In this document: piece after piece, positions 1 through 64,000 of the stretch
Layout: each line of letters starts with the position of its first letter
Position numbering within the stretch: position 1 is the first letter of the stretch
NCBI GenBank assembly: GCA_002842095.1
Contig: PHCB01000006.1
Coordinates: forward strand, 3,814 to 67,813
Source: a candidate division BRC1 bacterium HGW-BRC1-1
Lineage (GTDB): Bacteria > Sumerlaeota > Sumerlaeia > Sumerlaeales > Sumerlaeaceae
Direction of reading: 5' to 3'
DNA: 64,000 nt
Notes under the pieces: model-generated
Database searches by the model: none
Seen by the model: only the letters and a program-made list of their open reading frames with translations
Told to the model about the DNA's origin: nothing
Program-made: the position numbers and the translations under genes

Positions 1-762
1 CGCAGCCACGGTTTTCTGACGCGCCATCACCGTGAGCACCGCAAACATGAATCCGGCCACGGCCGACCCCGTTCCGCGCAACGGCAGCGGCGCGGGGAAA
101 AAATTGAACCGCAAACTACCCAGCGATGCAAACACCACCACCAGCGCGACGGAATTCAGCACCGGCTCTCCCGCCCCCAGCGTGCCGTACGCCACTGCAA
201 CACCGGCGACCAACAGCAACACGTTCACCGCTCCCTCCAAACCGTCCAGCAGTCGCGCCACCCCCGTGGCCGCCACCAGCCACAGCACCGTGAGCGGACC
301 CGACCACGCGCCCAGCGCGACATCGCCCTCGCCCCGCACACCCAACACACCAAACCGCGTGCCGGTTGCCATCACCAGAACCGCCGCCAGCGCCACAACG
401 ACCCACTCCACAATCCAACGCAACATTCGCGGTGGTTGACTACCCCCCGCAAACCGCCCCATCAACCCCACCCAGGCCGGCGTGGCCAGCAACAGCACCA
501 ACCCTCCGGTCACCCCCGCCAGAGCCAGCACCGCCCCGCCCGGCGTGTGAAACCGATCCGTCGCCGCCAACCATGGGCTGGCTGCCGCCACCAGCACCAA
601 CCCCGTCACCAATCCAGAAGCCAGCGGCAGAACCCCCTCCAGTCGCGAACCTCCCTCGCCCGCCGCCCGCGCGCCGCGAACACAGCGATATCCCACCGCC
701 ATGGCCACCACCCACACGACCAACGCCCCCGCCGTCAGACCCGCGATTCCCAATGCGTTCAT
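1..762 (-). CDS. Polyprenyl-phosphate sugar-1-phosphate transferase (MraY/WecA family) membrane protein, N-terminal 254 aa; continues beyond window start
   Basis: Minus-strand frame is open from ATG at 762 through position 1 with no stop, which is why it is absent from the ORF track. Multi-TM protein with LLDGLEGA (DGLDGL-like) followed by FNFFPA...GSAVAGFMFA (NFPPA..FMGD.GS-like) motifs in the order typical of WecA/MraY. Its ATG overlaps the GT2 stop in an ATGA configuration. Confidence 0.5.
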   Translation of the reverse strand, partial: MNALGIAGLTAGALVVWVVAMAVGYRCVRGARAAGEGGSRLEGVLPLASGLVTGLVLVAAASPWLAATDRFHTPGGAVLALAGVTGGLVLLLATPAWVGLMGRFAGGSQPPRMLRWIVEWVVVALAAVLVMATGTRFGVLGVRGEGDVALGAWSGPLTVLWLVAATGVARLLDGLEGAVNVLLLVAGVAVAYGTLGAGEPVLNSVALVVVFASLGSLRFNFFPAPLPLRGTGSAVAGFMFAVLTVMARQKTVAA

Positions 763-1691
763 GCGCGTTTCTCCGTTCCCAAAAGAGGCTTCAATGTGTT
801 CTGCGCCATCACCATCGCACACCGCGCCGCGATGCCCAGCAGCGTTGCGGTGTCCACCAGCACAATCCCACGGCTGTAGTGCTTGCGATAAAACCGCCAC
901 ATGCTGCGGTGGCGCTCATACGTCATGCGATAAGGAACCTTGCGCGTGCTGCGCCCGATGTGGTGGCGCACCTCCGCCTGCGGGAAATACACGATGCGCC
1001 AGCCCGCCTGCTTCATCCGGTAGCACCAGTCCACGTCCTCGCTGTACATAAAGAAACCTTCGTCGAGCAGCCCCACCTCATCCAGCGTTTTTCGCCGCGC
1101 CATGAGGCACGCGCCGCTCACCCAGTCCACATCCGCCGTCTCGTCGTGGTTCCAGTCGGTCATCAGGTACTCCGCCGAGTAACGATTGCGCGGAAACAGG
1201 CGCGTCATCAACGAGTACCGATGGAACAACGCCGTGCGGTAACTGGGAAACGACCGGCACGACAACTGCACGCTGCCGTCGGTGTTCAACAACCGCGCGC
1301 CCAGGGCCCCGATATCTGTGTGTGCATCCATCGTGTCGCGCATCTTTTCCAGCGCGTCGCCCACGATCTCCGTGTCGCTGTTCAGAATGAGCAGATAACG
1401 CCCCCGCGCCTCGCGGATGCCGCGGTTGTTCGCGTGCGCGAACCCCTCGTTGCGCGTTTGCTCGAGCAGCTTCACGGCTGGGAAATTCGCGCGGGTCATC
1501 GCCACGCTGTCGTCCGCCGATGCGTTGTCGACCAGAATGACCTCCAGCCACAACGCGCCAAGGCGTTCGCCCATCGACGCAAAACACGCGCGCAACAAAT
1601 CGCTCGTGTTGTAATTCGTCACGATGATGCTGATGTCGGGCGCGTCACCGGCCTTGCCGCCGGCAGATTCGCGCACCGCAGCGTCGCTCAT
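759..1691 (-). CDS. Family 2 glycosyltransferase
   Basis: 310-aa ORF. N-terminus IIVTNYNTSDLL...ILVDNASADDS...NEGFAHANNRGI and the DxD region LILNSDTE are typical of GT-A fold GT2. Stop overlaps the downstream start. Confidence 0.8.
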   Translation of the reverse strand: MSDAAVRESAGGKAGDAPDISIIVTNYNTSDLLRACFASMGERLGALWLEVILVDNASADDSVAMTRANFPAVKLLEQTRNEGFAHANNRGIREARGRYLLILNSDTEIVGDALEKMRDTMDAHTDIGALGARLLNTDGSVQLSCRSFPSYRTALFHRYSLMTRLFPRNRYSAEYLMTDWNHDETADVDWVSGACLMARRKTLDEVGLLDEGFFMYSEDVDWCYRMKQAGWRIVYFPQAEVRHHIGRSTRKVPYRMTYERHRSMWRFYRKHYSRGIVLVDTATLLGIAARCAMVMAQNTLKPLLGTEKRA

Positions 1692-2941
1692 CCTCGCCGC
1701 TCCACGGCACCCGCCTCGACGGTTTCGCGCACGGTCCGCTCGTAATCCGCGGCCACCTTTTCGAATGCGAAATGCTTTGTGGCATACTCACGCCCGCGCT
1801 CGCCCAGGGCGCGGCTCAGTTCCGGATCAGCCTTCAGTCGTGTGATAAACTCCGCCAGTTCCGCAGGGTTGCGGGTCTCGCTCACAAGCCCGGCCCTAGC
1901 ATCCTCGACGATCTCCTTGATCACGCCCTCGACGCCCGCCACCACCGGCCGCGCGCTCGACATGTACTCGTAAATTTTCGACGGCACCGTGATCCGTGTG
2001 ATGGTATCCTGCCGGTATGTGACGATGAGCGCATCGCTGGCGGCCAGCAGACCCGGCACATCCTCGCGCGGCTGGTACCCAATGATGCGCACGTTATCCA
2101 GTTTCCACTCGCGGATGCGATCCTCCATCATCGGCAGCGCAACACCCTTGCCCACAAACCAGAACAGCACGTTGGGGTCCGACTCCTTCACGATCCGCGC
2201 CGTTTCGAGGATGACCTCGAGGCCCATCAGCAGCCCGAAATTCCCGAGGAACGAAACCACGTATCGCCCCTCAAGACCGTGCTTCTGCCGGAGCGCGTCG
2301 CGGTCCACCCGCGACGAATCGTACAGCGCCGGCTCCACCCAGTCGGGCAGCAAAATCACCTTCTCACGCGGCACGCCCTTCGCCACCAGGTTTTCCGTGA
2401 AGCCCCGCGTAACCACGCCGATGCGTTTCGCGTGGTCGTAAATCTTTTTCTCGATCCAGAACGACGACTTCACCAACAGCGGATGATTCAACATCCCCAC
2501 GGCCACCGCGCAATCGGGCCAGATGTCGCACACGTCGAACATCATCGGCAGCCCTCGCACCTTCGACACCACCCACCCCGCGATGCCATCGGGCAGCGGG
2601 CTGATCGTGACCAGCGCATCAAACTTCCCGCGCACAAAAAGCGCCCGAAGCATGCCCGTAATCATGAACGATCCGTATGTGGCCATGCGCCGCAAGAAAT
2701 GGTCGGGCTTCGACGAACCATACGCCCAGGTGCGGATAATCCGCGCCCCGCCCATCATCTCCTCGCGCGGCTGCTTGCGCGACGACTCGCCATTGCGCAT
2801 CGTGGAGGGATGGCTCGGGATGCCCGTAACCACCGTCACCTCGTGGCCCTGCTTCACGAGGTATTCGACAATCTCCACCGCCCGCGTCGATGTGCCCACG
2901 GTCTCAGGATAATAATGCTGATGTAAAAAAAGAAGCCGCAT
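1688..2941 (-). CDS. Family 4 (GT-B) glycosyltransferase
   Basis: ORF-track frame extends to 3004; the likely start is internal, MRLLFLHQHYYPETVGTSTRAVEIVEYLVKQGHEVTVVT, a classic GT4 N-terminus. C-terminal E-x7-E-like region present. Overlaps the GT2 start by 4 nt (ATGA). Confidence 0.75.
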   Translation of the reverse strand: MRLLFLHQHYYPETVGTSTRAVEIVEYLVKQGHEVTVVTGIPSHPSTMRNGESSRKQPREEMMGGARIIRTWAYGSSKPDHFLRRMATYGSFMITGMLRALFVRGKFDALVTISPLPDGIAGWVVSKVRGLPMMFDVCDIWPDCAVAVGMLNHPLLVKSSFWIEKKIYDHAKRIGVVTRGFTENLVAKGVPREKVILLPDWVEPALYDSSRVDRDALRQKHGLEGRYVVSFLGNFGLLMGLEVILETARIVKESDPNVLFWFVGKGVALPMMEDRIREWKLDNVRIIGYQPREDVPGLLAASDALIVTYRQDTITRITVPSKIYEYMSSARPVVAGVEGVIKEIVEDARAGLVSETRNPAELAEFITRLKADPELSRALGERGREYATKHFAFEKVAADYERTVRETVEAGAVERRG

Positions 2942-3087
2942 GGCGCTCCCGACAGACAAAGGTTTGATACCCACCAGATGAATCGCCCCACATGACCGAG
3001 ACAACCCATTTCTTGCGGATTCCGCAGGAGAGCAGACATTCCTGTCGGCTGTTTTGTTTTTATCTCACCCCAGCGCAATTACGTGCG

Positions 3088-3229
3088 TTTCCTGGGAACG
3101 TCAATCTCCTGATTGGCGCTTTTTACGCTGTGGGGAGTATGCCGTTCCGGAGAGCAAAAAAACACTCTACCCAAAAAACCGGATATCCTGCGCAAGCGTA
3201 TTGCGTCTGCCAATCAGGAGATTGGCGTT
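3088..3229. repeat. Long imperfect inverted repeat (about 30–40-nt arms around a roughly 80-nt spacer) between the epimerase gene end and the GT operon start
   Basis: Left arm TTCCTGGGAACGTCAATCTCCTGATTGGCG (3088–3118); right arm reverse complement TTCCCCGGGAACGCCAATCTCCTGATTGGCA (3199–3229). Confidence 0.6.
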
Positions 3230-3272
3230 CCCGGGGAAGACCAGAACACCGATTGATGAAAGCAGAACGTCT

Positions 3273-3306
3273 GGCGGCGACCGGCGAGGGCGCCGGTCCC
3301 ACATTA
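3273..3306. repeat. REP-like hairpin element, family R1, copy 1 (GGCGGCGACCGGCG-AGGG-CGCCGGTCCCACATTA)
   Basis: 8-bp perfect stem GACCGGCG/CGCCGGTC with a 4-nt loop. Near-identical copies at 7111, 10219 and 42564. Confidence 0.7.
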
Positions 3307-3325
3307 ACAGCACGCTCTCCTGCAA

Positions 3326-4525
3326 TCAGCGCGGCAGGGCGAGCTCCTCGCTCAGCACATAGAACGCCCTCGGCACATGGAAGCAGCCCTTCCACTTGCC
3401 GCCCTTCAGCGATAGCAGCACCTCGCCTCGGCGGTTCAGATAACCGAACCATTCGCCGTGCTCCTTGTCTGCGAAATGCTCCCACGACCACGCGTGCAGC
3501 CGCTCGAACCACTCCCACGCCCGCGCGCGCACTTCCGGCCTCGCGCTCAGGCGCGACGTCTTCGCCAGCGCGATCAGCGCCTCCACGTGCACCCACCACA
3601 GTTTCTGGTCCCACTCCAGCTTCTCCGGCGGACGCCCCTTCGCATCCATGAAGTAATAGATCCCGCCGAACTCCTTGTCCCAGCTATAGTCGAGAATGTT
3701 GAACACCACATCCGCGCACTTCTCGATCAATGCCGCGTCGCCGTTGCGCTCCCCGATCGCCATCAGAAACCACATCCCCTCCAGCCCGTGGCCGGGGTTC
3801 AGCAGGCGCCCCTCGAAGGTATCCGGATGGCTGCCATCGGGCGCCACCGACTCATAAATCAGCCCGCTCTCCTTGTCGAGGAACCGCCCCATCACCTCGC
3901 CCACCGCCTCGTCCAGCCGCTGGCTCAGCACCTCCGGTCCGAGGATCCACTCCAGTTCCAGCGCCAGATTGCACAGGATCATCGGCAGCGTGTACCCCGC
4001 CATGGGGCGCGTCTCCGCAATGGCCTTCGTCCATGGCCCCTTGGGGTTGTCGCGCCGCCGCACAATCCCCTGCCACGCCGCCAGCGCCATCTCACGGGCA
4101 TCGTCCTCGCCCGTTGCCAGACCGTACTGGCTGAAAGCCATCGCCGCAAAGCAGTCCGAAAAAATGTTGTACGGATGCACCAGCGGCTTGCCCTCGCGCG
4201 TCAGCGAGAAATACCAGTCGCCGTTTTCCGCCCGACCGTGACGCCGCAAAAAGTCCGCCCCCTGCCGCGCCATCTCCAACCACTCGGGGCGCTTTTCCAG
4301 ACGGTTGTACAACATGGAAAACGTCCACACCTGCCGCGCCTGCAACCAGATGAACTTGTCCGTATCGTAAACCTCACCGTCGCGTTCGAGGCAGGTGAAG
4401 TACCCGCCGAACTCGCGATCCGGCGAATGCTGCATCCAGAACGGCACCACATTATCTAACAACGCCGCCCGATAATGTCCCGCCAGTTCCTTCGCACGCT
4501 CCGACACCTTGGACATATCCTGCAT
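3326..4525 (-). CDS. N-acylglucosamine 2-epimerase (AGE) family sugar epimerase
   Basis: 399-aa ORF, alpha/alpha-toroid-like, W-rich ([40 protein letters not shown]), as in AGE/cellobiose-2-epimerase family proteins. Confidence 0.65.
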
Positions 4526-4767
4526 GACGAAACCACCTCACAAAAATAATCAAACCGCAGCCCCAACACCACCCGCGCACTCCCCCACCCAAGCGCCAGA
4601 GCGTCAAGGGCGATGTGGCAAGCCACAGCGATAGAAAAAAAGTCCGTACCCTCACAACCATCAAATGTGCGACCGGCGCCCCCGCCGGTCGGCACCAGAC
4701 ACCACCATCACGCAACATTGTTTCTCCTCGATTATTACTAATCACCCATCCTATCTTCGCTCCCACT

Positions 4768-7062
4768 ATGGCCGACCCAACCGCGCCCCTCGATTTACCC
4801 GCCAGCCTCCTCGCCGCGGCCGACTGGACCGCGCTCGAAACCCTTTTGCTCGACCTCGACTTCCTTGAAGCAAAGGCCGTCGCCGGCCAGACTCGCGAGC
4901 TTCACGCGGACATGCTCGCTGCCGCCGAAGCACTCCCCGACGACCGTCCCGCGCAGCACATCCTGCGACTCCTCGCCGAGGCCGTCGCACGCCATATCGA
5001 TTTCATCCACGACAACCGCGAGCACTACCCACAGGCGCTATTCCAATGCCTGTGGAACCTCGCATGGTGGTACGACAACCCCGCCTCGGCGCCCTTCTAC
5101 GACGCGCCCCCCGACGGCTCACCGCCATGGCAGGCCCCTGATCATCCGCTCCAAACCTTACTGGAAAAATGGCACGCGCAACGCCAGCTTCGCGACCCCG
5201 GTTTCGTCTGGATCAAATCCCTCACACCTCCCGGCCTTCCCCTCGGCTCCTCGTTCGTCGATCGTCTTTCCGGTGCGGGCAAGGCACGTCTGGTTTGCTT
5301 CTCTCCCGATGGCGGGCTGCTCGCCTGCGCTTGCGGTTACAATACCGTGCAAGTGTGGGAACCCGCCACCCGTCGAAAAATCGTCGAGCACCAGTTCCAT
5401 CGCGAATCGCCAGTTTATCTGCGCTTCACCAACGACTCCCGCGCCCTGTGGGTCGTGCCCCATTCATTGCCTCCTCCAACCGAAAAAGTCACACCACCCG
5501 TGGTGAGCGTGAACCTCATGTTCGACTGGCAGACCGGCGAGCCACGCTACACGCTCGAAATTCCATTCAATCCGTATACCCACTTTCGGCCATCTCCGGA
5601 CGATACCCTCGTCGCCGTGTCAACGGGCGACGACCATTCCGTCGTCGAAATCGCCACAGGGCGCGAACTCTGGCGCAAGGCTTATAAGGGAGAGTATGCG
5701 AACCGAATCAGTTTTTCTCAGGATGGTTCCCTCCTCGCTGTCACACGAGGAAAAAAGATTAATATCCTTCAAGCCCGCACCCGCGAATTGCTCCGCACAC
5801 TCATCAACCCGGCAGGTCAAATAGCAGGGATTTTAGACACGCTGAGATTTTCACCCGACGGCCGATACGTCAGCAACGAGCTGATGCAATCCGTGGATTT
5901 CGATCCACTGCCCGGCATGCGCCACTCCGACTGGTCCTGGTCATGCCTCAGCAGCCCCGGCGCAATGCACTACGCGGTCGTTTGGTGGCGGACAGAGGAT
6001 GGGCAATTCCTTCACTCCGTTGATCAGGGAGAGTGGAATATGGCCGATGCGACATTTTCACCCGACGGACAATCCCTTGCCATCATTTCTCCATACGGGG
6101 CGGTCTCCATCCACGACACCGTAACCGGGGACCTCCGCAACACTTTCAACGACCAGTCTGGCCAGGCCCATGCCATCACATTTTCTCCCGATGGTTCATT
6201 GCTGGCCGTCGCTTCCAAAGTCGGAATCACACTTTGGAATACCGCGCTTCCACGGAAGGTTAGTTCGCGTATTGGCCACTCCATGCGCATCAAGGATTTT
6301 TCGATTTCCCGCGACGCCACCTGTGCCGCCACAGCCAGCGAAGACTGCTCCACGCTCCTTTGGGAAACATCCACTTGCCAGCCCCGCCTGAGCATCAGCA
6401 CCCCGGATTACCCACACAAAAAAGTGAGCCTCGCCCCCGACGCCGGCACGGTCGCCATCGCCTGCGACTTCGGCATAATCTCCATTTACGACACCGCGAC
6501 CAGCGAACGACTCGTCGCGTGGAGAGCCGTGGAAGACGATCCCGTCGTTCAATTGGTCCACTCACCCGACGGCGCGCTGCTGGCTACGAGCGGCATGTAT
6601 GATCACGACATATGCCTTTGGGACGCGCGCACGGGCGACTTGCGTATCCGTCTCACTAGCCACACCGATCACGTCGACTCGGTCCGCTTCACCGCCGACT
6701 CGTCGCATCTTGTCTCCACATCCTTCGACACCACCTGCGTGTTATGGAACGTGCGTACCGGCCGACAGGAGCGCGAGTTCCATCCTTTTGCAGATGCAGA
6801 TGCTTTCCTGCCGCCGCCGGGCGGGCCGGTGGCTACGCTCTTCTTCAACTACGACAGACCCGTGCGCTTCGCGCGTCGCGAAGACCAAGTCGTGATCGCC
6901 ACATATCCCGAACCCGTGATCGAGTTGAAACCCCACCCCGACGGGCGCCATTGGACCGGTGCCCAAGGCAATCACCTCATCCAACTGCGCCTCGAAGGCG
7001 ACGTATCCACCGCCCCCGGCTATAAGGTGGAAACGGAATCATGTTCGTGCTATTGCCAATAA
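4768..7062 (+). CDS. WD40-repeat protein with an approximately 180-aa N-terminal helical domain
   Basis: ORF-track frame starts at 4615; ATG at 4768 (MADPTAPLDL) is the plausible start. At least 10 WD-like repeats (FSPDG.LLA…, LWNT, LWDARTG, VLWNVRTG). The N-terminal region (LLDLDFLEAKAV…LWNLAWWYD) is not assigned to a known family. Confidence 0.7.
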   Translation: MADPTAPLDLPASLLAAADWTALETLLLDLDFLEAKAVAGQTRELHADMLAAAEALPDDRPAQHILRLLAEAVARHIDFIHDNREHYPQALFQCLWNLAWWYDNPASAPFYDAPPDGSPPWQAPDHPLQTLLEKWHAQRQLRDPGFVWIKSLTPPGLPLGSSFVDRLSGAGKARLVCFSPDGGLLACACGYNTVQVWEPATRRKIVEHQFHRESPVYLRFTNDSRALWVVPHSLPPPTEKVTPPVVSVNLMFDWQTGEPRYTLEIPFNPYTHFRPSPDDTLVAVSTGDDHSVVEIATGRELWRKAYKGEYANRISFSQDGSLLAVTRGKKINILQARTRELLRTLINPAGQIAGILDTLRFSPDGRYVSNELMQSVDFDPLPGMRHSDWSWSCLSSPGAMHYAVVWWRTEDGQFLHSVDQGEWNMADATFSPDGQSLAIISPYGAVSIHDTVTGDLRNTFNDQSGQAHAITFSPDGSLLAVASKVGITLWNTALPRKVSSRIGHSMRIKDFSISRDATCAATASEDCSTLLWETSTCQPRLSISTPDYPHKKVSLAPDAGTVAIACDFGIISIYDTATSERLVAWRAVEDDPVVQLVHSPDGALLATSGMYDHDICLWDARTGDLRIRLTSHTDHVDSVRFTADSSHLVSTSFDTTCVLWNVRTGRQEREFHPFADADAFLPPPGGPVATLFFNYDRPVRFARREDQVVIATYPEPVIELKPHPDGRHWTGAQGNHLIQLRLEGDVSTAPGYKVETESCSCYCQ

Positions 7063-7063
7063 G

Positions 7064-7144
7064 TTCATAGCCATCTGCGGATGAAACAGGTTTGCGTGAC
7101 CGCAGTATCTGGCGGCGACCGGCGGGGGCGCCGGTCCCACATTA
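7064..7144. repeat. R1 REP-like element, copy 2, with 5' extension (CTGCGGATGAAACAGGTTTGCGTGACCGCAG hairpin) and one ATCTGCG heptad
   Basis: Core GGCGGCGACCGGCGGGGGCGCCGGTCCCACATTA at 7111–7144. The extension is shared with the copy at 10186. Confidence 0.7.
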
Positions 7145-7227
7145 AAATCTATGGGACTCTATTGGGAGTTTCCCCTCTAAGCGGTGGCTGCCCACTCAGC
7201 AATCGCGGCGTTTTTTTGATAGCTCCA

Positions 7228-9800
7228 TCACTTGCGGTTTTCCATCACATCCCTTGCTGCCCGCGCGCGGCCGAGGGCGTGTCCAATCCCCGAATCGTCC
7301 GGCCAGCGCTTCTCGCCCTCCTGCGCCACCCGCTCCGCCACGTCGGCGCGACCCAGCGCCATGCACGCCGCCGATGCATCCGACACCGTTTCGGCATCCA
7401 CGTCCTCACGGGCGACCTCGGCCACGAGCGTCTCCAGGCCGCCTGCGCCAAGGGCCGCATCCACCATGCGCTGCCTTGCCGCCACGCGCGGTTCCAACAC
7501 GGTCACCCCCGACTGCGTCCCCGCTCGCGTCAGCGTCTCATACAAGTTCTTCGCACCCTTCAAATCGCCTGATCGCCATAGCCACAGGTCCATTTCATAC
7601 GCATCCACCCTTACAAACTGTTGAAAGAATAACCCTGCCTGTTCCCCCAGTTGCTGCGCGTGCCTCGCGAAGCTCTCCACTCGCACCGCCCTCGCACGGA
7701 GCGTCAGCGATTCCAGTTCTTCCGCCAGGTCATCCTTGCCCGCCCGTCGCCACAACACTGCCAGATACCCCTCGAAAAACGGTGACAGTGGATGCGCCCG
7801 CAAGCACGCACGCACGGCCCGGCGCTCTCTACGCGGCTGGCTCATCACCCGCGCCACGTCAATCTTCTCCATTCGTGTTTTAGACGCCGTCTCCCCGGGT
7901 CGCGCCGCAAGTGGTGCGGCTTCGTCCCACAGTTCCCTGCGAAGTGGCGTGTCGGGCATCCCCATCACCGCCTTTGCCCATAACTTGGCGCTGAAACCGC
8001 GAAGCGCGTCGAGCGCCGGCAACCGTTCCGTGTCCGTTGTCGCCGCGTCCAGCGCCCACAGCCACGGCACCGGATTAGCAGCCCACTCCCGCCCGGCCGC
8101 TTCAAGATCTTCTACCGATGGCCGCTTGCCCGAGTTCATCAGGGGCGAAATGTGCGAGAACGCTATACCCGCCGCATCATCTTGCACGGCATGCGCAAGC
8201 ATCCATCCATTTGCCCCTGCAATCCCAACCAGCAGCAGACCCGCTGCAATCCATACCCGACGCCCGCGCAGCCACCAAGCCCGCGTTCGCCACCCCCCCA
8301 GCGCCAGCACCACCACGACCGCGCCGCATGCCGCCAGCGCCGCTGCTGCACCCCCACGCCCTGCTGACAGCAACGCACCCACACTGTCGTATTGCATCGG
8401 CAACGTTGTCAAATACCCCGGAAATTCACGCCAGAAATCCCAGCCCAGCAGCGCCACTTCCGTGGCGAAAAACGGGCGCATGACCTGTCGTTCGAACCCC
8501 ACCGCCAGCACAACATTTGTTGCCACCACCAGTGCGCTCCACATGGGAAGCAACCCCAGCACACGCCGCGGCAGCCGCGCATAAACAGCAGCAAGACCCA
8601 CAGCGAAAAACGGCAGCAGGCTCGCAAAGCGCCGCATCCCGAACGACGAACCCGCCCACCAGTCGCCCGCGCACGCGTTCACGTAAACCGCCACGGCCAC
8701 CGCCGCAACCATCCCCGCGTGCGCCGACCACAACCGCCGCGGTATCACCAATCCAGCCAGCAGCCCCACCGCTCCTACCGCCAGAATCGGATGCCAATAG
8801 AACGCCCCATTCCACCCGGAGAATAACAGGTTCCACACCTCCGGCTGGCCCCAGCGCATGAAGCTGTCTCCCTGGGGAATCGTCAGCCAGTGCCCCAAAT
8901 ACGCCCGCCAATACGAAGCTTGCAGCGAAAACACGGCAGCAAACGCCACCCCCGCCGAAACCACTCCCGCCACCAGTCTCGTCGCGTTATAGCCTGCCTT
9001 GGGCTTGTTTTCTGATATCGATTCCCCCCCCCCCCGTGAATCCCAGACGCACGCCGCGCCATCTCTACCACCCAAAACCCCGCAGGCACCAACCCGAGCA
9101 CCACATCCTGCCAGCGCACAATCGTCACCAAGCCAAGCGCCGCACCCACCGCAACATAACTGCCCACCCCGTGAAATTTGCGCAATCGCATCGACAGCCA
9201 CAATAGCAGCGCCGTGGCAAACGCTGAGGAGGCATGGGACATCGTGGGATACCCGAACAGATACCCCAACAGCGTGCTGCCCAGACCCGCACCCAACGCG
9301 GCGTGCAGCGCCACTCGCTCGCCAAACCGCATTCGACACGCCTCGTACATGAGCAGCAACGCGAGCAGTCCATAAAACGCTGACCCCAGCGACACCGCCC
9401 ACCGGTACGGCGCCGAATAACGATCACCCGCCCAAGCCGGCGCACCCCACGGCAGATGCTCCGACACCAGGGCTGTCCCTCTCACCACGGCGAAAAAAGG
9501 CGACCACAATGCCGACGTACCCAACGCGAAATAATTACTCACCTGCCCCTGGTTGTTCGGCGTGCTCAGTCTGTCGCGCAGCGTCTCCACCGAATTGTTG
9601 CTCAGTGCCACATCGTTGGCCAACACCAGATCGCCGTCGAAGGCGGGTGACGAAAGATAAGAAAAATAAAACATATCATCGTAACCCACGCCCGACCACG
9701 GCGAAAACAACATCAAGAACAGCAATCCGAAAACCGCACCCAACACCCTGCGGTGCCGTCGCGCCCTCACGCTACGCCTCAAAATGCGCACCGCCCGCAT
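7228..9800 (-). pseudogene. Large multi-TM membrane protein, putative GT-C fold (PMT/ArnT-like) glycosyltransferase with a C-terminal soluble domain; frameshifted at a C12/G12 homopolymer
   Basis: Two overlapping minus-strand ORFs (8883..9800 and 7228..9402) in different frames. The membrane-protein-like sequence continues from the first frame (…ARRASGIHGGGG) into the second (GGGESISENKPKAGYNATRLVAGVV…) exactly at the homopolymer at 9024–9035. The N-terminal 120 aa of the 7228..9402 ORF looks non-coding. Confidence 0.55.
9024..9035. repeat. C12 (minus strand G12) homopolymeric tract at the frameshift site
   Basis: Counted directly in the sequence. 13 or 10 residues would restore a single roughly 855-aa reading frame. 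Confidence 0.8.
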
Positions 9801-10078
9801 GGCCTTGATGAGCTTTTAATCCTATTGAGTAGTCCACGTATCTCGATCCACTTCGGTGACGATTTTTTAGCGGCTCCCACATTGCTCGCAGAACCGAAGA
9901 ACACATGAAACAAAACGATCCGGTAACCGCGCCAGAATTGCATCATGGAGTTGGGACGACAGAGTTGAAATTAATACCCCAAGATTTTTCAAATCATTTA
10001 CAGCAGAAATATCGAGTATACGACGATATCCACTACAACCTCCCGAGCGCGAGGTGCCGGATAAACCTCTTTGTAGAA

Positions 10079-10107
10079 ATCTGCGTAAATCTGCGCCATC
10101 TGCGGAT
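10079..10107. promoter_or_regulatory. Three phased direct repeats ATCTGCG-N3-ATCTGCG-N2-ATCTGCG-GAT (family R2), about 300 nt upstream of the GT-C-like gene start on the minus strand
   Basis: Identical triple-heptad arrays occur at 28568–28596 and 33796–33824, with a single heptad at 7073. Confidence 0.45.
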
Positions 10108-10185
10108 GATTTCTGTGGTCCCTCCGGGGCTTGATATTTAGGTGAAGGGTTCCCTTGCCCGCTCTGCGGGAAAAAACAATCTGGG

Positions 10186-10251
10186 GATGAAACGGTATTG
10201 CGTGACCGCAGCGCCCTGCGGCGACCGGCGGGGGCGCCGGTCCCACATCAG
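10186..10251. repeat. R1 REP-like element, copy 3, with the same 5' extension as copy 2 (GATGAAACGGTATTGCGTGACCGCAG…GCGACCGGCGGGGGCGCCGGTCCCACAT)
   Basis: Sequence identity to 7081–7144. Lies just downstream of the map-NUDIX operon end. Confidence 0.7.
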
Positions 10252-10290
10252 AATTGAGGGGGCTTACAGGTTCTCCAGTTCCGCGTCATG

Positions 10291-10863
10291 CTATCTGGCA
10301 GTATAACCGATCACCAATCGTTGCGCCTTGGCCAGGGCGCGCCTTAACGGCGGGTCTAACGCGAGGTCAGCAGTTTCGTCCCAGGTGAACCAGCACATGC
10401 CCAGGTGCTCCTCGGGACGGTGGGCTATTACCGCGCCTGCGGGGGCGACCAGCAGGAATCGCAGATCCAGATGTCGATGCTCCGCCACTTCGCCGCGCGC
10501 GGGGATCACGTGCACGTCCACGTCCAGCGGGCGCGGTGCATCTGGATGCGCTTCCAGCCCGCTGATCCCCGTTTCCTCGTGGGCCTCGCGCATTGCCGCG
10601 GACAGCGCGTCCGCGTCGCCCGGTTCGCCGTGACCGCCCGGTTGAAGCCAGCGGTCCAGTTTGCGATGATGTCCCAGCGCCACACGCAACCCCGCGGCAT
10701 CCACCACGATGGCGCTGGCGGTCAGATGCCCCGCTGTTATTGCGCGATCAAAGGGCGCTGCGTGTGCGTCCACAAATGCGCGAATCTCAGCCAGGTCGGT
10801 CGCTTCCTGCGCGTCCTGGGGCTGATGTGCCGCCAACTGCGCTACCAGTTCCGACCCCATCAT
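10291..10863 (-). CDS. NUDIX hydrolase
   Basis: Nudix box GGHGEPGDADALSAAMREAHEETGI. ORF-track frame extends to 10953, but an ATGATG at 10863 overlaps the map stop (ATGA coupling). Confidence 0.7.
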   Translation of the reverse strand: MMGSELVAQLAAHQPQDAQEATDLAEIRAFVDAHAAPFDRAITAGHLTASAIVVDAAGLRVALGHHRKLDRWLQPGGHGEPGDADALSAAMREAHEETGISGLEAHPDAPRPLDVDVHVIPARGEVAEHRHLDLRFLLVAPAGAVIAHRPEEHLGMCWFTWDETADLALDPPLRRALAKAQRLVIGYTAR

Positions 10864-11618
10864 GCGGTCAGAATCACGGGGCCGTCCTCGGTGATGGCCA
10901 CGGTGTGCTCGAAATGCGCCGACACGCTCTTGTCGGCGGAGATCACCGTCCAACCGTCGGCCAGCGTTTTCGTCTTGCCGGTGCCAATGTTCACCATGGG
11001 TTCGATGGCGATGACGGTGCCCGCCTTCAGGCGCATTCCGGTGTCGGTCTTGCCGTAGTTTAACACTTGCGGCGCTTCGTGCATTTCGCGCCCGATACCG
11101 TGGCCGGTGTACTCGCGCACGATGCCGTATCCGTGGGGATCGATCGCCGCCTGAATGGCGGCCGACAGCGTGCCCAGACGCACATCCGGCTTCAGCACGG
11201 CGATGCCCGCATACAGCGATTCCTGTGTTACCTTGAGCAGTTGCGCAACCTCATCCGACACCTTGCCGATGGGGTAGGTCTTGGCGGAGTCGCTGCACCA
11301 ATCTTCGAGAAACAGTCCGCAGTCGATGCTCACCACGTCGCCCTCGGCCAGGTGACGCTTGCCGGGGAAACCGTGAACGATCTCCTCGTTCACCGAGGTG
11401 CAAAGCGTGGCGGGGAAACCATGGTAGCCGAGAAACGCGGGCTTGGCCCCTGCGTCGACAATCAGCTTGTGGGCGATACGGTCCAGTTCGCCGGTGGTCA
11501 CGCCGGGGGAAATGTGCTTTTCCAGTTCGTTGAAAACCGCCCGCAACAGCTTGCCCGATGCGCGCATCTTATCTATCTCGGCCGCGCTCTTTAACCAGAT
11601 GGTTCCGCTGGTTCCCAT
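10860..11618 (-). CDS. map: Methionine aminopeptidase type I
   Basis: …IWLKSAAEIDKMRASGKLL…, with metal-ligand regions GHGIGREMHE and EHT. ORF-track N-terminal extension (to 11771) looks non-coding. AGGAGA Shine-Dalgarno sequence 8 nt before ATG 11618. Confidence 0.8.
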   Translation of the reverse strand: MGTSGTIWLKSAAEIDKMRASGKLLRAVFNELEKHISPGVTTGELDRIAHKLIVDAGAKPAFLGYHGFPATLCTSVNEEIVHGFPGKRHLAEGDVVSIDCGLFLEDWCSDSAKTYPIGKVSDEVAQLLKVTQESLYAGIAVLKPDVRLGTLSAAIQAAIDPHGYGIVREYTGHGIGREMHEAPQVLNYGKTDTGMRLKAGTVIAIEPMVNIGTGKTKTLADGWTVISADKSVSAHFEHTVAITEDGPVILTA

Positions 11619-11789
11619 GGTTGCTGCTCTCCTGCTGTTACCTGAATGTCGGCGGCCGGCCCCACCCGGGGTCACGTCCGCCGATGATACCAGAAACGAA
11701 TCGGGCGACAGCACCCGGGGTTTTCGGCCCGGGGCGGTCGCCCGTCGGTTCACAACTTTGTTAGCCGGCAAAGCGGCCCGTGCTGTGCG

Positions 11790-13205
11790 TTAACGCCAGC
11801 GGGAGCCCGAGGAGCGCTTGAGCGCGAAGCCCTCGTAGTGGCGCATCAGCAACTGGCTTTCGATCTGTCGCAAGGTGTCGAGGAACACGCCCACCACAAT
11901 GATGAGGCCCGTTCCACCCACGAACGCCGCCGCCGCGTAAGGCATTCCATAACTCGTTTCCAGAATCAGCGGCAGCACCGCGATGGCGACGAGAAAGATG
12001 GCGCCCACGGTGGTGATACGCGTAAGGACGAAATCGATGTATTCGCTGGTGGGCTTGCCGGGGCGCTTGCCCGGGATGAAAGCCCCGCTCTTCTTCAGGT
12101 TGTTCGACACGTCATCGGGGTTAAACGATATTGCGGTGTAGAAGTAGCAGAAGAAGCCCGTGAAGAGTGCAAACATCACGTGGTGCATGTTGAAGCTCTT
12201 AAGGATGAGGAAGATGCCCTCGCTCTCCAGACCGGCCCAGCGTTGGAAAAACGCATACAGGTTGTAGGGAGAGTTGCCCGAGAAGAGATTGCCGATGAAA
12301 CCGCCCTGCGGATTACCCGCCGAGACATAACCGGCAATGAAGCTGGGGAAGCTGAGAATGGCCGAGGCAAAAATGACGGGGATAACACCTGCGGTGTTGA
12401 TCTTCAACGGCAGGTAATTCGTGCCGCCCGACATAACCCGTCGCCCCACAACGCGTTTGGCTTGTTGCATGGGGATGCGCCGGGTGCCCTCTTGAATGAG
12501 GATGATGGAGACCGTGGAGACGACGAACAGCACTGCCACGATGGGCAGCCAGATCCACTCGAGGCCGCCCTTGTTCATCTGATAAATCAGCGAGAAGACG
12601 TCTTGGGGATACTGCGCGAGAATACCGAAGGCGATGATCAGCGAGATACCGTTGCCGATCCCCTTCTCGGTGATCCGCTCGCCCAGCCACATGAGAAACG
12701 CCGTGCCCGTGGTCATGGCCATCATGGTTGTGAAGAGGAAAATGCCCGGATACTTACTGCCGTAAATGGACAACCCCTGCGAGAGTAGCACGGTGCCGAG
12801 GCCAAAGCCCTGAAACGCCGCCAGACCGATGGTGCCCATGCGGGTCCAACGGTTGATCTTGCGCTGCCCGAGGGCCCCCTCCTGCTGGATCTTCTGCAGG
12901 CGCGGGAACACGACGGTCATTAGCTGGAGGATAATGCTCATGCTGATGTAAGGCATGATTCCCAGAGCGAAAACGCTCATGTTGCGGAAGGCGAAACCAC
13001 TGAACAGGTCAACAACGGCGAACAAACCGCCGCCGGCACTGCGTTGGTTGTCGATGAACTCGGCCAGCTTGCCGGGATCGATAAACGGCGTGGGGACGTG
13101 AGCGCCCACACGGTACACACCCATTAACAGCAGGGTGTAAAGGACCTTCCGGCGCAGGTCGGGAATCTTCCAGATGTTCTTCAGCGCACTGACGCTCTTA
13201 ATCAC
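11790..13205 (-). CDS. secY: Preprotein translocase subunit SecY
   Basis: 471 aa, 10-TM, MIKSVSALKNIWKIPDLRRKVLYTLLLMGVYRVGAHVPTPFID. Confidence 0.95.
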   Translation of the reverse strand: MIKSVSALKNIWKIPDLRRKVLYTLLLMGVYRVGAHVPTPFIDPGKLAEFIDNQRSAGGGLFAVVDLFSGFAFRNMSVFALGIMPYISMSIILQLMTVVFPRLQKIQQEGALGQRKINRWTRMGTIGLAAFQGFGLGTVLLSQGLSIYGSKYPGIFLFTTMMAMTTGTAFLMWLGERITEKGIGNGISLIIAFGILAQYPQDVFSLIYQMNKGGLEWIWLPIVAVLFVVSTVSIILIQEGTRRIPMQQAKRVVGRRVMSGGTNYLPLKINTAGVIPVIFASAILSFPSFIAGYVSAGNPQGGFIGNLFSGNSPYNLYAFFQRWAGLESEGIFLILKSFNMHHVMFALFTGFFCYFYTAISFNPDDVSNNLKKSGAFIPGKRPGKPTSEYIDFVLTRITTVGAIFLVAIAVLPLILETSYGMPYAAAAFVGGTGLIIVVGVFLDTLRQIESQLLMRHYEGFALKRSSGSRWR

Positions 13206-13298
13206 GGTTCAGGATACCCTCGGAAAAGACTTGGTTCATTACGTAAAAACACGCCCGCTCACTCAGGAAGTGAAAGCGGGCGTGGTCAAGATGCTTTT

Positions 13299-13760
13299 CT
13301 ACTCTGCTTTGGCGCCAGGCGCCACAGCGGTGCCGCCCGCGTTCTCGATTTTTTCCTTGGCGGTACCCGAGAATGCATGGGCCTTTACCGTCAGCTTCTT
13401 GCTCAGGTCCCCGTTGCCGAGTACCTTCACACGCTTGGCGTTCATACGCACCAGACCGGCTTCCTTCAGTAACTCCATGGTTACGTCAGTGCCGTTGTCG
13501 AAAACTTCGAGAGAGGCAACGTTCACCACTTCGAATTCCTTGCGGAAAATGTTAACGAATCCGACCTTGGGCAAACGACGCTGCAAAGGCATCTGTCCGC
13601 CTTCGAAGCCGCCGCCGTAACCCTTGCCGCGTCCGCTGCGCGCTTGAGAACCTTTGTGGCCGTAGCCGGACGTCTTGCCATGTCCACTCGACTCGCCACG
13701 GCCCACACGCTTGCGCTTCTGCATGCGACCGGGATCTTTGCCCAACTCGTGAATCTTCAT
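13299..13760 (-). CDS. rplO: 50S ribosomal protein L15
   Basis: [11 protein letters not shown]…[22 protein letters not shown]; start chosen at MKIHEL (ORF-track extension overlaps rpmD). Confidence 0.9.
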
Positions 13761-13764
13761 CTCG

Positions 13765-14004
13765 TTAGTCCAACCCGTTAGTTTCGGTGTTCTTCGTCTG
13801 GTTCTTGGTAGCTTGCTGCTGATTCTCTTTTTCAACCTTGATCAGATAACCAACCTGCTTCAACATGCCGGCAAGCTGGGGCGTCATGACATGCACGCGG
13901 GTCTGATTGAGGCGTGTGAAACCCAACGCCTTCAGGGTCCGGCGATGTCCGCCAAGGCGGTTGATGCCGCTTTTGATCCAGGTAACTTTGACTGTCTCAG
14001 CCAT
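13765..14004 (-). CDS. rpmD: 50S ribosomal protein L30
   Basis: [39 protein letters not shown]. Confidence 0.9.
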
Positions 14005-14009
14005 CGTAG

Positions 14010-14735
14010 TTACTCCTTACCTTCAGCGTCAAACGCGGAAGTATCATAGTTCATCGGCTCTTCGGAGTCAGAAGCCTCGCTCGCGCCGCCGGATGAAACC
14101 GGGGAGCGACCCAGGACCTGCTCTACCGTCTTGCCGCGGAGGCGGGCGATGCGCTGGGGATCGAACAAGCCACCCAAGCCACTCACCGTTGCCTTTACCA
14201 CGTTAATTTTGTTATTCGTCCCGATGACCTTGGTCAGAATGTCCTGGACGCCGGCCATCTTGAGAACCGAACGCACCGCGGGACCCGCGATGAGACCGGT
14301 ACCTTCAGAAGCCGGACGAAGCATCACGCGCGCTGCACCGAACTCGCCGATGGTCGCGTGAGTGATCGTGCGCCCATGCATGGGCACCTTTACCAGATTC
14401 TTCTTGCCGTCTTCGGCTGCCTTGGAAATGGCCTCGGGAACCTCGTTGGCTTTACCAAAACCCACACCCACGTGGCCTTCGCCGTCGCCGACGACAACCA
14501 ACGCTGCAAAGCTGAAGCGACGTCCGCCCTTCACCACTTTCGCGGTGCGGTTCAGACTCACCAGCTCTTCCTTTAGGTTCAGGCTCTTGGGATCAATGCG
14601 CTCTTCAAGAGCGGCCCACGTCCGGTAGGACGAATCCTGCTGGACCTGCTGCTGCTCAACCGGCTGTTGCTCGGTTTCGTCAGCGATGGGCGCCTCGGCC
14701 GTCGTGTTCTCCGGTGTATCCTGATTGGTGCTCAA
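14010..14735 (-). CDS. rpsE: 30S ribosomal protein S5 (with N- and C-terminal low-complexity extensions)
   Basis: Core [41 protein letters not shown]. Confidence 0.9.
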
Positions 14736-14801
14736 TGTCTCGCCTCGTTTTTCTCAGTCAAATCGTTGTCACCCTTAGCTGGTGACGGGGCAGGGCTTAC
14801 C

Positions 14802-15176
14802 TCAGAACTTCAAGCCGCCCTCGCGGGCAGCCTCGGCAAGCGCCTTCACTACACCGTGATAAGGTAATCCGTTGCGGTCGAAAACAACCGTCTCGATGCC
14901 GGCTTCCTTGGCCTTTGCAGCCACCTCGGCTCCCAACACCTTCGCGTGAACAATGTTCGCAAAACTCTTCTTATCGTCGGTCTTAATCGCCTTGCGATTC
15001 GTCGTTACCGAGACAAGCGTATGGCCCGTGGCGTCATCCACCACCTGCGCATACAAATGCTTCAGGCTCTTGTAAACCGTCAAACGGGGACGAGCCTCCG
15101 TGCCGGTGACCCGCTTGCGGATCCGCATCCGGCGACGATTAAGCCGCACTGTCTTTTGACTTGATACCGTTTTCAT
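14802..15176 (-). CDS. rplR: 50S ribosomal protein L18
   Basis: RLNRRRMRIRKRVTGTEARPRLTVYKSLKHLYAQVVDD. Confidence 0.9.
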   Translation of the reverse strand: MKTVSSQKTVRLNRRRMRIRKRVTGTEARPRLTVYKSLKHLYAQVVDDATGHTLVSVTTNRKAIKTDDKKSFANIVHAKVLGAEVAAKAKEAGIETVVFDRNGLPYHGVVKALAEAAREGGLKF

Positions 15177-15294
15177 GTCATTCCTCTCTCATCTCCACCG
15201 CCTATAGGTGGAGAAACCTGTTGCCCTGTCAAAAACCTCGCGAAAGCCGACCCGGGCGCAAACCGCCCGAACCACGGCCATGAGGCTCTCAGCC

Positions 15295-15834
15295 TTACTT
15301 GCCAGCCTTCTTGCCCACTTTGCGGCGGACCGTCTCCGTGGTATACCGTACGCCCTTGCCCTTGTAAGGCTCCGGCGGACGCTTCTCACGAATCTCGGCT
15401 GCAACCTGGCCAACCTTCTGCTTGTCGTAGCCACTGATGATGACCGACGTCGGCTTGGGGACTGAAATCGTCACGCCCTCGGGCGCATCATAAAACACCG
15501 GGTGCGAATAGCCAAGCTGCATGGTGAGCTTGTTGCCTTCCATGGACGCGCGATAACCAACGCCCTGGATCTCCAACTCTTTGGAGAAGCCGTCCGTCAC
15601 ACCGATGACCATGTTGCGAACAAGCCGCTGCGCCAAACCGTGAAACGCGCGCGCCTGCTTGTCGTCGCCGTTGCGCTTTACGTGCACCGCGCCGTCCTCG
15701 ATTTCCATCGAGGTACGCTGCGGGATGACCATCGCCAGACGCCCCTTGGGCCCCTTGACGCTGATCTCATTCTTATCAATTTTTACGTCGACCCCCGCAG
15801 GGATGACTACCGGTACCTTACCAATGCGACTCAT
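15295..15834 (-). CDS. rplF: 50S ribosomal protein L6
   Basis: MSRIGKVPVVIPAGVDVKIDKNEISVKGPKG; ORF-track start is 6 codons upstream at 15852. Confidence 0.9.
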   Translation of the reverse strand: MSRIGKVPVVIPAGVDVKIDKNEISVKGPKGRLAMVIPQRTSMEIEDGAVHVKRNGDDKQARAFHGLAQRLVRNMVIGVTDGFSKELEIQGVGYRASMEGNKLTMQLGYSHPVFYDAPEGVTISVPKPTSVIISGYDKQKVGQVAAEIREKRPPEPYKGKGVRYTTETVRRKVGKKAGK

Positions 15835-15992
15835 GAGTTCCTGACTTTTCACTCCGGACTTTTGCTTTTATGAAACCTGCCTGACATCGGACACCCTAAA
15901 ACTTCGCTGGCGTCCGCCGGCGGACCCGGTCTGGCGGAGAACCCCTTTTCAGCAGGGGAACTCCCACACAAACCTGAATCTTACCAGCCGTC

Positions 15993-16394
15993 CTACCAAA
16001 CTGTGCAGAGCACCTCGCCACCCACATTACGTTGGCGACAATCGCGCGCCGTGAGAATACCGCGGCTCGTGCTCACAATTGTAATTCCCATGCCGGCCAG
16101 CGTCAGCGGAATCTCCGCTGCACCTGCGTAGCGACGGATGCCGGGCTTCGACACACGTTGCAGACCGTGGATGACACGCTCCTGGTTGGCACCGTACTTC
16201 AGAAAAATACGGATGGGCGGCTTCTTCTTGCCCTTGTTGCTCCAGTAGCAAGCCTTGATGTAACCTTCATCGCGCAGAATCTTGGCGATTTCCCACCGAA
16301 TCTTCGAGTAGGGAACTTCAACCTCTTCTTTGCGGGCGGTGTTTGCGTTGCGGATGCGCGTAAGCATATCGGCAATCGGATCAGTAACTAGCAT
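15993..16394 (-). CDS. rpsH: 30S ribosomal protein S8
   Basis: MLVTDPIADMLTRIRNANTARKEEVEVPYSKI. Confidence 0.92.
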   Translation of the reverse strand: MLVTDPIADMLTRIRNANTARKEEVEVPYSKIRWEIAKILRDEGYIKACYWSNKGKKKPPIRIFLKYGANQERVIHGLQRVSKPGIRRYAGAAEIPLTLAGMGITIVSTSRGILTARDCRQRNVGGEVLCTVW

Positions 16395-16412
16395 TTATCT
16401 TCCTCGCGCCTC

Positions 16413-16598
16413 CTACCATGAACTTTTCGTCACGCCAGGGATTTGTCCCTTGCTGGCCAGGTTACGGAAACAAATACGGCACATTCTGAAGTCGCGCAGA
16501 AACGCCCGCGAACGGCCGCACAGCGGACAACGATTCTGTTTGCGCGACGAGAACTTCGGCTTGATGCGCGCCTTGTATTCTTTTGCTGCCGTGGACAT
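16413..16598 (-). CDS. rpsZ: 30S ribosomal protein S14 type Z (zinc-binding)
   Basis: 61 aa with [22 protein letters not shown]. Confidence 0.9.
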
Positions 16599-16613
16599 TT
16601 AAGGTCTATCTCC

Positions 16614-17276
16614 CTATTTCTCACGGAAGGGGAAACCGAGAAGCTTCATCAGCTCCAGCGCTTCCTCGTCCGTCTTGGCCGTGGTTACAGTTGTTATGTT
16701 CATACCCAACGTGGTGCCGATCTTGTTAAAGTCCAGCTCCATGAAAATCACATGCTCGCGGATACCGATGCTGTGGTTGCCGCGTCCGTCAAAACTCTTC
16801 ATGGGGAAACCGCGAAAATCGCGGATACGCGGGATCGCGATGCGAATCAGACGCTCAAGGAACTCGTACATGCGCAGACCGCGCATGGTGACGAACGCTC
16901 CCACTTGCATGCCTTCGCGGAGCTTGAACGCGCTGATGCTTTTGCGGGCCTTCGTCACACGGGCCTTCTGCCCGGTAATGATGGCCAGATCGCGCGCCGC
17001 TCCTTCGAGAATCTTTATGTCGCGAGTCGCTTCACCCAAACCCATGTTCACCACCACCTTAACCAGGCGGGGCACTTCGTTTATGTTCTTATATCCAAAG
17101 CGCTTCATCATCGCGGGAACAACTTCCTCGCGGTACTTGCGCTTGAAACCCGGTTCGTAATCGCGCAATTCTGCGATCTCCTCGGGCGAAAGGGTTACAA
17201 CGGCTCCCGCCGACGCGTCGTCGACTTGTTTGTCGCCGCCCTTTCCCTTCTTCTTGTCTGCCTTGGCCTCTGCCAT
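16614..17276 (-). CDS. rplE: 50S ribosomal protein L5 (with an approximately 40-aa Lys-rich N-terminal extension)
   Basis: [44 protein letters not shown]. Confidence 0.88.
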
Positions 17277-17381
17277 CTTCTGTCTCGCTATCCTTCCTTT
17301 GTCGGACGACGGCCTTGTGCGTCGCCACTCTTAAACCCTACGACTCTCAGTGCCCGGCGGTTGCCGGCCAACGCTTTCGCG

Positions 17382-17696
17382 TCAGATCACCGTGCCGCAC
17401 TTCTTACAAACCCGCGTCTTGCGACCCTCGGCATCCGTGTTCGTGGAAAACCGAACACCGCGCTTGCACTTGTCGCAAACCAACATCAGGTTAGAGACGT
17501 GAATCGGTGCCTCTTTCTCGATGATGCCACCGGGCTGACCCTGTCCCTTGGCCCGCGTGTGGCGCTTGACCATGTTAACATGTTCAACCACCGCCCGGCT
17601 CTTGGACGGAATCACAAACAAAACCTTGGACGTGGTGCCGCGATTCTTGCCCGCGATCACAACCACTTTATCATTTTTCTTAATTCTCAGCGACAT
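17382..17696 (-). CDS. rplX: 50S ribosomal protein L24
   Basis: MSLRIKKNDKVVVIAGKNRGTTSKV (KOW motif). Confidence 0.9.
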   Translation of the reverse strand: MSLRIKKNDKVVVIAGKNRGTTSKVLFVIPSKSRAVVEHVNMVKRHTRAKGQGQPGGIIEKEAPIHVSNLMLVCDKCKRGVRFSTNTDAEGRKTRVCKKCGTVI

Positions 17697-17712
17697 GACT
17701 ATTAACGGCTCC

Positions 17713-18081
17713 TCAGATCACTTCTGGCGCAAGTGAGATGATCTTCATGAAATTCTTCTTGCGCAGCTCGCGACCCACGGCACCGAAGATGCGTGTGCCC
17801 ACCGGGTCGCCCTGGGGGTTGATGATCACGGCGGCGTTGTCGTCGAACTTCACATACGACCCATCGTCGCGACCGATTTCTTTCGCAGTGCGCACGATGA
17901 CAGCCTTCACCACGGTGCCCTTTTTCACGGTCGCCTCGGGCGAAGCCTCACGCACGCTGCCCACGATGATATCACCGATACGCGCATAGCGACGGCGAGA
18001 ACCACCCAGAACCTTGAAGCATCTGATCTTCTTCGCGCCGGTGTTGTCGGCGACTTCCAGCATCGTATATTCTTGAATCAT
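17713..18081 (-). CDS. rplN: 50S ribosomal protein L14
   Basis: [27 protein letters not shown]; ORF-track N-terminal extension discarded. Confidence 0.9.
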
Positions 18082-18186
18082 CTTATTTACCTGCCCGTCA
18101 CAAGTTACCGTGCGCTCTCTGGCCATTGATCCGGCAAAGCCCACTCGGCACCTACGCGCCCGGGTTATCTGTCCCTTTGGTTGGTC

Positions 18187-18480
18187 CTACTTGGCTCTGG
18201 TCAAAACTTCTTTCACGCGCCAGCACTTGGTCTTGCTCAGCGGACGCGTTTCAACGATGCGAACCGTATCGCCCTCGTGGGCGTCGTTCGTCTCGTCATG
18301 CGCAACCATCTTGGAGGTGCGCTTGATATACTTCTTGTAAAGCGGATGCTTGACCAGACGTTCCACGGCCACAACGACCGATTTGTCCATCTTGCCACTC
18401 ACCACCTTGCCCACGCGTTCCTTGCGGTCTCCGCGTTTGGCTGCGCCTTCGGCGCCTTCGATTTCAGAATTCTCTGCCAT
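18187..18480 (-). CDS. rpsQ: 30S ribosomal protein S17
   Basis: [38 protein letters not shown]. Confidence 0.9.
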
Positions 18481-18497
18481 GTGTGGTCGTCTCCGCC

Positions 18498-18722
18498 TTA
18501 GTTACCGCTGCCGGTGGCCGCTGCGCGCTCGCGCTCGCTGATGGCCTGCTTAAGCCGGGCAATACCGCGCTTCGTGCGCGGAATCTCCGACGTGTTCTCA
18601 AGTTCCTTGGTCGTGGTCTTAACGCGCAAGTGATAGAGAGCCTTTACGCTCTCATCCAGCTTCTCGCGAAGCTCTTCCACGGTCAAACCCTGCATGTCTT
18701 TGCTCTTAATCACGTGAATCAA
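18498..18722 (-). CDS. rpmC: 50S ribosomal protein L29
   Basis: [26 protein letters not shown]. Start overlaps the rplP stop (ATGA); an alternative start MQGL lies at 18695. Confidence 0.85.
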
Positions 18723-19132
18723 CCTTCCTGCCGCTGAATGTAACGGGTCTTCAGCGCCAACTTGTGCGCTGCGAGGGTCATCGCCTGACGAGCCACGTCG
18801 TCGGCCACGCCTTCCAACTCGAACATGACACGGCCGGGCTTAACCACGGCGACCCAATACTCCGGGTTACCCTTGCCCTTGCCCATGCGTGTTTCTGCGG
18901 GCTTCTGCGTAATGGGCTTGTCGGGGAAGATGTTAATCCACAACTTGCCGCCACGCTTCACGTGACGCTGAATGGCCACACGGGCTGCTTCAATCTGGCG
19001 GCTTGTGACCCAGCCGGCTTCAAGAGCCTGCAGGCCAAAGCTGCCAAACGAAAGGTCACTGCCCCGATATGCCAGGCCGCGCCTCTTGCCTTTTTGCACC
19101 TTCCGGTGCTTAACTCGCTTAGGAACTAACAT
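18719..19132 (-). CDS. rplP: 50S ribosomal protein L16
   Basis: [19 protein letters not shown]…[20 protein letters not shown]. Confidence 0.92.
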
Positions 19133-19260
19133 GGTTCAATCCAGTTATCCGTCTCAAAATAACCCGCGCAGGGCCTGCTCTCCGTTGCCGGGGAGCGTCA
19201 TGCGCGAGCTTTAAAAAATTTGTCCATCTCAAAAAACCAGAGCCTTGCGGCCCTTTTCAC

Positions 19261-19560
19261 TTACCTGTTGACTCCAAAAACCAGCGGCTTGCTGGCCGCC
19301 ACACTTTTGGGCATGCGCATCACCAGAACAGCGATCAAACCAAAATCCACCGTGCCGTTGCGTGCATGATACTCAATCTGCTCCACCTCGATATTGGCCA
19401 GAACTTCGTCCTGGTTGCCATCGAGATACTCGTTGATCTTCTCCTCGAGCGACATCTCGTCACCCGCCATGAGGATCCGAACCCTCGCCGTCTCGTCCGC
19501 TCCGATGAGCATTGCCATCCCATCTACCTCCGATCGGAATAAAACCGCGTTGTGTGCCAT
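19261..19560 (-). CDS. Hypothetical 99-aa acidic protein inserted between rpsC and rplP
   Basis: Intact same-strand ORF with coding-like composition (MAHNAVLFRSEVDGMAMLIGADETARVRILMAGDEMSLEEKINEYLDGNQDEV…) filling a 475-nt gap that is normally 10–20 nt. No recognised motif. Confidence 0.45.
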   Translation of the reverse strand: MAHNAVLFRSEVDGMAMLIGADETARVRILMAGDEMSLEEKINEYLDGNQDEVLANIEVEQIEYHARNGTVDFGLIAVLVMRMPKSVAASKPLVFGVNR

Positions 19561-19606
19561 CTGCCGCCTACCGCCGGCTTAACTTAAAAGTCTCTCGAAT
19601 CGTACC

Positions 19607-20293
19607 TTACGCCGTTGGCGTAGGCGTGGGCTCGGGAGCCTTTACCTTCGGAGCCGCCGTGGGTGCCTCGAAAACCTCACCCAGGAAGATCCAAACCTTG
19701 ATGCCGATGAGACCATACTTGGTCTTTGCTTCGGTCGTGCCGTAGTCGATGTTCGCACGAATCGTATGCAACGGCACGCGACCCTCACGATACCATTCCG
19801 AGCGAGCCATCTCGGCACCGGCCAGGCGGCCGCCGCATTTGATCTTGATGCCCAGAGCACCCGCCTTAACGGTGGCAAGCACGGTCTTCTTCATCGCACG
19901 ACGGAAACCGATGCGTCGCAGCAACTGGTTGGCCACGTTCTCGGCCACCAACTGAGCAGAAAGTTCCGCACGCTTGATCTCTTCTATATTGATGTTGATC
20001 TGGCGCTGGGTGCGAGCCTCAAGGACCTTCTTAAAGCCCTCGATCTCTGAACCCTTGCGTCCGATGATGATGCCCGGACGGGCCGTGTGGATGGTAATCT
20101 TTGCGCGGTTCGACGCGCGCTCAATGTCCACCCGGGCGATGCCCGCGTGCTTGAACCGATCTTTAACCATCTGGCGAATGACGAGGTCTTCGTGCAGCAG
20201 GTCACAATAAGCCTGACCCGTTGCAAACCAACGGCTTTCCCAAGTCTTCGTCGTCCCAAGGCGGAACGCTACTGGATGTATTTTTTGACCCAT
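19607..20293 (-). CDS. rpsC: 30S ribosomal protein S3
   Basis: [24 protein letters not shown]; KH domain; C-terminal Pro/Thr/Ala tail. Confidence 0.92.
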
Positions 20294-20308
20294 CGGGTTG
20301 TTCAGTCC

Positions 20309-20677
20309 TTATGCAAAGTTCAGGCGAATTGTTATGTGACACTTACGCTTGCGGATCTTGACGCCACGCCCCTGCGGGGCCGGACGCGTGCGATACTGAA
20401 TCGGTGCATTGTCGACGAAAATGTCTCGTATTACCAGATCATTCACGTCCGACACATTTTTACGCTCGGCGTTTGCTTTGGCGCTCTTCAGCACCGCGAG
20501 AACTTCCGGAGCGGCACTCGGCTTGTAAGTCATCTGCAAGAGCATCAGGGCTTCGCCCACGCGCTTGCCGCGGATCAAATCAACAACATAACGCGCCTTA
20601 CGCGCCGACATATGGCCGAAACGAAGCTTAGCCTCGCTCACCGCGTCGTACTTCTTCACTGTTTTCGGTTTGCTCAT
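20309..20677 (-). CDS. rplV: 50S ribosomal protein L22
   Basis: AKLRFGHMSARKARYVVDLIRGKRVGEALMLLQ. Confidence 0.9.
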   Translation of the reverse strand: MSKPKTVKKYDAVSEAKLRFGHMSARKARYVVDLIRGKRVGEALMLLQMTYKPSAAPEVLAVLKSAKANAERKNVSDVNDLVIRDIFVDNAPIQYRTRPAPQGRGVKIRKRKCHITIRLNFA

Positions 20678-20716
20678 GGTCTCAAGAAATTCCTGTCCAA
20701 GCCTTTCGCCTGTGCC

Positions 20717-21001
20717 TTATTTCACACCGGCGGATTTGGCGGTTTTGCCGCCGTGCGTACGGAAAAGCCGAGTCGGGGCAAATTCGCCCAGCTTGTGGCC
20801 AACCATATTTTCGTTGATGAAAACCGGCAGAAACTGCTTGCCGTTGTGAATGGCGATCGTAAGACCGACCATCTCCGGGGTCACAACCGAGGAACGACTC
20901 CACGTCTTGAGCACCCGTTTGTCACCACTGCTCTGCGCCTGGGCCACACGGGCCACCAGACGTTCTTCAAGGTATGGACCCTTGGTTACGCTACGTGGCA
21001 T
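20717..21001 (-). CDS. rpsS: 30S ribosomal protein S19
   Basis: [16 protein letters not shown]…[22 protein letters not shown]. Confidence 0.92.
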
Positions 21002-21004
21002 CTC

Positions 21005-21835
21005 TTACTTTTGCCCCCTGCGCTTGAGGATGTATTTACTGGTCGGATTCTTCTTCTTACGAGTTCTGTAACCCTTGGTCGGTTGACCCCATGGGCTCAC
21101 CGGGTGGCGTCCACCACTCGTGCGACCCTCACCACCACCGTGGGGGTGGTCGACGGGGTTCATGACAACGCCGCGCACTTCAGGACGCTTGCCCATCCAG
21201 CGCGAACGGCCCGCCTTACCAATGGAGATGTTCTCATGCTCGAGGTTGCCAACCTGGCCAATCGTAGCCCGGCACTCGCGGCTGACGATACGAACCTCAC
21301 CCGAAGGCAAACGAAGCGTGGCGAAGTCGCCCTCTTTGGCCAGCAACTGAACGGCAGAGCCGGCGCTGCGGGCCATCTGAGCACCCTTCATGGGCTTCAA
21401 CTCGATGGCGTGAACCATCGTGCCCACGGGGATGAAGCGAAGCGGCATACAATTGCCCGGTTTGATTTCCGAGCCTTCGCCGCTGCGAATGGGCGTGCCA
21501 ACCTGGACACCAACCGGTGCGAGGATGTAGCGCTTTTCGCCGTCCTGGTAATGCAACAGAGCGATGCGAGCGGACCGGTTCGGGTCATACTCGATGCTGG
21601 CAACCTTCGCCGGCACACCATCTTTATCACGCTTGAAGTCGATCAGACGATATTGACGCTTGTGACCGCCGCCAATCCAACGGCTTGTGATGCGACCGTT
21701 GTTATTGCGCCCGCCCTTTTTGTGCAAGGGACGCAGCAGTGATTCTTCCGGTGTCGACTTCGTGATTTCCGCGAAGCTCGCCACCGTCATGCCGCGACGG
21801 CCGGGGGTAGTCGGTTTAAATTTTTTAACTGGCAT
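21005..21835 (-). CDS. rplB: 50S ribosomal protein L2
   Basis: 276 aa; …[27 protein letters not shown]. Confidence 0.95.
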
Positions 21836-21871
21836 ATCTCTTTAACTTGTCAGCATCGAAAGGTGGTCTTC

Positions 21872-22159
21872 TCAGACCTCTTCGATCTTTTGCCCCTTCT
21901 CGAGGATGACAAACGCTTTCTTCCAGTCTGCCCGGTGACCCTGCGTACGACCCTGGCGCTTGAGCTTGCCCTTCACCACGATCGTATTCACCTGCTTGAC
22001 CTTCACATTGTAAATCTTCTCTACTGCCGAGGCGATCTCCACCTTGTTGGCGGTGCGCGCCACTTCAAACACATACTGGGGCGCATCGTTCAGGTCGGCG
22101 AGAATGGTTGCCCGCTCGGTGATAACCGGTCGGCGAAGGATTTCATAGGGGGACTTCAT
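21872..22159 (-). CDS. rplW: 50S ribosomal protein L23
   Basis: ILRRPVITERATILADLNDAPQYVFEVARTANKVEI. Confidence 0.9.
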   Translation of the reverse strand: MKSPYEILRRPVITERATILADLNDAPQYVFEVARTANKVEIASAVEKIYNVKVKQVNTIVVKGKLKRQGRTQGHRADWKKAFVILEKGQKIEEV

Positions 22160-22788
22160 GATGCGAGAGCCTCCTCGAGTTGCTTCACGGCCTCGGGCGA
22201 AGTGATGAGCACGTCGGCCGTAAGCAGGCTGTGAATGTTGATGTTCTGAACCGGCAACACCAGCACGTTGGGAAGGTTGCGAGCCGCCAGAAGGAGGTTC
22301 GTAGAGCCGCCAATCACGAGGAGCAGCACACGCTGATCGTCACCCACACCGATCGTGGACAACATTGCCTTAAACGCCTTCGTTTTCGGCTCCGTCACCG
22401 TCAGGTCCGACAGCACCTTCACGCGATTCTGTGCGCGGAGATCACTCAACGCACTGTTAAGCGCAAGACGCTTGACCTTCTTGTTCACCTTCTGGTCGTA
22501 GCCACGGGGCTGCGGCCCGAAGATGATGGCGCCACCACGATACTGTGGCGCACGACTTGAACCCTGACGCGCACGGCCTGTGCCCTTCTGACGGAAAGGC
22601 TTGCGCCCACCGCCGCGAACAAAGGCCCGCGTCTTGGTCGAGTGCGTGCCCTGGCGTTGATTGGCCTCGTAGGCCAGCAACGCCTGACGCACTGCGTTTT
22701 TGTTCGGGTCCACCGCGAAGACAGCGTCGGAAACATCCAACGTGCCGGCGTCGGCACCCTTCATATTTATGAGATTCAACTGAGCCAT
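22156..22788 (-). CDS. rplD: 50S ribosomal protein L4
   Basis: MAQLNLINMKGADAGTLDVSDAVFA…RGGGRKPFRQKGTGRARQGS. Confidence 0.9.
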   Translation of the reverse strand: MAQLNLINMKGADAGTLDVSDAVFAVDPNKNAVRQALLAYEANQRQGTHSTKTRAFVRGGGRKPFRQKGTGRARQGSSRAPQYRGGAIIFGPQPRGYDQKVNKKVKRLALNSALSDLRAQNRVKVLSDLTVTEPKTKAFKAMLSTIGVGDDQRVLLLVIGGSTNLLLAARNLPNVLVLPVQNINIHSLLTADVLITSPEAVKQLEEALAS

Positions 22789-22796
22789 GATGACGG

Positions 22797-23552
22797 TTAC
22801 TTACCTACCTTCTTCTTCGAAGCCTTCATCGGGTTCGCCTTGCCCATCGCTGCTGCGCGATCGGCACGCGTCGCCTCCAACATGGCCTGACGGGTCGCCT
22901 TGCGCAAACGCACAGTGGGACGAATCATCAAGAAACCGTTGTTGAAGCCGGGCACCGAGCCACGCACCATGATCAGGTTGCGTTCCTTGTCCGTGCCCAC
23001 CACCACCAGGTTCAAAGCGGTTGAGCGCGCGTCACCCATGTGACCGGCACCCTTCTTGTTCTTCCACGTGCGCGAAGGATAGCTTGATGCACCCTGCGAG
23101 CCGGCGCGACGGTGATACATCGAGCCGTGGGTTTCGGGACCGCGCGAAACATGCCAGCGCTTGATAGGCGACGCGAAACCGCGCCCCTTGCTCACGCCAA
23201 CCACGTCCACGTGGTCGCCTTCCTTGAACAAGTCCACATCCACCGTCTGCCCAACTTCGGGCACTTCGGCCGGGGCGGTACTACCGTTGGCTCCGTCGAA
23301 ACGGAACTCGCGGATCACCCGCAAAACGGGAGCGCCAGCCTTCTTTAAATGGCCAAGCAGGGGCTTGGTGACGTTCTTTTCCTTCTTGTCACCATAACCG
23401 AGCTGCACAGCCTCGTAACCGTCGCTGTCCTTCGTCTTGCGCTGCAAGACAAAGCACGGCCCGGCTTGAATGAATGTCACAGGGACGAGCTTGCCGTCCT
23501 TGTCGAAGATCTGTGACATCCCGAGTTTTTTTCCAATGAGTCCGAGAGACAT
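22797..23552 (-). CDS. rplC: 50S ribosomal protein L3 (with C-terminal extension)
   Basis: MSLGLIGKKLGMSQIFDKDGKLVPVTFIQAGPC. Confidence 0.9.
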   Translation of the reverse strand: MSLGLIGKKLGMSQIFDKDGKLVPVTFIQAGPCFVLQRKTKDSDGYEAVQLGYGDKKEKNVTKPLLGHLKKAGAPVLRVIREFRFDGANGSTAPAEVPEVGQTVDVDLFKEGDHVDVVGVSKGRGFASPIKRWHVSRGPETHGSMYHRRAGSQGASSYPSRTWKNKKGAGHMGDARSTALNLVVVGTDKERNLIMVRGSVPGFNNGFLMIRPTVRLRKATRQAMLEATRADRAAAMGKANPMKASKKKVGK

Positions 23553-23563
23553 CTGCGTTATTC

Positions 23564-23875
23564 CTAAGTCAGCTTGATTTCCACGTGCACGCCGGCGGGC
23601 AGATCCAACTCCGTCAGCGCGTCGAGTGTGCGTTGCGTCGGATCGATAATATCGATCAGTCGCTTATAACGGCGCATCTCGAACTGCTCGCGGGACTTCT
23701 TGTCCACGTGCGGGGAGCGCAATACCGTGTACTTCCTCAGCTTGGTCGGCAACGGAATCGGGCCCGCTATCTTGGCACCCGTACGTTTTGCCGTTTCCAC
23801 GATCTCCTGAACGCTCGAATCGAGCAGACGGTGATCAAAAGCATTGAGATTAATTCGAATTCTCTGTCCGGCCAT
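23564..23875 (-). CDS. rpsJ: 30S ribosomal protein S10
   Basis: [44 protein letters not shown]; ORF-track N-terminal extension (to 23932) discarded. Confidence 0.9.
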
Positions 23876-23970
23876 TGTTCCTGTTCGCGCCCTGCGCAGG
23901 GGGCGGGTGAGTCGCCTTACAGGCCGACCCACCCACCCCGCACACGTAACGGGCTCTCTCTGTAGAGTTA

Positions 23971-25164
<1,194 letters not shown>

Positions 25165-25892
25165 TGCCGAAGAAACCCTCCGTTGATTTTACACGTCTTA
25201 AATTTCAAATGATGAAGCCGCTGCTCTTCGAGCCCCAACCCGCACCGACACTTGCGCACCGACACGAAACAGGACTCAAAAACTTGTGTGAAACCGTTCA
25301 TGGGGGAAGAGAGAAGCGACGAAAGCAAACGGCTAAGACCTCGCCCCTTGCGGGCGAAGACCGTTCGCAAGAGAGGCGATGTAGTTCCACGCGAGTCCAG
25401 CCCGCGGTTGGCTTTCACCGATACCTTGTGAACACTTCGGGAGAAAGAAAAACCTGCCCTTGCCACCCGCACCCGCCCGGTTAGAGGCGCGCACATGCGG
25501 CGTCCGAAGTAGCCCTCGTCTTCTCCCCCTGTTATGAACGCCCAGGAGGCAAACCACCTTAAAGAAGCCCGCACACCCGCACGGTGAGGGAACCGTGAGG
25601 CGATTCCGCCGCCCCGAAGGACAACGAAAAGGAACCGGTGGCCAACGAAATCTTTCCGGGAAACCCGAAAAAACCCCGCCGATCAACACCTGCACACCCA
25701 CTAAATCAAGCCAATGGGCGCAACAAACCCGTGCAGGCACCGATATGGTTACTACACCCCCACAGGGCTATTCAACTATTTCAAATAAATCGTAAATAGT
25801 TGGAACTTAAAGCCGGATTTAATCCTCAGCCGAGATTTTTCGTCCAAGCCGAGGGGCATCCAACTCACCCCCGAGAAGCTGTAAAATTCCTG

Positions 25893-25950
25893 CATTTTAT
25901 TATTGACGTCATGGTTATCATGGTGATATCAGAATGATTCCAGAATCATC
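25893..25950 (+). promoter_or_regulatory. Putative promoter/operator region for the SPFH gene: TTGACG then an 18-nt spacer then GATATC-like −10, followed by an imperfect palindrome AGAATGATTCCAGAATCATCATTCT
   Basis: Pattern read directly in the sequence. The −10 match is weak. Confidence 0.25.
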
Positions 25951-25976
25951 ATTCTTTGCCAAGAGAGCAACACACC

Positions 25977-26867
25977 ATGAACACCGCACCTATTGCCAAT
26001 CATGAAATCTCTGTTAAACCAATCTCGGGTTGGCGAACGCTGCCCTGGGTACTTATCGCCTTCCTTGCCGCTGTGTCTGCCTTCATTTACGGCATCGGCA
26101 TCGAGTCGGTTCTTTTTATCGTCGTCGGCATATTAACCATTTTAGTGGCCGCCGTCGCTTGCGCGGGGTTTGTAATGCTTCCCCCCAATACTGCCGTGGC
26201 GCTGCTGCTTTTTGGGTCCTACCACGGAACCGCCCGCGAAAGCGGATTCTGGTGGGTGAACCCGTTCTACACGAAAAAGGTCGTGTCGCTGCGGCTGCGC
26301 AACCTTAACGGCCCCAAGCTGAAGGTGAACGACAAGGCCGGCAACCCCATCGAAATCGCCTGCGTGGTGGTGTGGAACGTGGAAGACACCTTCGAGGCGC
26401 TCTTCGAGGTGGACGACTACCTCGATTACGTCTCGGTGCAGAGCGAATCCGCCATCCGCCACCTCGCCTCGCAATATCCCTACGATTCGTGGGAGGACGA
26501 CGACATCATATCCCTGCGCGCCAACATCTCTGAGGTTTCAGAGGCTCTGGAAGTGGAACTTCGCGAACGGCTCAGCCGCGCCGGTGTGCGCGTGCACGAG
26601 GCGCGCCTTACGCACCTGGCCTACTCGCCCGAAATCGCTGAAGCAATGCTCCGCCGCCAGCAGGCCGGTGCCATCGTGGCCGCCCGCAAGAAACTGGTGG
26701 AGGGCGCCGTGGGCATGGTGCGCATGGCCCTCGAACAGATCCAGGATGAACACGTAGTGGAGATGGACAACGAACGCAAGGCCGCCATGGTCAGCAACCT
26801 CCTCGTGGTCCTCTGCGGAGAGACCAACGCCCAGCCGGTCATCAACGCCGGCACACTGTATCACTGA
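25977..26867 (+). CDS. SPFH/band-7 (stomatin/HflK/C-like) membrane protein
   Basis: N-terminal TM segment, then an SPFH-like core (…[48 protein letters not shown]…) and a C-terminal helical region. ORF-track start is at 25956; the second ATG (MNTAP) is preferred. Confidence 0.65.
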
Positions 26868-26891
26868 CAGCCGAGGAAAGTACCTGATATC

Positions 26892-27449
26892 ATGCCTTCA
26901 CCAGAAGGAACGCTCATATACGAAGAAACGCAGGGCTTTGGGCAGCGCAGCAACTTTGCGATGCTTCTGCTGGTTGCCCTCTTGATACTCACCGCTGTGC
27001 TTGCCCCCCTCATCGTCATCCTCTATGCCCCACCAGAGGTCCGCCACGAAGCGCAGATAAACGGCATTATTGCCAGCCTCATTACCCTCCTCGGCGGGGT
27101 CATCACCTTTGCCAGCTTGTTTTTCATGCGCATAGAAACACAGGTGCGCACACGCGGCCTGTTTGTGCGCCTGCGCCCACTGCCATGGCGTTTCATAGCC
27201 CCGGACGGCATGGTTGCGCATCAAGCCATTACTTATCGGCCCATGCGCGATTATGGAGTTGGCTACCACCGCAGCCTTCGCAAGAAATGGGTTTGCTTCA
27301 ACGCTTCTGGCAATAGAGGCGTGCGGATCGATCTCGCCGACGGTTCCCACGTTATCATCGGCTCACAATCCCCCGACCGCCTCGCGCGGGCCATCTCGCA
27401 ACTGCGCGGCAGCGATGCCGCCCTCCCCAGGGAGAGGAGCGAACCATGA
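26892..27449 (+). CDS. YdbS-like membrane protein (2 TM plus a C-terminal bacterial PH-like domain), paralog 1
   Basis: Two TM helices followed by a roughly 95-aa domain, RIETQVRTRGLFVRL…IIGSQSPDRLARAISQLRGSDAA. Architecture resembles bPH_2/DUF304 proteins. Confidence 0.45.
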   Translation: MPSPEGTLIYEETQGFGQRSNFAMLLLVALLILTAVLAPLIVILYAPPEVRHEAQINGIIASLITLLGGVITFASLFFMRIETQVRTRGLFVRLRPLPWRFIAPDGMVAHQAITYRPMRDYGVGYHRSLRKKWVCFNASGNRGVRIDLADGSHVIIGSQSPDRLARAISQLRGSDAALPRERSEP

Positions 27450-27979
27450 CACCCCCCGAGGGATCCGCGCTCTATGAGGAAAAACAGCATTTCGGCTGGT
27501 CGATAATGGCAATGGCTGTCGTAGGCGTGTTGGTGGTTACCGTAGTTGCCGCCGTGCTTACCATCAAGCGCGCAGGCCAGGGGTCCGGGCCCATGCCAAC
27601 TGGCGTGATTCTCATGTCATTGGCGCCTTTCGGACTCGTTATTGCCGCCACGCTCCTACCGCTTCTGCTTCGCGTCGAAACACAAGTCCGCACTCGGGGC
27701 CTTTACGTGCGCCTGATGCCCTTCCCGTGGCGTCATGTTCCCGCCAGCGAAATAACCACCCACGAAGCGACCTCGTTCCGCCCCCTTCGCGATTGCGGTG
27801 GTTATGGCATGCACAAGAATTTCCTCACCAAGACCACCAGCTATAACGCCCGGGGCAACCGGGGCGTTCGGATCGAGCTGACCGACGGCAAACGCCTGAT
27901 CATCGGCTCACAAACCCCCGACCGCCTCGCGCGGGCCATCTCGCAACTGCGCGGCAGCGATGCCGCCACCGGCCAATAG
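27446..27979 (+). CDS. YdbS-like membrane protein, paralog 2 (tandem duplicate; ATGA overlap with paralog 1)
   Basis: Same architecture as paralog 1. The last approximately 69 nt of the C-terminal coding region are 98% identical at the DNA level to paralog 1 (27353–27421 versus 27897–27965), while the rest has diverged. Confidence 0.45.
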   Translation: MTPPEGSALYEEKQHFGWSIMAMAVVGVLVVTVVAAVLTIKRAGQGSGPMPTGVILMSLAPFGLVIAATLLPLLLRVETQVRTRGLYVRLMPFPWRHVPASEITTHEATSFRPLRDCGGYGMHKNFLTKTTSYNARGNRGVRIELTDGKRLIIGSQTPDRLARAISQLRGSDAATGQ

Positions 27980-27994
27980 GAGACCCCACCCGTC

Positions 27995-28186
27995 GTGCAG
28001 AAAAAATTCCTCCTGCGAATAAGCCCCAAACTCTACGAACAGCTCGAACGCTGGGCGCAGGAGGAACTCCGCAGCGTCAACGGACAGATAGAATATCTCC
28101 TCCGCGAAGCCGTGCAACGCCACCACCCCACCCAAATCATCGAAGCCACGGAGCCAATCGAGGAAGACGAAGATGTGGATGCTTGA
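27995..28186 (+). CDS. Arc/MetJ-type ribbon-helix-helix DNA-binding protein (63 aa) with an acidic C-terminal tail
   Basis: [36 protein letters not shown] matches the Arc-family RHH pattern (beta strand, then R-S-x-N-x-EI helix). Confidence 0.55.
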
Positions 28187-28323
28187 AAAACTCTCGTGAA
28201 GTAACGACGGGAATTTTACGGCTTAATCCGGTTCGGTTCCATCGCTGGCTTCAGGCCCTGACGCCCTCCTTTTTCATCCCAACTCGGGCGCATGCCAATG
28301 ACTGCGCCTGCCCCCCGACCACC

Positions 28324-28706
28324 TGGGCGGACACACAGGTCCGCCCCTACGATCGGGTCTGGTTTTCCAACAAAGGAATTCGCGTTAATTAGCGTCCATT
28401 AGCGATTCGTTATTCGCCTTGGCGCGGGCTTACGGCACGCATCACGAGAGCGCGGGAATTGGCGCAGGAACGATCGGGGGCAGGAATGCCCCCGCCCCTG
28501 TCAGGAGGAGGACATTCCTTTCCCCCTACCATTCGGTTTGGCGGTGAACGGAACGGTCAAAGAATCCATCTGCGATCATCTGCGCCATCTGCGGATTCAC
28601 TCCGTGGGCACTTGGGCGGACACACAGGTCCGTCCCTAGGATTGGTTTCGGTTTTTCCAACAAAAGAATTCGCGTTTGCGTCCATTTGCGGTTCGTTTGT
28701 TTGCTT
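28324..28706. repeat. Composite intergenic repeat locus A: R4a (28324–28416), R3 hairpin GGGGGCAGGAATGCCCCCGCCCCTGTCA (28476–28503), R2 ATCTGCG heptad triplet (28568–28596) and R4b (28613–28706)
   Basis: R4 is TGGGCGGACACACAGGTCCGCCC (8-bp stem hairpin) …GGTTTTCCAACAAAGGAATTCGCGTT-A-TTAGCGTCCATTAGCG-TTCG. All subelements recur at 32.0–32.25 kb and 33.74–33.94 kb. Confidence 0.75.
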
Positions 28707-28985
28707 CGCGGGCAGAGGAATTACGCAGATTGTCAGCGGGAACCGATTGAATCCTCCATCGGTGGAGCGAAGAAACCCCACGGCGTGTGGTGGCTCCTCA
28801 TCTTTTCTACGCGTCAGGCTTTTAGATCACTTGACTCTACCAATTCTGCCTACGGCGATTTGGCTATTGGGGAAATATGTCGCCACCATTCTTGGTGGTT
28901 GTGCATTTCTTCCCGCAATGAGCGTGGGGGCCGCACCCGCGTTACCCCACCTTTGTGTTCAATCTCATTTTATGGGGAGTCGCGG

Positions 28986-31910
28986 ATGAACAGGATCGTC
29001 TTCTTTTTGGTTGGCGCAATCGCAGCGACGGCCGTTATGACCGCAGCCGCGGCGTCGGTGACGAATGTGCGCGCGAACCAGCGCACGGACGGATCGGCAT
29101 TGGTGGATATTGACTACGATCTGGCGGACGTGACGGCGGTTGCCAGTGTGAGTGTGGAGTTCTCACTCGATGGTGGCACGTCTTACACGGTGGTGCCGTC
29201 CACAACCGCGCTTTCGGGCGATTGCGGCGTAGTGACCTCCAGCGGTTCCAACAAGCGAATCGTCTGGAATGCGGGCGTCGACCAGCCGAGCGTGTACACG
29301 GATCAGTGCCGAGCGCGGGTGAGCGCGTTAAACGCAGGGCAGGTGACGACTATTACCCTCCCGGGCGGCGTGCCCCTGGAGATGGTAGCCATCCCGCCGG
29401 GCAGCTTCCAGATGGGCGCGAACGACGAAAGCATGTGGTCGGGGTGGCCTGAAAGCGAGAAGCCGGTGCATACGGTGACGATCGCCCACGCGTTCCAAAT
29501 GGGCCGGTTCGAGGTGACGCAGAGTCAGTGGCTGGCGGTGATGGGCAGTTGGCCGGATCCGAACTGGCCGCCCACTTCATTATCCGGCGTGGGGGACAAT
29601 TACCCGGTCTATTTTGTGTCGTGGGACCACATCAGTGCTGCCAACGGTTTCCTGAATACGCTGAACGCGCATATTTTCTCGACCGGTCAGGGCCCTGCGA
29701 CGTTCCGGTTGCCATCTGAGGCTGAGTGGGAGTATGCGTGCCGCGCGGGCAGCCAGTCGCGGTTCAGCTTCGGGAACTCGAACTGCACCGATAAAACTGA
29801 CTGCACGACAGGCCGCGATCTGGCGGATTATGCATGGTATTGTGGGTTGGGGACGCCAGCATACAGCACAAAGTCTGTCGGTGGGAAGTTATCCAATGCC
29901 TTCGGTCTGTTCGACATGCATGGCAATGTGTGGGAGTTGTGCGAGGACTGGTATCACTCGTCGTACACGGGAGCGCCGACGGATGGTAGCGCGTGGAACA
30001 GCCCTGCGGGGTCTTACCCGGTGCTACGCGGCGGCAATTGGCTATCAAGTCCGGGGGAGTGCCGCTCGGCCTATCGCAACGCAACCGGCCCGCGCGATCT
30101 CTCCAACGGCTTTGGGTTTCGGTTGTCGCGGACATTGCCTTCGACAGCTGAGGCCTCCTCTCCTGCAGAATCAAACATCTTTGTTTTAGACACGAGGGTT
30201 GTAGGCTCGTTGCAGGTGAGGCTCCTGCCAGCCGCTGCGGTGACGGCAGGCGCGCAATGGCGGCGCACGGCGACTACGACCTGGTTCAGCAGTGACGTCA
30301 CGGAATCCTCCATTCCCATCGGTAACTATCAGGTGGAGTTCAAGGATGTGTCGGATTGGATCACGCCCGCGAACCAGTCTGTCACAATCCAGAACGGAGA
30401 GACGGCGACGGCGACGGCGGAGTACAGCACGAATTACGCTCTGACCTCTGCTGATTTCAACCCCGGAGCCCCTGCTCCGGTACAGCCCGCGTCAATCCTC
30501 GATGTGACATGGTCTGTCAGCGGCACACCTCCGGGAACCATCTGGGCCGAACTATTCTTGTCCAAGACCGGCGGTTTTGATACCTGTCGAGTTGGCGCTA
30601 CGCTTACGAACTCGTCGCGATTCGCCTTCCCTGGTGTTCCAGTGAATCACACTCCGGGCAATCAGGTGGTCAACTATGTTCCCGATGGCGTTTATACCAT
30701 CGTGCCCATGATAAACCGCCCCGACACGGGGGGACCCATAGAGAATAATTACGTTAACAACTGGGCGCCCATCGCCGGAAAACGGGTGCTCATCCGGAAC
30801 AACCAATTTGCAACGTGCGATCTGGCCTGGTCGGGAACTCCCTCGTTCGTGGTTTCCGGCCAGAACGTCAGTGTGTCGGGTACCGTCATCAACCTCAGCG
30901 GCAACACTCCCGCTTACGGCTTCTGGGTTGAAACAATCTACGGCACCTTCTCCGACGAAGGATTGTTCCTTGCGGAAGGCTACATCTCCGGAGGCGAGAA
31001 GGTATCCACGTCGCTGGGCCCCAACGACACGGTGGCCTTCAGCCAATCTGGCATCGCTCCGGCTGGCAAGGACCTCGTGGTGGTGGTCGACTCGACCGAC
31101 ATCATTTCCGAGACCGAAGAACGCAACAACAGTGCTTCTCACCGCGTTTCGACTCCCGTTGGACGTGGCTCGTTGGACCTGACCGTGACGGATGCATCGT
31201 TCTCTGCGGCCCAGCTTGCTCCGACAGAGCTAAGCCCCTTCGGGTCGCTGCAATGGTCCGCCACCATTCGTAATAACAGCACCCAACCCACCGGAGATTT
31301 CTGGGTTGAGCTGTTCCACTCAAATAACGGTGGCATCGGTTCCATGAGATCCGGCATCACCCTCACGCAGTCGGAGAAAGTTTCTCTCGCTGCGTCGGAA
31401 ACCAAGCCGTTTAACTTCAATCAACCCTTCAACCAGATTACCGACGGAATCTATTCGGCGGTGGTGGTTGCCAACCGCAACTCCGTGGGTGTCAATCCCG
31501 GCGACACCAATCCGGCGGACAACAGCTTTGTGCTCCCCGGCCGCGTGGTATTGATCAACTCCACAGCCCCGGTCGCGAACCTTCGCTGGAACGCGGAACC
31601 CGTTGTCACACGAACCGGCAACCTCGTTTCCGTAACAGGTCGGGTGATCAACGATGGTCCCGATGCAACAATCGGTTCCTCATGGGTTGAAGCGTATTAC
31701 GGCACCATGGATGTGGCCGGGCGTTACTCCCCACTAAACGTGGTGGCGGGCGGCGTCCTGGTGCCTCCGCTGGCGGGCGGAGAAGGCTACGATATCGCCA
31801 TCAACGGTGGCGTCCTCAGCGGCAACTGGGTAGTGGGCGTCATTATAGATTCAACCGATCTCGTGCCTGAAACCGACGAAACCGATAACTACACGTATCA
31901 ACCGAATTAA
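28986..31910 (+). CDS. Large secreted protein (974 aa): signal peptide, Ig-like domain, FGE-sulfatase (SUMF1/DUF323) domain, then multiple CARDB-like beta-sandwich repeats
   Basis: ATG at 28986 with GGGGAG Shine-Dalgarno sequence (ORF-track start at 28686 lies in the repeat). FGE signature RLPSEAEWEYACRAG…DMHGNVWELCEDWY…LRGGNW…GFRLSR. C-terminal repeats end in the CARDB-like motifs ETEERNNS and ETDETDNYTYQPN. Confidence 0.7.
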   Translation: MNRIVFFLVGAIAATAVMTAAAASVTNVRANQRTDGSALVDIDYDLADVTAVASVSVEFSLDGGTSYTVVPSTTALSGDCGVVTSSGSNKRIVWNAGVDQPSVYTDQCRARVSALNAGQVTTITLPGGVPLEMVAIPPGSFQMGANDESMWSGWPESEKPVHTVTIAHAFQMGRFEVTQSQWLAVMGSWPDPNWPPTSLSGVGDNYPVYFVSWDHISAANGFLNTLNAHIFSTGQGPATFRLPSEAEWEYACRAGSQSRFSFGNSNCTDKTDCTTGRDLADYAWYCGLGTPAYSTKSVGGKLSNAFGLFDMHGNVWELCEDWYHSSYTGAPTDGSAWNSPAGSYPVLRGGNWLSSPGECRSAYRNATGPRDLSNGFGFRLSRTLPSTAEASSPAESNIFVLDTRVVGSLQVRLLPAAAVTAGAQWRRTATTTWFSSDVTESSIPIGNYQVEFKDVSDWITPANQSVTIQNGETATATAEYSTNYALTSADFNPGAPAPVQPASILDVTWSVSGTPPGTIWAELFLSKTGGFDTCRVGATLTNSSRFAFPGVPVNHTPGNQVVNYVPDGVYTIVPMINRPDTGGPIENNYVNNWAPIAGKRVLIRNNQFATCDLAWSGTPSFVVSGQNVSVSGTVINLSGNTPAYGFWVETIYGTFSDEGLFLAEGYISGGEKVSTSLGPNDTVAFSQSGIAPAGKDLVVVVDSTDIISETEERNNSASHRVSTPVGRGSLDLTVTDASFSAAQLAPTELSPFGSLQWSATIRNNSTQPTGDFWVELFHSNNGGIGSMRSGITLTQSEKVSLAASETKPFNFNQPFNQITDGIYSAVVVANRNSVGVNPGDTNPADNSFVLPGRVVLINSTAPVANLRWNAEPVVTRTGNLVSVTGRVINDGPDATIGSSWVEAYYGTMDVAGRYSPLNVVAGGVLVPPLAGGEGYDIAINGGVLSGNWVVGVIIDSTDLVPETDETDNYTYQPN

Positions 31911-32036
31911 GCTCTGTCCCCACCCTCGGGGGTGGGATTGTGGTTCATGAAAATGGAGTGTTCCGCGCTGGCATGGGCGGAACACTCTTTCTTTTTGCGG
32001 GAAGGATTAATCGCCGCCAATTCAACTGAGCTTACT

Positions 32037-32240
32037 CCGGGGGCGGGAATGCCCCCGCCCCTGTCACCCACATTCGGGTCCCCCAACGAAGTAAAGTCTG
32101 AGCTTGCACACCGGTTGCACACCGGTTGCACACCGGTTGCACACCGGGGACATTGGGCAAACCGCCCCTACGATCGGTTCTGGTTTTCCTATTTTACAGT
32201 TCGCGTTCATCCGCATCAATTAGCGGTTCGTCATTCGCCC
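32037..32240. repeat. Composite repeat locus B: R3 hairpin (32037–32069), four tandem 11-mers TTGCACACCGG (32104–32147) and a degenerate R4c (32152–32240)
   Basis: Direct sequence comparison with locus A. The element runs to within 10 nt of the stop of gene 32251..33657. Confidence 0.75.
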
Positions 32241-32250
32241 AGGCGCGTAC

Positions 32251-33657
32251 TCACCGCGCGCGCATCACGAGATCGCCGACGCTCATGGTGCCGTTGGTTG
32301 CGTCGTAGATGAGGGCGCCTTGGTCGTCGTGCTTGTCGGGGCCGAGGCTGTAGAAGCCCGCGGTGTCCGAGCGCGGGAACGACGCGCTTGTGAACGGGTC
32401 CATCGGCTCGGTGGCGATGTACTTCGGCACGAGATCGCCCGGAGCGGACGGGGCGGCGCCCCCTTCCAGTTTCGCTATACGCTCTGCCAGCGCCACCTCC
32501 GTGAGGTGGAAGTGCGCGGCGGAAACCCTCTCGCGGATGGACGTCTCGAGGAAGTTGGGCGAGGCGAAGGACAGCAGCGCGTCGCGCACCATATCGCCGT
32601 ATGGGCCGGCGTACTTGAACATTTTGATAAAGTTGAACTGCTGCTGTTGGTCGTTGCGTGCCTCAAGCATCTCGGCATACTTGGCGCGCAGCGGGTCGTC
32701 AGGCGCGAGTTGCTGCATCCTCCACTCGGGATAGAGTGTAATGGAGTTGATACTCTGGTCGAACAGGTAGGTCACGGGCTTGGAAAAATCCAAGTCCACC
32801 GGGAATCCCTCGCGCTTGAGCGCGCGCAAGTTGCCCAGCGTGTCGGCAAGGGCGATGTCTTCCAGCATGGGCTCATTAACTTGCGCATCGAGGCGTTCCA
32901 TTTCGGCAAGCGATGCCCGCAGTGCCGCCGTGTCATCGCACTGCGCGGCGATGTCGGAGATGGTGGCAGTGGCCATGCGATTCACGGCGATAGCGATGAG
33001 TTGGGATATCAGCGTGGAGGCGGGGTGCCTTCGCGCGAGCGCCAGAACGGAAGTGGCCGTCGCAAGCCCGCGCGAGGTCTCGCCGTCGAGAGCGTCGAGA
33101 CGCGCGCTGAGCAGGGCGACCTTTGCAGCGGTCTGGTAACCAAGAAACTCTACGGCGCTTATCCCGCCGATGGGCGTGTCGGCGGCACCCGTGTCGTAGT
33201 CGGGCCGGGCCGAAAGCGCAAGTGTTGCGGCAATAAGCTCGGAATCCTGCTTGACGAGAGTTGCAGCAGCAGCGCGATCCGCAGCGGACAGCGGCGGTCC
33301 GTACACCATTTGCGCCAAGATTGTCGTGATCGAAGCCGTATCGCGCCCGTCTGGCGATGCTGCCTCGGGAGTCACGGCAAGGGGTGTAACGTCGCCCGAA
33401 CGATTTCTAAAGGCGTCGCCAAAGGCAGTAAGTGCCACCTGCGTTTCCGGCGAGAGCGGTTCAACCTGCGCCCACGAGGCCGGAACCTGCGGAGGCTTGT
33501 GTGCCCGTTCGATCATCGCGAGCTGGTCTGGCGACATCCTGCTGCGCAGGTAGGACCGCAAGCCGTACGGCACCACGACAAACACCAGCACACCCAGCAC
33601 CACCAAAGTAATGAGACATCCCTTCAACTTGCGCTGCCGCGTCCATGTTCCGGTCAT
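32251..33657 (-). CDS. Hypothetical membrane-anchored protein (N-terminal signal-anchor, alpha-helical extracytoplasmic domain)
   Basis: 468-aa ORF; TM LITLVVLGVLVFVVVPYGL; no recognisable catalytic motif. Its last 7 codons (…DLVMRAR) are encoded by sequence that is also repeated at 28437–28457. Confidence 0.5.
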   Translation of the reverse strand: MTGTWTRQRKLKGCLITLVVLGVLVFVVVPYGLRSYLRSRMSPDQLAMIERAHKPPQVPASWAQVEPLSPETQVALTAFGDAFRNRSGDVTPLAVTPEAASPDGRDTASITTILAQMVYGPPLSAADRAAAATLVKQDSELIAATLALSARPDYDTGAADTPIGGISAVEFLGYQTAAKVALLSARLDALDGETSRGLATATSVLALARRHPASTLISQLIAIAVNRMATATISDIAAQCDDTAALRASLAEMERLDAQVNEPMLEDIALADTLGNLRALKREGFPVDLDFSKPVTYLFDQSINSITLYPEWRMQQLAPDDPLRAKYAEMLEARNDQQQQFNFIKMFKYAGPYGDMVRDALLSFASPNFLETSIRERVSAAHFHLTEVALAERIAKLEGGAAPSAPGDLVPKYIATEPMDPFTSASFPRSDTAGFYSLGPDKHDDQGALIYDATNGTMSVGDLVMRAR

Positions 33658-33741
33658 CTGTGGGTCTCCATTCTGATTTCATCCAAACAGGTGTTAGACG
33701 CAAGTGCGCGGGAAAACGATGACACGCGCTTGAACGATTTC

Positions 33742-33935
33742 GGGGGCAGGAATGCCCCCGCTCCTGTCAGAGTTGCTTGAATGGTCAAAGAATCCATCTG
33801 CGTTCATCTGCGCCATCTGCGGATCGATTTCGTGGCAATAGACGGGCACGCTGGTCCGTATCAAAAATTGATTTGTTGTTTTTCTAATAAATCAATTCGC
33901 GTTTATTCGCGTCCATTAGCGGTCAACAATTCGCG
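33742..33935. repeat. Composite repeat locus C: R3 hairpin (33742–33770), R2 heptad triplet (33796–33824) and R4d (33841–33935)
   Basis: R4d supplies the last 11 codons (VRELLTANGRE*) of gene 33903..35750. Confidence 0.75.
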
Positions 33936-35750
33936 GACCACACCGTTTTCGATGACGTGGGTTACTCCGGGTTTTATCTGCACCCCGCCCTCGGCCTCGA
34001 TGGGGTCGCGCCAGTAGAAGCGCCGGTTCAAATAAAACGGATACGTGGGCGAGACGAACTGCACAACGGCGTCGCGCGGGAGGGTGCGGTTCAGTTCATC
34101 GTATTGGCGGATGAGGTCCAGCCCGAAGGGTTTCGTCTCCAGATAGCTCAGGCGGTCCTCCGCCGTGAGAACCGGGCGATAGCCCCACGCGACGGTCTCG
34201 TAGCCGCCCCACTGGACCTGCTTGCTGCCGTAGGTCCAAGCGAGCGCGGCGGCCACCGCCGCCAGCCCGCCGTAGCGCAGCGTGGGCGACACCTCGCGCC
34301 GTGCACCCAGCCACGCCATGCCAGCGCCCACGGCCACGAACACCGCCGGATAGCACATGGCGAAATATTTGATGGTCTCGCTCTGGCCAGCCGTCCAAAT
34401 GTACACGACCCATTGCACCAAGGCCACCGCACCCAGAGCGCGCAGACGGGCGTCACGCACGGCGAACAGCGCCAGCACCACCGCCGCGTGCAGAACGAAA
34501 CCGGGACTGCGCTCGGCCACGGCGAAATTCAGTTTGTCGGGCACGGCGCGCAGTGCCTCCAGCGCCCCCGCCGGAGAGAACGCGTGGATATCCAATCGTC
34601 CGCCACCACCGCCCGCGCCCGCTGCGGCAACTGCAGCGCTGAAACTTTCATTCATGGGCATCCATTCGCGGAACATCGGAAAAAACGGATTGCCACTACC
34701 CAGCGTGGCGCTTCGCACGGCCCACAGGGCGAACGGTAGACACGCCAGCGCTACGGCCCCTGCGGCCATCTTCCAACCCACACGACGCCGCACCACCGCC
34801 ACCGCAAGCAGCACCAGCCACGGGGCTAATCCATAACCCAGCGCCGTAATTTTCGTGGCCACGGCAAACCCGGTTAGCACCCCCGACAGCATCCACAGGG
34901 CAGCGTTGCGTCGCGCCTCCCCCGCACCAAACCCCGCCTCCACGGCCACCAGCAAACCCGCCGTGGCGAACATGGCCACGGTCAGTTCAGCGCCCGTGTT
35001 GATGGGCACAAACCATACGTTGGCCCCATACGCCGTGGCGCACAGCAGCCACGTCCACGCGCCCGCCACCGCGCCAAACCACCGCCGCGCAAACAGCGCC
35101 GCCACGGAGAAGCACAGAAACCCCTCCAGCGCATACAGCAGCGAGCAATCGATTTCGTCGCCAAGCATCAGCGCGATGGAATACAGCACCGACCCATGCA
35201 GCGCGTAATTGCTGGGGAAAACCTCGGGCCACGCATCCAGCCGCCCCCACCAGATCCACGCCCGCGCGCACGAGAGGTGGTACCAGAGGGAATCCTGCTG
35301 GGCATCGGGCGCCAGCGCCCCCAGCAGCGTGTTTAACGCGGCCGCGGCGCAGAGGAGGCCGATCAGCCACAGAAGCCAGCGCGGCGCGTCAGACGCGGTT
35401 GTCGCGGCCTTCGGGAGCGATGTCTGTGCTTCTTGCCGCTGCGACCGCCACGATTTCCGATCGCCCCACATGCGCCATGCGCCGCCCGCCGCGCAAGCCA
35501 GCACCAGCGCACCAACCCACACCGGATGCCATATCCCGGCCAGCCCCGTAACCACCATCACCGCGCCGAGCAGCCCCAGCCCCAGGACCGCGCAAACCGC
35601 GAGGTCCAGCGCTGGCGACCAAACAAACGGTTTTTCCCCGCGCAGGCGCGCCAACACCTGTCCCCCGGCGCCCACCGCCGCCGCCAGCGCGACGGCGCTT
35701 TTCGCCAGATAAACCAGCACCAGCAGGAAGGTGAGGGCAGCGTTGGTCAT
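33903..35750 (-). CDS. Polytopic membrane protein, putative GT-C-type glycosyltransferase (DUF2029/PMT/ArnT-like)
   Basis: 615 aa; 10 or more TM helices in the N-terminal two-thirds with periplasmic loops rich in W/Y, and a C-terminal soluble domain. No catalytic motif confirmed. Confidence 0.4.
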   Translation of the reverse strand: MTNAALTFLLVLVYLAKSAVALAAAVGAGGQVLARLRGEKPFVWSPALDLAVCAVLGLGLLGAVMVVTGLAGIWHPVWVGALVLACAAGGAWRMWGDRKSWRSQRQEAQTSLPKAATTASDAPRWLLWLIGLLCAAAALNTLLGALAPDAQQDSLWYHLSCARAWIWWGRLDAWPEVFPSNYALHGSVLYSIALMLGDEIDCSLLYALEGFLCFSVAALFARRWFGAVAGAWTWLLCATAYGANVWFVPINTGAELTVAMFATAGLLVAVEAGFGAGEARRNAALWMLSGVLTGFAVATKITALGYGLAPWLVLLAVAVVRRRVGWKMAAGAVALACLPFALWAVRSATLGSGNPFFPMFREWMPMNESFSAAVAAAGAGGGGGRLDIHAFSPAGALEALRAVPDKLNFAVAERSPGFVLHAAVVLALFAVRDARLRALGAVALVQWVVYIWTAGQSETIKYFAMCYPAVFVAVGAGMAWLGARREVSPTLRYGGLAAVAAALAWTYGSKQVQWGGYETVAWGYRPVLTAEDRLSYLETKPFGLDLIRQYDELNRTLPRDAVVQFVSPTYPFYLNRRFYWRDPIEAEGGVQIKPGVTHVIENGVVRELLTANGRE

Positions 35751-35896
35751 GAGGTCAGCCGGCCACGGCCGAAATAATGGGAGTGATAAGAAGAATGGGA
35801 GTTATGAAAAACGGAAGCTGTCAGACCAACCATTTACATCACTCTCATAATTCCCAGAACTCCCATACTTCCCATTTCTTTGAACCCACCCGCCTC

Positions 35897-37741
35897 TCAG
35901 AACAGGTCCGGCATTGCCCCGGGGTCGGTTGCTTCTTCCTCGGCCACAGCTTCCACGTTCGCGCGCGGCTTGATCCAGTCGCCCGTCGTCATCTCGCGGT
36001 AGCTGCTGCCGGGCCCGACCATCGGGTACACGCCCGCGTCGGGGTCGATCATCACTTCCAGCAGCGCCGGTCCGTCGAACTCGATGAACTTCTCCAGCGT
36101 CTTGCGCACCGCGGCGTTTTCCGTCACGCGCTTCGCGAACCCGAAACCGTCGGCCTCCGCCGCCCTGACAAAATCCTTCTTGTGCAGGCTCTTGTCGGTG
36201 CCCGAGAAGCGGTTGCCGAAGTACATCTTCTGCCACTGGCGCACCATGCCGTCGCCCAGATTGTTCAGCAGCAGCACCTTCACCGGCACGTCGTAGGTGG
36301 TCAGCGTTTCAAGCTCGCCGAGGTTCATGCGGATGCTTCCGTCGCCGTCCACGTCGATAACCGTCTTGCCCGGGCAGGCCAGCTGCGCTCCGATGGCCGC
36401 CGGCAGGCCGAAGCCCATGGTGCCCATGCTGCCGCTGGTGATCCACGTGCGCTCTTTTTGGAAATCGCAATATTGCGCGGCCCACATCTGGTGCTGGCCC
36501 ACGCCCGTCGTCACGATGGCATCGCCCTTCGTGATGACGTTCAGTTCCTCCAACACGCGGTAAGGCTGTATGAGCGGGCTGTTGCGGTCGTAATTCATGG
36601 GGTGTTCGGCCTTCAACGCCTTGCAGTGTTTCTGCCAGGGCGTGAACGACTTCTTGAAGTTGCGACCATAAGCCGTCAGGTCCGCCAGACCAACCTTCGC
36701 CTGCCCGACCCAGCTCCAGTCGACCGCCTTCACCTTGCCGATCTCCGCCGCGTCGATATCGATGTGCGCGATGAACTTTGCGTTCTGCGCAAATTCCTTC
36801 ACCTTGCCCGCCACGCGGTCGTCGAAGCGCGACCCCACCGCCATCAGGAAATCGCAATCGTCCACGGCGTAATTGGCAAAGGCCGCGCCGTGCATACCCA
36901 GCATGCGCATACTCAGGGGGTCGGTGGTGCTCACCGATCCGATGCCCATGAGGGTAGTCACCACGGGGATTCCGAAGGCCTTCGCGAAAGCGCGCAATTC
37001 TTTCGCCGCATTGCCCGCGATCACGCCGCCTCCCGCGTAAATCAGCGGGCGCTCCGACTTCGCCAACTGCGCGAAAAATTCCTTGGCCTGCTCCTTCTCC
37101 ATGCGACGCGAGGCGAGGTCTTCCTGCCGTTCGCGGTAGCCGCGCAGGCTCAACGTCCCTGTGCCCTGATACTGCCCCATCCAATTCTGCACGTCCTTGG
37201 GCACGTCGATGACCACCGGACCGGGGCGACCCGTGGTAGCGATTTCAAACGCGGTGCGCATCGTGGCTTCCAGTTCCTCGGGTTCTTTCACGAGGAAAAC
37301 GTGTTTCGCGCAGGCCGTCATGATGTTGAAAACCGGCGCTTCCTGGAAGGCGTCGGTGCCGATGGCGGCGCGGGGCACCTGGCCCGAAATCATAACCAAC
37401 GGGATTGAGTCGGCCATGCAGTCACGGATGGGCGTCACGGTGTTGGTGGCTCCGGGGCCGCTGGTCACGATGAGCGCGCCGGGGCGACCGCTAGCGCGGG
37501 CGTAACCCGCCGCCATGAATCCGGCCCCCTGCTCGTTGGCCGGCACCACGAGGCGCAGCTTGCTGTTGCCGGCGGCCGTGTTGTGGCGTAGCACCGCGTC
37601 GTAGGTGGGCAGAATCGCCCCGCCGCTATAGCCGAATACGGTGTCGACACCCTGCTGGGCGAGGACCTCCACAATCATTTCGGCGCCCGACATGGTCTTG
37701 CCCGCTGCGCCTTTGGCGCCCTTCACTGCTGCTGCACTCAT
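35897..37741 (-). CDS. ilvB: Acetolactate synthase (acetohydroxyacid synthase) large subunit, TPP/FAD-dependent
   Basis: MSGAEMIVEVLAQQGVDTVFGYSGGAILPTYDAV…GPGATN…; TPP-binding GDGS…N motif (IDVDGDGSIRMNLGELET). Start set at ATG 37741 (MSAAAVKG); the ORF-track extension to 37906 looks non-coding. No ilvN or ilvC adjacent. Confidence 0.7.
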   Translation of the reverse strand: MSAAAVKGAKGAAGKTMSGAEMIVEVLAQQGVDTVFGYSGGAILPTYDAVLRHNTAAGNSKLRLVVPANEQGAGFMAAGYARASGRPGALIVTSGPGATNTVTPIRDCMADSIPLVMISGQVPRAAIGTDAFQEAPVFNIMTACAKHVFLVKEPEELEATMRTAFEIATTGRPGPVVIDVPKDVQNWMGQYQGTGTLSLRGYRERQEDLASRRMEKEQAKEFFAQLAKSERPLIYAGGGVIAGNAAKELRAFAKAFGIPVVTTLMGIGSVSTTDPLSMRMLGMHGAAFANYAVDDCDFLMAVGSRFDDRVAGKVKEFAQNAKFIAHIDIDAAEIGKVKAVDWSWVGQAKVGLADLTAYGRNFKKSFTPWQKHCKALKAEHPMNYDRNSPLIQPYRVLEELNVITKGDAIVTTGVGQHQMWAAQYCDFQKERTWITSGSMGTMGFGLPAAIGAQLACPGKTVIDVDGDGSIRMNLGELETLTTYDVPVKVLLLNNLGDGMVRQWQKMYFGNRFSGTDKSLHKKDFVRAAEADGFGFAKRVTENAAVRKTLEKFIEFDGPALLEVMIDPDAGVYPMVGPGSSYREMTTGDWIKPRANVEAVAEEEATDPGAMPDLF

Positions 37742-37837
37742 GGCTTTTGAACTCCGGTGGGGGGTGTTGGATAATGCGCAACAGGCATAAAGGATGCAGA
37801 GGATGCAACGCAAGGGGGATTTCAAAAACGGAAAATT

Positions 37838-38100
37838 TGACGCAAAGACGCGAAGGACGCAAAGAAAAGCAGAAGCAAATGCTTCGACACAAAGACACAA
37901 AGTCACAAAGGAAAACCAAAGATCAGAAATTCAGAACTCAAAGATCTCGATAACCATTCTCCACCAAACCCAGCTAACTACTAATTTAGTTTTGATTAGT
38001 TTTCACTTATAACATACCCTCGGAATGCCACACGGTGTAAGGGTCATCGGACAATCGTCTTCAGTTTTTTTCGCTTTTCTTTGCGTTCTTTGCGCCTTTG
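37838..38100. repeat. Pair of inverted approximately 32-nt arms (GACGCAAAGACGCGAAGGACGCAAAGAAAAGC at 37838–37869 and its near reverse complement at 38068–38099), each built from 9-nt-phased CAAAG-containing repeats
   Basis: Direct comparison. A related direct copy GGCACAAAGGCACGAAGGCACAAAGAAATGC is at 42128–42160. Confidence 0.6.
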
Positions 38101-38138
38101 CGTCGGGATTTTTCGCTATTTTTTGTGTCGCGGAAATT

Positions 38139-38183
38139 AAAAAAAGGGCAGAACCTCCGGATTCAACTCCGGTGGTTCTGCCC
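38139..38183 (-). terminator. Rho-independent terminator for gene 38216..39982
   Basis: On the minus strand: GGGCAGAACCACCGG-AGTTGAAT-CCGGAGGTTCTGCCC followed by TTTTTTT. Confidence 0.7.
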
Positions 38184-38215
38184 GACTTACTTTTAGTTGT
38201 TACGTGAAGACTGGC

Positions 38216-39982
38216 TTAGAAAAGCTGCCAATCGGTGACGCTGGCTCCGACCGGGGGAACCACGCTGGCCCAGGTGCCACCGGCGCGGACTGCGTCGATG
38301 TCGGCTTCCCAGGGGTTTCCGAAGTTTTGCTGACGAACCACAAAGCCCGACAGGTAGGAGCTGGAATCAGTTTCCGTGCCCTGCTTGGTAACCGTCTGGA
38401 ATGCGGTGGCCGGCTCGGTGGTCGGGAACGGATCGGTCGCTGCGAAGACAAACAGCTTGCTCTCGTCGTCTGCGGCACCGTTGAAGGAGTACTTCACAAC
38501 GATCAGGTAGGTCTGATCGACGTTCAGATCAACACCCACAGGGACCGCAGTGCTGAACAGGAAGAAGCTGTGGCCAAGGCGGTAGGTTGAAGCACTGGTA
38601 CCAGCCATCATGTAAAGCGCACTGCGGGTGAAAGTACCCGATCCCTCACGGAAGCCGGTCAGTTGCGGGTTGCTGGCGCTCACGTTCGCGCCGCCCGTGG
38701 GGACATTCAGCAGAAAGCTCTGGTACACCGAGCCATCGGCAAGGGGTGCGAAGGGTGCCACAACGCCCTGACCGTTTGCAACAGCACCCAACGCCTGGAT
38801 CTTGTTGCCCAGCGACGCTGCGCGACCCAAGCCCGTGAAAGTGAGCGAGGCGGGAAGAACCTGAGCGGCTGTGCCCGACTGGAATTGAACCCAGGGGCCG
38901 TTGCCAACCAGATCGCCAGCGGGATAATCAATTTCGTCATAAAGGAACAGGCCGGCAGGATTGTTCGCCGTGGCAAGAGCCTTGACGTTTTTGTCGGTCG
39001 TGCCGGCGGTGGAAACTACCACGTTGCCCTCGAGCACACCAGCAGCGGCGGCGGTAGCGCGCACGTCGATAGACGTGACGGCTACACTGCCACTGGCAGG
39101 AACCAGAGAGACGGAAGCGCTATAGGTGGGGTCGGCGGTCTTCTTCACTTCGAAGCCGGCGGGAGGTGTGACGACCACATTGCCCGTCAGGTTCGCGCCA
39201 GAAACATCAAAGCTCTTGGCGGCAGAGACGCCCGGAACCGGCCAGACGTTACCGAAGGAGCCGAGATCTGTGGTACTGACCGTCAGAGATGGGGAGGCAG
39301 CGGCACCGGAGGTGATGCTGATGTCGTCGATGCCGACAAACTCATCACTGCCACCAGCATTTGCCGTAATGATACGAATTTGAACCTCTGCCTGATTTTC
39401 CACTGCCACAGGCAATGTGACGCTAACTGGTGTTACCAGGGTTGCCAGGCTGGGCCCTTCGGTCGCATCGGCGACAAAGCCGCCAGCAACATTGGTGAAG
39501 TCGCCCGTACTGCCTATACGATACTGTAAGGCAACCGGCTGGATGGCATTGTCCACAGCGTCATCGATGTCGCGAAGATTATAAGAAATCTGCACGCCTG
39601 TTTTGGCGGTAGTGTTAATGTGGATAACAATAGCCGGAGCATCGGCGGTACCCGAACCCTGCATCGCCACCACGGGATTCGCGATCTCCGCCTCAATTAC
39701 GCCACCCGAAGTGTACGTGCCAGGAGAAGTGTTGTTAGCGATAACGTTCACTGTTCCCTCGAACGCCAGAATCGTTTGCGGGTCTGTGCCCGTGGAGCCC
39801 GTGAGTGCATCACCGCGATACCCCATGATCCCTGGTACGCCCGACCAGTCGTTGTCCACCGTGATCAAGCCCGTGTTCGTCCAGTCCTGCGAAAACGGCA
39901 GGGTCTGGTAGGTGGTGTCGGCCAGAGCCGGGGCGGCGAGGGCGAGGGTCAGCCCTATGGTTGCAATATATTTCTTAAACAT
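38216..39982 (-). CDS. Secreted beta-rich surface protein (signal peptide; Thr/Gly/Ser/Val-rich, likely repetitive beta-sandwich domains)
   Basis: 588 aa; MFKKYIATIGLTLALAAPALA signal peptide; composition typical of S-layer or adhesin-like proteins; no catalytic motif. Confidence 0.5.
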   Translation of the reverse strand: MFKKYIATIGLTLALAAPALADTTYQTLPFSQDWTNTGLITVDNDWSGVPGIMGYRGDALTGSTGTDPQTILAFEGTVNVIANNTSPGTYTSGGVIEAEIANPVVAMQGSGTADAPAIVIHINTTAKTGVQISYNLRDIDDAVDNAIQPVALQYRIGSTGDFTNVAGGFVADATEGPSLATLVTPVSVTLPVAVENQAEVQIRIITANAGGSDEFVGIDDISITSGAAASPSLTVSTTDLGSFGNVWPVPGVSAAKSFDVSGANLTGNVVVTPPAGFEVKKTADPTYSASVSLVPASGSVAVTSIDVRATAAAAGVLEGNVVVSTAGTTDKNVKALATANNPAGLFLYDEIDYPAGDLVGNGPWVQFQSGTAAQVLPASLTFTGLGRAASLGNKIQALGAVANGQGVVAPFAPLADGSVYQSFLLNVPTGGANVSASNPQLTGFREGSGTFTRSALYMMAGTSASTYRLGHSFFLFSTAVPVGVDLNVDQTYLIVVKYSFNGAADDESKLFVFAATDPFPTTEPATAFQTVTKQGTETDSSSYLSGFVVRQQNFGNPWEADIDAVRAGGTWASVVPPVGASVTDWQLF

Positions 39983-40222
39983 TTTCGATGAATCCTCCCG
40001 AAAATAAGATGGGTTTTTTGATGACGCTTTGACTTACATCCCGTGGAATTTTTCTGCGGCGGGTTAACGTAATAGGAATCACCGCCTGAGCGTCCTGAAT
40101 CAAGAAAAACCTTGCCCCGAAGGCAAAATTTTCCACCGCGACCGGCGCGAACACTCACACCGCTGAACTTGGGGTGCGCGACACCCTTGACTTTTCAAAG
40201 CGTCGCCACGGTATTTGGTCCC

Positions 40223-40888
40223 ATGAAAACCAAACCTTATTTTTCACTCATGGCCGCCGGTGCTGCGGCCCTTCTGATAACCGCCTGTGGCGGAGAAAAA
40301 ACCGAACCAACCGCCACCACCCCCGAAGCCGAGGGGAACGTACCGACGATCGTCCTGCCCGAAACCACTCCGGCCCTCAGCGTGGCCCCGCCCACACGCG
40401 AGAGCCCCGAACCAACCTCCCCCACCGCCACCTCCGCGCCCAGTGATGAGACCACCGCCCCGGCAGTCAACCCCGCGCCAGAAACCTCGGCCCCCATGGC
40501 CATGGCCCCACCCCTGGATGTGCGCGCCGCAGTGACACCCGCCCCCACGCCGGTGATTGAAGAGAACATCCCCCCTGCCGCAGCTTTGGCCACGGTGCGC
40601 TCCGTGCTCGTTACCATCGACCCGCTGACCCAGCCGCGTCTGACCGCAGATAAAGAAGCCGTTATGCGCACCAACATGATGCACGTAATGCGCAAAGTGG
40701 AAGAGCCGGGAGCGTACAGCAAGGACGACCGGGAAAACGCCTCGGAACTGGCGGGAAAAATTGCCTATCAGTTTGAGGAAGCTCGCAACGCAACCAACGC
40801 CGATGTCACCATCAAACATTTAAAGCGCGCCGAAGAACTGCTTGGGCCGCTGGAAGAGACCGTGTCGCACGGCGCGGAATCTCAATAA
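40223..40888 (+). CDS. Lipoprotein with Pro/Thr/Ala-rich linker and a small C-terminal domain
   Basis: MKTKPYFSLMAAGAAALLITAC (lipobox LITAC), then PTATTPEAEG…APTPV low-complexity region. ORF-track start at 40112 is upstream of the signal peptide. Confidence 0.55.
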   Translation: MKTKPYFSLMAAGAAALLITACGGEKTEPTATTPEAEGNVPTIVLPETTPALSVAPPTRESPEPTSPTATSAPSDETTAPAVNPAPETSAPMAMAPPLDVRAAVTPAPTPVIEENIPPAAALATVRSVLVTIDPLTQPRLTADKEAVMRTNMMHVMRKVEEPGAYSKDDRENASELAGKIAYQFEEARNATNADVTIKHLKRAEELLGPLEETVSHGAESQ

Positions 40889-40918
40889 ACGCCTTCGGGG
40901 CGAAAGGTTTCAGGGCAT

Positions 40919-42118
40919 ATGATTTCTTCGATAATTCTCGCCGCCTCGGTGGCGGTGGCAGCCGTGTTTTCGGGCGGGCAGGTGACGCAGGATGATCTGA
41001 AAGCAGATGCATTCTTGCAGCGTGCACAACGACTCGATGAAACTCTGGAGCAGGCCACTGAGATGGCTCCGGTGGGGAGTGACGCGTACACCTCGGCCGT
41101 TCGGGCTATTGCGACCACCAAAATTCTGGCGGCTGCGGCCGGGGAACGGGGATTCCGGGCCGACGAGGCGGAGCGTAACGCTCGCGACGCAACCCGTCTG
41201 ATAGTTCTGCGCAAGATTTTCTATCTCGAACAGATAGCACCTCGGGTGCGCGATGCGCGGGCAGTCTATCTTCATCAGTTACAAAAAGCCCATGCGGAAA
41301 ACCCCGAGCTTTGCGAGGTTCCCGGAGAGTATTTCTTCCGTTATATTTTCATCGGCGATCCGAAGAGCAGCACGACTCCGCGTTGGGATGATCTGGAAAC
41401 CAGTGCGCTGGCGGTGCGCAAGAGGCTCGAAGCTCCCGGAGCGGATTTTGAGAAGATCGCCCGGGAAACGAGCAACTCGCAACCGCCTGAAAATCGCGGC
41501 ATGCTGCTGGGTCCGGTTACATCCCGGGGGATGGAATCGACCCGTACCCAGGCACTGGAGAAGGCGCCATTGGACGGTGTGAGCGAACCCTTCAAAACCA
41601 ACCGTGGCTGGATGATGGTGAAGATGGAGAAGCGTACGCCCCAGCGGATGCTCTCACCCGAGGAATCGTCGGAGACATTGGTCATGGCGCGCAAGCTACG
41701 GCGGTTCATGCCCGAAGCGGTGGAAACCAGCGTGACGCTGGAAGCTGTTGGAAAATACCCCCTTAAAATCGATGAGGCTGCTCTGTCATCGGATCCCGGC
41801 GCTGCCGACAAGGTGGTGGTGGAATCGCCCCTCTTCACTTTAAAAAACGGCGATATTTACGATAAGGTCTGGAAGAGCGTAAATCCTGTTCCCGAACCGA
41901 AGGATTTGTTGAGCGGCGCGGGAACCGTGGCCACACGAATGACAGTGGCCCGCATAGCCGAGAGAGACTTCGTGAGCCGGCAGCAGGTTTATGGCGATGC
42001 ATTGAAAACGATCGACGAAGCCACCGCCGCTGCCGCAGCCCGCCGCCTCGCCCCCGAGGTGCGCGACGGTGATGCGCTGCTGAAGGACAAGGGGTTCGAA
42101 ATTAAGGCGGGACGATAA
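40919..42118 (+). CDS. Parvulin-type peptidyl-prolyl cis-trans isomerase (SurA/PrsA-like periplasmic chaperone)
   Basis: N-terminal signal-like segment and helical chaperone region; PpiC-like motif …ADFEKIARETSNS…NRGMLLGPVTSRGM…PFKTNRGWMMVKMEKR. Confidence 0.55.
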   Translation: MISSIILAASVAVAAVFSGGQVTQDDLKADAFLQRAQRLDETLEQATEMAPVGSDAYTSAVRAIATTKILAAAAGERGFRADEAERNARDATRLIVLRKIFYLEQIAPRVRDARAVYLHQLQKAHAENPELCEVPGEYFFRYIFIGDPKSSTTPRWDDLETSALAVRKRLEAPGADFEKIARETSNSQPPENRGMLLGPVTSRGMESTRTQALEKAPLDGVSEPFKTNRGWMMVKMEKRTPQRMLSPEESSETLVMARKLRRFMPEAVETSVTLEAVGKYPLKIDEAALSSDPGAADKVVVESPLFTLKNGDIYDKVWKSVNPVPEPKDLLSGAGTVATRMTVARIAERDFVSRQQVYGDALKTIDEATAAAAARRLAPEVRDGDALLKDKGFEIKAGR

Positions 42119-42563
42119 AAGCGAAGCCTTTGGCACAAAGGCACGAAGGCACAAAGAAATGCAGGATGGGGCAAGGGCGTTCCGAGGCTGTTTGTGTTGT
42201 GAGATGACCAGCGCTCTATAAGCGGTACCATCCAAATGTGGGCCCGACGCCCTCGCCGCTCGCCGCAAGGCATTGTCTGCACGCCAAACCGTTTTTCCGA
42301 CGGAAGGATCTCTCGCAGGGCCGCAGGAACAAAACGGTTAGTTTATCCTTCAATCGGATTTTCTGGTGGGGGGTTCATCGCCGTTTGCGTTGTCAGATTC
42401 CGCCGCTCCTCCGGAGCGGGCTTTTAGGTGGGACGGTTCCGGGGGTTCCGGTCGCTGCGCTCCCTCCACCGCCCGGCTACTTGCCGAGCCCCCTCCGGGG
42501 GCACAAACACCATGACAGTTCACACCTGTCTGTATACAAAAAGCATATTGAGGACACAGCTGT

Positions 42564-42596
42564 CAGGCGACCGGCGAGGGCGCCGGTCCCACATTA
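42564..42596. repeat. R1 REP-like hairpin element, copy 4 (CAGGCGACCGGCGAGGGCGCCGGTCCCACATTA)
   Basis: Identical hairpin core to the copies at 3273, 7111 and 10219. Confidence 0.7.
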
Positions 42597-42666
42597 GTTG
42601 GTTCTGACAACCAAAAGGCCTCAGGCAAGCAGACGGGCAAATCATAAGGAGACCGATTTTCCCGGG

Positions 42667-42716
42667 CAAAAGAAAGCCCCCCGGAGCGGTGGCTTTTGGC
42701 CTGCCGCCCCGGGGGG
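42667..42716 (-). terminator. Rho-independent terminator-like hairpin (CCCCCCGGGG…22-nt loop…CCGGGGGG, then CTTTCTTTTG) downstream of gene 42767..44245
   Basis: Read on the minus strand directly after the stop at 42767. Confidence 0.5.
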
Positions 42717-42766
42717 AGGATAATTGTTACTGCTTCATGCTGCCGCGACTTGCGGCTGCGTGATGC

Positions 42767-44245
42767 TTAGTAGTTAAGCCACTCGTTCACGCCGGCCGTG
42801 ACGGCCATGGTGACGGTCGCAGGGGCCGGAGTGGTGTAGCTGTTGGCACCGGCGGGGGAATAAACACGCAGGTACTCCGCCGAGGAGTTGGACCCGTAGA
42901 AGTTTCCGGCAGCGTCAAAGGCGGCGTCGCGGGACGTGGTGCCGGTATAAGTGGCGCCAGCTTCATAGGCCACTGTGACTGTCGGGAACGTGCCGATCTC
43001 CAGCACCTTCATTCCAGCGGACACAGAATACACCAGTTTGGTGCCGTCGGGGCTGATATCCATGCCGCCCTGGGTGGTGGCCGCAAGGCCAACTCCGCCG
43101 GGTAGATTCGTGAAGGAGTTGAAGTCCACCGTCTGAGCAGGGGAGGTTGTGACGTGGATAAGAGCCGGAACCGCAGCGCCATCAGTGCTTCGATTCTGGC
43201 TGATCCACCAGCCGTTGTTTCCCGGCGCGATGGTGCTGTTCATGTTCTGCTGCAGGTTTCCAGCGGCGAAATCGTCGTAGGTGACGGTGGGGGCGGTATT
43301 GTAACCACTCGTCGCCGTGCCGATGGCGTAGCTGTAAAGGCTGCCTTTGCCCTCACCCAGGGTTGCGGCGGTGAGATCAAGGTCTTCATCGAGGGTGGTC
43401 ATCACACGACCACTTCCCGTGCCGGCCACATAAAGTCCACCAATGCTGCCGTGGAGGCCTGTACGCAAGCCGCCTGCGCCACGCACGATCGTCGAATCGA
43501 ACAGTTCCGAGAAGGCATTCGCAGGATTAGCCGCATCCATGATCCAGACGCCCGAGTGGGAATCTGACCAATCGCAGATGAACGGCGCGCCGTCAGGCGC
43601 TACACGAACACGGAAGGGGCTGGAATTGCCCACCCATGCGACGCCACCATTATAGGCGGTGTCCACCTGTCCGGTGATGTCCTGGAAGTCGTTCGACAAA
43701 ATGTAAACGCCATCCGTCATTGCAAGGCGCCCGTCGGCCGTGTTCACCGGCGTGGCGGCAACGCTGCCGGCATTGTTGACCACGTAAATCCGTCCGAAGG
43801 TCGCGTTGGCAGGGTTCTTGTCCACGGCCACACCATAAGGCGTGTAGAAGTTGAGGAACTTGTTGCCAGCGGGCAAGGGCCCCTCATCGCTGATCTTGGT
43901 GACAGCGCCATAGCCACTGGCGGCGGCGGTCACTTCGAAGGAATAGCTGCCGGCGGCCACATTGGCGGAGGCGTCATTCTTGCCGTCCCAAGCGACGGTG
44001 TTCAGACCCTTCAACTGCGACCCTGCGGCGATGGTGCGCACCACGGTGGTGGCGGGCAGCGGGCCCTTCACCTTCACGCTCACGCCGGTATCGGCGTTCT
44101 CGTTCAGGCGATAGCTGATGTTGTAGTTGTTACCACCCGTATTGGTGGCGGAAAGGTGCGCGGCGTAAACGTTTGCGTGACTGCTGGCGGCACTGCAAAG
44201 CAGCCCTGCCACAGCACACGAAATTGCGAAATGTTTGATGCTCAT
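42767..44245 (-). CDS. Secreted protein with an N-terminal FlgD-Ig-like domain followed by beta-propeller-like repeats
   Basis: Signal peptide MSIKHFAISCAVAGLLCSAASSHA. Ig-like domain SYRLNENADTGVSVKVKGPLPATTVVRTIAAGSQLKGLNTVAWDGKNDASANVAAGSYSFEVTA matches the FlgD Ig-like pattern (…G.H.F.WDG.D..G…G.Y.F.V.A). Confidence 0.5.
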   Translation of the reverse strand: MSIKHFAISCAVAGLLCSAASSHANVYAAHLSATNTGGNNYNISYRLNENADTGVSVKVKGPLPATTVVRTIAAGSQLKGLNTVAWDGKNDASANVAAGSYSFEVTAAASGYGAVTKISDEGPLPAGNKFLNFYTPYGVAVDKNPANATFGRIYVVNNAGSVAATPVNTADGRLAMTDGVYILSNDFQDITGQVDTAYNGGVAWVGNSSPFRVRVAPDGAPFICDWSDSHSGVWIMDAANPANAFSELFDSTIVRGAGGLRTGLHGSIGGLYVAGTGSGRVMTTLDEDLDLTAATLGEGKGSLYSYAIGTATSGYNTAPTVTYDDFAAGNLQQNMNSTIAPGNNGWWISQNRSTDGAAVPALIHVTTSPAQTVDFNSFTNLPGGVGLAATTQGGMDISPDGTKLVYSVSAGMKVLEIGTFPTVTVAYEAGATYTGTTSRDAAFDAAGNFYGSNSSAEYLRVYSPAGANSYTTPAPATVTMAVTAGVNEWLNY

Positions 44246-44658
44246 AAAAGCCCTCCAAGCTATAAGATGCAGTTCGATTGGATGCAAATCCCTTTGTGGG
44301 GAATCCTGACGATACCCTAACGTATCCGTTTGAAGAGAATGAAAAAGCCACCCGTCAACTTACGTCACGGCATTGCCAGCGTTTATCCAATGGCAAATTA
44401 TTGAACCATCAAGCAGGGCTGAGTCAACCTGCTTTTGGTCGGGGATTGCATATTTTTCTATTTTCGCGACGGGACGCGTCATTCTGACGGCTTCCTCAAA
44501 CGTGAGTCTGGGGCTACGCGCGGCAATTAGATTGATGGGAACCATGCAAAACGTCCTATGGGGATGCTGTACGGGGCGATAATGCCAGAAGCGGCGGTGG
44601 AGACTTCAGCAGTCCCCTGTCCTCTACAAGTCGACGCCTCGCCCCACTTTTTCTTCAA

Positions 44659-44698
44659 GTTGCGACCGGTGTGCAACCGGTGTGCAACCGGTGTGCAA
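44659..44698. repeat. Tandem 11-mer CCGGTGTGCAA ×3.6, the reverse complement of the TTGCACACCGG array at 32104
   Basis: Direct comparison. Lies in the 650-nt divergent intergenic region between the two FlgD-Ig-like paralogs. Confidence 0.75.
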
Positions 44699-44816
44699 GC
44701 CCCCCAAAACGCCCGCACTGATATTGACTTCCTTTGTGCCCATGCGCCTCGGTGATGCCTTTATCTATATCTGCGCAGGGCGGAGCAGAAAGCCTCCGAG
44801 GACTGTCATCTTTTCT

Positions 44817-44843
44817 TGACTTCCCCTCTCGCCCGATAAAAAT
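44817..44843 (+). promoter_or_regulatory. Putative sigma70-like promoter (TTGACT, then 15–16 nt, then TAAAAAT) about 55 nt upstream of gene 44896; AAGGAG ribosome-binding site at 44881
   Basis: Pattern match only. Confidence 0.3.
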
Positions 44844-44895
44844 GGTCGGATGATCGATTAAGGTTACCATCACCAAACCTAAGGAGTGAAGACGC

Positions 44896-46344
44896 ATGAA
44901 AAGATTACTTTTTGCAGCCTTGCTTGCGGGCGGACTTGTATCCGCGGCGCAGGCAGTCCCGTACGCGGGACAGATTCGCGTGAGCAGCTTGAGCGTGGCC
45001 CAGGGTGTCGGGCTAACGATCAACTACCAACTTAATGAAACCGCCGACAGTGTAGGTATCGAAATTCGCAATCTGTCGAACGTCGTTGTGGCGACTTTCA
45101 CCGGAACGGCCGCCCAAGGCGCCAATAGTGTGGCATGGAACGGCACTGCGGATAACGCTGCCGGTGCTGCCGTAACGGCCGGCAACTACCGCGTCCGCAT
45201 CACGGCCAACAAGAACGTTCCGCTGGGCTGGACGGAATTCGCGTCCAACCGCTCGGTGGGTAATTATGGTACGGCAACCATCCTGAACACGATATTCGAT
45301 GGCTATTCGGGCCGCTCCTTCATCCTCTCGCGCAACACAGACAGCCCGGCGTTTGGCTACGTGCTCGGTATCACCTCGTATCTCACGACTACCAACCATG
45401 CCGCAGCAGTCGTGTTTGATTCAGACCTCAGCATCTCCGCCGGCGACGACGGCTTCGCCTCGCGCAAACTGAAGGGCTTCGGCGACGGCGTGGCCATCAC
45501 GAACAACACCGCTTTCTGGGATGCCGTGATTGATCCCGATGATCCCACGCGCGTGTGGGCCACCGGTCAGGGTGGAGTTGGCGCTGGAGCCAATCAGACA
45601 GGACTCATGACCGCCAGCCCGATTTTGTCGGACAACCTTGTGGACGCGGATCCATTCGACCGTGCGGCTGTAATCCTGCCCCGTGGGTTGGAAGTAAAGA
45701 CTATCAGTGGCACCAAATACGCCTTCCTCACGGGTGGCACTGGTATCATCAACCGCGTGGTGATTGATGGCACCAACAACGTGCCGGACGTGGCAGCGGT
45801 GGATATTCTCGGTGTATCGGCAGTGTACTCGCGCGACGTTCGCTTCGATGCAGCTGGCAACCTCTACTACACCACGCGCGACGTCGCCGGTGGTAACATT
45901 TACCGCTGGGATGCAGCACTCGTGGCTTCCGCCGTGGCCGACAGCCTGACGCCTGCCAACGCCTCGTGGACCATCACGGGCACCGCTACTGCTGCCAACA
46001 TGATGAACGCTGCCATCGCTCCCAACGGCGACGTTTATACGCTGGCGGTTACGGGCACCGAGCGCGGTATCTATCTCGTTGGCAATATCTCCGCGCCGAC
46101 GCTGACCAAAACTCTGGCCCTGGCTGACCGCGTGGTCGATTACGTGGCCATCCCCTGGCAGCCCAGCACCGCCGGTGGACGCATTGCCGTGGATATCGCG
46201 GGCAACGTGTATGCCACGGATAACTCCGTGGAGCAGGTGCGTGCCTTCAGCCCCGGTGGCAACACCTCCCAGATTGTGGTTGCTCCCTCCAGCGAAACCT
46301 TCGCCGTGACGGCCGCCAACGTATCGGGTTGGGGCCTGTACTGA
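44896..46344 (+). CDS. Secreted protein with an N-terminal FlgD-Ig-like domain plus beta-propeller-like repeats (divergent paralog of 42767..44245)
   Basis: Signal peptide MKRLLFAALLAGGLVSAAQA; INYQLNETADSVGIEIRNLSNVVVATFTGTAAQGANSVAWNGTADNAAGAAVTAGNYRVRITA; shares …RFDAAGNLYYT… style repeats with the paralog. Confidence 0.5.
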   Translation: MKRLLFAALLAGGLVSAAQAVPYAGQIRVSSLSVAQGVGLTINYQLNETADSVGIEIRNLSNVVVATFTGTAAQGANSVAWNGTADNAAGAAVTAGNYRVRITANKNVPLGWTEFASNRSVGNYGTATILNTIFDGYSGRSFILSRNTDSPAFGYVLGITSYLTTTNHAAAVVFDSDLSISAGDDGFASRKLKGFGDGVAITNNTAFWDAVIDPDDPTRVWATGQGGVGAGANQTGLMTASPILSDNLVDADPFDRAAVILPRGLEVKTISGTKYAFLTGGTGIINRVVIDGTNNVPDVAAVDILGVSAVYSRDVRFDAAGNLYYTTRDVAGGNIYRWDAALVASAVADSLTPANASWTITGTATAANMMNAAIAPNGDVYTLAVTGTERGIYLVGNISAPTLTKTLALADRVVDYVAIPWQPSTAGGRIAVDIAGNVYATDNSVEQVRAFSPGGNTSQIVVAPSSETFAVTAANVSGWGLY

Positions 46345-46431
46345 TCAACTGACTTGCAACGGTAGAGAGGCGGGAGTGGCGGAAGCTGCTGTCGCCTCAC
46401 ACCGTTCGCATGGAATGTTACAATTAAGAAT

Positions 46432-46472
46432 CCCCCGCTGCCGGAAACCTGGCGGCGGGGGAATTTTTATTT
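46432..46472 (+). terminator. Rho-independent terminator for gene 44896..46344
   Basis: CCCCCGCTGCC-GGAAACCT-GGCGGCGGGGG followed by AATTTTTATTT. Confidence 0.65.
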
Positions 46473-46637
46473 GGAGGGGGATGTTTTCGGACGTTTCCGT
46501 TTGGGGATTCCGGTCGTTGCGTTACGTTTACAATCGCGTAACCCCGGTGACGTGCGCAGGGAGAACACGCAGGTCGGCCGGCCCCTTCACACCGTATCGC
46601 ATAGCGAATGCCAAATTGATCCAACCGGGCCGGAGAA

Positions 46638-47307
46638 TTATTGCTTCGCGGCGTCTTCCACACCCGTAAGGGATATTTGCGCTTTACGCATGAGACCACT
46701 GTACTCCTGCGCCGTGCGCGCCTGAGTCGCCAGTTCCACGTAATGGGTGAACTCGTCGAGATTATCGAGAACCACGCTTTTGGGGGAGTCGTCCTGGGAG
46801 GTGTCGGCCTCGATGCGTCCACGCAGTTGACCGGCCTGGTCTAACATTACGGCGGCTTTGTCGGCGGGCAGTTTCACGTCGTTGATAAGATCGAGATCAC
46901 GCAGGGTGGTGCGGATTTGGTCGGCGCCCGTGCGGGTGATGACAGCCGCCGACTTTTCGGTTTCAGCGGGTGCTGTGCGGATCGATGCCACGGCCGATGT
47001 GGGGATATCGGTGATGACCAGGGGCGGGGGTGTGGGGATGTCACCGGGGGGGGCGGCGGGGGGGGGGGGGGGTGCCGACGGGGGTGTCGGAGGGTGGCGG
47101 GAGGGTTGGGACGACGGGGGTGGCTACGATGTCGAGGGTTTCGGTGCCGGTGGCTTGGAGTTGTCCGGTGGCGTCGCGGGCGGGTTGTTCAACCGCGGGC
47201 GGGTTGGCGGCATCTTTGGGGGCGGAAGAACCGCATCCGGACAGGAGCAGGGCGCTGGTGCCACAGGCAAGAAGCCCAAGGGCGGTGCGGCGGAGATAAA
47301 GATTCAT
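46638..47307 (-). pseudogene. Lipoprotein with a Pro-rich linker and C-terminal domain, split into two ORFs by a frameshift at a G15/C15 homopolymer
   Basis: ORF 47041..47307 is MNLYLRRTALGLLACGTSALLLSGC (lipobox) …PPPPRRPPR*. ORF 46638..46991 (other frame) remains open and Pro-rich back through the homopolymer at 47058–47072, then gives a folded-looking C-terminal domain. Confidence 0.5.
47058..47072. repeat. G15 homopolymer (preceded by G8 at 47046–47053) inside the lipoprotein coding region
   Basis: Counted directly in the sequence. Confidence 0.8.
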
Positions 47308-47430
47308 GGTGGGGAATGGTCCTTTGATGAGATTTTGACAGGAAACTTAAGTTACCCTGCTCAAATTGGCAAGGGAATGTGTGAGGTCGATTGAGCACTT
47401 GTCCGGCGAGCAGGTGAGCAACCACTTGCC

Positions 47431-47476
47431 GGAAAAATAAGAGGCGCAGGCCGCCTCGCGAAAGGTAGCCTGCGCC
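47431..47476 (-). terminator. Rho-independent terminator for the pilin-like operon
   Basis: On the minus strand: GGCGCAGGC-loop-GCCTGCGCC followed by TCTTATTTTT. Confidence 0.55.
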
Positions 47477-47493
47477 TGCGGGGTTAACAACTG

Positions 47494-49590
47494 TCAGGGT
47501 TGGTGGCTCTTGGCGTATTCGAGCGACACGCGCTCGACGGCGGCTTCGTTGATGACGAGGAACATGGGCATGCCGGGCGGCGGTGTGGCGGCCTGCAGGC
47601 TGTTGTCCCACAGGTAATTACGATTGGGGGGAGAGTAGTAGGTGTGCCCGCTGTCATTACGCCAGGGCTTGATGCCAACAAGGCTCTCGTAGAGGCAGAT
47701 GAGCGAGCCGTTAAAAGTGTGCTTCTTGCCGCTCCAGTTTTCGAGGTAGCGCATGACGTTGTGAGCACCACCGCTCTGGGTGATGCGTTTGCCGGCGGCG
47801 TTAAATTTCGAGCCGGTCTGGCCCATCACTATAATGAGATTGGTGATCAAACCATCGCTACCGGAGGGAGGCACGGCGGTGGGGTTTTGCGAAACAGTAA
47901 CCCTGCCTCCGGTGATCGGATCGTTCGCGGTTCCGCTTCCTTCGCGGGTGTAGCCGGTGGGAAGCGACGAAGTAAGAGGGAAAGATTTGCTGGTATTGAG
48001 AGAGGAGCGTATTTCGTATATATCGCCCACCTTAACGGACACGGGGTAATCGAGCTTCAGTTCCTGGGACGTGACAGTCACCGCATCGGCCGCGAAGACA
48101 GCCGCGACTTTGCTGGTGCTGTTAATATTGCCGACTGTATAAAGGGGCCGGTCGGTTGCGAAAGTGAAGCCCGACTGCAGGTTGCGGGGTACGCTTGTGG
48201 CGTTCTTCACGCGGATGGCGGGCATGAAATCGTCGCGGCCGTATCCGCCCCAGTTCTGGGGCGAAGTCCAGTTGTCACCGGAAGCCGGAGTGGTGCTGGC
48301 ATAAAGCACACCATTTTGAAAGGTGAGATTCCGGGCGACGATTTTAGACATGTCGATGTCGATGGTGCGCACAACTGTTTCCTGCTGGCCATCATAGAAC
48401 TCACCGATAGTCCAAATGGGGTTGTTCCCATTGGCGTCGGTGTTGGAGACGACGTTGCCATTGGAATCCACTATTTTAATGGTGTCGGGATTGCCCGGGT
48501 TACCGGTAATCTTGAGGTCGGCCATGCTTTCAAACTTGAGTTCTTGCACCGCCTGGCTGTCGCCGGGTTGCAGACGGGCGATCATGTCAGAAGCCTCGCT
48601 GCCCACGGGAAGGGGTGGGTTGATGGTGCGCGTGGCGTGGGCTTGATCGCGCACAATGCCGCCCCAGCGGGAAATGGCGTCATTCTGCCAGTTGAGATCG
48701 AGACCATCGAGATATTTGTTATTGTTGGTGTCGAGGCTACTGCCAGTCCCGACATACATGTTCAACCAGTTACCGGCGGCGTTCTTGAACTTCACGTCAC
48801 CCAGGTTTGTGTATGATTCAAGGGGATAAATATATCCAGAGTCCTTGCTGGTTGCATTGATTTTCGTATTTGTGAAGTCGTTATAGGCCCGAATGCGACC
48901 CACGGACGAGACTCGACCCCAGAAGTTCAAGCCGCTTGAGGCACCCAGCCACAGTGTGCCGTTGCAGTGAACCGGTCCACGAACGTCCATCAGAGGACCC
49001 GGGTGAAGCTCCATGTCGGGGTTGTAGAAAATAGCGAACTGATAAAGGGGAACGTAGTCGAGGGTCACGATCTTGCGGGCGGCGATACCTTGCACGCCCA
49101 GCTTGTCGGCATTGGCAGAGTTCTCGCGGACAGCGGCGACAAGCTCATATTCAAGGCGCCCCGTGGAGTAGCCGTCCCAGCGATCGGCGGGATCGTCGAT
49201 GACGCGGAACTGGAGATCGTTGGGCCCGAGACTACGCACATAAACCGCGTCTTTGTTCCCGTTCTTTACCGGTTCGTACCCATAGAACGAAGCCGGGCGC
49301 ATGGCATTAACGATGCCATTAATCTGGTCCATGCGTCCGCCGGTCTGGGGCGGACGGTTGTTCATGACAAACTGAATATCCGCCGCCATGCACGAAAGCA
49401 CGGCGTGGGCTCCCGCGAGTGAGTTTTCCACCACACGGGTGCGGTAGAGGTTGGTCATCTGAGTGGTGGTCTGGTGGATCATCAACGCCACACCGGCACT
49501 GAGAACCAGAACGAACACGCATGCCGAAAGCAGGGACGAACCCCTGCGACGACGGGAACCGGGTTTGGTGCGAAGCGATAATTTTTTCAT
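47494..49590 (-). CDS. Large (698-aa) pilus/T2SS-associated protein with an N-terminal pilin-like TM anchor (GspK/PilX/PilY-like minor pilin or tip protein)
   Basis: MKKLSLRTKPGSRRRRGSSLLSACVFVLVLSAGVALM N-terminus without Glu+5; large Asn/Gly/Thr-rich beta domain; last gene of an operon with two prepilins. Confidence 0.35.
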   Translation of the reverse strand: MKKLSLRTKPGSRRRRGSSLLSACVFVLVLSAGVALMIHQTTTQMTNLYRTRVVENSLAGAHAVLSCMAADIQFVMNNRPPQTGGRMDQINGIVNAMRPASFYGYEPVKNGNKDAVYVRSLGPNDLQFRVIDDPADRWDGYSTGRLEYELVAAVRENSANADKLGVQGIAARKIVTLDYVPLYQFAIFYNPDMELHPGPLMDVRGPVHCNGTLWLGASSGLNFWGRVSSVGRIRAYNDFTNTKINATSKDSGYIYPLESYTNLGDVKFKNAAGNWLNMYVGTGSSLDTNNNKYLDGLDLNWQNDAISRWGGIVRDQAHATRTINPPLPVGSEASDMIARLQPGDSQAVQELKFESMADLKITGNPGNPDTIKIVDSNGNVVSNTDANGNNPIWTIGEFYDGQQETVVRTIDIDMSKIVARNLTFQNGVLYASTTPASGDNWTSPQNWGGYGRDDFMPAIRVKNATSVPRNLQSGFTFATDRPLYTVGNINSTSKVAAVFAADAVTVTSQELKLDYPVSVKVGDIYEIRSSLNTSKSFPLTSSLPTGYTREGSGTANDPITGGRVTVSQNPTAVPPSGSDGLITNLIIVMGQTGSKFNAAGKRITQSGGAHNVMRYLENWSGKKHTFNGSLICLYESLVGIKPWRNDSGHTYYSPPNRNYLWDNSLQAATPPPGMPMFLVINEAAVERVSLEYAKSHQP

Positions 49591-49641
49591 GATGCGTGAT
49601 GCCCTTTCCGTGGCACGCGACAGGCGCGGACCACAAACAAA

Positions 49642-50244
49642 TCAAATAGCGCCGGGTACGAAACTAACATTGATGACAAAAGCCTGATAGCCGGGACCTG
49701 TCTCCAGATCGTCCGTTTTACGGACGGCCGCATTGCGCGAAGTATTGCGGTCGCCGACGCGAACAATCAAATTTGCGAAGGTTCGGTCGGCGGTGTCGTC
49801 CTGCTGAAACACGGGCAGGGTCGCTCCACCGGAGGTGACCTGGGAGCAAAGCGACAACCTGACGCGGGCCCCGGTGTTGGTATCAGCGGTGACACGTTCG
49901 AGAATCTGATTATCGCCGATGGTGTTAAGGTTTCCGTCTCCGTTGGCGAAAACGTATTGTCTAACGCTGTTATCGGGGCGAATGAACTGCAGCATGGTGC
50001 CGCTGTTGAGCACACCCACCGATTGCGCTTCGGCAGCTTCGAATTCGAGCGTTTGCACGAATCGGCGGGCGCTCTCCTCCATGCGGGTGCGCGTGGTGAG
50101 GCTCTTGGCGGCGCGGGCGTAAATGACCATGGTGCTGGCCATGGCAATACCCGCCATGGCGAAGATGGACAGCGCCACGATCATCTCTGTGAGGGTTACG
50201 CCGCGAGTGCGCAAGCGGGTGAATGGCTTAGAGGCGGTTATCAT
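49642..50244 (-). CDS. Prepilin-type (type IV pilin / T2SS pseudopilin-like) protein
   Basis: Class III signal: …TRG|VTLTEMIVALSIFAMAGIA with Glu at +5. Confidence 0.65.
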   Translation of the reverse strand: MITASKPFTRLRTRGVTLTEMIVALSIFAMAGIAMASTMVIYARAAKSLTTRTRMEESARRFVQTLEFEAAEAQSVGVLNSGTMLQFIRPDNSVRQYVFANGDGNLNTIGDNQILERVTADTNTGARVRLSLCSQVTSGGATLPVFQQDDTADRTFANLIVRVGDRNTSRNAAVRKTDDLETGPGYQAFVINVSFVPGAI

Positions 50245-50966
50245 TAATTAGCCCTCGCGACAAATACCGTGCGGTTGATGGTCTGGTGGCGCGACCCATC
50301 ACCCCAGGTGATGGTGATGCGTGCGGTTTTACCATCGTCGATATAGAATTTTGACGTAGAGTCGGGATTCAGCGACCAGTTGGTCGAGGTTGCCCCGGTC
50401 AGATCGGCGGTCAAACTGAGCGTGTTTGCGGTGTTGCTTTGAATGCGCATAATCTGTGTGCGCCCGAGACCCTCGGTGATGGTGACGTAATGCCCCGTCC
50501 ATTCGTTGGTATTCCAAGCCGACAAACCAGCCGGGAAAGATGCGGTGAGGCTATTGCCGGTGGCCGACGCCACGCTCCCCCATCCTGTGAAGGTAAAAGA
50601 AACGTTATAAATCGTAGACGCCGATGGCTCGGAGGGGTTGCTATACACCGTTTGGGGGGTGAGAAATAGGCGGGCAAAGGCTCCCGACGGAGCTGCCTGA
50701 TCACCCAGATAGGCCGGAGTTGACGCGCGGATCATGGATGCATATTTTACAGCCAGATTGACGCCGTAAAGATGCTGGGTGTTGACCTCAGCCTGACGCG
50801 CGGTGAAAACCATGGCGCTGATGAAGGCCAGCGTGGTGATGGCAATGATGGCCACCGCGAACACGGCTTCGACAAGAACCATGCCTTTCTGTCGGTGAAA
50901 GCGAATGATCACAACGCACAGTCCTTGTGGGGCAAGTAGTGGGTAGGACGGATTACGGTTTTTCAT
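50244..50966 (-). CDS. Prepilin-type protein (pseudopilin-like)
   Basis: …RFHRQKG|MVLVEAVFAVAIIAITTLAF with Glu at +5. Start chosen at MKNRNP (ATG 50966); the ORF-track start at 51074 is less likely. 1-nt overlap with the next gene. Confidence 0.55.
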   Translation of the reverse strand: MKNRNPSYPLLAPQGLCVVIIRFHRQKGMVLVEAVFAVAIIAITTLAFISAMVFTARQAEVNTQHLYGVNLAVKYASMIRASTPAYLGDQAAPSGAFARLFLTPQTVYSNPSEPSASTIYNVSFTFTGWGSVASATGNSLTASFPAGLSAWNTNEWTGHYVTITEGLGRTQIMRIQSNTANTLSLTADLTGATSTNWSLNPDSTSKFYIDDGKTARITITWGDGSRHQTINRTVFVARAN

Positions 50967-51131
50967 AAGCAAACGGAGTGCCACATAATAAGTGGATCGG
51001 TGTGATGACAGAACACTGATAACGAATAGTTTAGATTTTAGGCACGGGCACCTGGCAGGGGAAAAGAGTTGCACAAAAAGAGTGCGTCGCTCATTATTTG
51101 TGCAGGCGACATGGGGGAGACCGGAGCGAGG

Positions 51132-51203
51132 GAATGGACGTTAATGGACGATATGGACACTATGGACGAAATGGACGGGGGTGGATTGGACGGATGGGAC
51201 AGG
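51132..51203. repeat. Tandem 9-mer array (A/T)ATGGACNN: AATGGACGTT-AATGGACGA-TATGGACAC-TATGGACGA-AATGGACGG…GGATTGGACGGATGGGACAGG, in the divergent promoter region between the pilin operon and the LysM-CE4 gene
   Basis: Related arrays at 60715–60760 and 62535–62585, each adjacent to a G7–G8 run. Confidence 0.7.
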
Positions 51204-51253
51204 CAATTTGGGTGCAGGTTGATGACCTTCGGGCTTTTCGAGTAGTTTGAGTT

Positions 51254-52351
51254 ATGATTAATCAAACATCAATCATCGCCCGCGGGTTGCTGGTGGCTGC
51301 CCTGTTGCCTTGGTTATGGGCCGATGCCAGCGGGGCGTGGTGGAATTCGCGTCGGTCGGCGCGGGAAACTCCCCCGCCGCCGGTGCCTGCCCGCTCCCAT
51401 CAAGCGCCGACCAGCCAGCCGGATCGTAAACAGCGTCGTGCGCTGCCGGAAGAAAATTTGTCGCCGGCTCCGGCTGCCGCGCCGGAAACGCCGGCACCTT
51501 TTGTTGCAATGGAACCAGGCACGGCGAGCGACTCGGGGTTCACGACGGTCACCTTTGATTTTTCCGTACCGATCAGAGAAGTTGCACGTTGGGGTGATTT
51601 GTCGACTTCCGAGATTCTGGCGGGAAACGGACTGACCTACAAACGCCTGCGGGCGGGGCAGGTGCTGAAAATTCCAGCTGTCGAAAACGGAATACCCGGG
51701 GAGGTCATGGCCGGGGAGATGTCGCGGGAAATCTGGCGCGGGGTGCGGGGAGCCCGGCGCATCGCGCTGACATTCGACGCCGGAGGCGAGAACGACGCCG
51801 CCGAGGAGTTGGTCGCGGTTTTGAAGGAGACGGAGACGTCGGCAAGTTTCTTCGCGACCGGGCGTTTTGCGCGGCGCTATCCCCGCGAGATGGCACTGCT
51901 GGCCTCTGCGGGTCCGGTCTATAATCATTCCGATACGCATCCGGATTTCACCACGATTTCGGCTGAAATGATCCGGGATGAATTACAACACGCGGAAGAT
52001 TCGGTGAGTTCCCAAACGGGGCAATCCACGAGACCATTTTTCCGTCCGCCTTTCGGCGAACGCAATCGCGCAGTTCTCGAAACCGCCGCAGACGCCGGGT
52101 GGAAAAGTGTCTATTGGACGCTGGACAGTCTGGACGGTTACGACGAAACGCTGAAAGGTGAAGAGCTGGCTCGCAATGTGTTGGAGCCGCGACGCACCAA
52201 CGGGGCCTCGGCGGACGAGTTTCTCGACGGGGCCATCGTGTTGATGCACGTGGGCAATCACGAAACGGTGAAGGCGCTGCCGGAAATTATCGGTGGGTTG
52301 CGCGAGCGCGGTTTCGAACTGGTTCCGCTGGACACACTTCTTCAGCCGTGA
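51254..52351 (+). CDS. LysM domain plus polysaccharide deacetylase (CE4/NodB) protein
   Basis: Signal/TM N-terminus; LysM (DLSTSEILAGNGLTYKRLRAGQVLKIP); NodB motifs TFDAGGEN…, HSDTHPDF, LMHVGN. Confidence 0.7.
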   Translation: MINQTSIIARGLLVAALLPWLWADASGAWWNSRRSARETPPPPVPARSHQAPTSQPDRKQRRALPEENLSPAPAAAPETPAPFVAMEPGTASDSGFTTVTFDFSVPIREVARWGDLSTSEILAGNGLTYKRLRAGQVLKIPAVENGIPGEVMAGEMSREIWRGVRGARRIALTFDAGGENDAAEELVAVLKETETSASFFATGRFARRYPREMALLASAGPVYNHSDTHPDFTTISAEMIRDELQHAEDSVSSQTGQSTRPFFRPPFGERNRAVLETAADAGWKSVYWTLDSLDGYDETLKGEELARNVLEPRRTNGASADEFLDGAIVLMHVGNHETVKALPEIIGGLRERGFELVPLDTLLQP

Positions 52352-52448
52352 TCAGCACGGTGCGGTGAAACGCGTTGCATTTTTACCCCGACAGGTTTCA
52401 AGGTCTGGGAAAATCGGAGCCTCGCGCCAGACCGGAGATCAATTCATC

Positions 52449-54260
52449 ATGATTGCAAAAGAGCTTGCTAACGCCGTACGGGATTTTGCCCGGGGAGCCG
52501 ACGCGCAAACCTTGCGCGAAACGGTGGACTTCCTGGCAGAGGCGATGGAACAACCCGACACCGCCACGCGGGTGGAGGACGCCTTTTCGCGCGATCTGGA
52601 TTTTGGCACGGGGGGTTTGAGGGGCATCATGGGGCCGGGTCCGAACCGCATGAATCGGATGACGCTGGCGCGGGCCACGCAGGGATTTGCCAACTACATT
52701 CGCGGGGCGGCGGTGGACAATCCCGCCGTTTGCATCGCATACGATTCGCGCCGGCGCTCGCGCGAATTCGCCGAGGTGGCCGCGGGTGTTCTGGCTGGCA
52801 ACGGCGTGCGCGCGCTGGTGTTCGAGGATGTGCGGGCGACGCCCATCCTTTCGTTTGCGGTGCGGCACGAGGGCGCCACGGGCGGCATCGTGGTGACGGC
52901 GAGTCACAACCCGAAAGAGTATAACGGCTACAAAGTATATTGGCGCGATGGGGCGCAGGTCATTCCGCCGCAGGACCGGGGCATTATTGCCGAAGTGCGT
53001 CAGGTGGCGGGGGGCGATGCGATACGCCAGGTGGATTTCAGCGAAGGGCTGAAGTCGGGCATGATCCGATTGCTGGGCCGCGAAATTGACGAGGCTTATC
53101 TGGCGGCGATCGACGTGCAACGATGCCTGCGCGAGACGGCCACGAAACACGGTGGGGATTTGTCCATCGTGTACACACCCCTGCATGGCACGGGTGTACG
53201 GTCGGTGCCGCCGGCGCTGGCGGCATGGGGATTCACGAACGTGAATCTGGTGCGCGAACAGGCGGAGCCCGACGGCGAATTTCCCACGGCACCCAGCCCG
53301 AACCCCGAGGAGCGAGACGCGCTGAAGCTGGCGCTGGAACTGGCCCGCGAGGAGAATGCGGATATCGTGATGGCGACCGACCCCGACGCCGACCGCATCG
53401 GCGTGGCGGTGCGCCACGAGGGCGAGATGCGTTTGCTTACCGGGAACGAAATGGGGGCGCTGCTGGTGTGGTGGTTGTGCAACGGAAGCATGCGCGGTGG
53501 AACCGACCCGGAGAATGGGTTGGTGGTGAAATCGATCGTCACCACGGAACTGATTCGCGCCGTGGCCGAGGCGAAGAATGTGGCCGTGGAGGATGTGCTG
53601 ACCGGCTTCAAATGGATTGCCCGTGTGATGCGCCTGAACGAGGAGGCGCAGGCCGAGGGTAAACCCGGGAAAAATTTCCTCATGGGTTGCGAGGAAAGTT
53701 ATGGCTATCTGGTGGGCGACCATGCGCGCGATAAGGATGCCGTGGTGACAGCCTGCGTGACCGCTGAAATGGCACTGTGGGCGAAACACAATGGCAAGAC
53801 GCTGGTGGATTTGCTGCATGAACTTTTCACCCGCCACGGCGTTCACGTGGAGAGCCAGCTGAGCAAGACCATGAAGGGCGTGACGGGGATGCAGGCCATG
53901 GCGGAAATGATGGACGCCCTGCGGGCCGATCCTCCGAAAGAGGTTGCAGGCATTGCGGTGAAGGAAGTGCTGGATGTGGAAAAAAACATTGTGAGAGAGA
54001 TGACCTCGGGCACCACAAAAGAAGGTCCCGACCTTCCCGCCAGCAATGTTTTGATCTTCCGGCTCATGGATGGCAGCGTGGTGGTGGCTCGTCCGTCGGG
54101 GACGGAACCGAAGATTAAATTTTATTTCATGGTGGTTGACCGCGAGGGCATTCCCTTCGCGGATGCGGGGGTTCTGGGTGAGCGTCTGGACGCCTGCCGC
54201 GCAAAAGAAGAAGCTTTGAAGGCCGATTTTAATGGAAAGCTTGAAGCACTGAGCCGTTAG
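52449..54260 (+). CDS. Alpha-D-phosphohexomutase (phosphoglucomutase/phosphomannomutase family, PgcA-like)
   Basis: Active-site TASHNPKEYNGYKVYW; metal-binding DPDADR; sugar-binding GCEESYGYL. ORF-track start at 52293 is upstream; ATG 52449 (MIAKELANAV) is preferred. Confidence 0.8.
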   Translation: MIAKELANAVRDFARGADAQTLRETVDFLAEAMEQPDTATRVEDAFSRDLDFGTGGLRGIMGPGPNRMNRMTLARATQGFANYIRGAAVDNPAVCIAYDSRRRSREFAEVAAGVLAGNGVRALVFEDVRATPILSFAVRHEGATGGIVVTASHNPKEYNGYKVYWRDGAQVIPPQDRGIIAEVRQVAGGDAIRQVDFSEGLKSGMIRLLGREIDEAYLAAIDVQRCLRETATKHGGDLSIVYTPLHGTGVRSVPPALAAWGFTNVNLVREQAEPDGEFPTAPSPNPEERDALKLALELAREENADIVMATDPDADRIGVAVRHEGEMRLLTGNEMGALLVWWLCNGSMRGGTDPENGLVVKSIVTTELIRAVAEAKNVAVEDVLTGFKWIARVMRLNEEAQAEGKPGKNFLMGCEESYGYLVGDHARDKDAVVTACVTAEMALWAKHNGKTLVDLLHELFTRHGVHVESQLSKTMKGVTGMQAMAEMMDALRADPPKEVAGIAVKEVLDVEKNIVREMTSGTTKEGPDLPASNVLIFRLMDGSVVVARPSGTEPKIKFYFMVVDREGIPFADAGVLGERLDACRAKEEALKADFNGKLEALSR

Positions 54261-54405
54261 CTCTGCCCGTGAGAGGTGAGGAACGTCTCCTGATGAAGTC
54301 GTTTTCTGTTGCGGACAAAAGCATTGACTTGCATCGTTGATCAACCATGGTTTGAAGCACATCAGTTCACCGTCTGGGTGAACGGAGAAAGGTCGTTATC
54401 ACGCA

Positions 54406-55509
54406 ATGCGTGTGAAATATGTAGTGTTGGCAACCCTTCTGAGCGCTGCCGCAGGGCTGGCGCCGGCGCAAATGCTGGCTGAACTTGACGCGGCTCAGGC
54501 TGGGCAGAATCAACTGAACCAAGGCAGCGTCACGGGCGGCCTCGACGCGGGCGGTCTTCAGAACCGTGCAAACACCGCGGCTCAACAAGCAAATGGCTTG
54601 CCGGCCTTGCCGGGCACAAGCACCAACCTGCCAAACCCCACGGGCGGTTTTGCTCCACCAGCGGCCGGGCCTCTGCCGGGCTTGGGCGATCCCTCGTTGG
54701 GTGCACCGATGCAGGCCGGGCCCGAGGGCGCCATGGGCGATCCGGGCCTGGGTCAACCAGGAATGTACTCCCCTCAGCAGGGACAGCAGGGCGCGGTCCC
54801 CACACCAACGCCTCTTCCCACCATCGAAGTGCTCACGGGCAAGCGCGTCTTCTGTGCCGTGTGCGGCACGATGCTGGAAGATGCTTACAAAGTGCGTGTG
54901 TATGAAACCGACATGAATTCCTACGCCGACGACGGCGTTGTGGACAATGGCGTGGCCGGCGACGGTCTGCGTGGCAACGTGGAGACCATCAAAAACAATT
55001 ACGTCGGTGCCGCATGTCACGAAATTCGCACGCGGCTTATTAACGCCGTGCGCGGGGCCGAAGACATGCGCCCCCCCAGCATGATTGGCAAGTACGAGGA
55101 AAGCCCTTATTATCTGGAAGACCCTGAAAGCCGCCAGAAACGCATGGAGGCCCAGTTGCGTCAGCGTGCGCAGGAGGAAAGCACCATGCATTTCTTCCGC
55201 TATCACGTGGCTACCATCGACCCCACCGACAAGTCGGGTATGCCTTATCTCGTTAAACAAGAAGAGCAGCGGGACAATTATCTGGCCGAGTGGAACAACC
55301 GTTTCCTGGCCAAATTCCGCATGAAGTCAGAAGACCCTCAAAGCGAGTATTATCCGCTGTATATCCCCCAGCCACCCCTTCCGCCCACGCGTACACTTCC
55401 CGCTGGTTACGTCTCCCCGCAGCAGATGCGTACTGGCGCACAACCCGGTCAGATTGGAGCAGGAGCCGCCGCTGGTCCGAACATTTTCAACGGCGACCCC
55501 GTCATTTAA
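54406..55509 (+). CDS. Secreted hypothetical protein with a Gly/Pro/Gln-rich N-terminal half and a conserved-looking C-terminal domain
   Basis: Signal peptide MRVKYVVLATLLSAAAGLAPAQ; CxxC (CAVCG) motif; no family assigned. Confidence 0.45.
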   Translation: MRVKYVVLATLLSAAAGLAPAQMLAELDAAQAGQNQLNQGSVTGGLDAGGLQNRANTAAQQANGLPALPGTSTNLPNPTGGFAPPAAGPLPGLGDPSLGAPMQAGPEGAMGDPGLGQPGMYSPQQGQQGAVPTPTPLPTIEVLTGKRVFCAVCGTMLEDAYKVRVYETDMNSYADDGVVDNGVAGDGLRGNVETIKNNYVGAACHEIRTRLINAVRGAEDMRPPSMIGKYEESPYYLEDPESRQKRMEAQLRQRAQEESTMHFFRYHVATIDPTDKSGMPYLVKQEEQRDNYLAEWNNRFLAKFRMKSEDPQSEYYPLYIPQPPLPPTRTLPAGYVSPQQMRTGAQPGQIGAGAAAGPNIFNGDPVI

Positions 55510-55716
55510 CCCGTGTCGCCCTTTGGCACAGAGAATTCACTTGCTTGCCCCCCGGACTCACTTCGGGGTTGATTGTGGTCTGTTTGCAGTTTTTCAATTT
55601 GCCCGTTTCCATATCGACACGTCTGCGTGGCGCGGCAATAGCGGTGCCTTTGTTGGACATGGTCCGACATGGGTTTTAAGAGATGATATTTCAAGGATGA
55701 ATCGACACTAACAAGC

Positions 55717-56280
55717 ATGGCTGCCAGTGGTCCAAAACCCCCATCGCCCCAAGAGTTGGCGCTTGCTGATGCCGAGCACCTTATGGAATTGTGGATGCTC
55801 ACGCGTCAATATTTTCAGAAGGCGAACACGGAAGACCCCATCACGCGAGAAGATGAACAGCAATTCCTCGAGATGAAGAGCGACATCACCAAGTATCAAC
55901 GCACGGTGACGCCCAAGATGCCCGAAGGTGTGAGCTATGGGGCCGAGCGCATGACGGACTTGTTGCGTCAAAGCATCTCCATTTCGCATCTGCGCGGGTT
56001 GCCAAAGCCAGACCGAGTGGCACTGATCATCACCTGGCATAGTGTTTTTATACAGTTAACGCGGGCCGTTGGCTCGTTAAAGTTTATCTCGGAAGGTTGG
56101 ATCCCGCGGGCGCAGCAGAAGACCGGTGGATCGAACATTTCGGATTTGAAGAAGGCCGCTGGCAAGAAAACGGGCGAGAAAGCCGCTTGGACGAAGCCTA
56201 AGTTCTGGGTCATTGTGGTGTTCGTGATTGTCGGCGGCTGGTTTGCTTATCAGCGTCTTCAATCATCCGGCATATTGTAA
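55717..56280 (+). CDS. Small protein (187 aa) with a C-terminal TM helix; paralog of 60214..60624
   Basis: ELWMLTRQYFQK…ITREDEQQFLEMKSDI…ALIITWHSVFIQLTRAVGSLK aligns with RLWQEYFKFF…ITEQQEKQFFQLMNIL…LLIDWHTLFISMNKTIGKLK in the downstream paralog. Confidence 0.5.
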   Translation: MAASGPKPPSPQELALADAEHLMELWMLTRQYFQKANTEDPITREDEQQFLEMKSDITKYQRTVTPKMPEGVSYGAERMTDLLRQSISISHLRGLPKPDRVALIITWHSVFIQLTRAVGSLKFISEGWIPRAQQKTGGSNISDLKKAAGKKTGEKAAWTKPKFWVIVVFVIVGGWFAYQRLQSSGIL

Positions 56281-56380
56281 TAAAGTTTTTACCCCCGGGC
56301 TCCGGCGGCTTTGGCCGGCGGAAAGCACGGGTTTGCAAGGTAGGATTGTTTAACAGGGTTCCACGAGAGAAGACAGGTTA

Positions 56381-59300
56381 GTGAGGGTGAGCATCGTGAG
56401 AAACGTTCGCAGGCTCAAGATTGAGAAGATTGCAGCCGTGGCCATCATGGCGGCATTTTGTTTTGCGCCGTTGGGTTGCAGCAAGCAGCGCGCAGACCTC
56501 AGCTTGAAAAAAGCCAATAACAATATAAATACGGCCCGCAGTTGGGACGCCGATAAGTACGACGAGAGCAAGGCCGACTTTAACGCAGCGGCTGAGGCTG
56601 CGAAGGCGGCGCAATCGTCGATGGATGGGCAGCAATATCCCCAAGCCCTGACATCTGCGCAAGACGCCGTGAAAAAGAGCGAGGCTGCCATCAATGCGGC
56701 CAAGGTGCGGTTCGCAGAACAAAACCGTACCGCTGCCAAAACGGCCCTCGACGTGGCGAACAAGAACAACGGTCGCGACGAAGACCAAAAACTCTTCGAT
56801 GAGGCTCAGGAACAACTGACCGTTGCCGAGGAAAAACTCGCCAAGCAGAAGTATGAGGACTCCATCGAAGCGAGCGCCAAGGCCGTCAGCGCCGTGGATC
56901 AGCTTCTGGCCCGCTTGAAAAACGAGAGCGAGAAGATGCTCGAGGATCTGCAAACCAAGCGCAAGAACCTCGAAGACGCCCAGGCGAACAACTTCCTGCC
57001 CAACTCCCTCATCAATATTAACAACGCCATCAATCAGGTGGAAAAGAAAGTCAAAGAAGAGCGCGACTACAAGCAGGCGCTCATTATTGCCAAGGCCGCA
57101 GCCACTGAGGCAGACGAAAACCTGAATGAAACCAAGAAGCGCCATGGCAAGCAATTGCTGGAAACTCTGGAGAGCAAAATCGCCGAGGCGATCAGTGAAG
57201 AGGCGCCCATCTACGCCGCCGAACAATTGAAGACCACGCAAGAATCCTTCGAAAGCATCCTGAAGGATTTTTACGACAACCAGTTCGACTCCGTGCTCGA
57301 CGGCGCCCAGCGGCTCGTCCCCAAGACCGATCAGCTCATCACGATCACCCGGATTGAGGCGACGAAGGACAAGATCGCCAACGTGAACAGCAGCATCACG
57401 GCGCTGAAAGAGCAGGATGTGGAACGCTACCTGCCGGGCCGTTTGCAGCCGATTCAGGTAATTGCAACGGAAGCTGAACTGCTGTTCAATAACAACGACT
57501 ACAACGGCGCGAAGCAGAAGGCGCTGGATGGTCTGGCCGAGCGCGACCGTGTGGTTGCGGCCTTCGATTCACTGGCCGAGCAGACGATCACGGTGGCCGA
57601 TCAGGCTTTGAACGCAGCAACGCAGACCTATGAGAAGATGCTCAGTTTCTTTGCGGCTCCCGCCACGCGGGTTGCTGCGGTGGATTCCCGCATCGAAGCA
57701 CGCCGCCAGAGCGAGGCTACCGACCTGGCCGCCCGCCGTAAGGCCGCCGCCGAAAACCTTGATGCCGCAAAAAACAACCGCACCCAAAGCCAGTTCAAGA
57801 AGGCTATCGAGCAGGGCAAGGAAGTCGCCGTATCTGCCGAGAGCGTGATGAACGGCACATTCAAAATCGTGGCCGAGCATGCGTTGCTGAGCGTGCAGGA
57901 CGAGATTTCGGTACTGGAGCGCGAAGGCGCCCGCGTCGAGGCTCCCCGGCAGCTTAACGAAGTGCAGGCGTTGGTGGAAGCCACGCAGAACCTGATCCGC
58001 GACAACAAAAACCGCGAGGCGGCCGAGTACACGGCAAAAGCCCGCGCTTATCTGGAGAACGTGAAGCAGGAGCTCTCGCGCCGCGCTCTCGAAGAGCGTG
58101 ACCGCGCCGACCAGATGATCCGTCGTCTGGAAGGCTCCGCTGCCACCCGCGAATTCCCGGGTGGCAGCGACCTGAACAACAAGGAAGCAATGTTCGCTGA
58201 AGTGGAACAACTGGCTTCCGAGCAGACCGCTCCCGTTCAGCTTGCGCAGACCTATGCTTCGCCCAACACGGTGGTTCCCGGACCGGGTGGGGCGTCGAAC
58301 CTGAACTCCAACAAGCAATACCCAAGTGGAACATACGCCACCGACGGCCCGGCGGGTTCTTTGAATTACGCCGCCCGCAACACGAATGAGCCCAACGGTG
58401 CCATCATCGGCACGCGCCCCGAGCCGATCGTCCGCACGCACGAGAATGCGGGCATCTCCTTCGGAAACGCGCCGTATGAGGGAGCCAATGCTCCTGGTCC
58501 GTTCGTTGCCGTCAGTGCTGCTCCGGCAGGCTCTGCCATGAGCTACTCAGCGGGAACCGGCGAAGTATCCGACATCAGCGCGGTCGTCTACGAAATCCTC
58601 AGCGACGACACCCGTGTTCGCGACATCCAGAAGTACGAGCCTGCTGCCGTGAACGAAGCGCGTGCAAAGCTGAAGGAATCGACCGATGCCCTTGTGGCGC
58701 AGAACTACGCAGCGGCGCTGACCGCCTCGAAGGAAGCGCAACGGATCATCGTGGAAGCGGAAATGCGCGCGGCAGCCGCGGCAGCTCGCGAGAACCTGCA
58801 AGCCGCAGCCGATCGCATTAACCTGGCCGAAGTTTCCTCAGCCGCCATGTTCGCCCCGGCGCAACTGATGGAAGCCATCAAACTCTTCCGCCAGTCGGAA
58901 GACTTCCTCACCAAGGGAATGAACATCGAAGCGCGCGACGCCTCGCAGCGTGCAGTCATTGCTGCCGACGACGCCCGCCTTTACAACGTGAACAAGGCCC
59001 GCGACATGGCATCGCTCTCCACCCGCTACGGCGGTTGGAAAGCCGCCCATCCCCCGCTGCTGGCAGCCGAGCAAAAAGCTTCCATCGCCGAGGACATGCT
59101 GGCCGATCCGAACACCGCCGCCCAGGGTCAGGCTCTGGCTCAGGAGGCCGTGGTTTGCGCCCAGATCGCTCTGGACGCCGCCCGCGACTTCACCTTCCAG
59201 GAGCGCCTCGACAACATCCACAAGGCGTTGAACACCGCTCTGCGCGCTGGTGCAAATTACTTCAACGTGTCTGAAGTGAAACGCCTCATCGCCGAACTGG

Positions 59301-60088
59301 CCATTGCCCGCGACGAGTATAACTCACGCAACTTCGACGCCGTGGAACTGAAGTTGAAAGACATCGAAGCCCGGCTCGCCCGCGTCATCGAAAGCACCCC
59401 GCTGGTGCTTCAGGAGAACCTGACGGACCTGACCGAGAAGCTGAACGCTCTGGTCGAGGCTGGTGCGGAAAACTTCTTCATGGCGCAGGAAGTCGACGAC
59501 GTGAAGTCGCTGATGAACCGCTCCGCCATCGACTTCCGCAAGCATGACTATCAGTCGTCCTACACGAATCTGAAGAACGCCATGAAGCTGACCGATTCCA
59601 TCGAACTGCGTCTGCAGGAGCAGGTTTACTTTGACTCGGTGACCGAGCTTTTCGCGCAACTTGACAAGGCTTTCCGCAACTTCAGCACCGTGCTGAATGC
59701 GGACCGGGCCATGCTGAAGAAGCTCGTCACGCTGCCCAACGGCATGCAGGCGTCCATCAACATCACCGGTCAGGCCAGCCCCAATCTGTTCAAAGACACC
59801 GTGAACGACATCTATCTGCGCGCCATTCATCTCAAGCCGCCGACATCGCAAGAAGGCACGCACCGCGAGTTGCTGGTAGCCATCAAGTACGCCCGCACTG
59901 CGGCCGAGAACTTCCAGAAGCTTTACATTCTGGATCAGGTCTCGCGGCCCGACGCGTACGACATCATTGAGACGGCCTTTGCCCAGATCGACAAGTCGAA
60001 GATCATGCGCAGTGAGATTCAGATCAAGCTGATCGACCCGCAAGCCCGCACCACGGTCATCCACGCCGAGAAAATCGTTAACTACTGA
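56381..60088 (+). CDS. Giant (1235-aa) secreted/lipoprotein-like alpha-helical repeat protein
   Basis: Signal peptide with Cys (…AAFCFAPLGCSKQ), then at least 8 tandem approximately 100–150-aa helical modules sharing an aromatic-A-x-x-(Q/E)-(L/V) start (IYAAEQL, MFAPAQL, YFNVSEV, FFMAQEV), reminiscent of DUF4398-type helical repeats. Highly charged, coiled-coil-like. Confidence 0.6.
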   Translation: MRVSIVRNVRRLKIEKIAAVAIMAAFCFAPLGCSKQRADLSLKKANNNINTARSWDADKYDESKADFNAAAEAAKAAQSSMDGQQYPQALTSAQDAVKKSEAAINAAKVRFAEQNRTAAKTALDVANKNNGRDEDQKLFDEAQEQLTVAEEKLAKQKYEDSIEASAKAVSAVDQLLARLKNESEKMLEDLQTKRKNLEDAQANNFLPNSLININNAINQVEKKVKEERDYKQALIIAKAAATEADENLNETKKRHGKQLLETLESKIAEAISEEAPIYAAEQLKTTQESFESILKDFYDNQFDSVLDGAQRLVPKTDQLITITRIEATKDKIANVNSSITALKEQDVERYLPGRLQPIQVIATEAELLFNNNDYNGAKQKALDGLAERDRVVAAFDSLAEQTITVADQALNAATQTYEKMLSFFAAPATRVAAVDSRIEARRQSEATDLAARRKAAAENLDAAKNNRTQSQFKKAIEQGKEVAVSAESVMNGTFKIVAEHALLSVQDEISVLEREGARVEAPRQLNEVQALVEATQNLIRDNKNREAAEYTAKARAYLENVKQELSRRALEERDRADQMIRRLEGSAATREFPGGSDLNNKEAMFAEVEQLASEQTAPVQLAQTYASPNTVVPGPGGASNLNSNKQYPSGTYATDGPAGSLNYAARNTNEPNGAIIGTRPEPIVRTHENAGISFGNAPYEGANAPGPFVAVSAAPAGSAMSYSAGTGEVSDISAVVYEILSDDTRVRDIQKYEPAAVNEARAKLKESTDALVAQNYAAALTASKEAQRIIVEAEMRAAAAAARENLQAAADRINLAEVSSAAMFAPAQLMEAIKLFRQSEDFLTKGMNIEARDASQRAVIAADDARLYNVNKARDMASLSTRYGGWKAAHPPLLAAEQKASIAEDMLADPNTAAQGQALAQEAVVCAQIALDAARDFTFQERLDNIHKALNTALRAGANYFNVSEVKRLIAELAIARDEYNSRNFDAVELKLKDIEARLARVIESTPLVLQENLTDLTEKLNALVEAGAENFFMAQEVDDVKSLMNRSAIDFRKHDYQSSYTNLKNAMKLTDSIELRLQEQVYFDSVTELFAQLDKAFRNFSTVLNADRAMLKKLVTLPNGMQASINITGQASPNLFKDTVNDIYLRAIHLKPPTSQEGTHRELLVAIKYARTAAENFQKLYILDQVSRPDAYDIIETAFAQIDKSKIMRSEIQIKLIDPQARTTVIHAEKIVNY

Positions 60089-60099
60089 GGTAACCGCCT

Positions 60100-60207
60100 G
60101 TGGACCTGAACTACGTAACTCAAGTCGAGATCATCTTCATCGTGGCCGTGCTGGCTTTTGCCGGCTATGTGTTCTATGCCCTCGACCTTTACAAGAAGGG
60201 CCGGTAA
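60100..60207 (+). CDS. 35-aa single-TM mini-protein (GTG start) 12 nt after the giant gene stop
   Basis: VDLNYVTQVEIIFIVAVLAFAGYVFYALDLYKKGR; GAGG Shine-Dalgarno sequence 8 nt upstream. Below the ORF-track size cut-off. Resembles the C-terminal TM helix of paralog 55717..56280. Confidence 0.4.
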   Translation: MDLNYVTQVEIIFIVAVLAFAGYVFYALDLYKKGR

Positions 60208-60213
60208 TCAACG

Positions 60214-60624
60214 TTGGTCTCTTCCGCGCAAAAGAAGCTTCTCAAGCAAATGACTTCCATTGAAAACCGTCTGGCTGTAGTCAGCGAGTACACCCGCCTT
60301 TGGCAGGAGTATTTCAAATTCTTCTCCGACGGCATCGATGAAAAAGACCATATCACCGAGCAGCAGGAGAAACAGTTTTTCCAACTCATGAACATCCTTG
60401 GCGTGAACCACTTCCGGTTTTCGGAAATGGCCGGAGAGTACTTCAAGGATGGCGAGATGATCCTCGACGTGATCGGAAGAACTCCAAGCCTGGACGCCAT
60501 CAAGCACATGAGCGACGCCCAGTTCTCTCCCCTGCTTATCGACTGGCACACACTGTTCATTTCCATGAACAAGACCATCGGCAAATTGAAACCCCAACTG
60601 CCGCCACCTCCTCCACAGAAGTAA
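60214..60624 (+). CDS. Small soluble protein (136 aa, TTG start, C-terminal PPPPPQK); paralog of 55717..56280 lacking the TM helix
   Basis: See the alignment under 55717..56280. Confidence 0.45.
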   Translation: MVSSAQKKLLKQMTSIENRLAVVSEYTRLWQEYFKFFSDGIDEKDHITEQQEKQFFQLMNILGVNHFRFSEMAGEYFKDGEMILDVIGRTPSLDAIKHMSDAQFSPLLIDWHTLFISMNKTIGKLKPQLPPPPPQK

Positions 60625-60652
60625 CCCCCAAGCCAGTTGGTGCGAAAAAGTA

Positions 60653-60707
60653 ATCGCCCGGCTGAGAGCGCTGTTAAAAACAGCCTCTCTGCCGGGCGTT
60701 TTTCTTT
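60653..60707 (+). terminator. Strong rho-independent terminator (approximately 20-bp imperfect stem CGCCCGGCTGAGAGCGCTGTT / AACAGCCTCTCTGCCGGGCG, then TTTTTCTTT)
   Basis: Read directly; immediately precedes a G8 run and the 9-mer array. Confidence 0.7.
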
Positions 60708-60714
60708 GGGGGGG

Positions 60715-60760
60715 GATGGACGGAATGGACGGAATGGACGATATGGACACTATGGACAGT
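60715..60760. repeat. Tandem 9-mer array GATGGACGG-AATGGACGG-AATGGACGA-TATGGACAC-TATGGACAG
   Basis: Same family as 51132 and 62535. Confidence 0.7.
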
Positions 60761-60784
60761 GTTCTAGATTGAGAAGCGCGACCC

Positions 60785-61036
60785 TCAGTGGTCCACTACA
60801 CCGTCCATGGAGCGGGAGCGGGGGTTTGTCCTGGAGCCCTGAACAATCGGTCCCAGCGCGTAATAGGCGTAGAGTCCCGCAGCCACAATAAAGATCCACC
60901 CAAACTTGCTGCCTCGCAGCAGCAGCAGCGCCAGCCCTACGGCAGCCAGCACCGCCACGATGGCCAGAGGCCCCATCAGATCGCCGGGACGTGCCGCCAG
61001 CAGCCCCATGCCATGCACCAGTGTTGTTCCCATCAT
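60785..61036 (-). CDS. Small two-TM membrane protein (83 aa) immediately downstream of the ABC substrate-binding gene
   Basis: Hydrophobic segments LLAARPGDLMGPLAIVAVLAAVGLALLLL and FGWIFIVAAGLYAYYALGPIV. Confidence 0.4.
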   Translation of the reverse strand: MMGTTLVHGMGLLAARPGDLMGPLAIVAVLAAVGLALLLLRGSKFGWIFIVAAGLYAYYALGPIVQGSRTNPRSRSMDGVVDH

Positions 61037-61044
61037 TGCACCTT

Positions 61045-62439
61045 TCAGTTGCCTGCAGGGGCGCTTGTGGGCGCTGTATCGCCCTGTGTCGCCGCCTTCG
61101 GTTCTACTTTGTTTGCTCCCGCGCCGCGCTCGGGCACCACTTCAAGGCGCTTGTCCACACGGGCTTCCAGCTCTTTCAGTTCCTGATCCGGGTCCGCATT
61201 GCGGTTCAGCACGCGGTCGACCATTACGCCGATCTCCTGCCGGATGCCATCCCAGGCCCGAATCTTCGGCTCCTGCCTGCCCAGGTCGTTTGCCACCCAA
61301 CTGGCCGCTTCGGCGTAATTGGCATTCTCAGCCATGTACTTCACCATTTCGGGGTCTCTCAGCACCGAGTAGCGGATGGGCATGTAGCCTGTCGATGTTT
61401 CCCATTTCACGCTGCTTTTGATGTTGGTGAGAAACTTAAGGAATTTCCAGGCAGCGGCGCGCTCGCCCTCGCTCTTGTTGTTGAAGATGCCCACGTTCGT
61501 GCCCTGCATTACATAGCGCGGCGAGCGGCCGGCGATGCCGGGGATGGGCGCCACCCCCCACTGGAACTTGCCCGCAACCTTCTTGGAAACGTACGGGAAA
61601 CTGGCGCTGCTGTAAATGAACATGGCGATCTGCTCGTTGGCCAGGGGGGCATCCATGTACTCGGCGTTCACGTACAGGTGCTTCTTGGGCGTCTGCAGAT
61701 TGCGCCAGAAGTTCAACACGGTGCGGGCGTCCTCGGTGTCAAAAACCGGTTTGCCCTCGGCATTCAAAAAGTCGCCCCCGCTGGCGAAATACAGCGTCGT
61801 AAAGCTTTCGCTGGCCGGCTGCACGCCGATGCCGTAGGTCTTCTGGCCGGGGCCGTCCACGTTGGTCAGTTTCACGATCACATCGCGGAACTCATCGAGG
61901 TTCTTGGGTGCCGTGGTTATGCCCGCAGCGGCCAGTCGGTCGAGGTTCATGTAGAGCGCATAGACGCTCTTGTTGAAAGGCATCGTCACCAGCTTGCCGT
62001 CGTAGCTGTTCGCCTCACGGTACACCTTCACGATGTCGTCGATCTCGCCGGGCGCCCAGCCATCGGGGCCGTTGATGTGGTCTTCCACATGATCCATCAG
62101 GTTCGCCGCGTAAAAGTCCGAGGTCCAGCTTTCGTAAACTGTGGCCAGCGCCGGGTTCTTGGCGGGGGATGTGGCGAAGGAGTTTTGAAGTTTCTGCAAC
62201 AGTTCCTGGGGGCGGCCCTGATAGAGGGGCTTGACGATGATAGTCGGATTTTCTTTCTCGAAGTCCGCCACGATAGCTTTCAATGTCCGCTCGTGGTCAC
62301 CGGCGAAATAGTGCCAGAATTCAACGACGGTTTTTCCGTCGGCGTTAACCCCTTTGTCGTCGGTTTTGGGCTTGCCACCGCATCCGGCAAGGACCAGTGC
62401 GATGAGGATGCTGAGGGCGAGAAAGGACAGACGTTTCAT
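61045..62439 (-). CDS. ABC transporter substrate-binding lipoprotein (family 1, carbohydrate type)
   Basis: MKRLSFLALSILIALVLAGCGG lipobox; EFWHYFAGDHERTLKAIVADFEKENPTIIVKP typical of sugar-binding proteins. Confidence 0.7.
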   Translation of the reverse strand: MKRLSFLALSILIALVLAGCGGKPKTDDKGVNADGKTVVEFWHYFAGDHERTLKAIVADFEKENPTIIVKPLYQGRPQELLQKLQNSFATSPAKNPALATVYESWTSDFYAANLMDHVEDHINGPDGWAPGEIDDIVKVYREANSYDGKLVTMPFNKSVYALYMNLDRLAAAGITTAPKNLDEFRDVIVKLTNVDGPGQKTYGIGVQPASESFTTLYFASGGDFLNAEGKPVFDTEDARTVLNFWRNLQTPKKHLYVNAEYMDAPLANEQIAMFIYSSASFPYVSKKVAGKFQWGVAPIPGIAGRSPRYVMQGTNVGIFNNKSEGERAAAWKFLKFLTNIKSSVKWETSTGYMPIRYSVLRDPEMVKYMAENANYAEAASWVANDLGRQEPKIRAWDGIRQEIGVMVDRVLNRNADPDQELKELEARVDKRLEVVPERGAGANKVEPKAATQGDTAPTSAPAGN

Positions 62440-62534
62440 GGGGGTTCTCCAAGTGGGATCGTGACGGTTGTGTCTTTAGTGTTTCGGAGAGCGTGTTAGC
62501 GCGCTGAAGGGGCGTTGTAAAGTCGCAAGAGCAC

Positions 62535-62585
62535 GGGGGGGATGGACGGTATGGACACTATGGACTTTATGGACAGAATGGAGCG
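62535..62585. repeat. G7 run plus tandem 9-mer array GATGGACGG-TATGGACAC-TATGGACTT-TATGGACAG-AATGGAGCG, in the divergent region between the binding-protein gene and the creatininase-family gene
   Basis: Same family as 51132 and 60715. Confidence 0.7.
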
Positions 62586-62751
62586 GAAATGCGATGAAGC
62601 ATTCTGACCTGTCCCGCGCAAAATTCTCTTGCTAAGAAATCCTGTCGGCAACCTTTGAGGATGCAGTTTGCTTCGAGGTTCGTTTAACGTGCAGGCTACA
62701 TTCGCACCGGACCACCTCGGGGCCACTGAGCCTTCAAAGGAGCGTGTCACC

Positions 62752-63555
62752 ATGCAATGGGAGAATCTGACAAGCGACGATTTCGCTGAGGCGGTTAAAT
62801 CCACCGGGGGCGTTTGTGTGGTTGGGGCGGGAGTGCTGGAACGCCACGCCACGCATCTGCCGTTGGGCACCGACATGATCATTTCCCACGCCGCCTGCGT
62901 TCGCGCCGCCGAACGCGAATCCGCCGTGGTATATCCGGCGGTGTGGTTTGGTCAGATATTCGAAGCGCGCTGTTTCCCCGGCACCGTTACGCTCGAACCC
63001 AAACTTCTTTTCCACCTGTACGAGGCCGTGTTCGACGAGATTGCCCGCAATGGTTTCCGCAAGATTATCGTCCACAACGGCCACGGCGGCAACTGGCATC
63101 TGCTCAAGTATCTTGCCCAGAGCACCTTGTGGGCGCGCAAACCGTATACGCTCTACATTCAGTCCACCTGGCTGAACCCCGAAGAAGACAAGGCGTGGAA
63201 AGCACTGCGGGAAACCGAGTACCACGGCCACGCGTGTGAGTGCGAAACGAGCTGCATGCTCGACGTCGCGCCGCATCTGGTGTACATGGACCGCGTGCCC
63301 CCCGAACCCGCGCTGAACCTGAAACGCGACGCGCATCTGCCCGACAACTTCTCGGGAAGCTCGTGGTACGCAGCCCACCCCGAGCATTACGCAGGCGACG
63401 CCCGTACCGCCACGGCGGAGAAGGGCGCGAAGCTCATGGAGCTGATGGTCGCCTCGCTGACGCGCTTCATCACCAACGTGAAAAATGACACTGTTCTCCC
63501 CGCGCTGGAGCAGGAATTTTACGATCGCTGCGATCGCGTCGGAGGTCAGGAGTAA
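62752..63555 (+). CDS. Creatininase-family amidohydrolase (creatinine amidohydrolase/MftE-like fold)
   Basis: VVGAGVLERHATHLPLGTDMI…HNGHGGN…EYHGHACECETS metal-ligand pattern. Start at ATG 62752 (MQWENL); the ORF-track TTG at 62668 is less likely. Confidence 0.6.
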   Translation: MQWENLTSDDFAEAVKSTGGVCVVGAGVLERHATHLPLGTDMIISHAACVRAAERESAVVYPAVWFGQIFEARCFPGTVTLEPKLLFHLYEAVFDEIARNGFRKIIVHNGHGGNWHLLKYLAQSTLWARKPYTLYIQSTWLNPEEDKAWKALRETEYHGHACECETSCMLDVAPHLVYMDRVPPEPALNLKRDAHLPDNFSGSSWYAAHPEHYAGDARTATAEKGAKLMELMVASLTRFITNVKNDTVLPALEQEFYDRCDRVGGQE

Positions 63556-63567
63556 CATCCTCCAACG

Positions 63568-64000
63568 ATGAACTCGATCGCCTCCCCCTCACTCAAACGC
63601 GCCGGTTGGTGGTTTCTTGCCTTCGCGGCTCTTATCCTGTTCGCCGTCATGCTGCAGCGCGGCATGCGCGGCGGACGCGTTGCCACCCACACTCCCGACG
63701 GTCGCGTGATTGTGGAATACTGGGAAAAGTGGGCGGGCATCGAAGCCGAAAACATGCGCGTGATTGTGAACGATTTCAACGCGTCGCAGAACCGCATCTT
63801 CGTCAATTATCTCAGTGTGGGCAACATCGAACAGAAATTTTTGCTGGCAGCCAGCGGTGGTAATCCGCCCGACGTCATCGGGCTTTACGACCAGAACACG
63901 CTCAACTTCACCGAGAAGGGCGCGCTGTTGCCACTGGATAAATTGATGGCGCGCGACGGTCTAACACCCGCCGATTATCTGCCGCGCATCCTGAACCTCG
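63568..64000 (+). CDS. ABC transporter substrate-binding protein, N-terminal part (continues beyond window end)
   Basis: Signal/TM, then EYWEKWAGIEAENMRVIVNDFNASQNRIFVNYLSVGNIEQKFLLAASGGNPPDVIGLY, typical of family 1 binding proteins. 12 nt after the creatininase-family stop. Confidence 0.6.
   Translation, partial: MNSIASPSLKRAGWWFLAFAALILFAVMLQRGMRGGRVATHTPDGRVIVEYWEKWAGIEAENMRVIVNDFNASQNRIFVNYLSVGNIEQKFLLAASGGNPPDVIGLYDQNTLNFTEKGALLPLDKLMARDGLTPADYLPRILNL

Follow-up and report, generated by a model that had tools for sequence, protein, structure and literature searches.

What does a gene for a protein of 1235 amino acids do between the genes of two small, related proteins and a mini-ORF encoding 35 amino acids, and do the products belong together? 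This question is raised by a locus of the BRC1 bacterium HGW-BRC1-1, which lies in a 64,000-nucleotide stretch of DNA that was analysed as a whole and is called the window here. The locus belongs to a five-gene envelope operon in the order P367-A-giant-mini-B, which is real and strongly conserved across the uncultured phylum Sumerlaeota. A sequence-only reading of the same DNA had described four ORFs, all of which are present where it had placed them. Its gene set was not the complete unit, however, as a fifth gene at 54406-55509 belongs to it, too.

The gene order was surveyed in 20 GTDB species representatives and in metagenome contigs, and was kept in nearly every Sumerlaeota locus long enough for judgement. 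Across these loci identity falls to 22-29% for the giant and to 29-45% for A and B, and the neighbouring genes on either side vary by lineage. The five-gene module is present in all 20 Sumerlaeota species representatives returned by a scan with the B family, and all taxon-labelled loci come from this single phylum. The median intergenic gaps along the operon are 60, 62, 25 and 12 nt. Downstream of B the operon is closed by an intrinsic-terminator hairpin followed by a U-run (60655..60703, + strand). A simple terminator scan had missed this hairpin; it was spotted by eye and confirmed by RNA folding (-37.1 kcal/mol, z -5.7, none of 200 shuffles equally stable). Thus, the small-giant-mini-small order noticed in the window recurs across Sumerlaeota and has a strong terminator at its downstream end. 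A search of Rfam over positions 54000-61200 gave no match, and Pfam, NCBIfam, PADLOC and PHROGs returned only spurious sub-threshold matches for the five window proteins. In one locus (L013, assembly GCA_051003195.1) the giant seemed to be absent. This was rejected, as mini and B had moved jointly to a place 15.6 kb from P367-A-giant on the same contig. Sumerlaeota are globally distributed and have no cultured member, so conserved operons of this kind are among the few handles on the cell biology of the phylum.

The first gene of the unit (54406..55509, + strand) encodes P367, a secreted protein of 367 aa that comprises a signal peptide, a low-complexity stretch rich in G, P, A and Q, a conserved core and a poly-Pro C-terminal region. 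In about 20 loci an ortholog immediately precedes A, and an alignment of 20 sequences contains 14 invariant columns. The core carries the motifs G.R...L.D...Y.DDG...D..A.D...N and W..FL..R, and neither Pfam nor NCBIfam has a match for the protein.

The giant (56381..60088, + strand) begins with a basic and hydrophobic signal peptide that ends in a lipobox (...AAFCFAPLG-C33-SKQ; Cys33 codon 56477-56479). Cys33 is invariant in 23 orthologs, in which the lipobox variants LGGC, AGC and VGC occur; position -3 of the window copy is a non-canonical Pro. The giant is thus a probable lipoprotein and signal peptidase II substrate, as far as its leader tells. Its N-terminal half (residues ~57-579, 56549..58117, + strand) consists of seven units of ~72 aa, each made up of a helix of ~20 residues and a helix of ~43 residues according to the DSSP pattern of the AF2 model; hhalign relates these units to each other with a probability of 60-81%. 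A central disordered linker rich in P, G, S and N (residues ~580-745, 58118..58615, + strand) is recognised by its composition, by a pLDDT below 50 and by a gap fraction of ~0.6 in an alignment of 23 sequences. It is missing from about 60% of the orthologs, which represent forms of 1065-1100 aa. The C-terminal half (residues ~746-1235, 58616..60085, + strand) contains more helical bundles including DUF4398-type units and aligns collinearly and gap-free in all orthologs. Repeat copy number does not vary in the 23-sequence alignment, whose gaps are confined to the linker. The repeats are visible at profile and structure level only, as self-BLAST of the giant detected none. The AF2 model is all-helical with the repeated 20+43-residue pattern, but a rod shape and the length of such a rod are not firmly fixed by it because the whole-protein pTM is only 0.33. 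These results bear out the description of the giant as a helical-repeat protein and probable lipoprotein, with about seven repeats of ~72 aa in one half and bundles in the other.

A test of the repeat module for DUF4398 (PF14346) had been suggested. The window copy itself does not match the Pfam model even at E values up to 10. Among close orthologs only 2 of 20 show weak matches (best E 1.2e-3). However, four collinear orthologs exceed the Pfam gathering threshold of 27.9 bits, i.e. L027 with 66.4 bits in four stretches, L029 with 58.5 bits in three, L023 with 57.6 bits in two and L021 with 29.2 bits; L024, L088 and L004 remain below it. The ortholog matches map onto residues 189-262, 508-561, 804-865 and 870-928 of the window protein and thereby onto both halves. 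As judged from these divergent orthologs, the modules are of DUF4398 type, and the window giant has diverged so far that it stays below every Pfam threshold. A TPR identity, implied by the JGI name of ortholog P0061, was rejected, TPR_2 being matched by only 3 of 20 orthologs with a best E of 3.8. Foldseek of the giant model against the PDB gave nothing at E < 0.1, and at sequence level the PDB had no match to single sequences or to the profiles A1, A3 and A4.

As had been proposed, the small proteins A and B are true paralogs. BLASTP aligns A with B at 23% identity (E 3e-8), and S92, W111, H112 and G123 are invariant across both families in an alignment of 46 sequences. Paralog A (187 aa, 55717..56280, + strand) is composed of a helical-bundle domain (~residues 10-125), a Lys-rich linker, a C-terminal TM helix (~163-181, nt 56203-56259) and a tail of 6 residues. 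It is predicted to be tail-anchored with the domain on the cytoplasmic side. Paralog B (136 aa, 60214..60624, + strand) has the same domain without a TM helix, followed by a Pro-rich basic tail. Its TTG start at 60214 is backed by N-terminal conservation, and JGI, with 124 aa, has probably called the protein too short. The domain has no signal peptide in either protein, is modelled for B as a confident helical bundle (AF2 pLDDT 89.4) and carries the motif LW...E..F...S...WH...G. Neither Pfam nor NCBIfam places the small proteins in a housekeeping family. With 397 cluster representatives, the unannotated domain defines a new cytoplasmic helical-bundle family that has neither a Pfam nor an NCBIfam model and comprises three paralog classes, one of them encoded in a pilB-pilC operon. 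The best 150 representatives include 53 soluble, 53 tail-anchored (domain plus one C-terminal TM helix) and 32 bitopic proteins.

The membrane anchor can change its carrier. In L088, A lacks the TM helix and B has a TM2 domain (PF05154) at its C-terminus, and in L008-L010 the TM2 domain is located at the N-terminus of B. TM2 scores reach 52.7 bits at the N-terminus of B ortholog P0077 and 38.9 bits at the C-terminus of P0082; the window B contains no TM2 domain. This anchor swapping between A and B, together with the joint relocation of mini and B, argues for a functional coupling of the gene products.

Between giant and B lies the gene of the mini-protein, a predicted single-pass TM microprotein of 35 aa (60100..60207, + strand). 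An ORF of 34-47 aa was found at this place in 24 of 24 loci examined, sharing the motif N-Y...E..VI..I.....Y..Y.L.LF.K. Nucleotide identity by codon position is 0.52/0.74/0.38, which is the pattern expected of a coding sequence. The GTG start is preceded by GAGG 8 nt upstream, and JGI called the ORF as a gene on the source contig. In most assemblies gene callers overlook it. By its substitution pattern and conservation the mini-ORF is a real gene that encodes a conserved membrane microprotein under purifying selection, and it adds a well-supported member (34-47 aa) to the conserved bacterial microproteins. According to the positive-inside rule, its N-terminus would be outside and the C-terminal KKGR inside, so that its helix and the tail helix of A should have opposite orientations.

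The sequence-only reading had regarded mini and B as the two parts of a split gene, and this idea did not survive. In the window both are in one frame, separated by a single TAA; over 22 loci the frames agree in 10, compared to about one third expected by chance. No lineage contains a fusion and the shared frame is not conserved, which also speaks against stop-codon read-through. All 29 B homologs are 115-155 aa long and none has an N-terminal TM helix, and the B proteins fused to TM2 are still accompanied by a separate mini-ORF. When the mini-protein is compared with the A tail by hhalign (probability 44% over 22 columns), the similarity is only the generic likeness to be expected of any TM helix: the A tails are variable and lack the N-Y..E motif conserved in the mini-protein.

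We favour, with a modest degree of confidence, the interpretation that the unit is a core operon, inherited vertically within Sumerlaeota, and codes for one membrane-anchored envelope complex. The complex is proposed on the basis of gene order. The giant would be a long, lipid-anchored periplasmic rod in which about 14 helical-bundle modules are joined and a flexible linker is optional, and the secreted P367 would be its periplasmic partner. A and B may form a heteromeric cytoplasmic module at the inner membrane face that is held by the A tail anchor or, in the anchor-swapped lineages, by the TM2 domain on B replacing it. The mini-protein, always encoded beside B, would contribute a TM helix whose N-terminal extension, short and conserved, lies in the periplasm, and through this segment the cytoplasmic module could be linked to the lipid-anchored rod. 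Such a coupling across the membrane is speculative because the periplasmic parts of A and mini amount to only a few residues; if the complex does span the membrane, it would represent a new mode of bacterial envelope organisation. Most likely the role is a structural one, i.e. spacing, tethering or organising the cell envelope. An envelope scaffold with dedicated membrane partners had been put forward before. The predicted topology fits this proposal, while the term scaffold itself is an interpretation.

An alternative function is suggested by the third paralog, C, of about 340 aa, in which an N-terminal domain of A/B type is followed by a TM helix and a periplasmic domain. Its gene is located after pilB-pilC; in the Sumerlaeaceae MAG L001 it follows pilC at a distance of 27 nt. 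Among 53 metagenome loci with C, pilC was the immediate upstream neighbour in 35 of the 45 that could be assessed, but not in the other 10, and dprA was the next gene in 28 of 33; topA follows dprA in L049. The pair dprA-topA is a common housekeeping gene pair. Therefore, the adjacency of C and dprA may be plain synteny, and it was downgraded as a sign of a competence function. Nothing relevant was found in the literature on uncharacterised genes that separate pilC from dprA. According to PMC8092238, every Sumerlaeota MAG contains type IV pilus genes. The module might be an accessory to a type IV pilus or a DNA-uptake machine, with the shared domain docking on a pilus motor or platform component. 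C would be the pilus-operon version, and A and B would join the machine to the periplasmic rod, perhaps replacing the PilMNOP-type alignment complex. We consider this unlikely.

In the window a pseudopilin-like operon is located 4.3 kb upstream of the module, and ComEA is its direct neighbour in the lineages of L004/L006 and L008. However, loose proximity is weak evidence because type IV pilus genes are numerous, and T2SSE, T2SSF, DprA and ComEA were all missing within about 8 kb of the module in 19 of 20 GTDB loci. A neighbourhood tie to pilus or competence genes was rejected on this basis: paralog C alone is encoded in a pilus operon, which leaves the domain homology to C as the only link. 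Furthermore, pilus-assembly Pfam families (PilM/N/O, GspL/M) matched neither A and B nor 10 distant members nor 31 C-type proteins, and NCBIfam pilus-assembly models matched neither A nor B. The layout of C corresponds to that of PilN/PilO and GspL/GspM, bitopic assembly proteins of type IV pili and type II secretion in which a single TM helix joins a cytoplasmic N-domain to a periplasmic domain, but the cytoplasmic domain of C is a helical bundle instead of an actin-like fold or a short peptide. The window proteins A and B have no periplasmic domain and no adjacent pilus genes. The type IV pilus link is only a lead. Quite improbable is its furthest extension, namely that the helical-bundle domain is a new membrane-proximal type IV filament adaptor and the module a trans-envelope apparatus of Sumerlaeota in a PilMNOP-type role, with the rod of ~14 DUF4398 modules and the microprotein as the coupling between the cytoplasmic face of the membrane and the periplasm.

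It is very improbable that the giant is exposed at the surface or tethers the outer membrane, in the manner of an adhesin, S-layer-like coat or Lpp-like strut, with the small proteins as its dedicated export, sorting or quality-control factors instead of structural partners. The lipoprotein signal of the giant with Ser or Gly at +2 and its long helical array with a variable disordered linker would suit such a protein, as would weak fold matches to Borrelia surface lipoproteins such as OspC, BBH37 and BBA65/66. P367 of deep lineages, moreover, ends in ...ASSRYF, which resembles a C-terminal sorting motif. But unlike fast-evolving adhesins the giant is collinear with a fixed repeat number, and signatures of an ATPase, a protease or a chaperone are absent from both A and B.

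We give hardly any credence to five co-transcribed, functionally independent hypothetical proteins whose order is kept by phylogenetic inertia. The restriction of all taxon-labelled loci to one phylum speaks for it, yet the order has outlasted divergence to 22-30% protein identity and a complete change of the flanks, and neither anchor swapping nor the joint move of mini and B is in line with independence. The compact unannotated operon of a large protein with small partners also resembles a mobile, phage-derived or anti-phage defence cassette, but this is effectively refuted, as PADLOC and PHROGs yielded no significant match (best E 0.035-0.072), 2.9 million viral contigs contained no relatives, the GC content of the unit is the same as that of the remaining window, all 20 species representatives returned by the B-family scan carry it, and neither integrase nor repeats are nearby.

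An envelope complex around the giant, as favoured above, has partial parallels in known proteins. The DUF4398 members PA2901 of P. aeruginosa (PDB 4fm3) and LipL71 of Leptospira have one module, of about 13 kDa alone or combined with LysM, whereas the giant strings about 14 modules over 1,070-1,260 aa, lacks a LysM or OmpA peptidoglycan-binding domain and shares a fixed operon with the genes of four unannotated partners. The widespread envelope domain DUF4398 thereby gains an architecture larger than any known before, along with constant genetic partners, so that its role becomes testable via co-expression and interaction studies. LipL71, an envelope lipoprotein with DUF4398 and LysM, is a single-module relative of the giant, and BB0323 of Borrelia burgdorferi, a relative at fold level and an envelope lipoprotein with a spectrin-repeat-like N-domain, binds the dedicated partner BB0238. 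Both illustrate that such helical domains occur in envelope lipoproteins, BB0323 also together with a partner of its own. In contrast to the tandem array of the giant, BB0323 combines a single helical domain with a C-terminal part and undergoes proteolytic cleavage; it shares no sequence similarity with the giant (the PDB profile search was empty), and BB0238 is unrelated to A, B, the mini-protein and P367. The spectrin-like bacterial rod protein EzrA and the bundles of eukaryotic vinculin, talin and alpha-catenin are found in the cytoplasm, with repeats of about 106 aa or 4-5 helices per bundle, whereas the repeat of the exported giant measures about 72 aa, so the likeness is one of fold class only. 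The periplasmic four-helix-bundle sensor domains of histidine kinases and chemoreceptors were also among the closest known systems compared.

Five genes on the plus strand form a unit in the window. The ORFs of A (187 aa, 55717-56280), the giant protein (1235 aa, 56381-60088), the mini-protein (35 aa, 60100-60207) and B (136 aa, 60214-60624) were recovered exactly where the sequence-only reading had placed them, and a gene encoding a secreted protein, P367 (54406-55509), is conserved directly upstream of A. The unit ends with a terminator hairpin (60655-60703, plus strand; fold -37.1 kcal/mol, z -5.7) followed by a U-run. An Rfam search of the module region yielded no family match, and its GC content is similar to that of the remainder of the window. 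JGI annotated B on the source contig from an internal ATG (60250), resulting in 124 aa. We favour the upstream TTG at 60214, because the preceding residues KQLTSIENRL are conserved in homologs. Just 3' of the conserved module and outside it, an 83-aa hydrophobic ORF is located on the opposite strand (60785-61036). The related loci L002 and L003 contain a 77-aa gene at a similar position, adjoining a convergent gene for a sugar-binding protein 3' of the module, and a gene for an HflX-type GTPase lies between the 77-aa gene and B.

A scan with the B alignment over one genome per GTDB species detected 20 loci, 18 of them labelled Sumerlaeota/Sumerlaeia/Sumerlaeaceae and two only 'bacterium'; HGW-BRC1-1 itself is a Sumerlaeota member (PMC8092238). 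Four more lineages were added from contig look-ups. The order P367-A-giant-mini-B is identical in each locus long enough to judge, with a secreted protein of about 330-400 aa in first position. The small-giant-mini-small arrangement noticed in the window thus recurs in other genomes, extended 5' by a fifth gene, and the proposed paralogy of A and B is real, too. Identity to the window protein is as low as 22-29% in the giant; the corresponding values are 25-31% (P367) and 29-45% (A and B). From P367-A to mini-B, the median intergenic gaps are 60, 62, 25 and 12 nt. The genes flanking the module vary from lineage to lineage, indicating that it is kept together by selection and not by general synteny. 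A scan of viral contigs detected no relative. In one Sumerlaeaceae genome, GCA_051003195.1, the module is split between L013 (7854-8429) and L089 (4023-9777), both on contig JBPCLP010000055.1. Here P367-A-giant are in place and followed by an unrelated 143-aa gene, and mini-B lie together 15.6 kb farther upstream. A tight pairing of mini and B is supported.

An ORF of 34-47 aa, overlooked by most gene callers, is present between giant and B in 24/24 loci. Its alignment exhibits the conserved pattern N-Y..(V/I)E..VI..I.....Y..Y.L.LF.K, and the nucleotide identities at codon positions 1/2/3 (0.52/0.74/0.38) are as expected of a coding sequence under purifying selection. In the window, GAGG is located 8 nt 5' of the GTG start. 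The mini-ORF had been regarded as the TM helix of A in separate form, within a split gene. The first idea is not supported, since the profile comparison by hhalign reaches a probability of just 44%, over 22 hydrophobic columns, and the tails of A are variable. In the window mini and B share one frame, with a single TAA and two codons in between. This common frame occurs in only 10/22 loci, a fusion was never seen (29/29 B homologs have 115-155 aa), and where B is anchored it uses a TM2 domain, yet the mini-ORF is still there (L008-L010, L088). The mini-ORF is a genuine gene and not half of a split one.

The cysteine at the end of the giant's leader is invariant in 23 orthologs, which makes the giant a probable lipoprotein. 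Residues 36-1235 were modelled by AlphaFold2 as all-alpha (pLDDT 75.8, pTM 0.33). The N half consists of seven units of about 72 aa, each comprising a helix of about 20 and one of about 43 residues; a disordered P/G/S/N-rich linker (residues ~580-745), missing from about 60% of the orthologs, is followed by more helical bundles in the C half. Self-BLAST revealed no repeats; by profile the N-half units are mutually related (hhalign 60-81%). The suggested relation to DUF4398 (PF14346), a helical envelope domain, turned out positive by orthology: a Pfam search of the window giant gave no family match, and the collinear divergent orthologs in L027 (66.4 bits), L029 (58.5), L023 (57.6) and L021 (29.2) exceed the threshold of 27.9 bits, with up to four matching stretches per ortholog. 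These project onto window residues 189-262, 508-561, 804-865 and 870-928, indicating that DUF4398-type modules are arrayed in tandem. DUF4398 proteins known so far are either small, like PA2901 with 13 kDa (PMC12893005), or combine a single module with LysM, like Leptospira LipL71 (PMC5406399). For BB0323, an N-domain with spectrin-repeat fold binding a dedicated partner, BB0238, has been reported (PMC12758692). In the module, a giant putative lipoprotein with tandemly arrayed DUF4398 modules is accompanied by four unannotated partner families.

Neither A nor B carries a signal peptide; the window encodes a tail-anchored A and a soluble B. A Lys-rich stretch precedes the TM helix of A and only about 6 residues follow it, so by the positive-inside rule the helical bundle should be cytoplasmic. 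In L088 (2361-2798, 6216-6983) the TM tail is missing from A, and B carries a TM2 domain at its C-terminus. In L008-L010 (e.g. L010 7364-8092) B carries TM2 at its N-terminus and A keeps its tail, so that both are anchored. Such swapping of anchors is expected of two subunits in a single membrane-tethered complex, and joint action of A and B at the membrane is probable.

P367 combines a signal peptide with a low-complexity G/P/A region, a poly-Pro tail and a conserved core, which contains a W..FL..R motif and an acidic Y.DDG...D..A.D...N loop. The loop is common to all orthologs and could bind a cation. Pfam and NCBIfam searches assigned it to no known family. Orthologs of deep lineages (L021, L024, L027, L029, L030, L004) end in ...ASS(R/S)YF, which the window copy lacks.

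From gene order, homology and the computed folds and topology we infer that the module is most likely a core, Sumerlaeota-wide envelope complex, probably with a structural role. A lipid-anchored poly-DUF4398 rod and secreted P367 would be located outside the membrane, the tethered A/B helical-bundle module with the mini-protein inside. The earlier interpretation as a dedicated, envelope-associated unit with DUF4398-type modules is thus retained without its split gene.

The A+B domain is more widespread. When 1.84 billion cluster representatives were searched with the A+B profile HMM, 397 proteins matched at E <=1e-3 and 237 at E <=1e-10. The top 150 representatives include 53 soluble (B-like), 53 tail-anchored (A-like) and 32 bitopic proteins with a periplasmic domain >60 aa (class C), a few TM2 fusions and two proteins of tandem-triple type, one from the P0069 cluster (label Limisphaerales) and one from the P0072 cluster (label 'Candidatus Binatia'). 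The tandem-triple proteins P0216 (L032 8001-9101, Limisphaerales) and P0072, from outside Sumerlaeota, comprise three domain copies in 366-384 aa and a short basic-hydrophobic C-terminal tail, KKKGFFARLFGG. No giant or pilus gene was found in the vicinity of the tandem-triple locus, where FUN14 and a Na/Ca exchanger are the neighbours.

Class C proteins (L001 12271-13299, minus strand; L033 8001-8999; L035-L087) have about 340 aa and start with MIDPxLER; behind the helical-bundle domain come a TM helix and a periplasmic domain that varies. They match no Pfam family and no pilus family. In L001, a Sumerlaeaceae MAG, C lies 27 nt past pilC. In most of 53 metagenome loci C is located immediately behind pilB-pilC and ahead of dprA(-topA): pilC is directly 5' of C in 35/45 assessable cases and dprA 3' of it in 28/33; one locus reads PilB(MshEN)-PilC-C-DprA-TopA. 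Judged by this neighbourhood, the helical-bundle domain may cooperate with the platform of the type IV pilus, a lead we consider rather unlikely to hold: dprA-topA is a common housekeeping pair, C has no match among pilus families, and around the five-gene module no pilus, ComEA or DprA gene occurs within about 8 kb in 19/20 GTDB loci.

A ComEA-like (HHH_3) gene adjoins the module in L004 (7857-8615), L006 (2956-3705) and L008 (8769-9530); these loci represent two divergent lineages. In one of them the gene precedes the module on its own strand, in the second it follows on the opposite strand, and the other 19 GTDB loci lack it. The window itself contains a divergent operon of unannotated minor pilin/pseudopilin-like genes (47494-51074, minus strand). 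Its 200-aa ORF (49645-50244) shows the PF07963 N-methylation motif (E 1.4e-4, RG-VTLTEMIVAL), the 276-aa ORF contains KG-MVLVEAVFAV and the 698-aa ORF a hydrophobic N-terminal anchor. Two genes facing each other (42770-44287, minus; 44896-46341, plus) encode proteins of about 480-500 aa, each with a FlgD Ig-like domain at the N-terminus (E 1e-9 to 2e-11).
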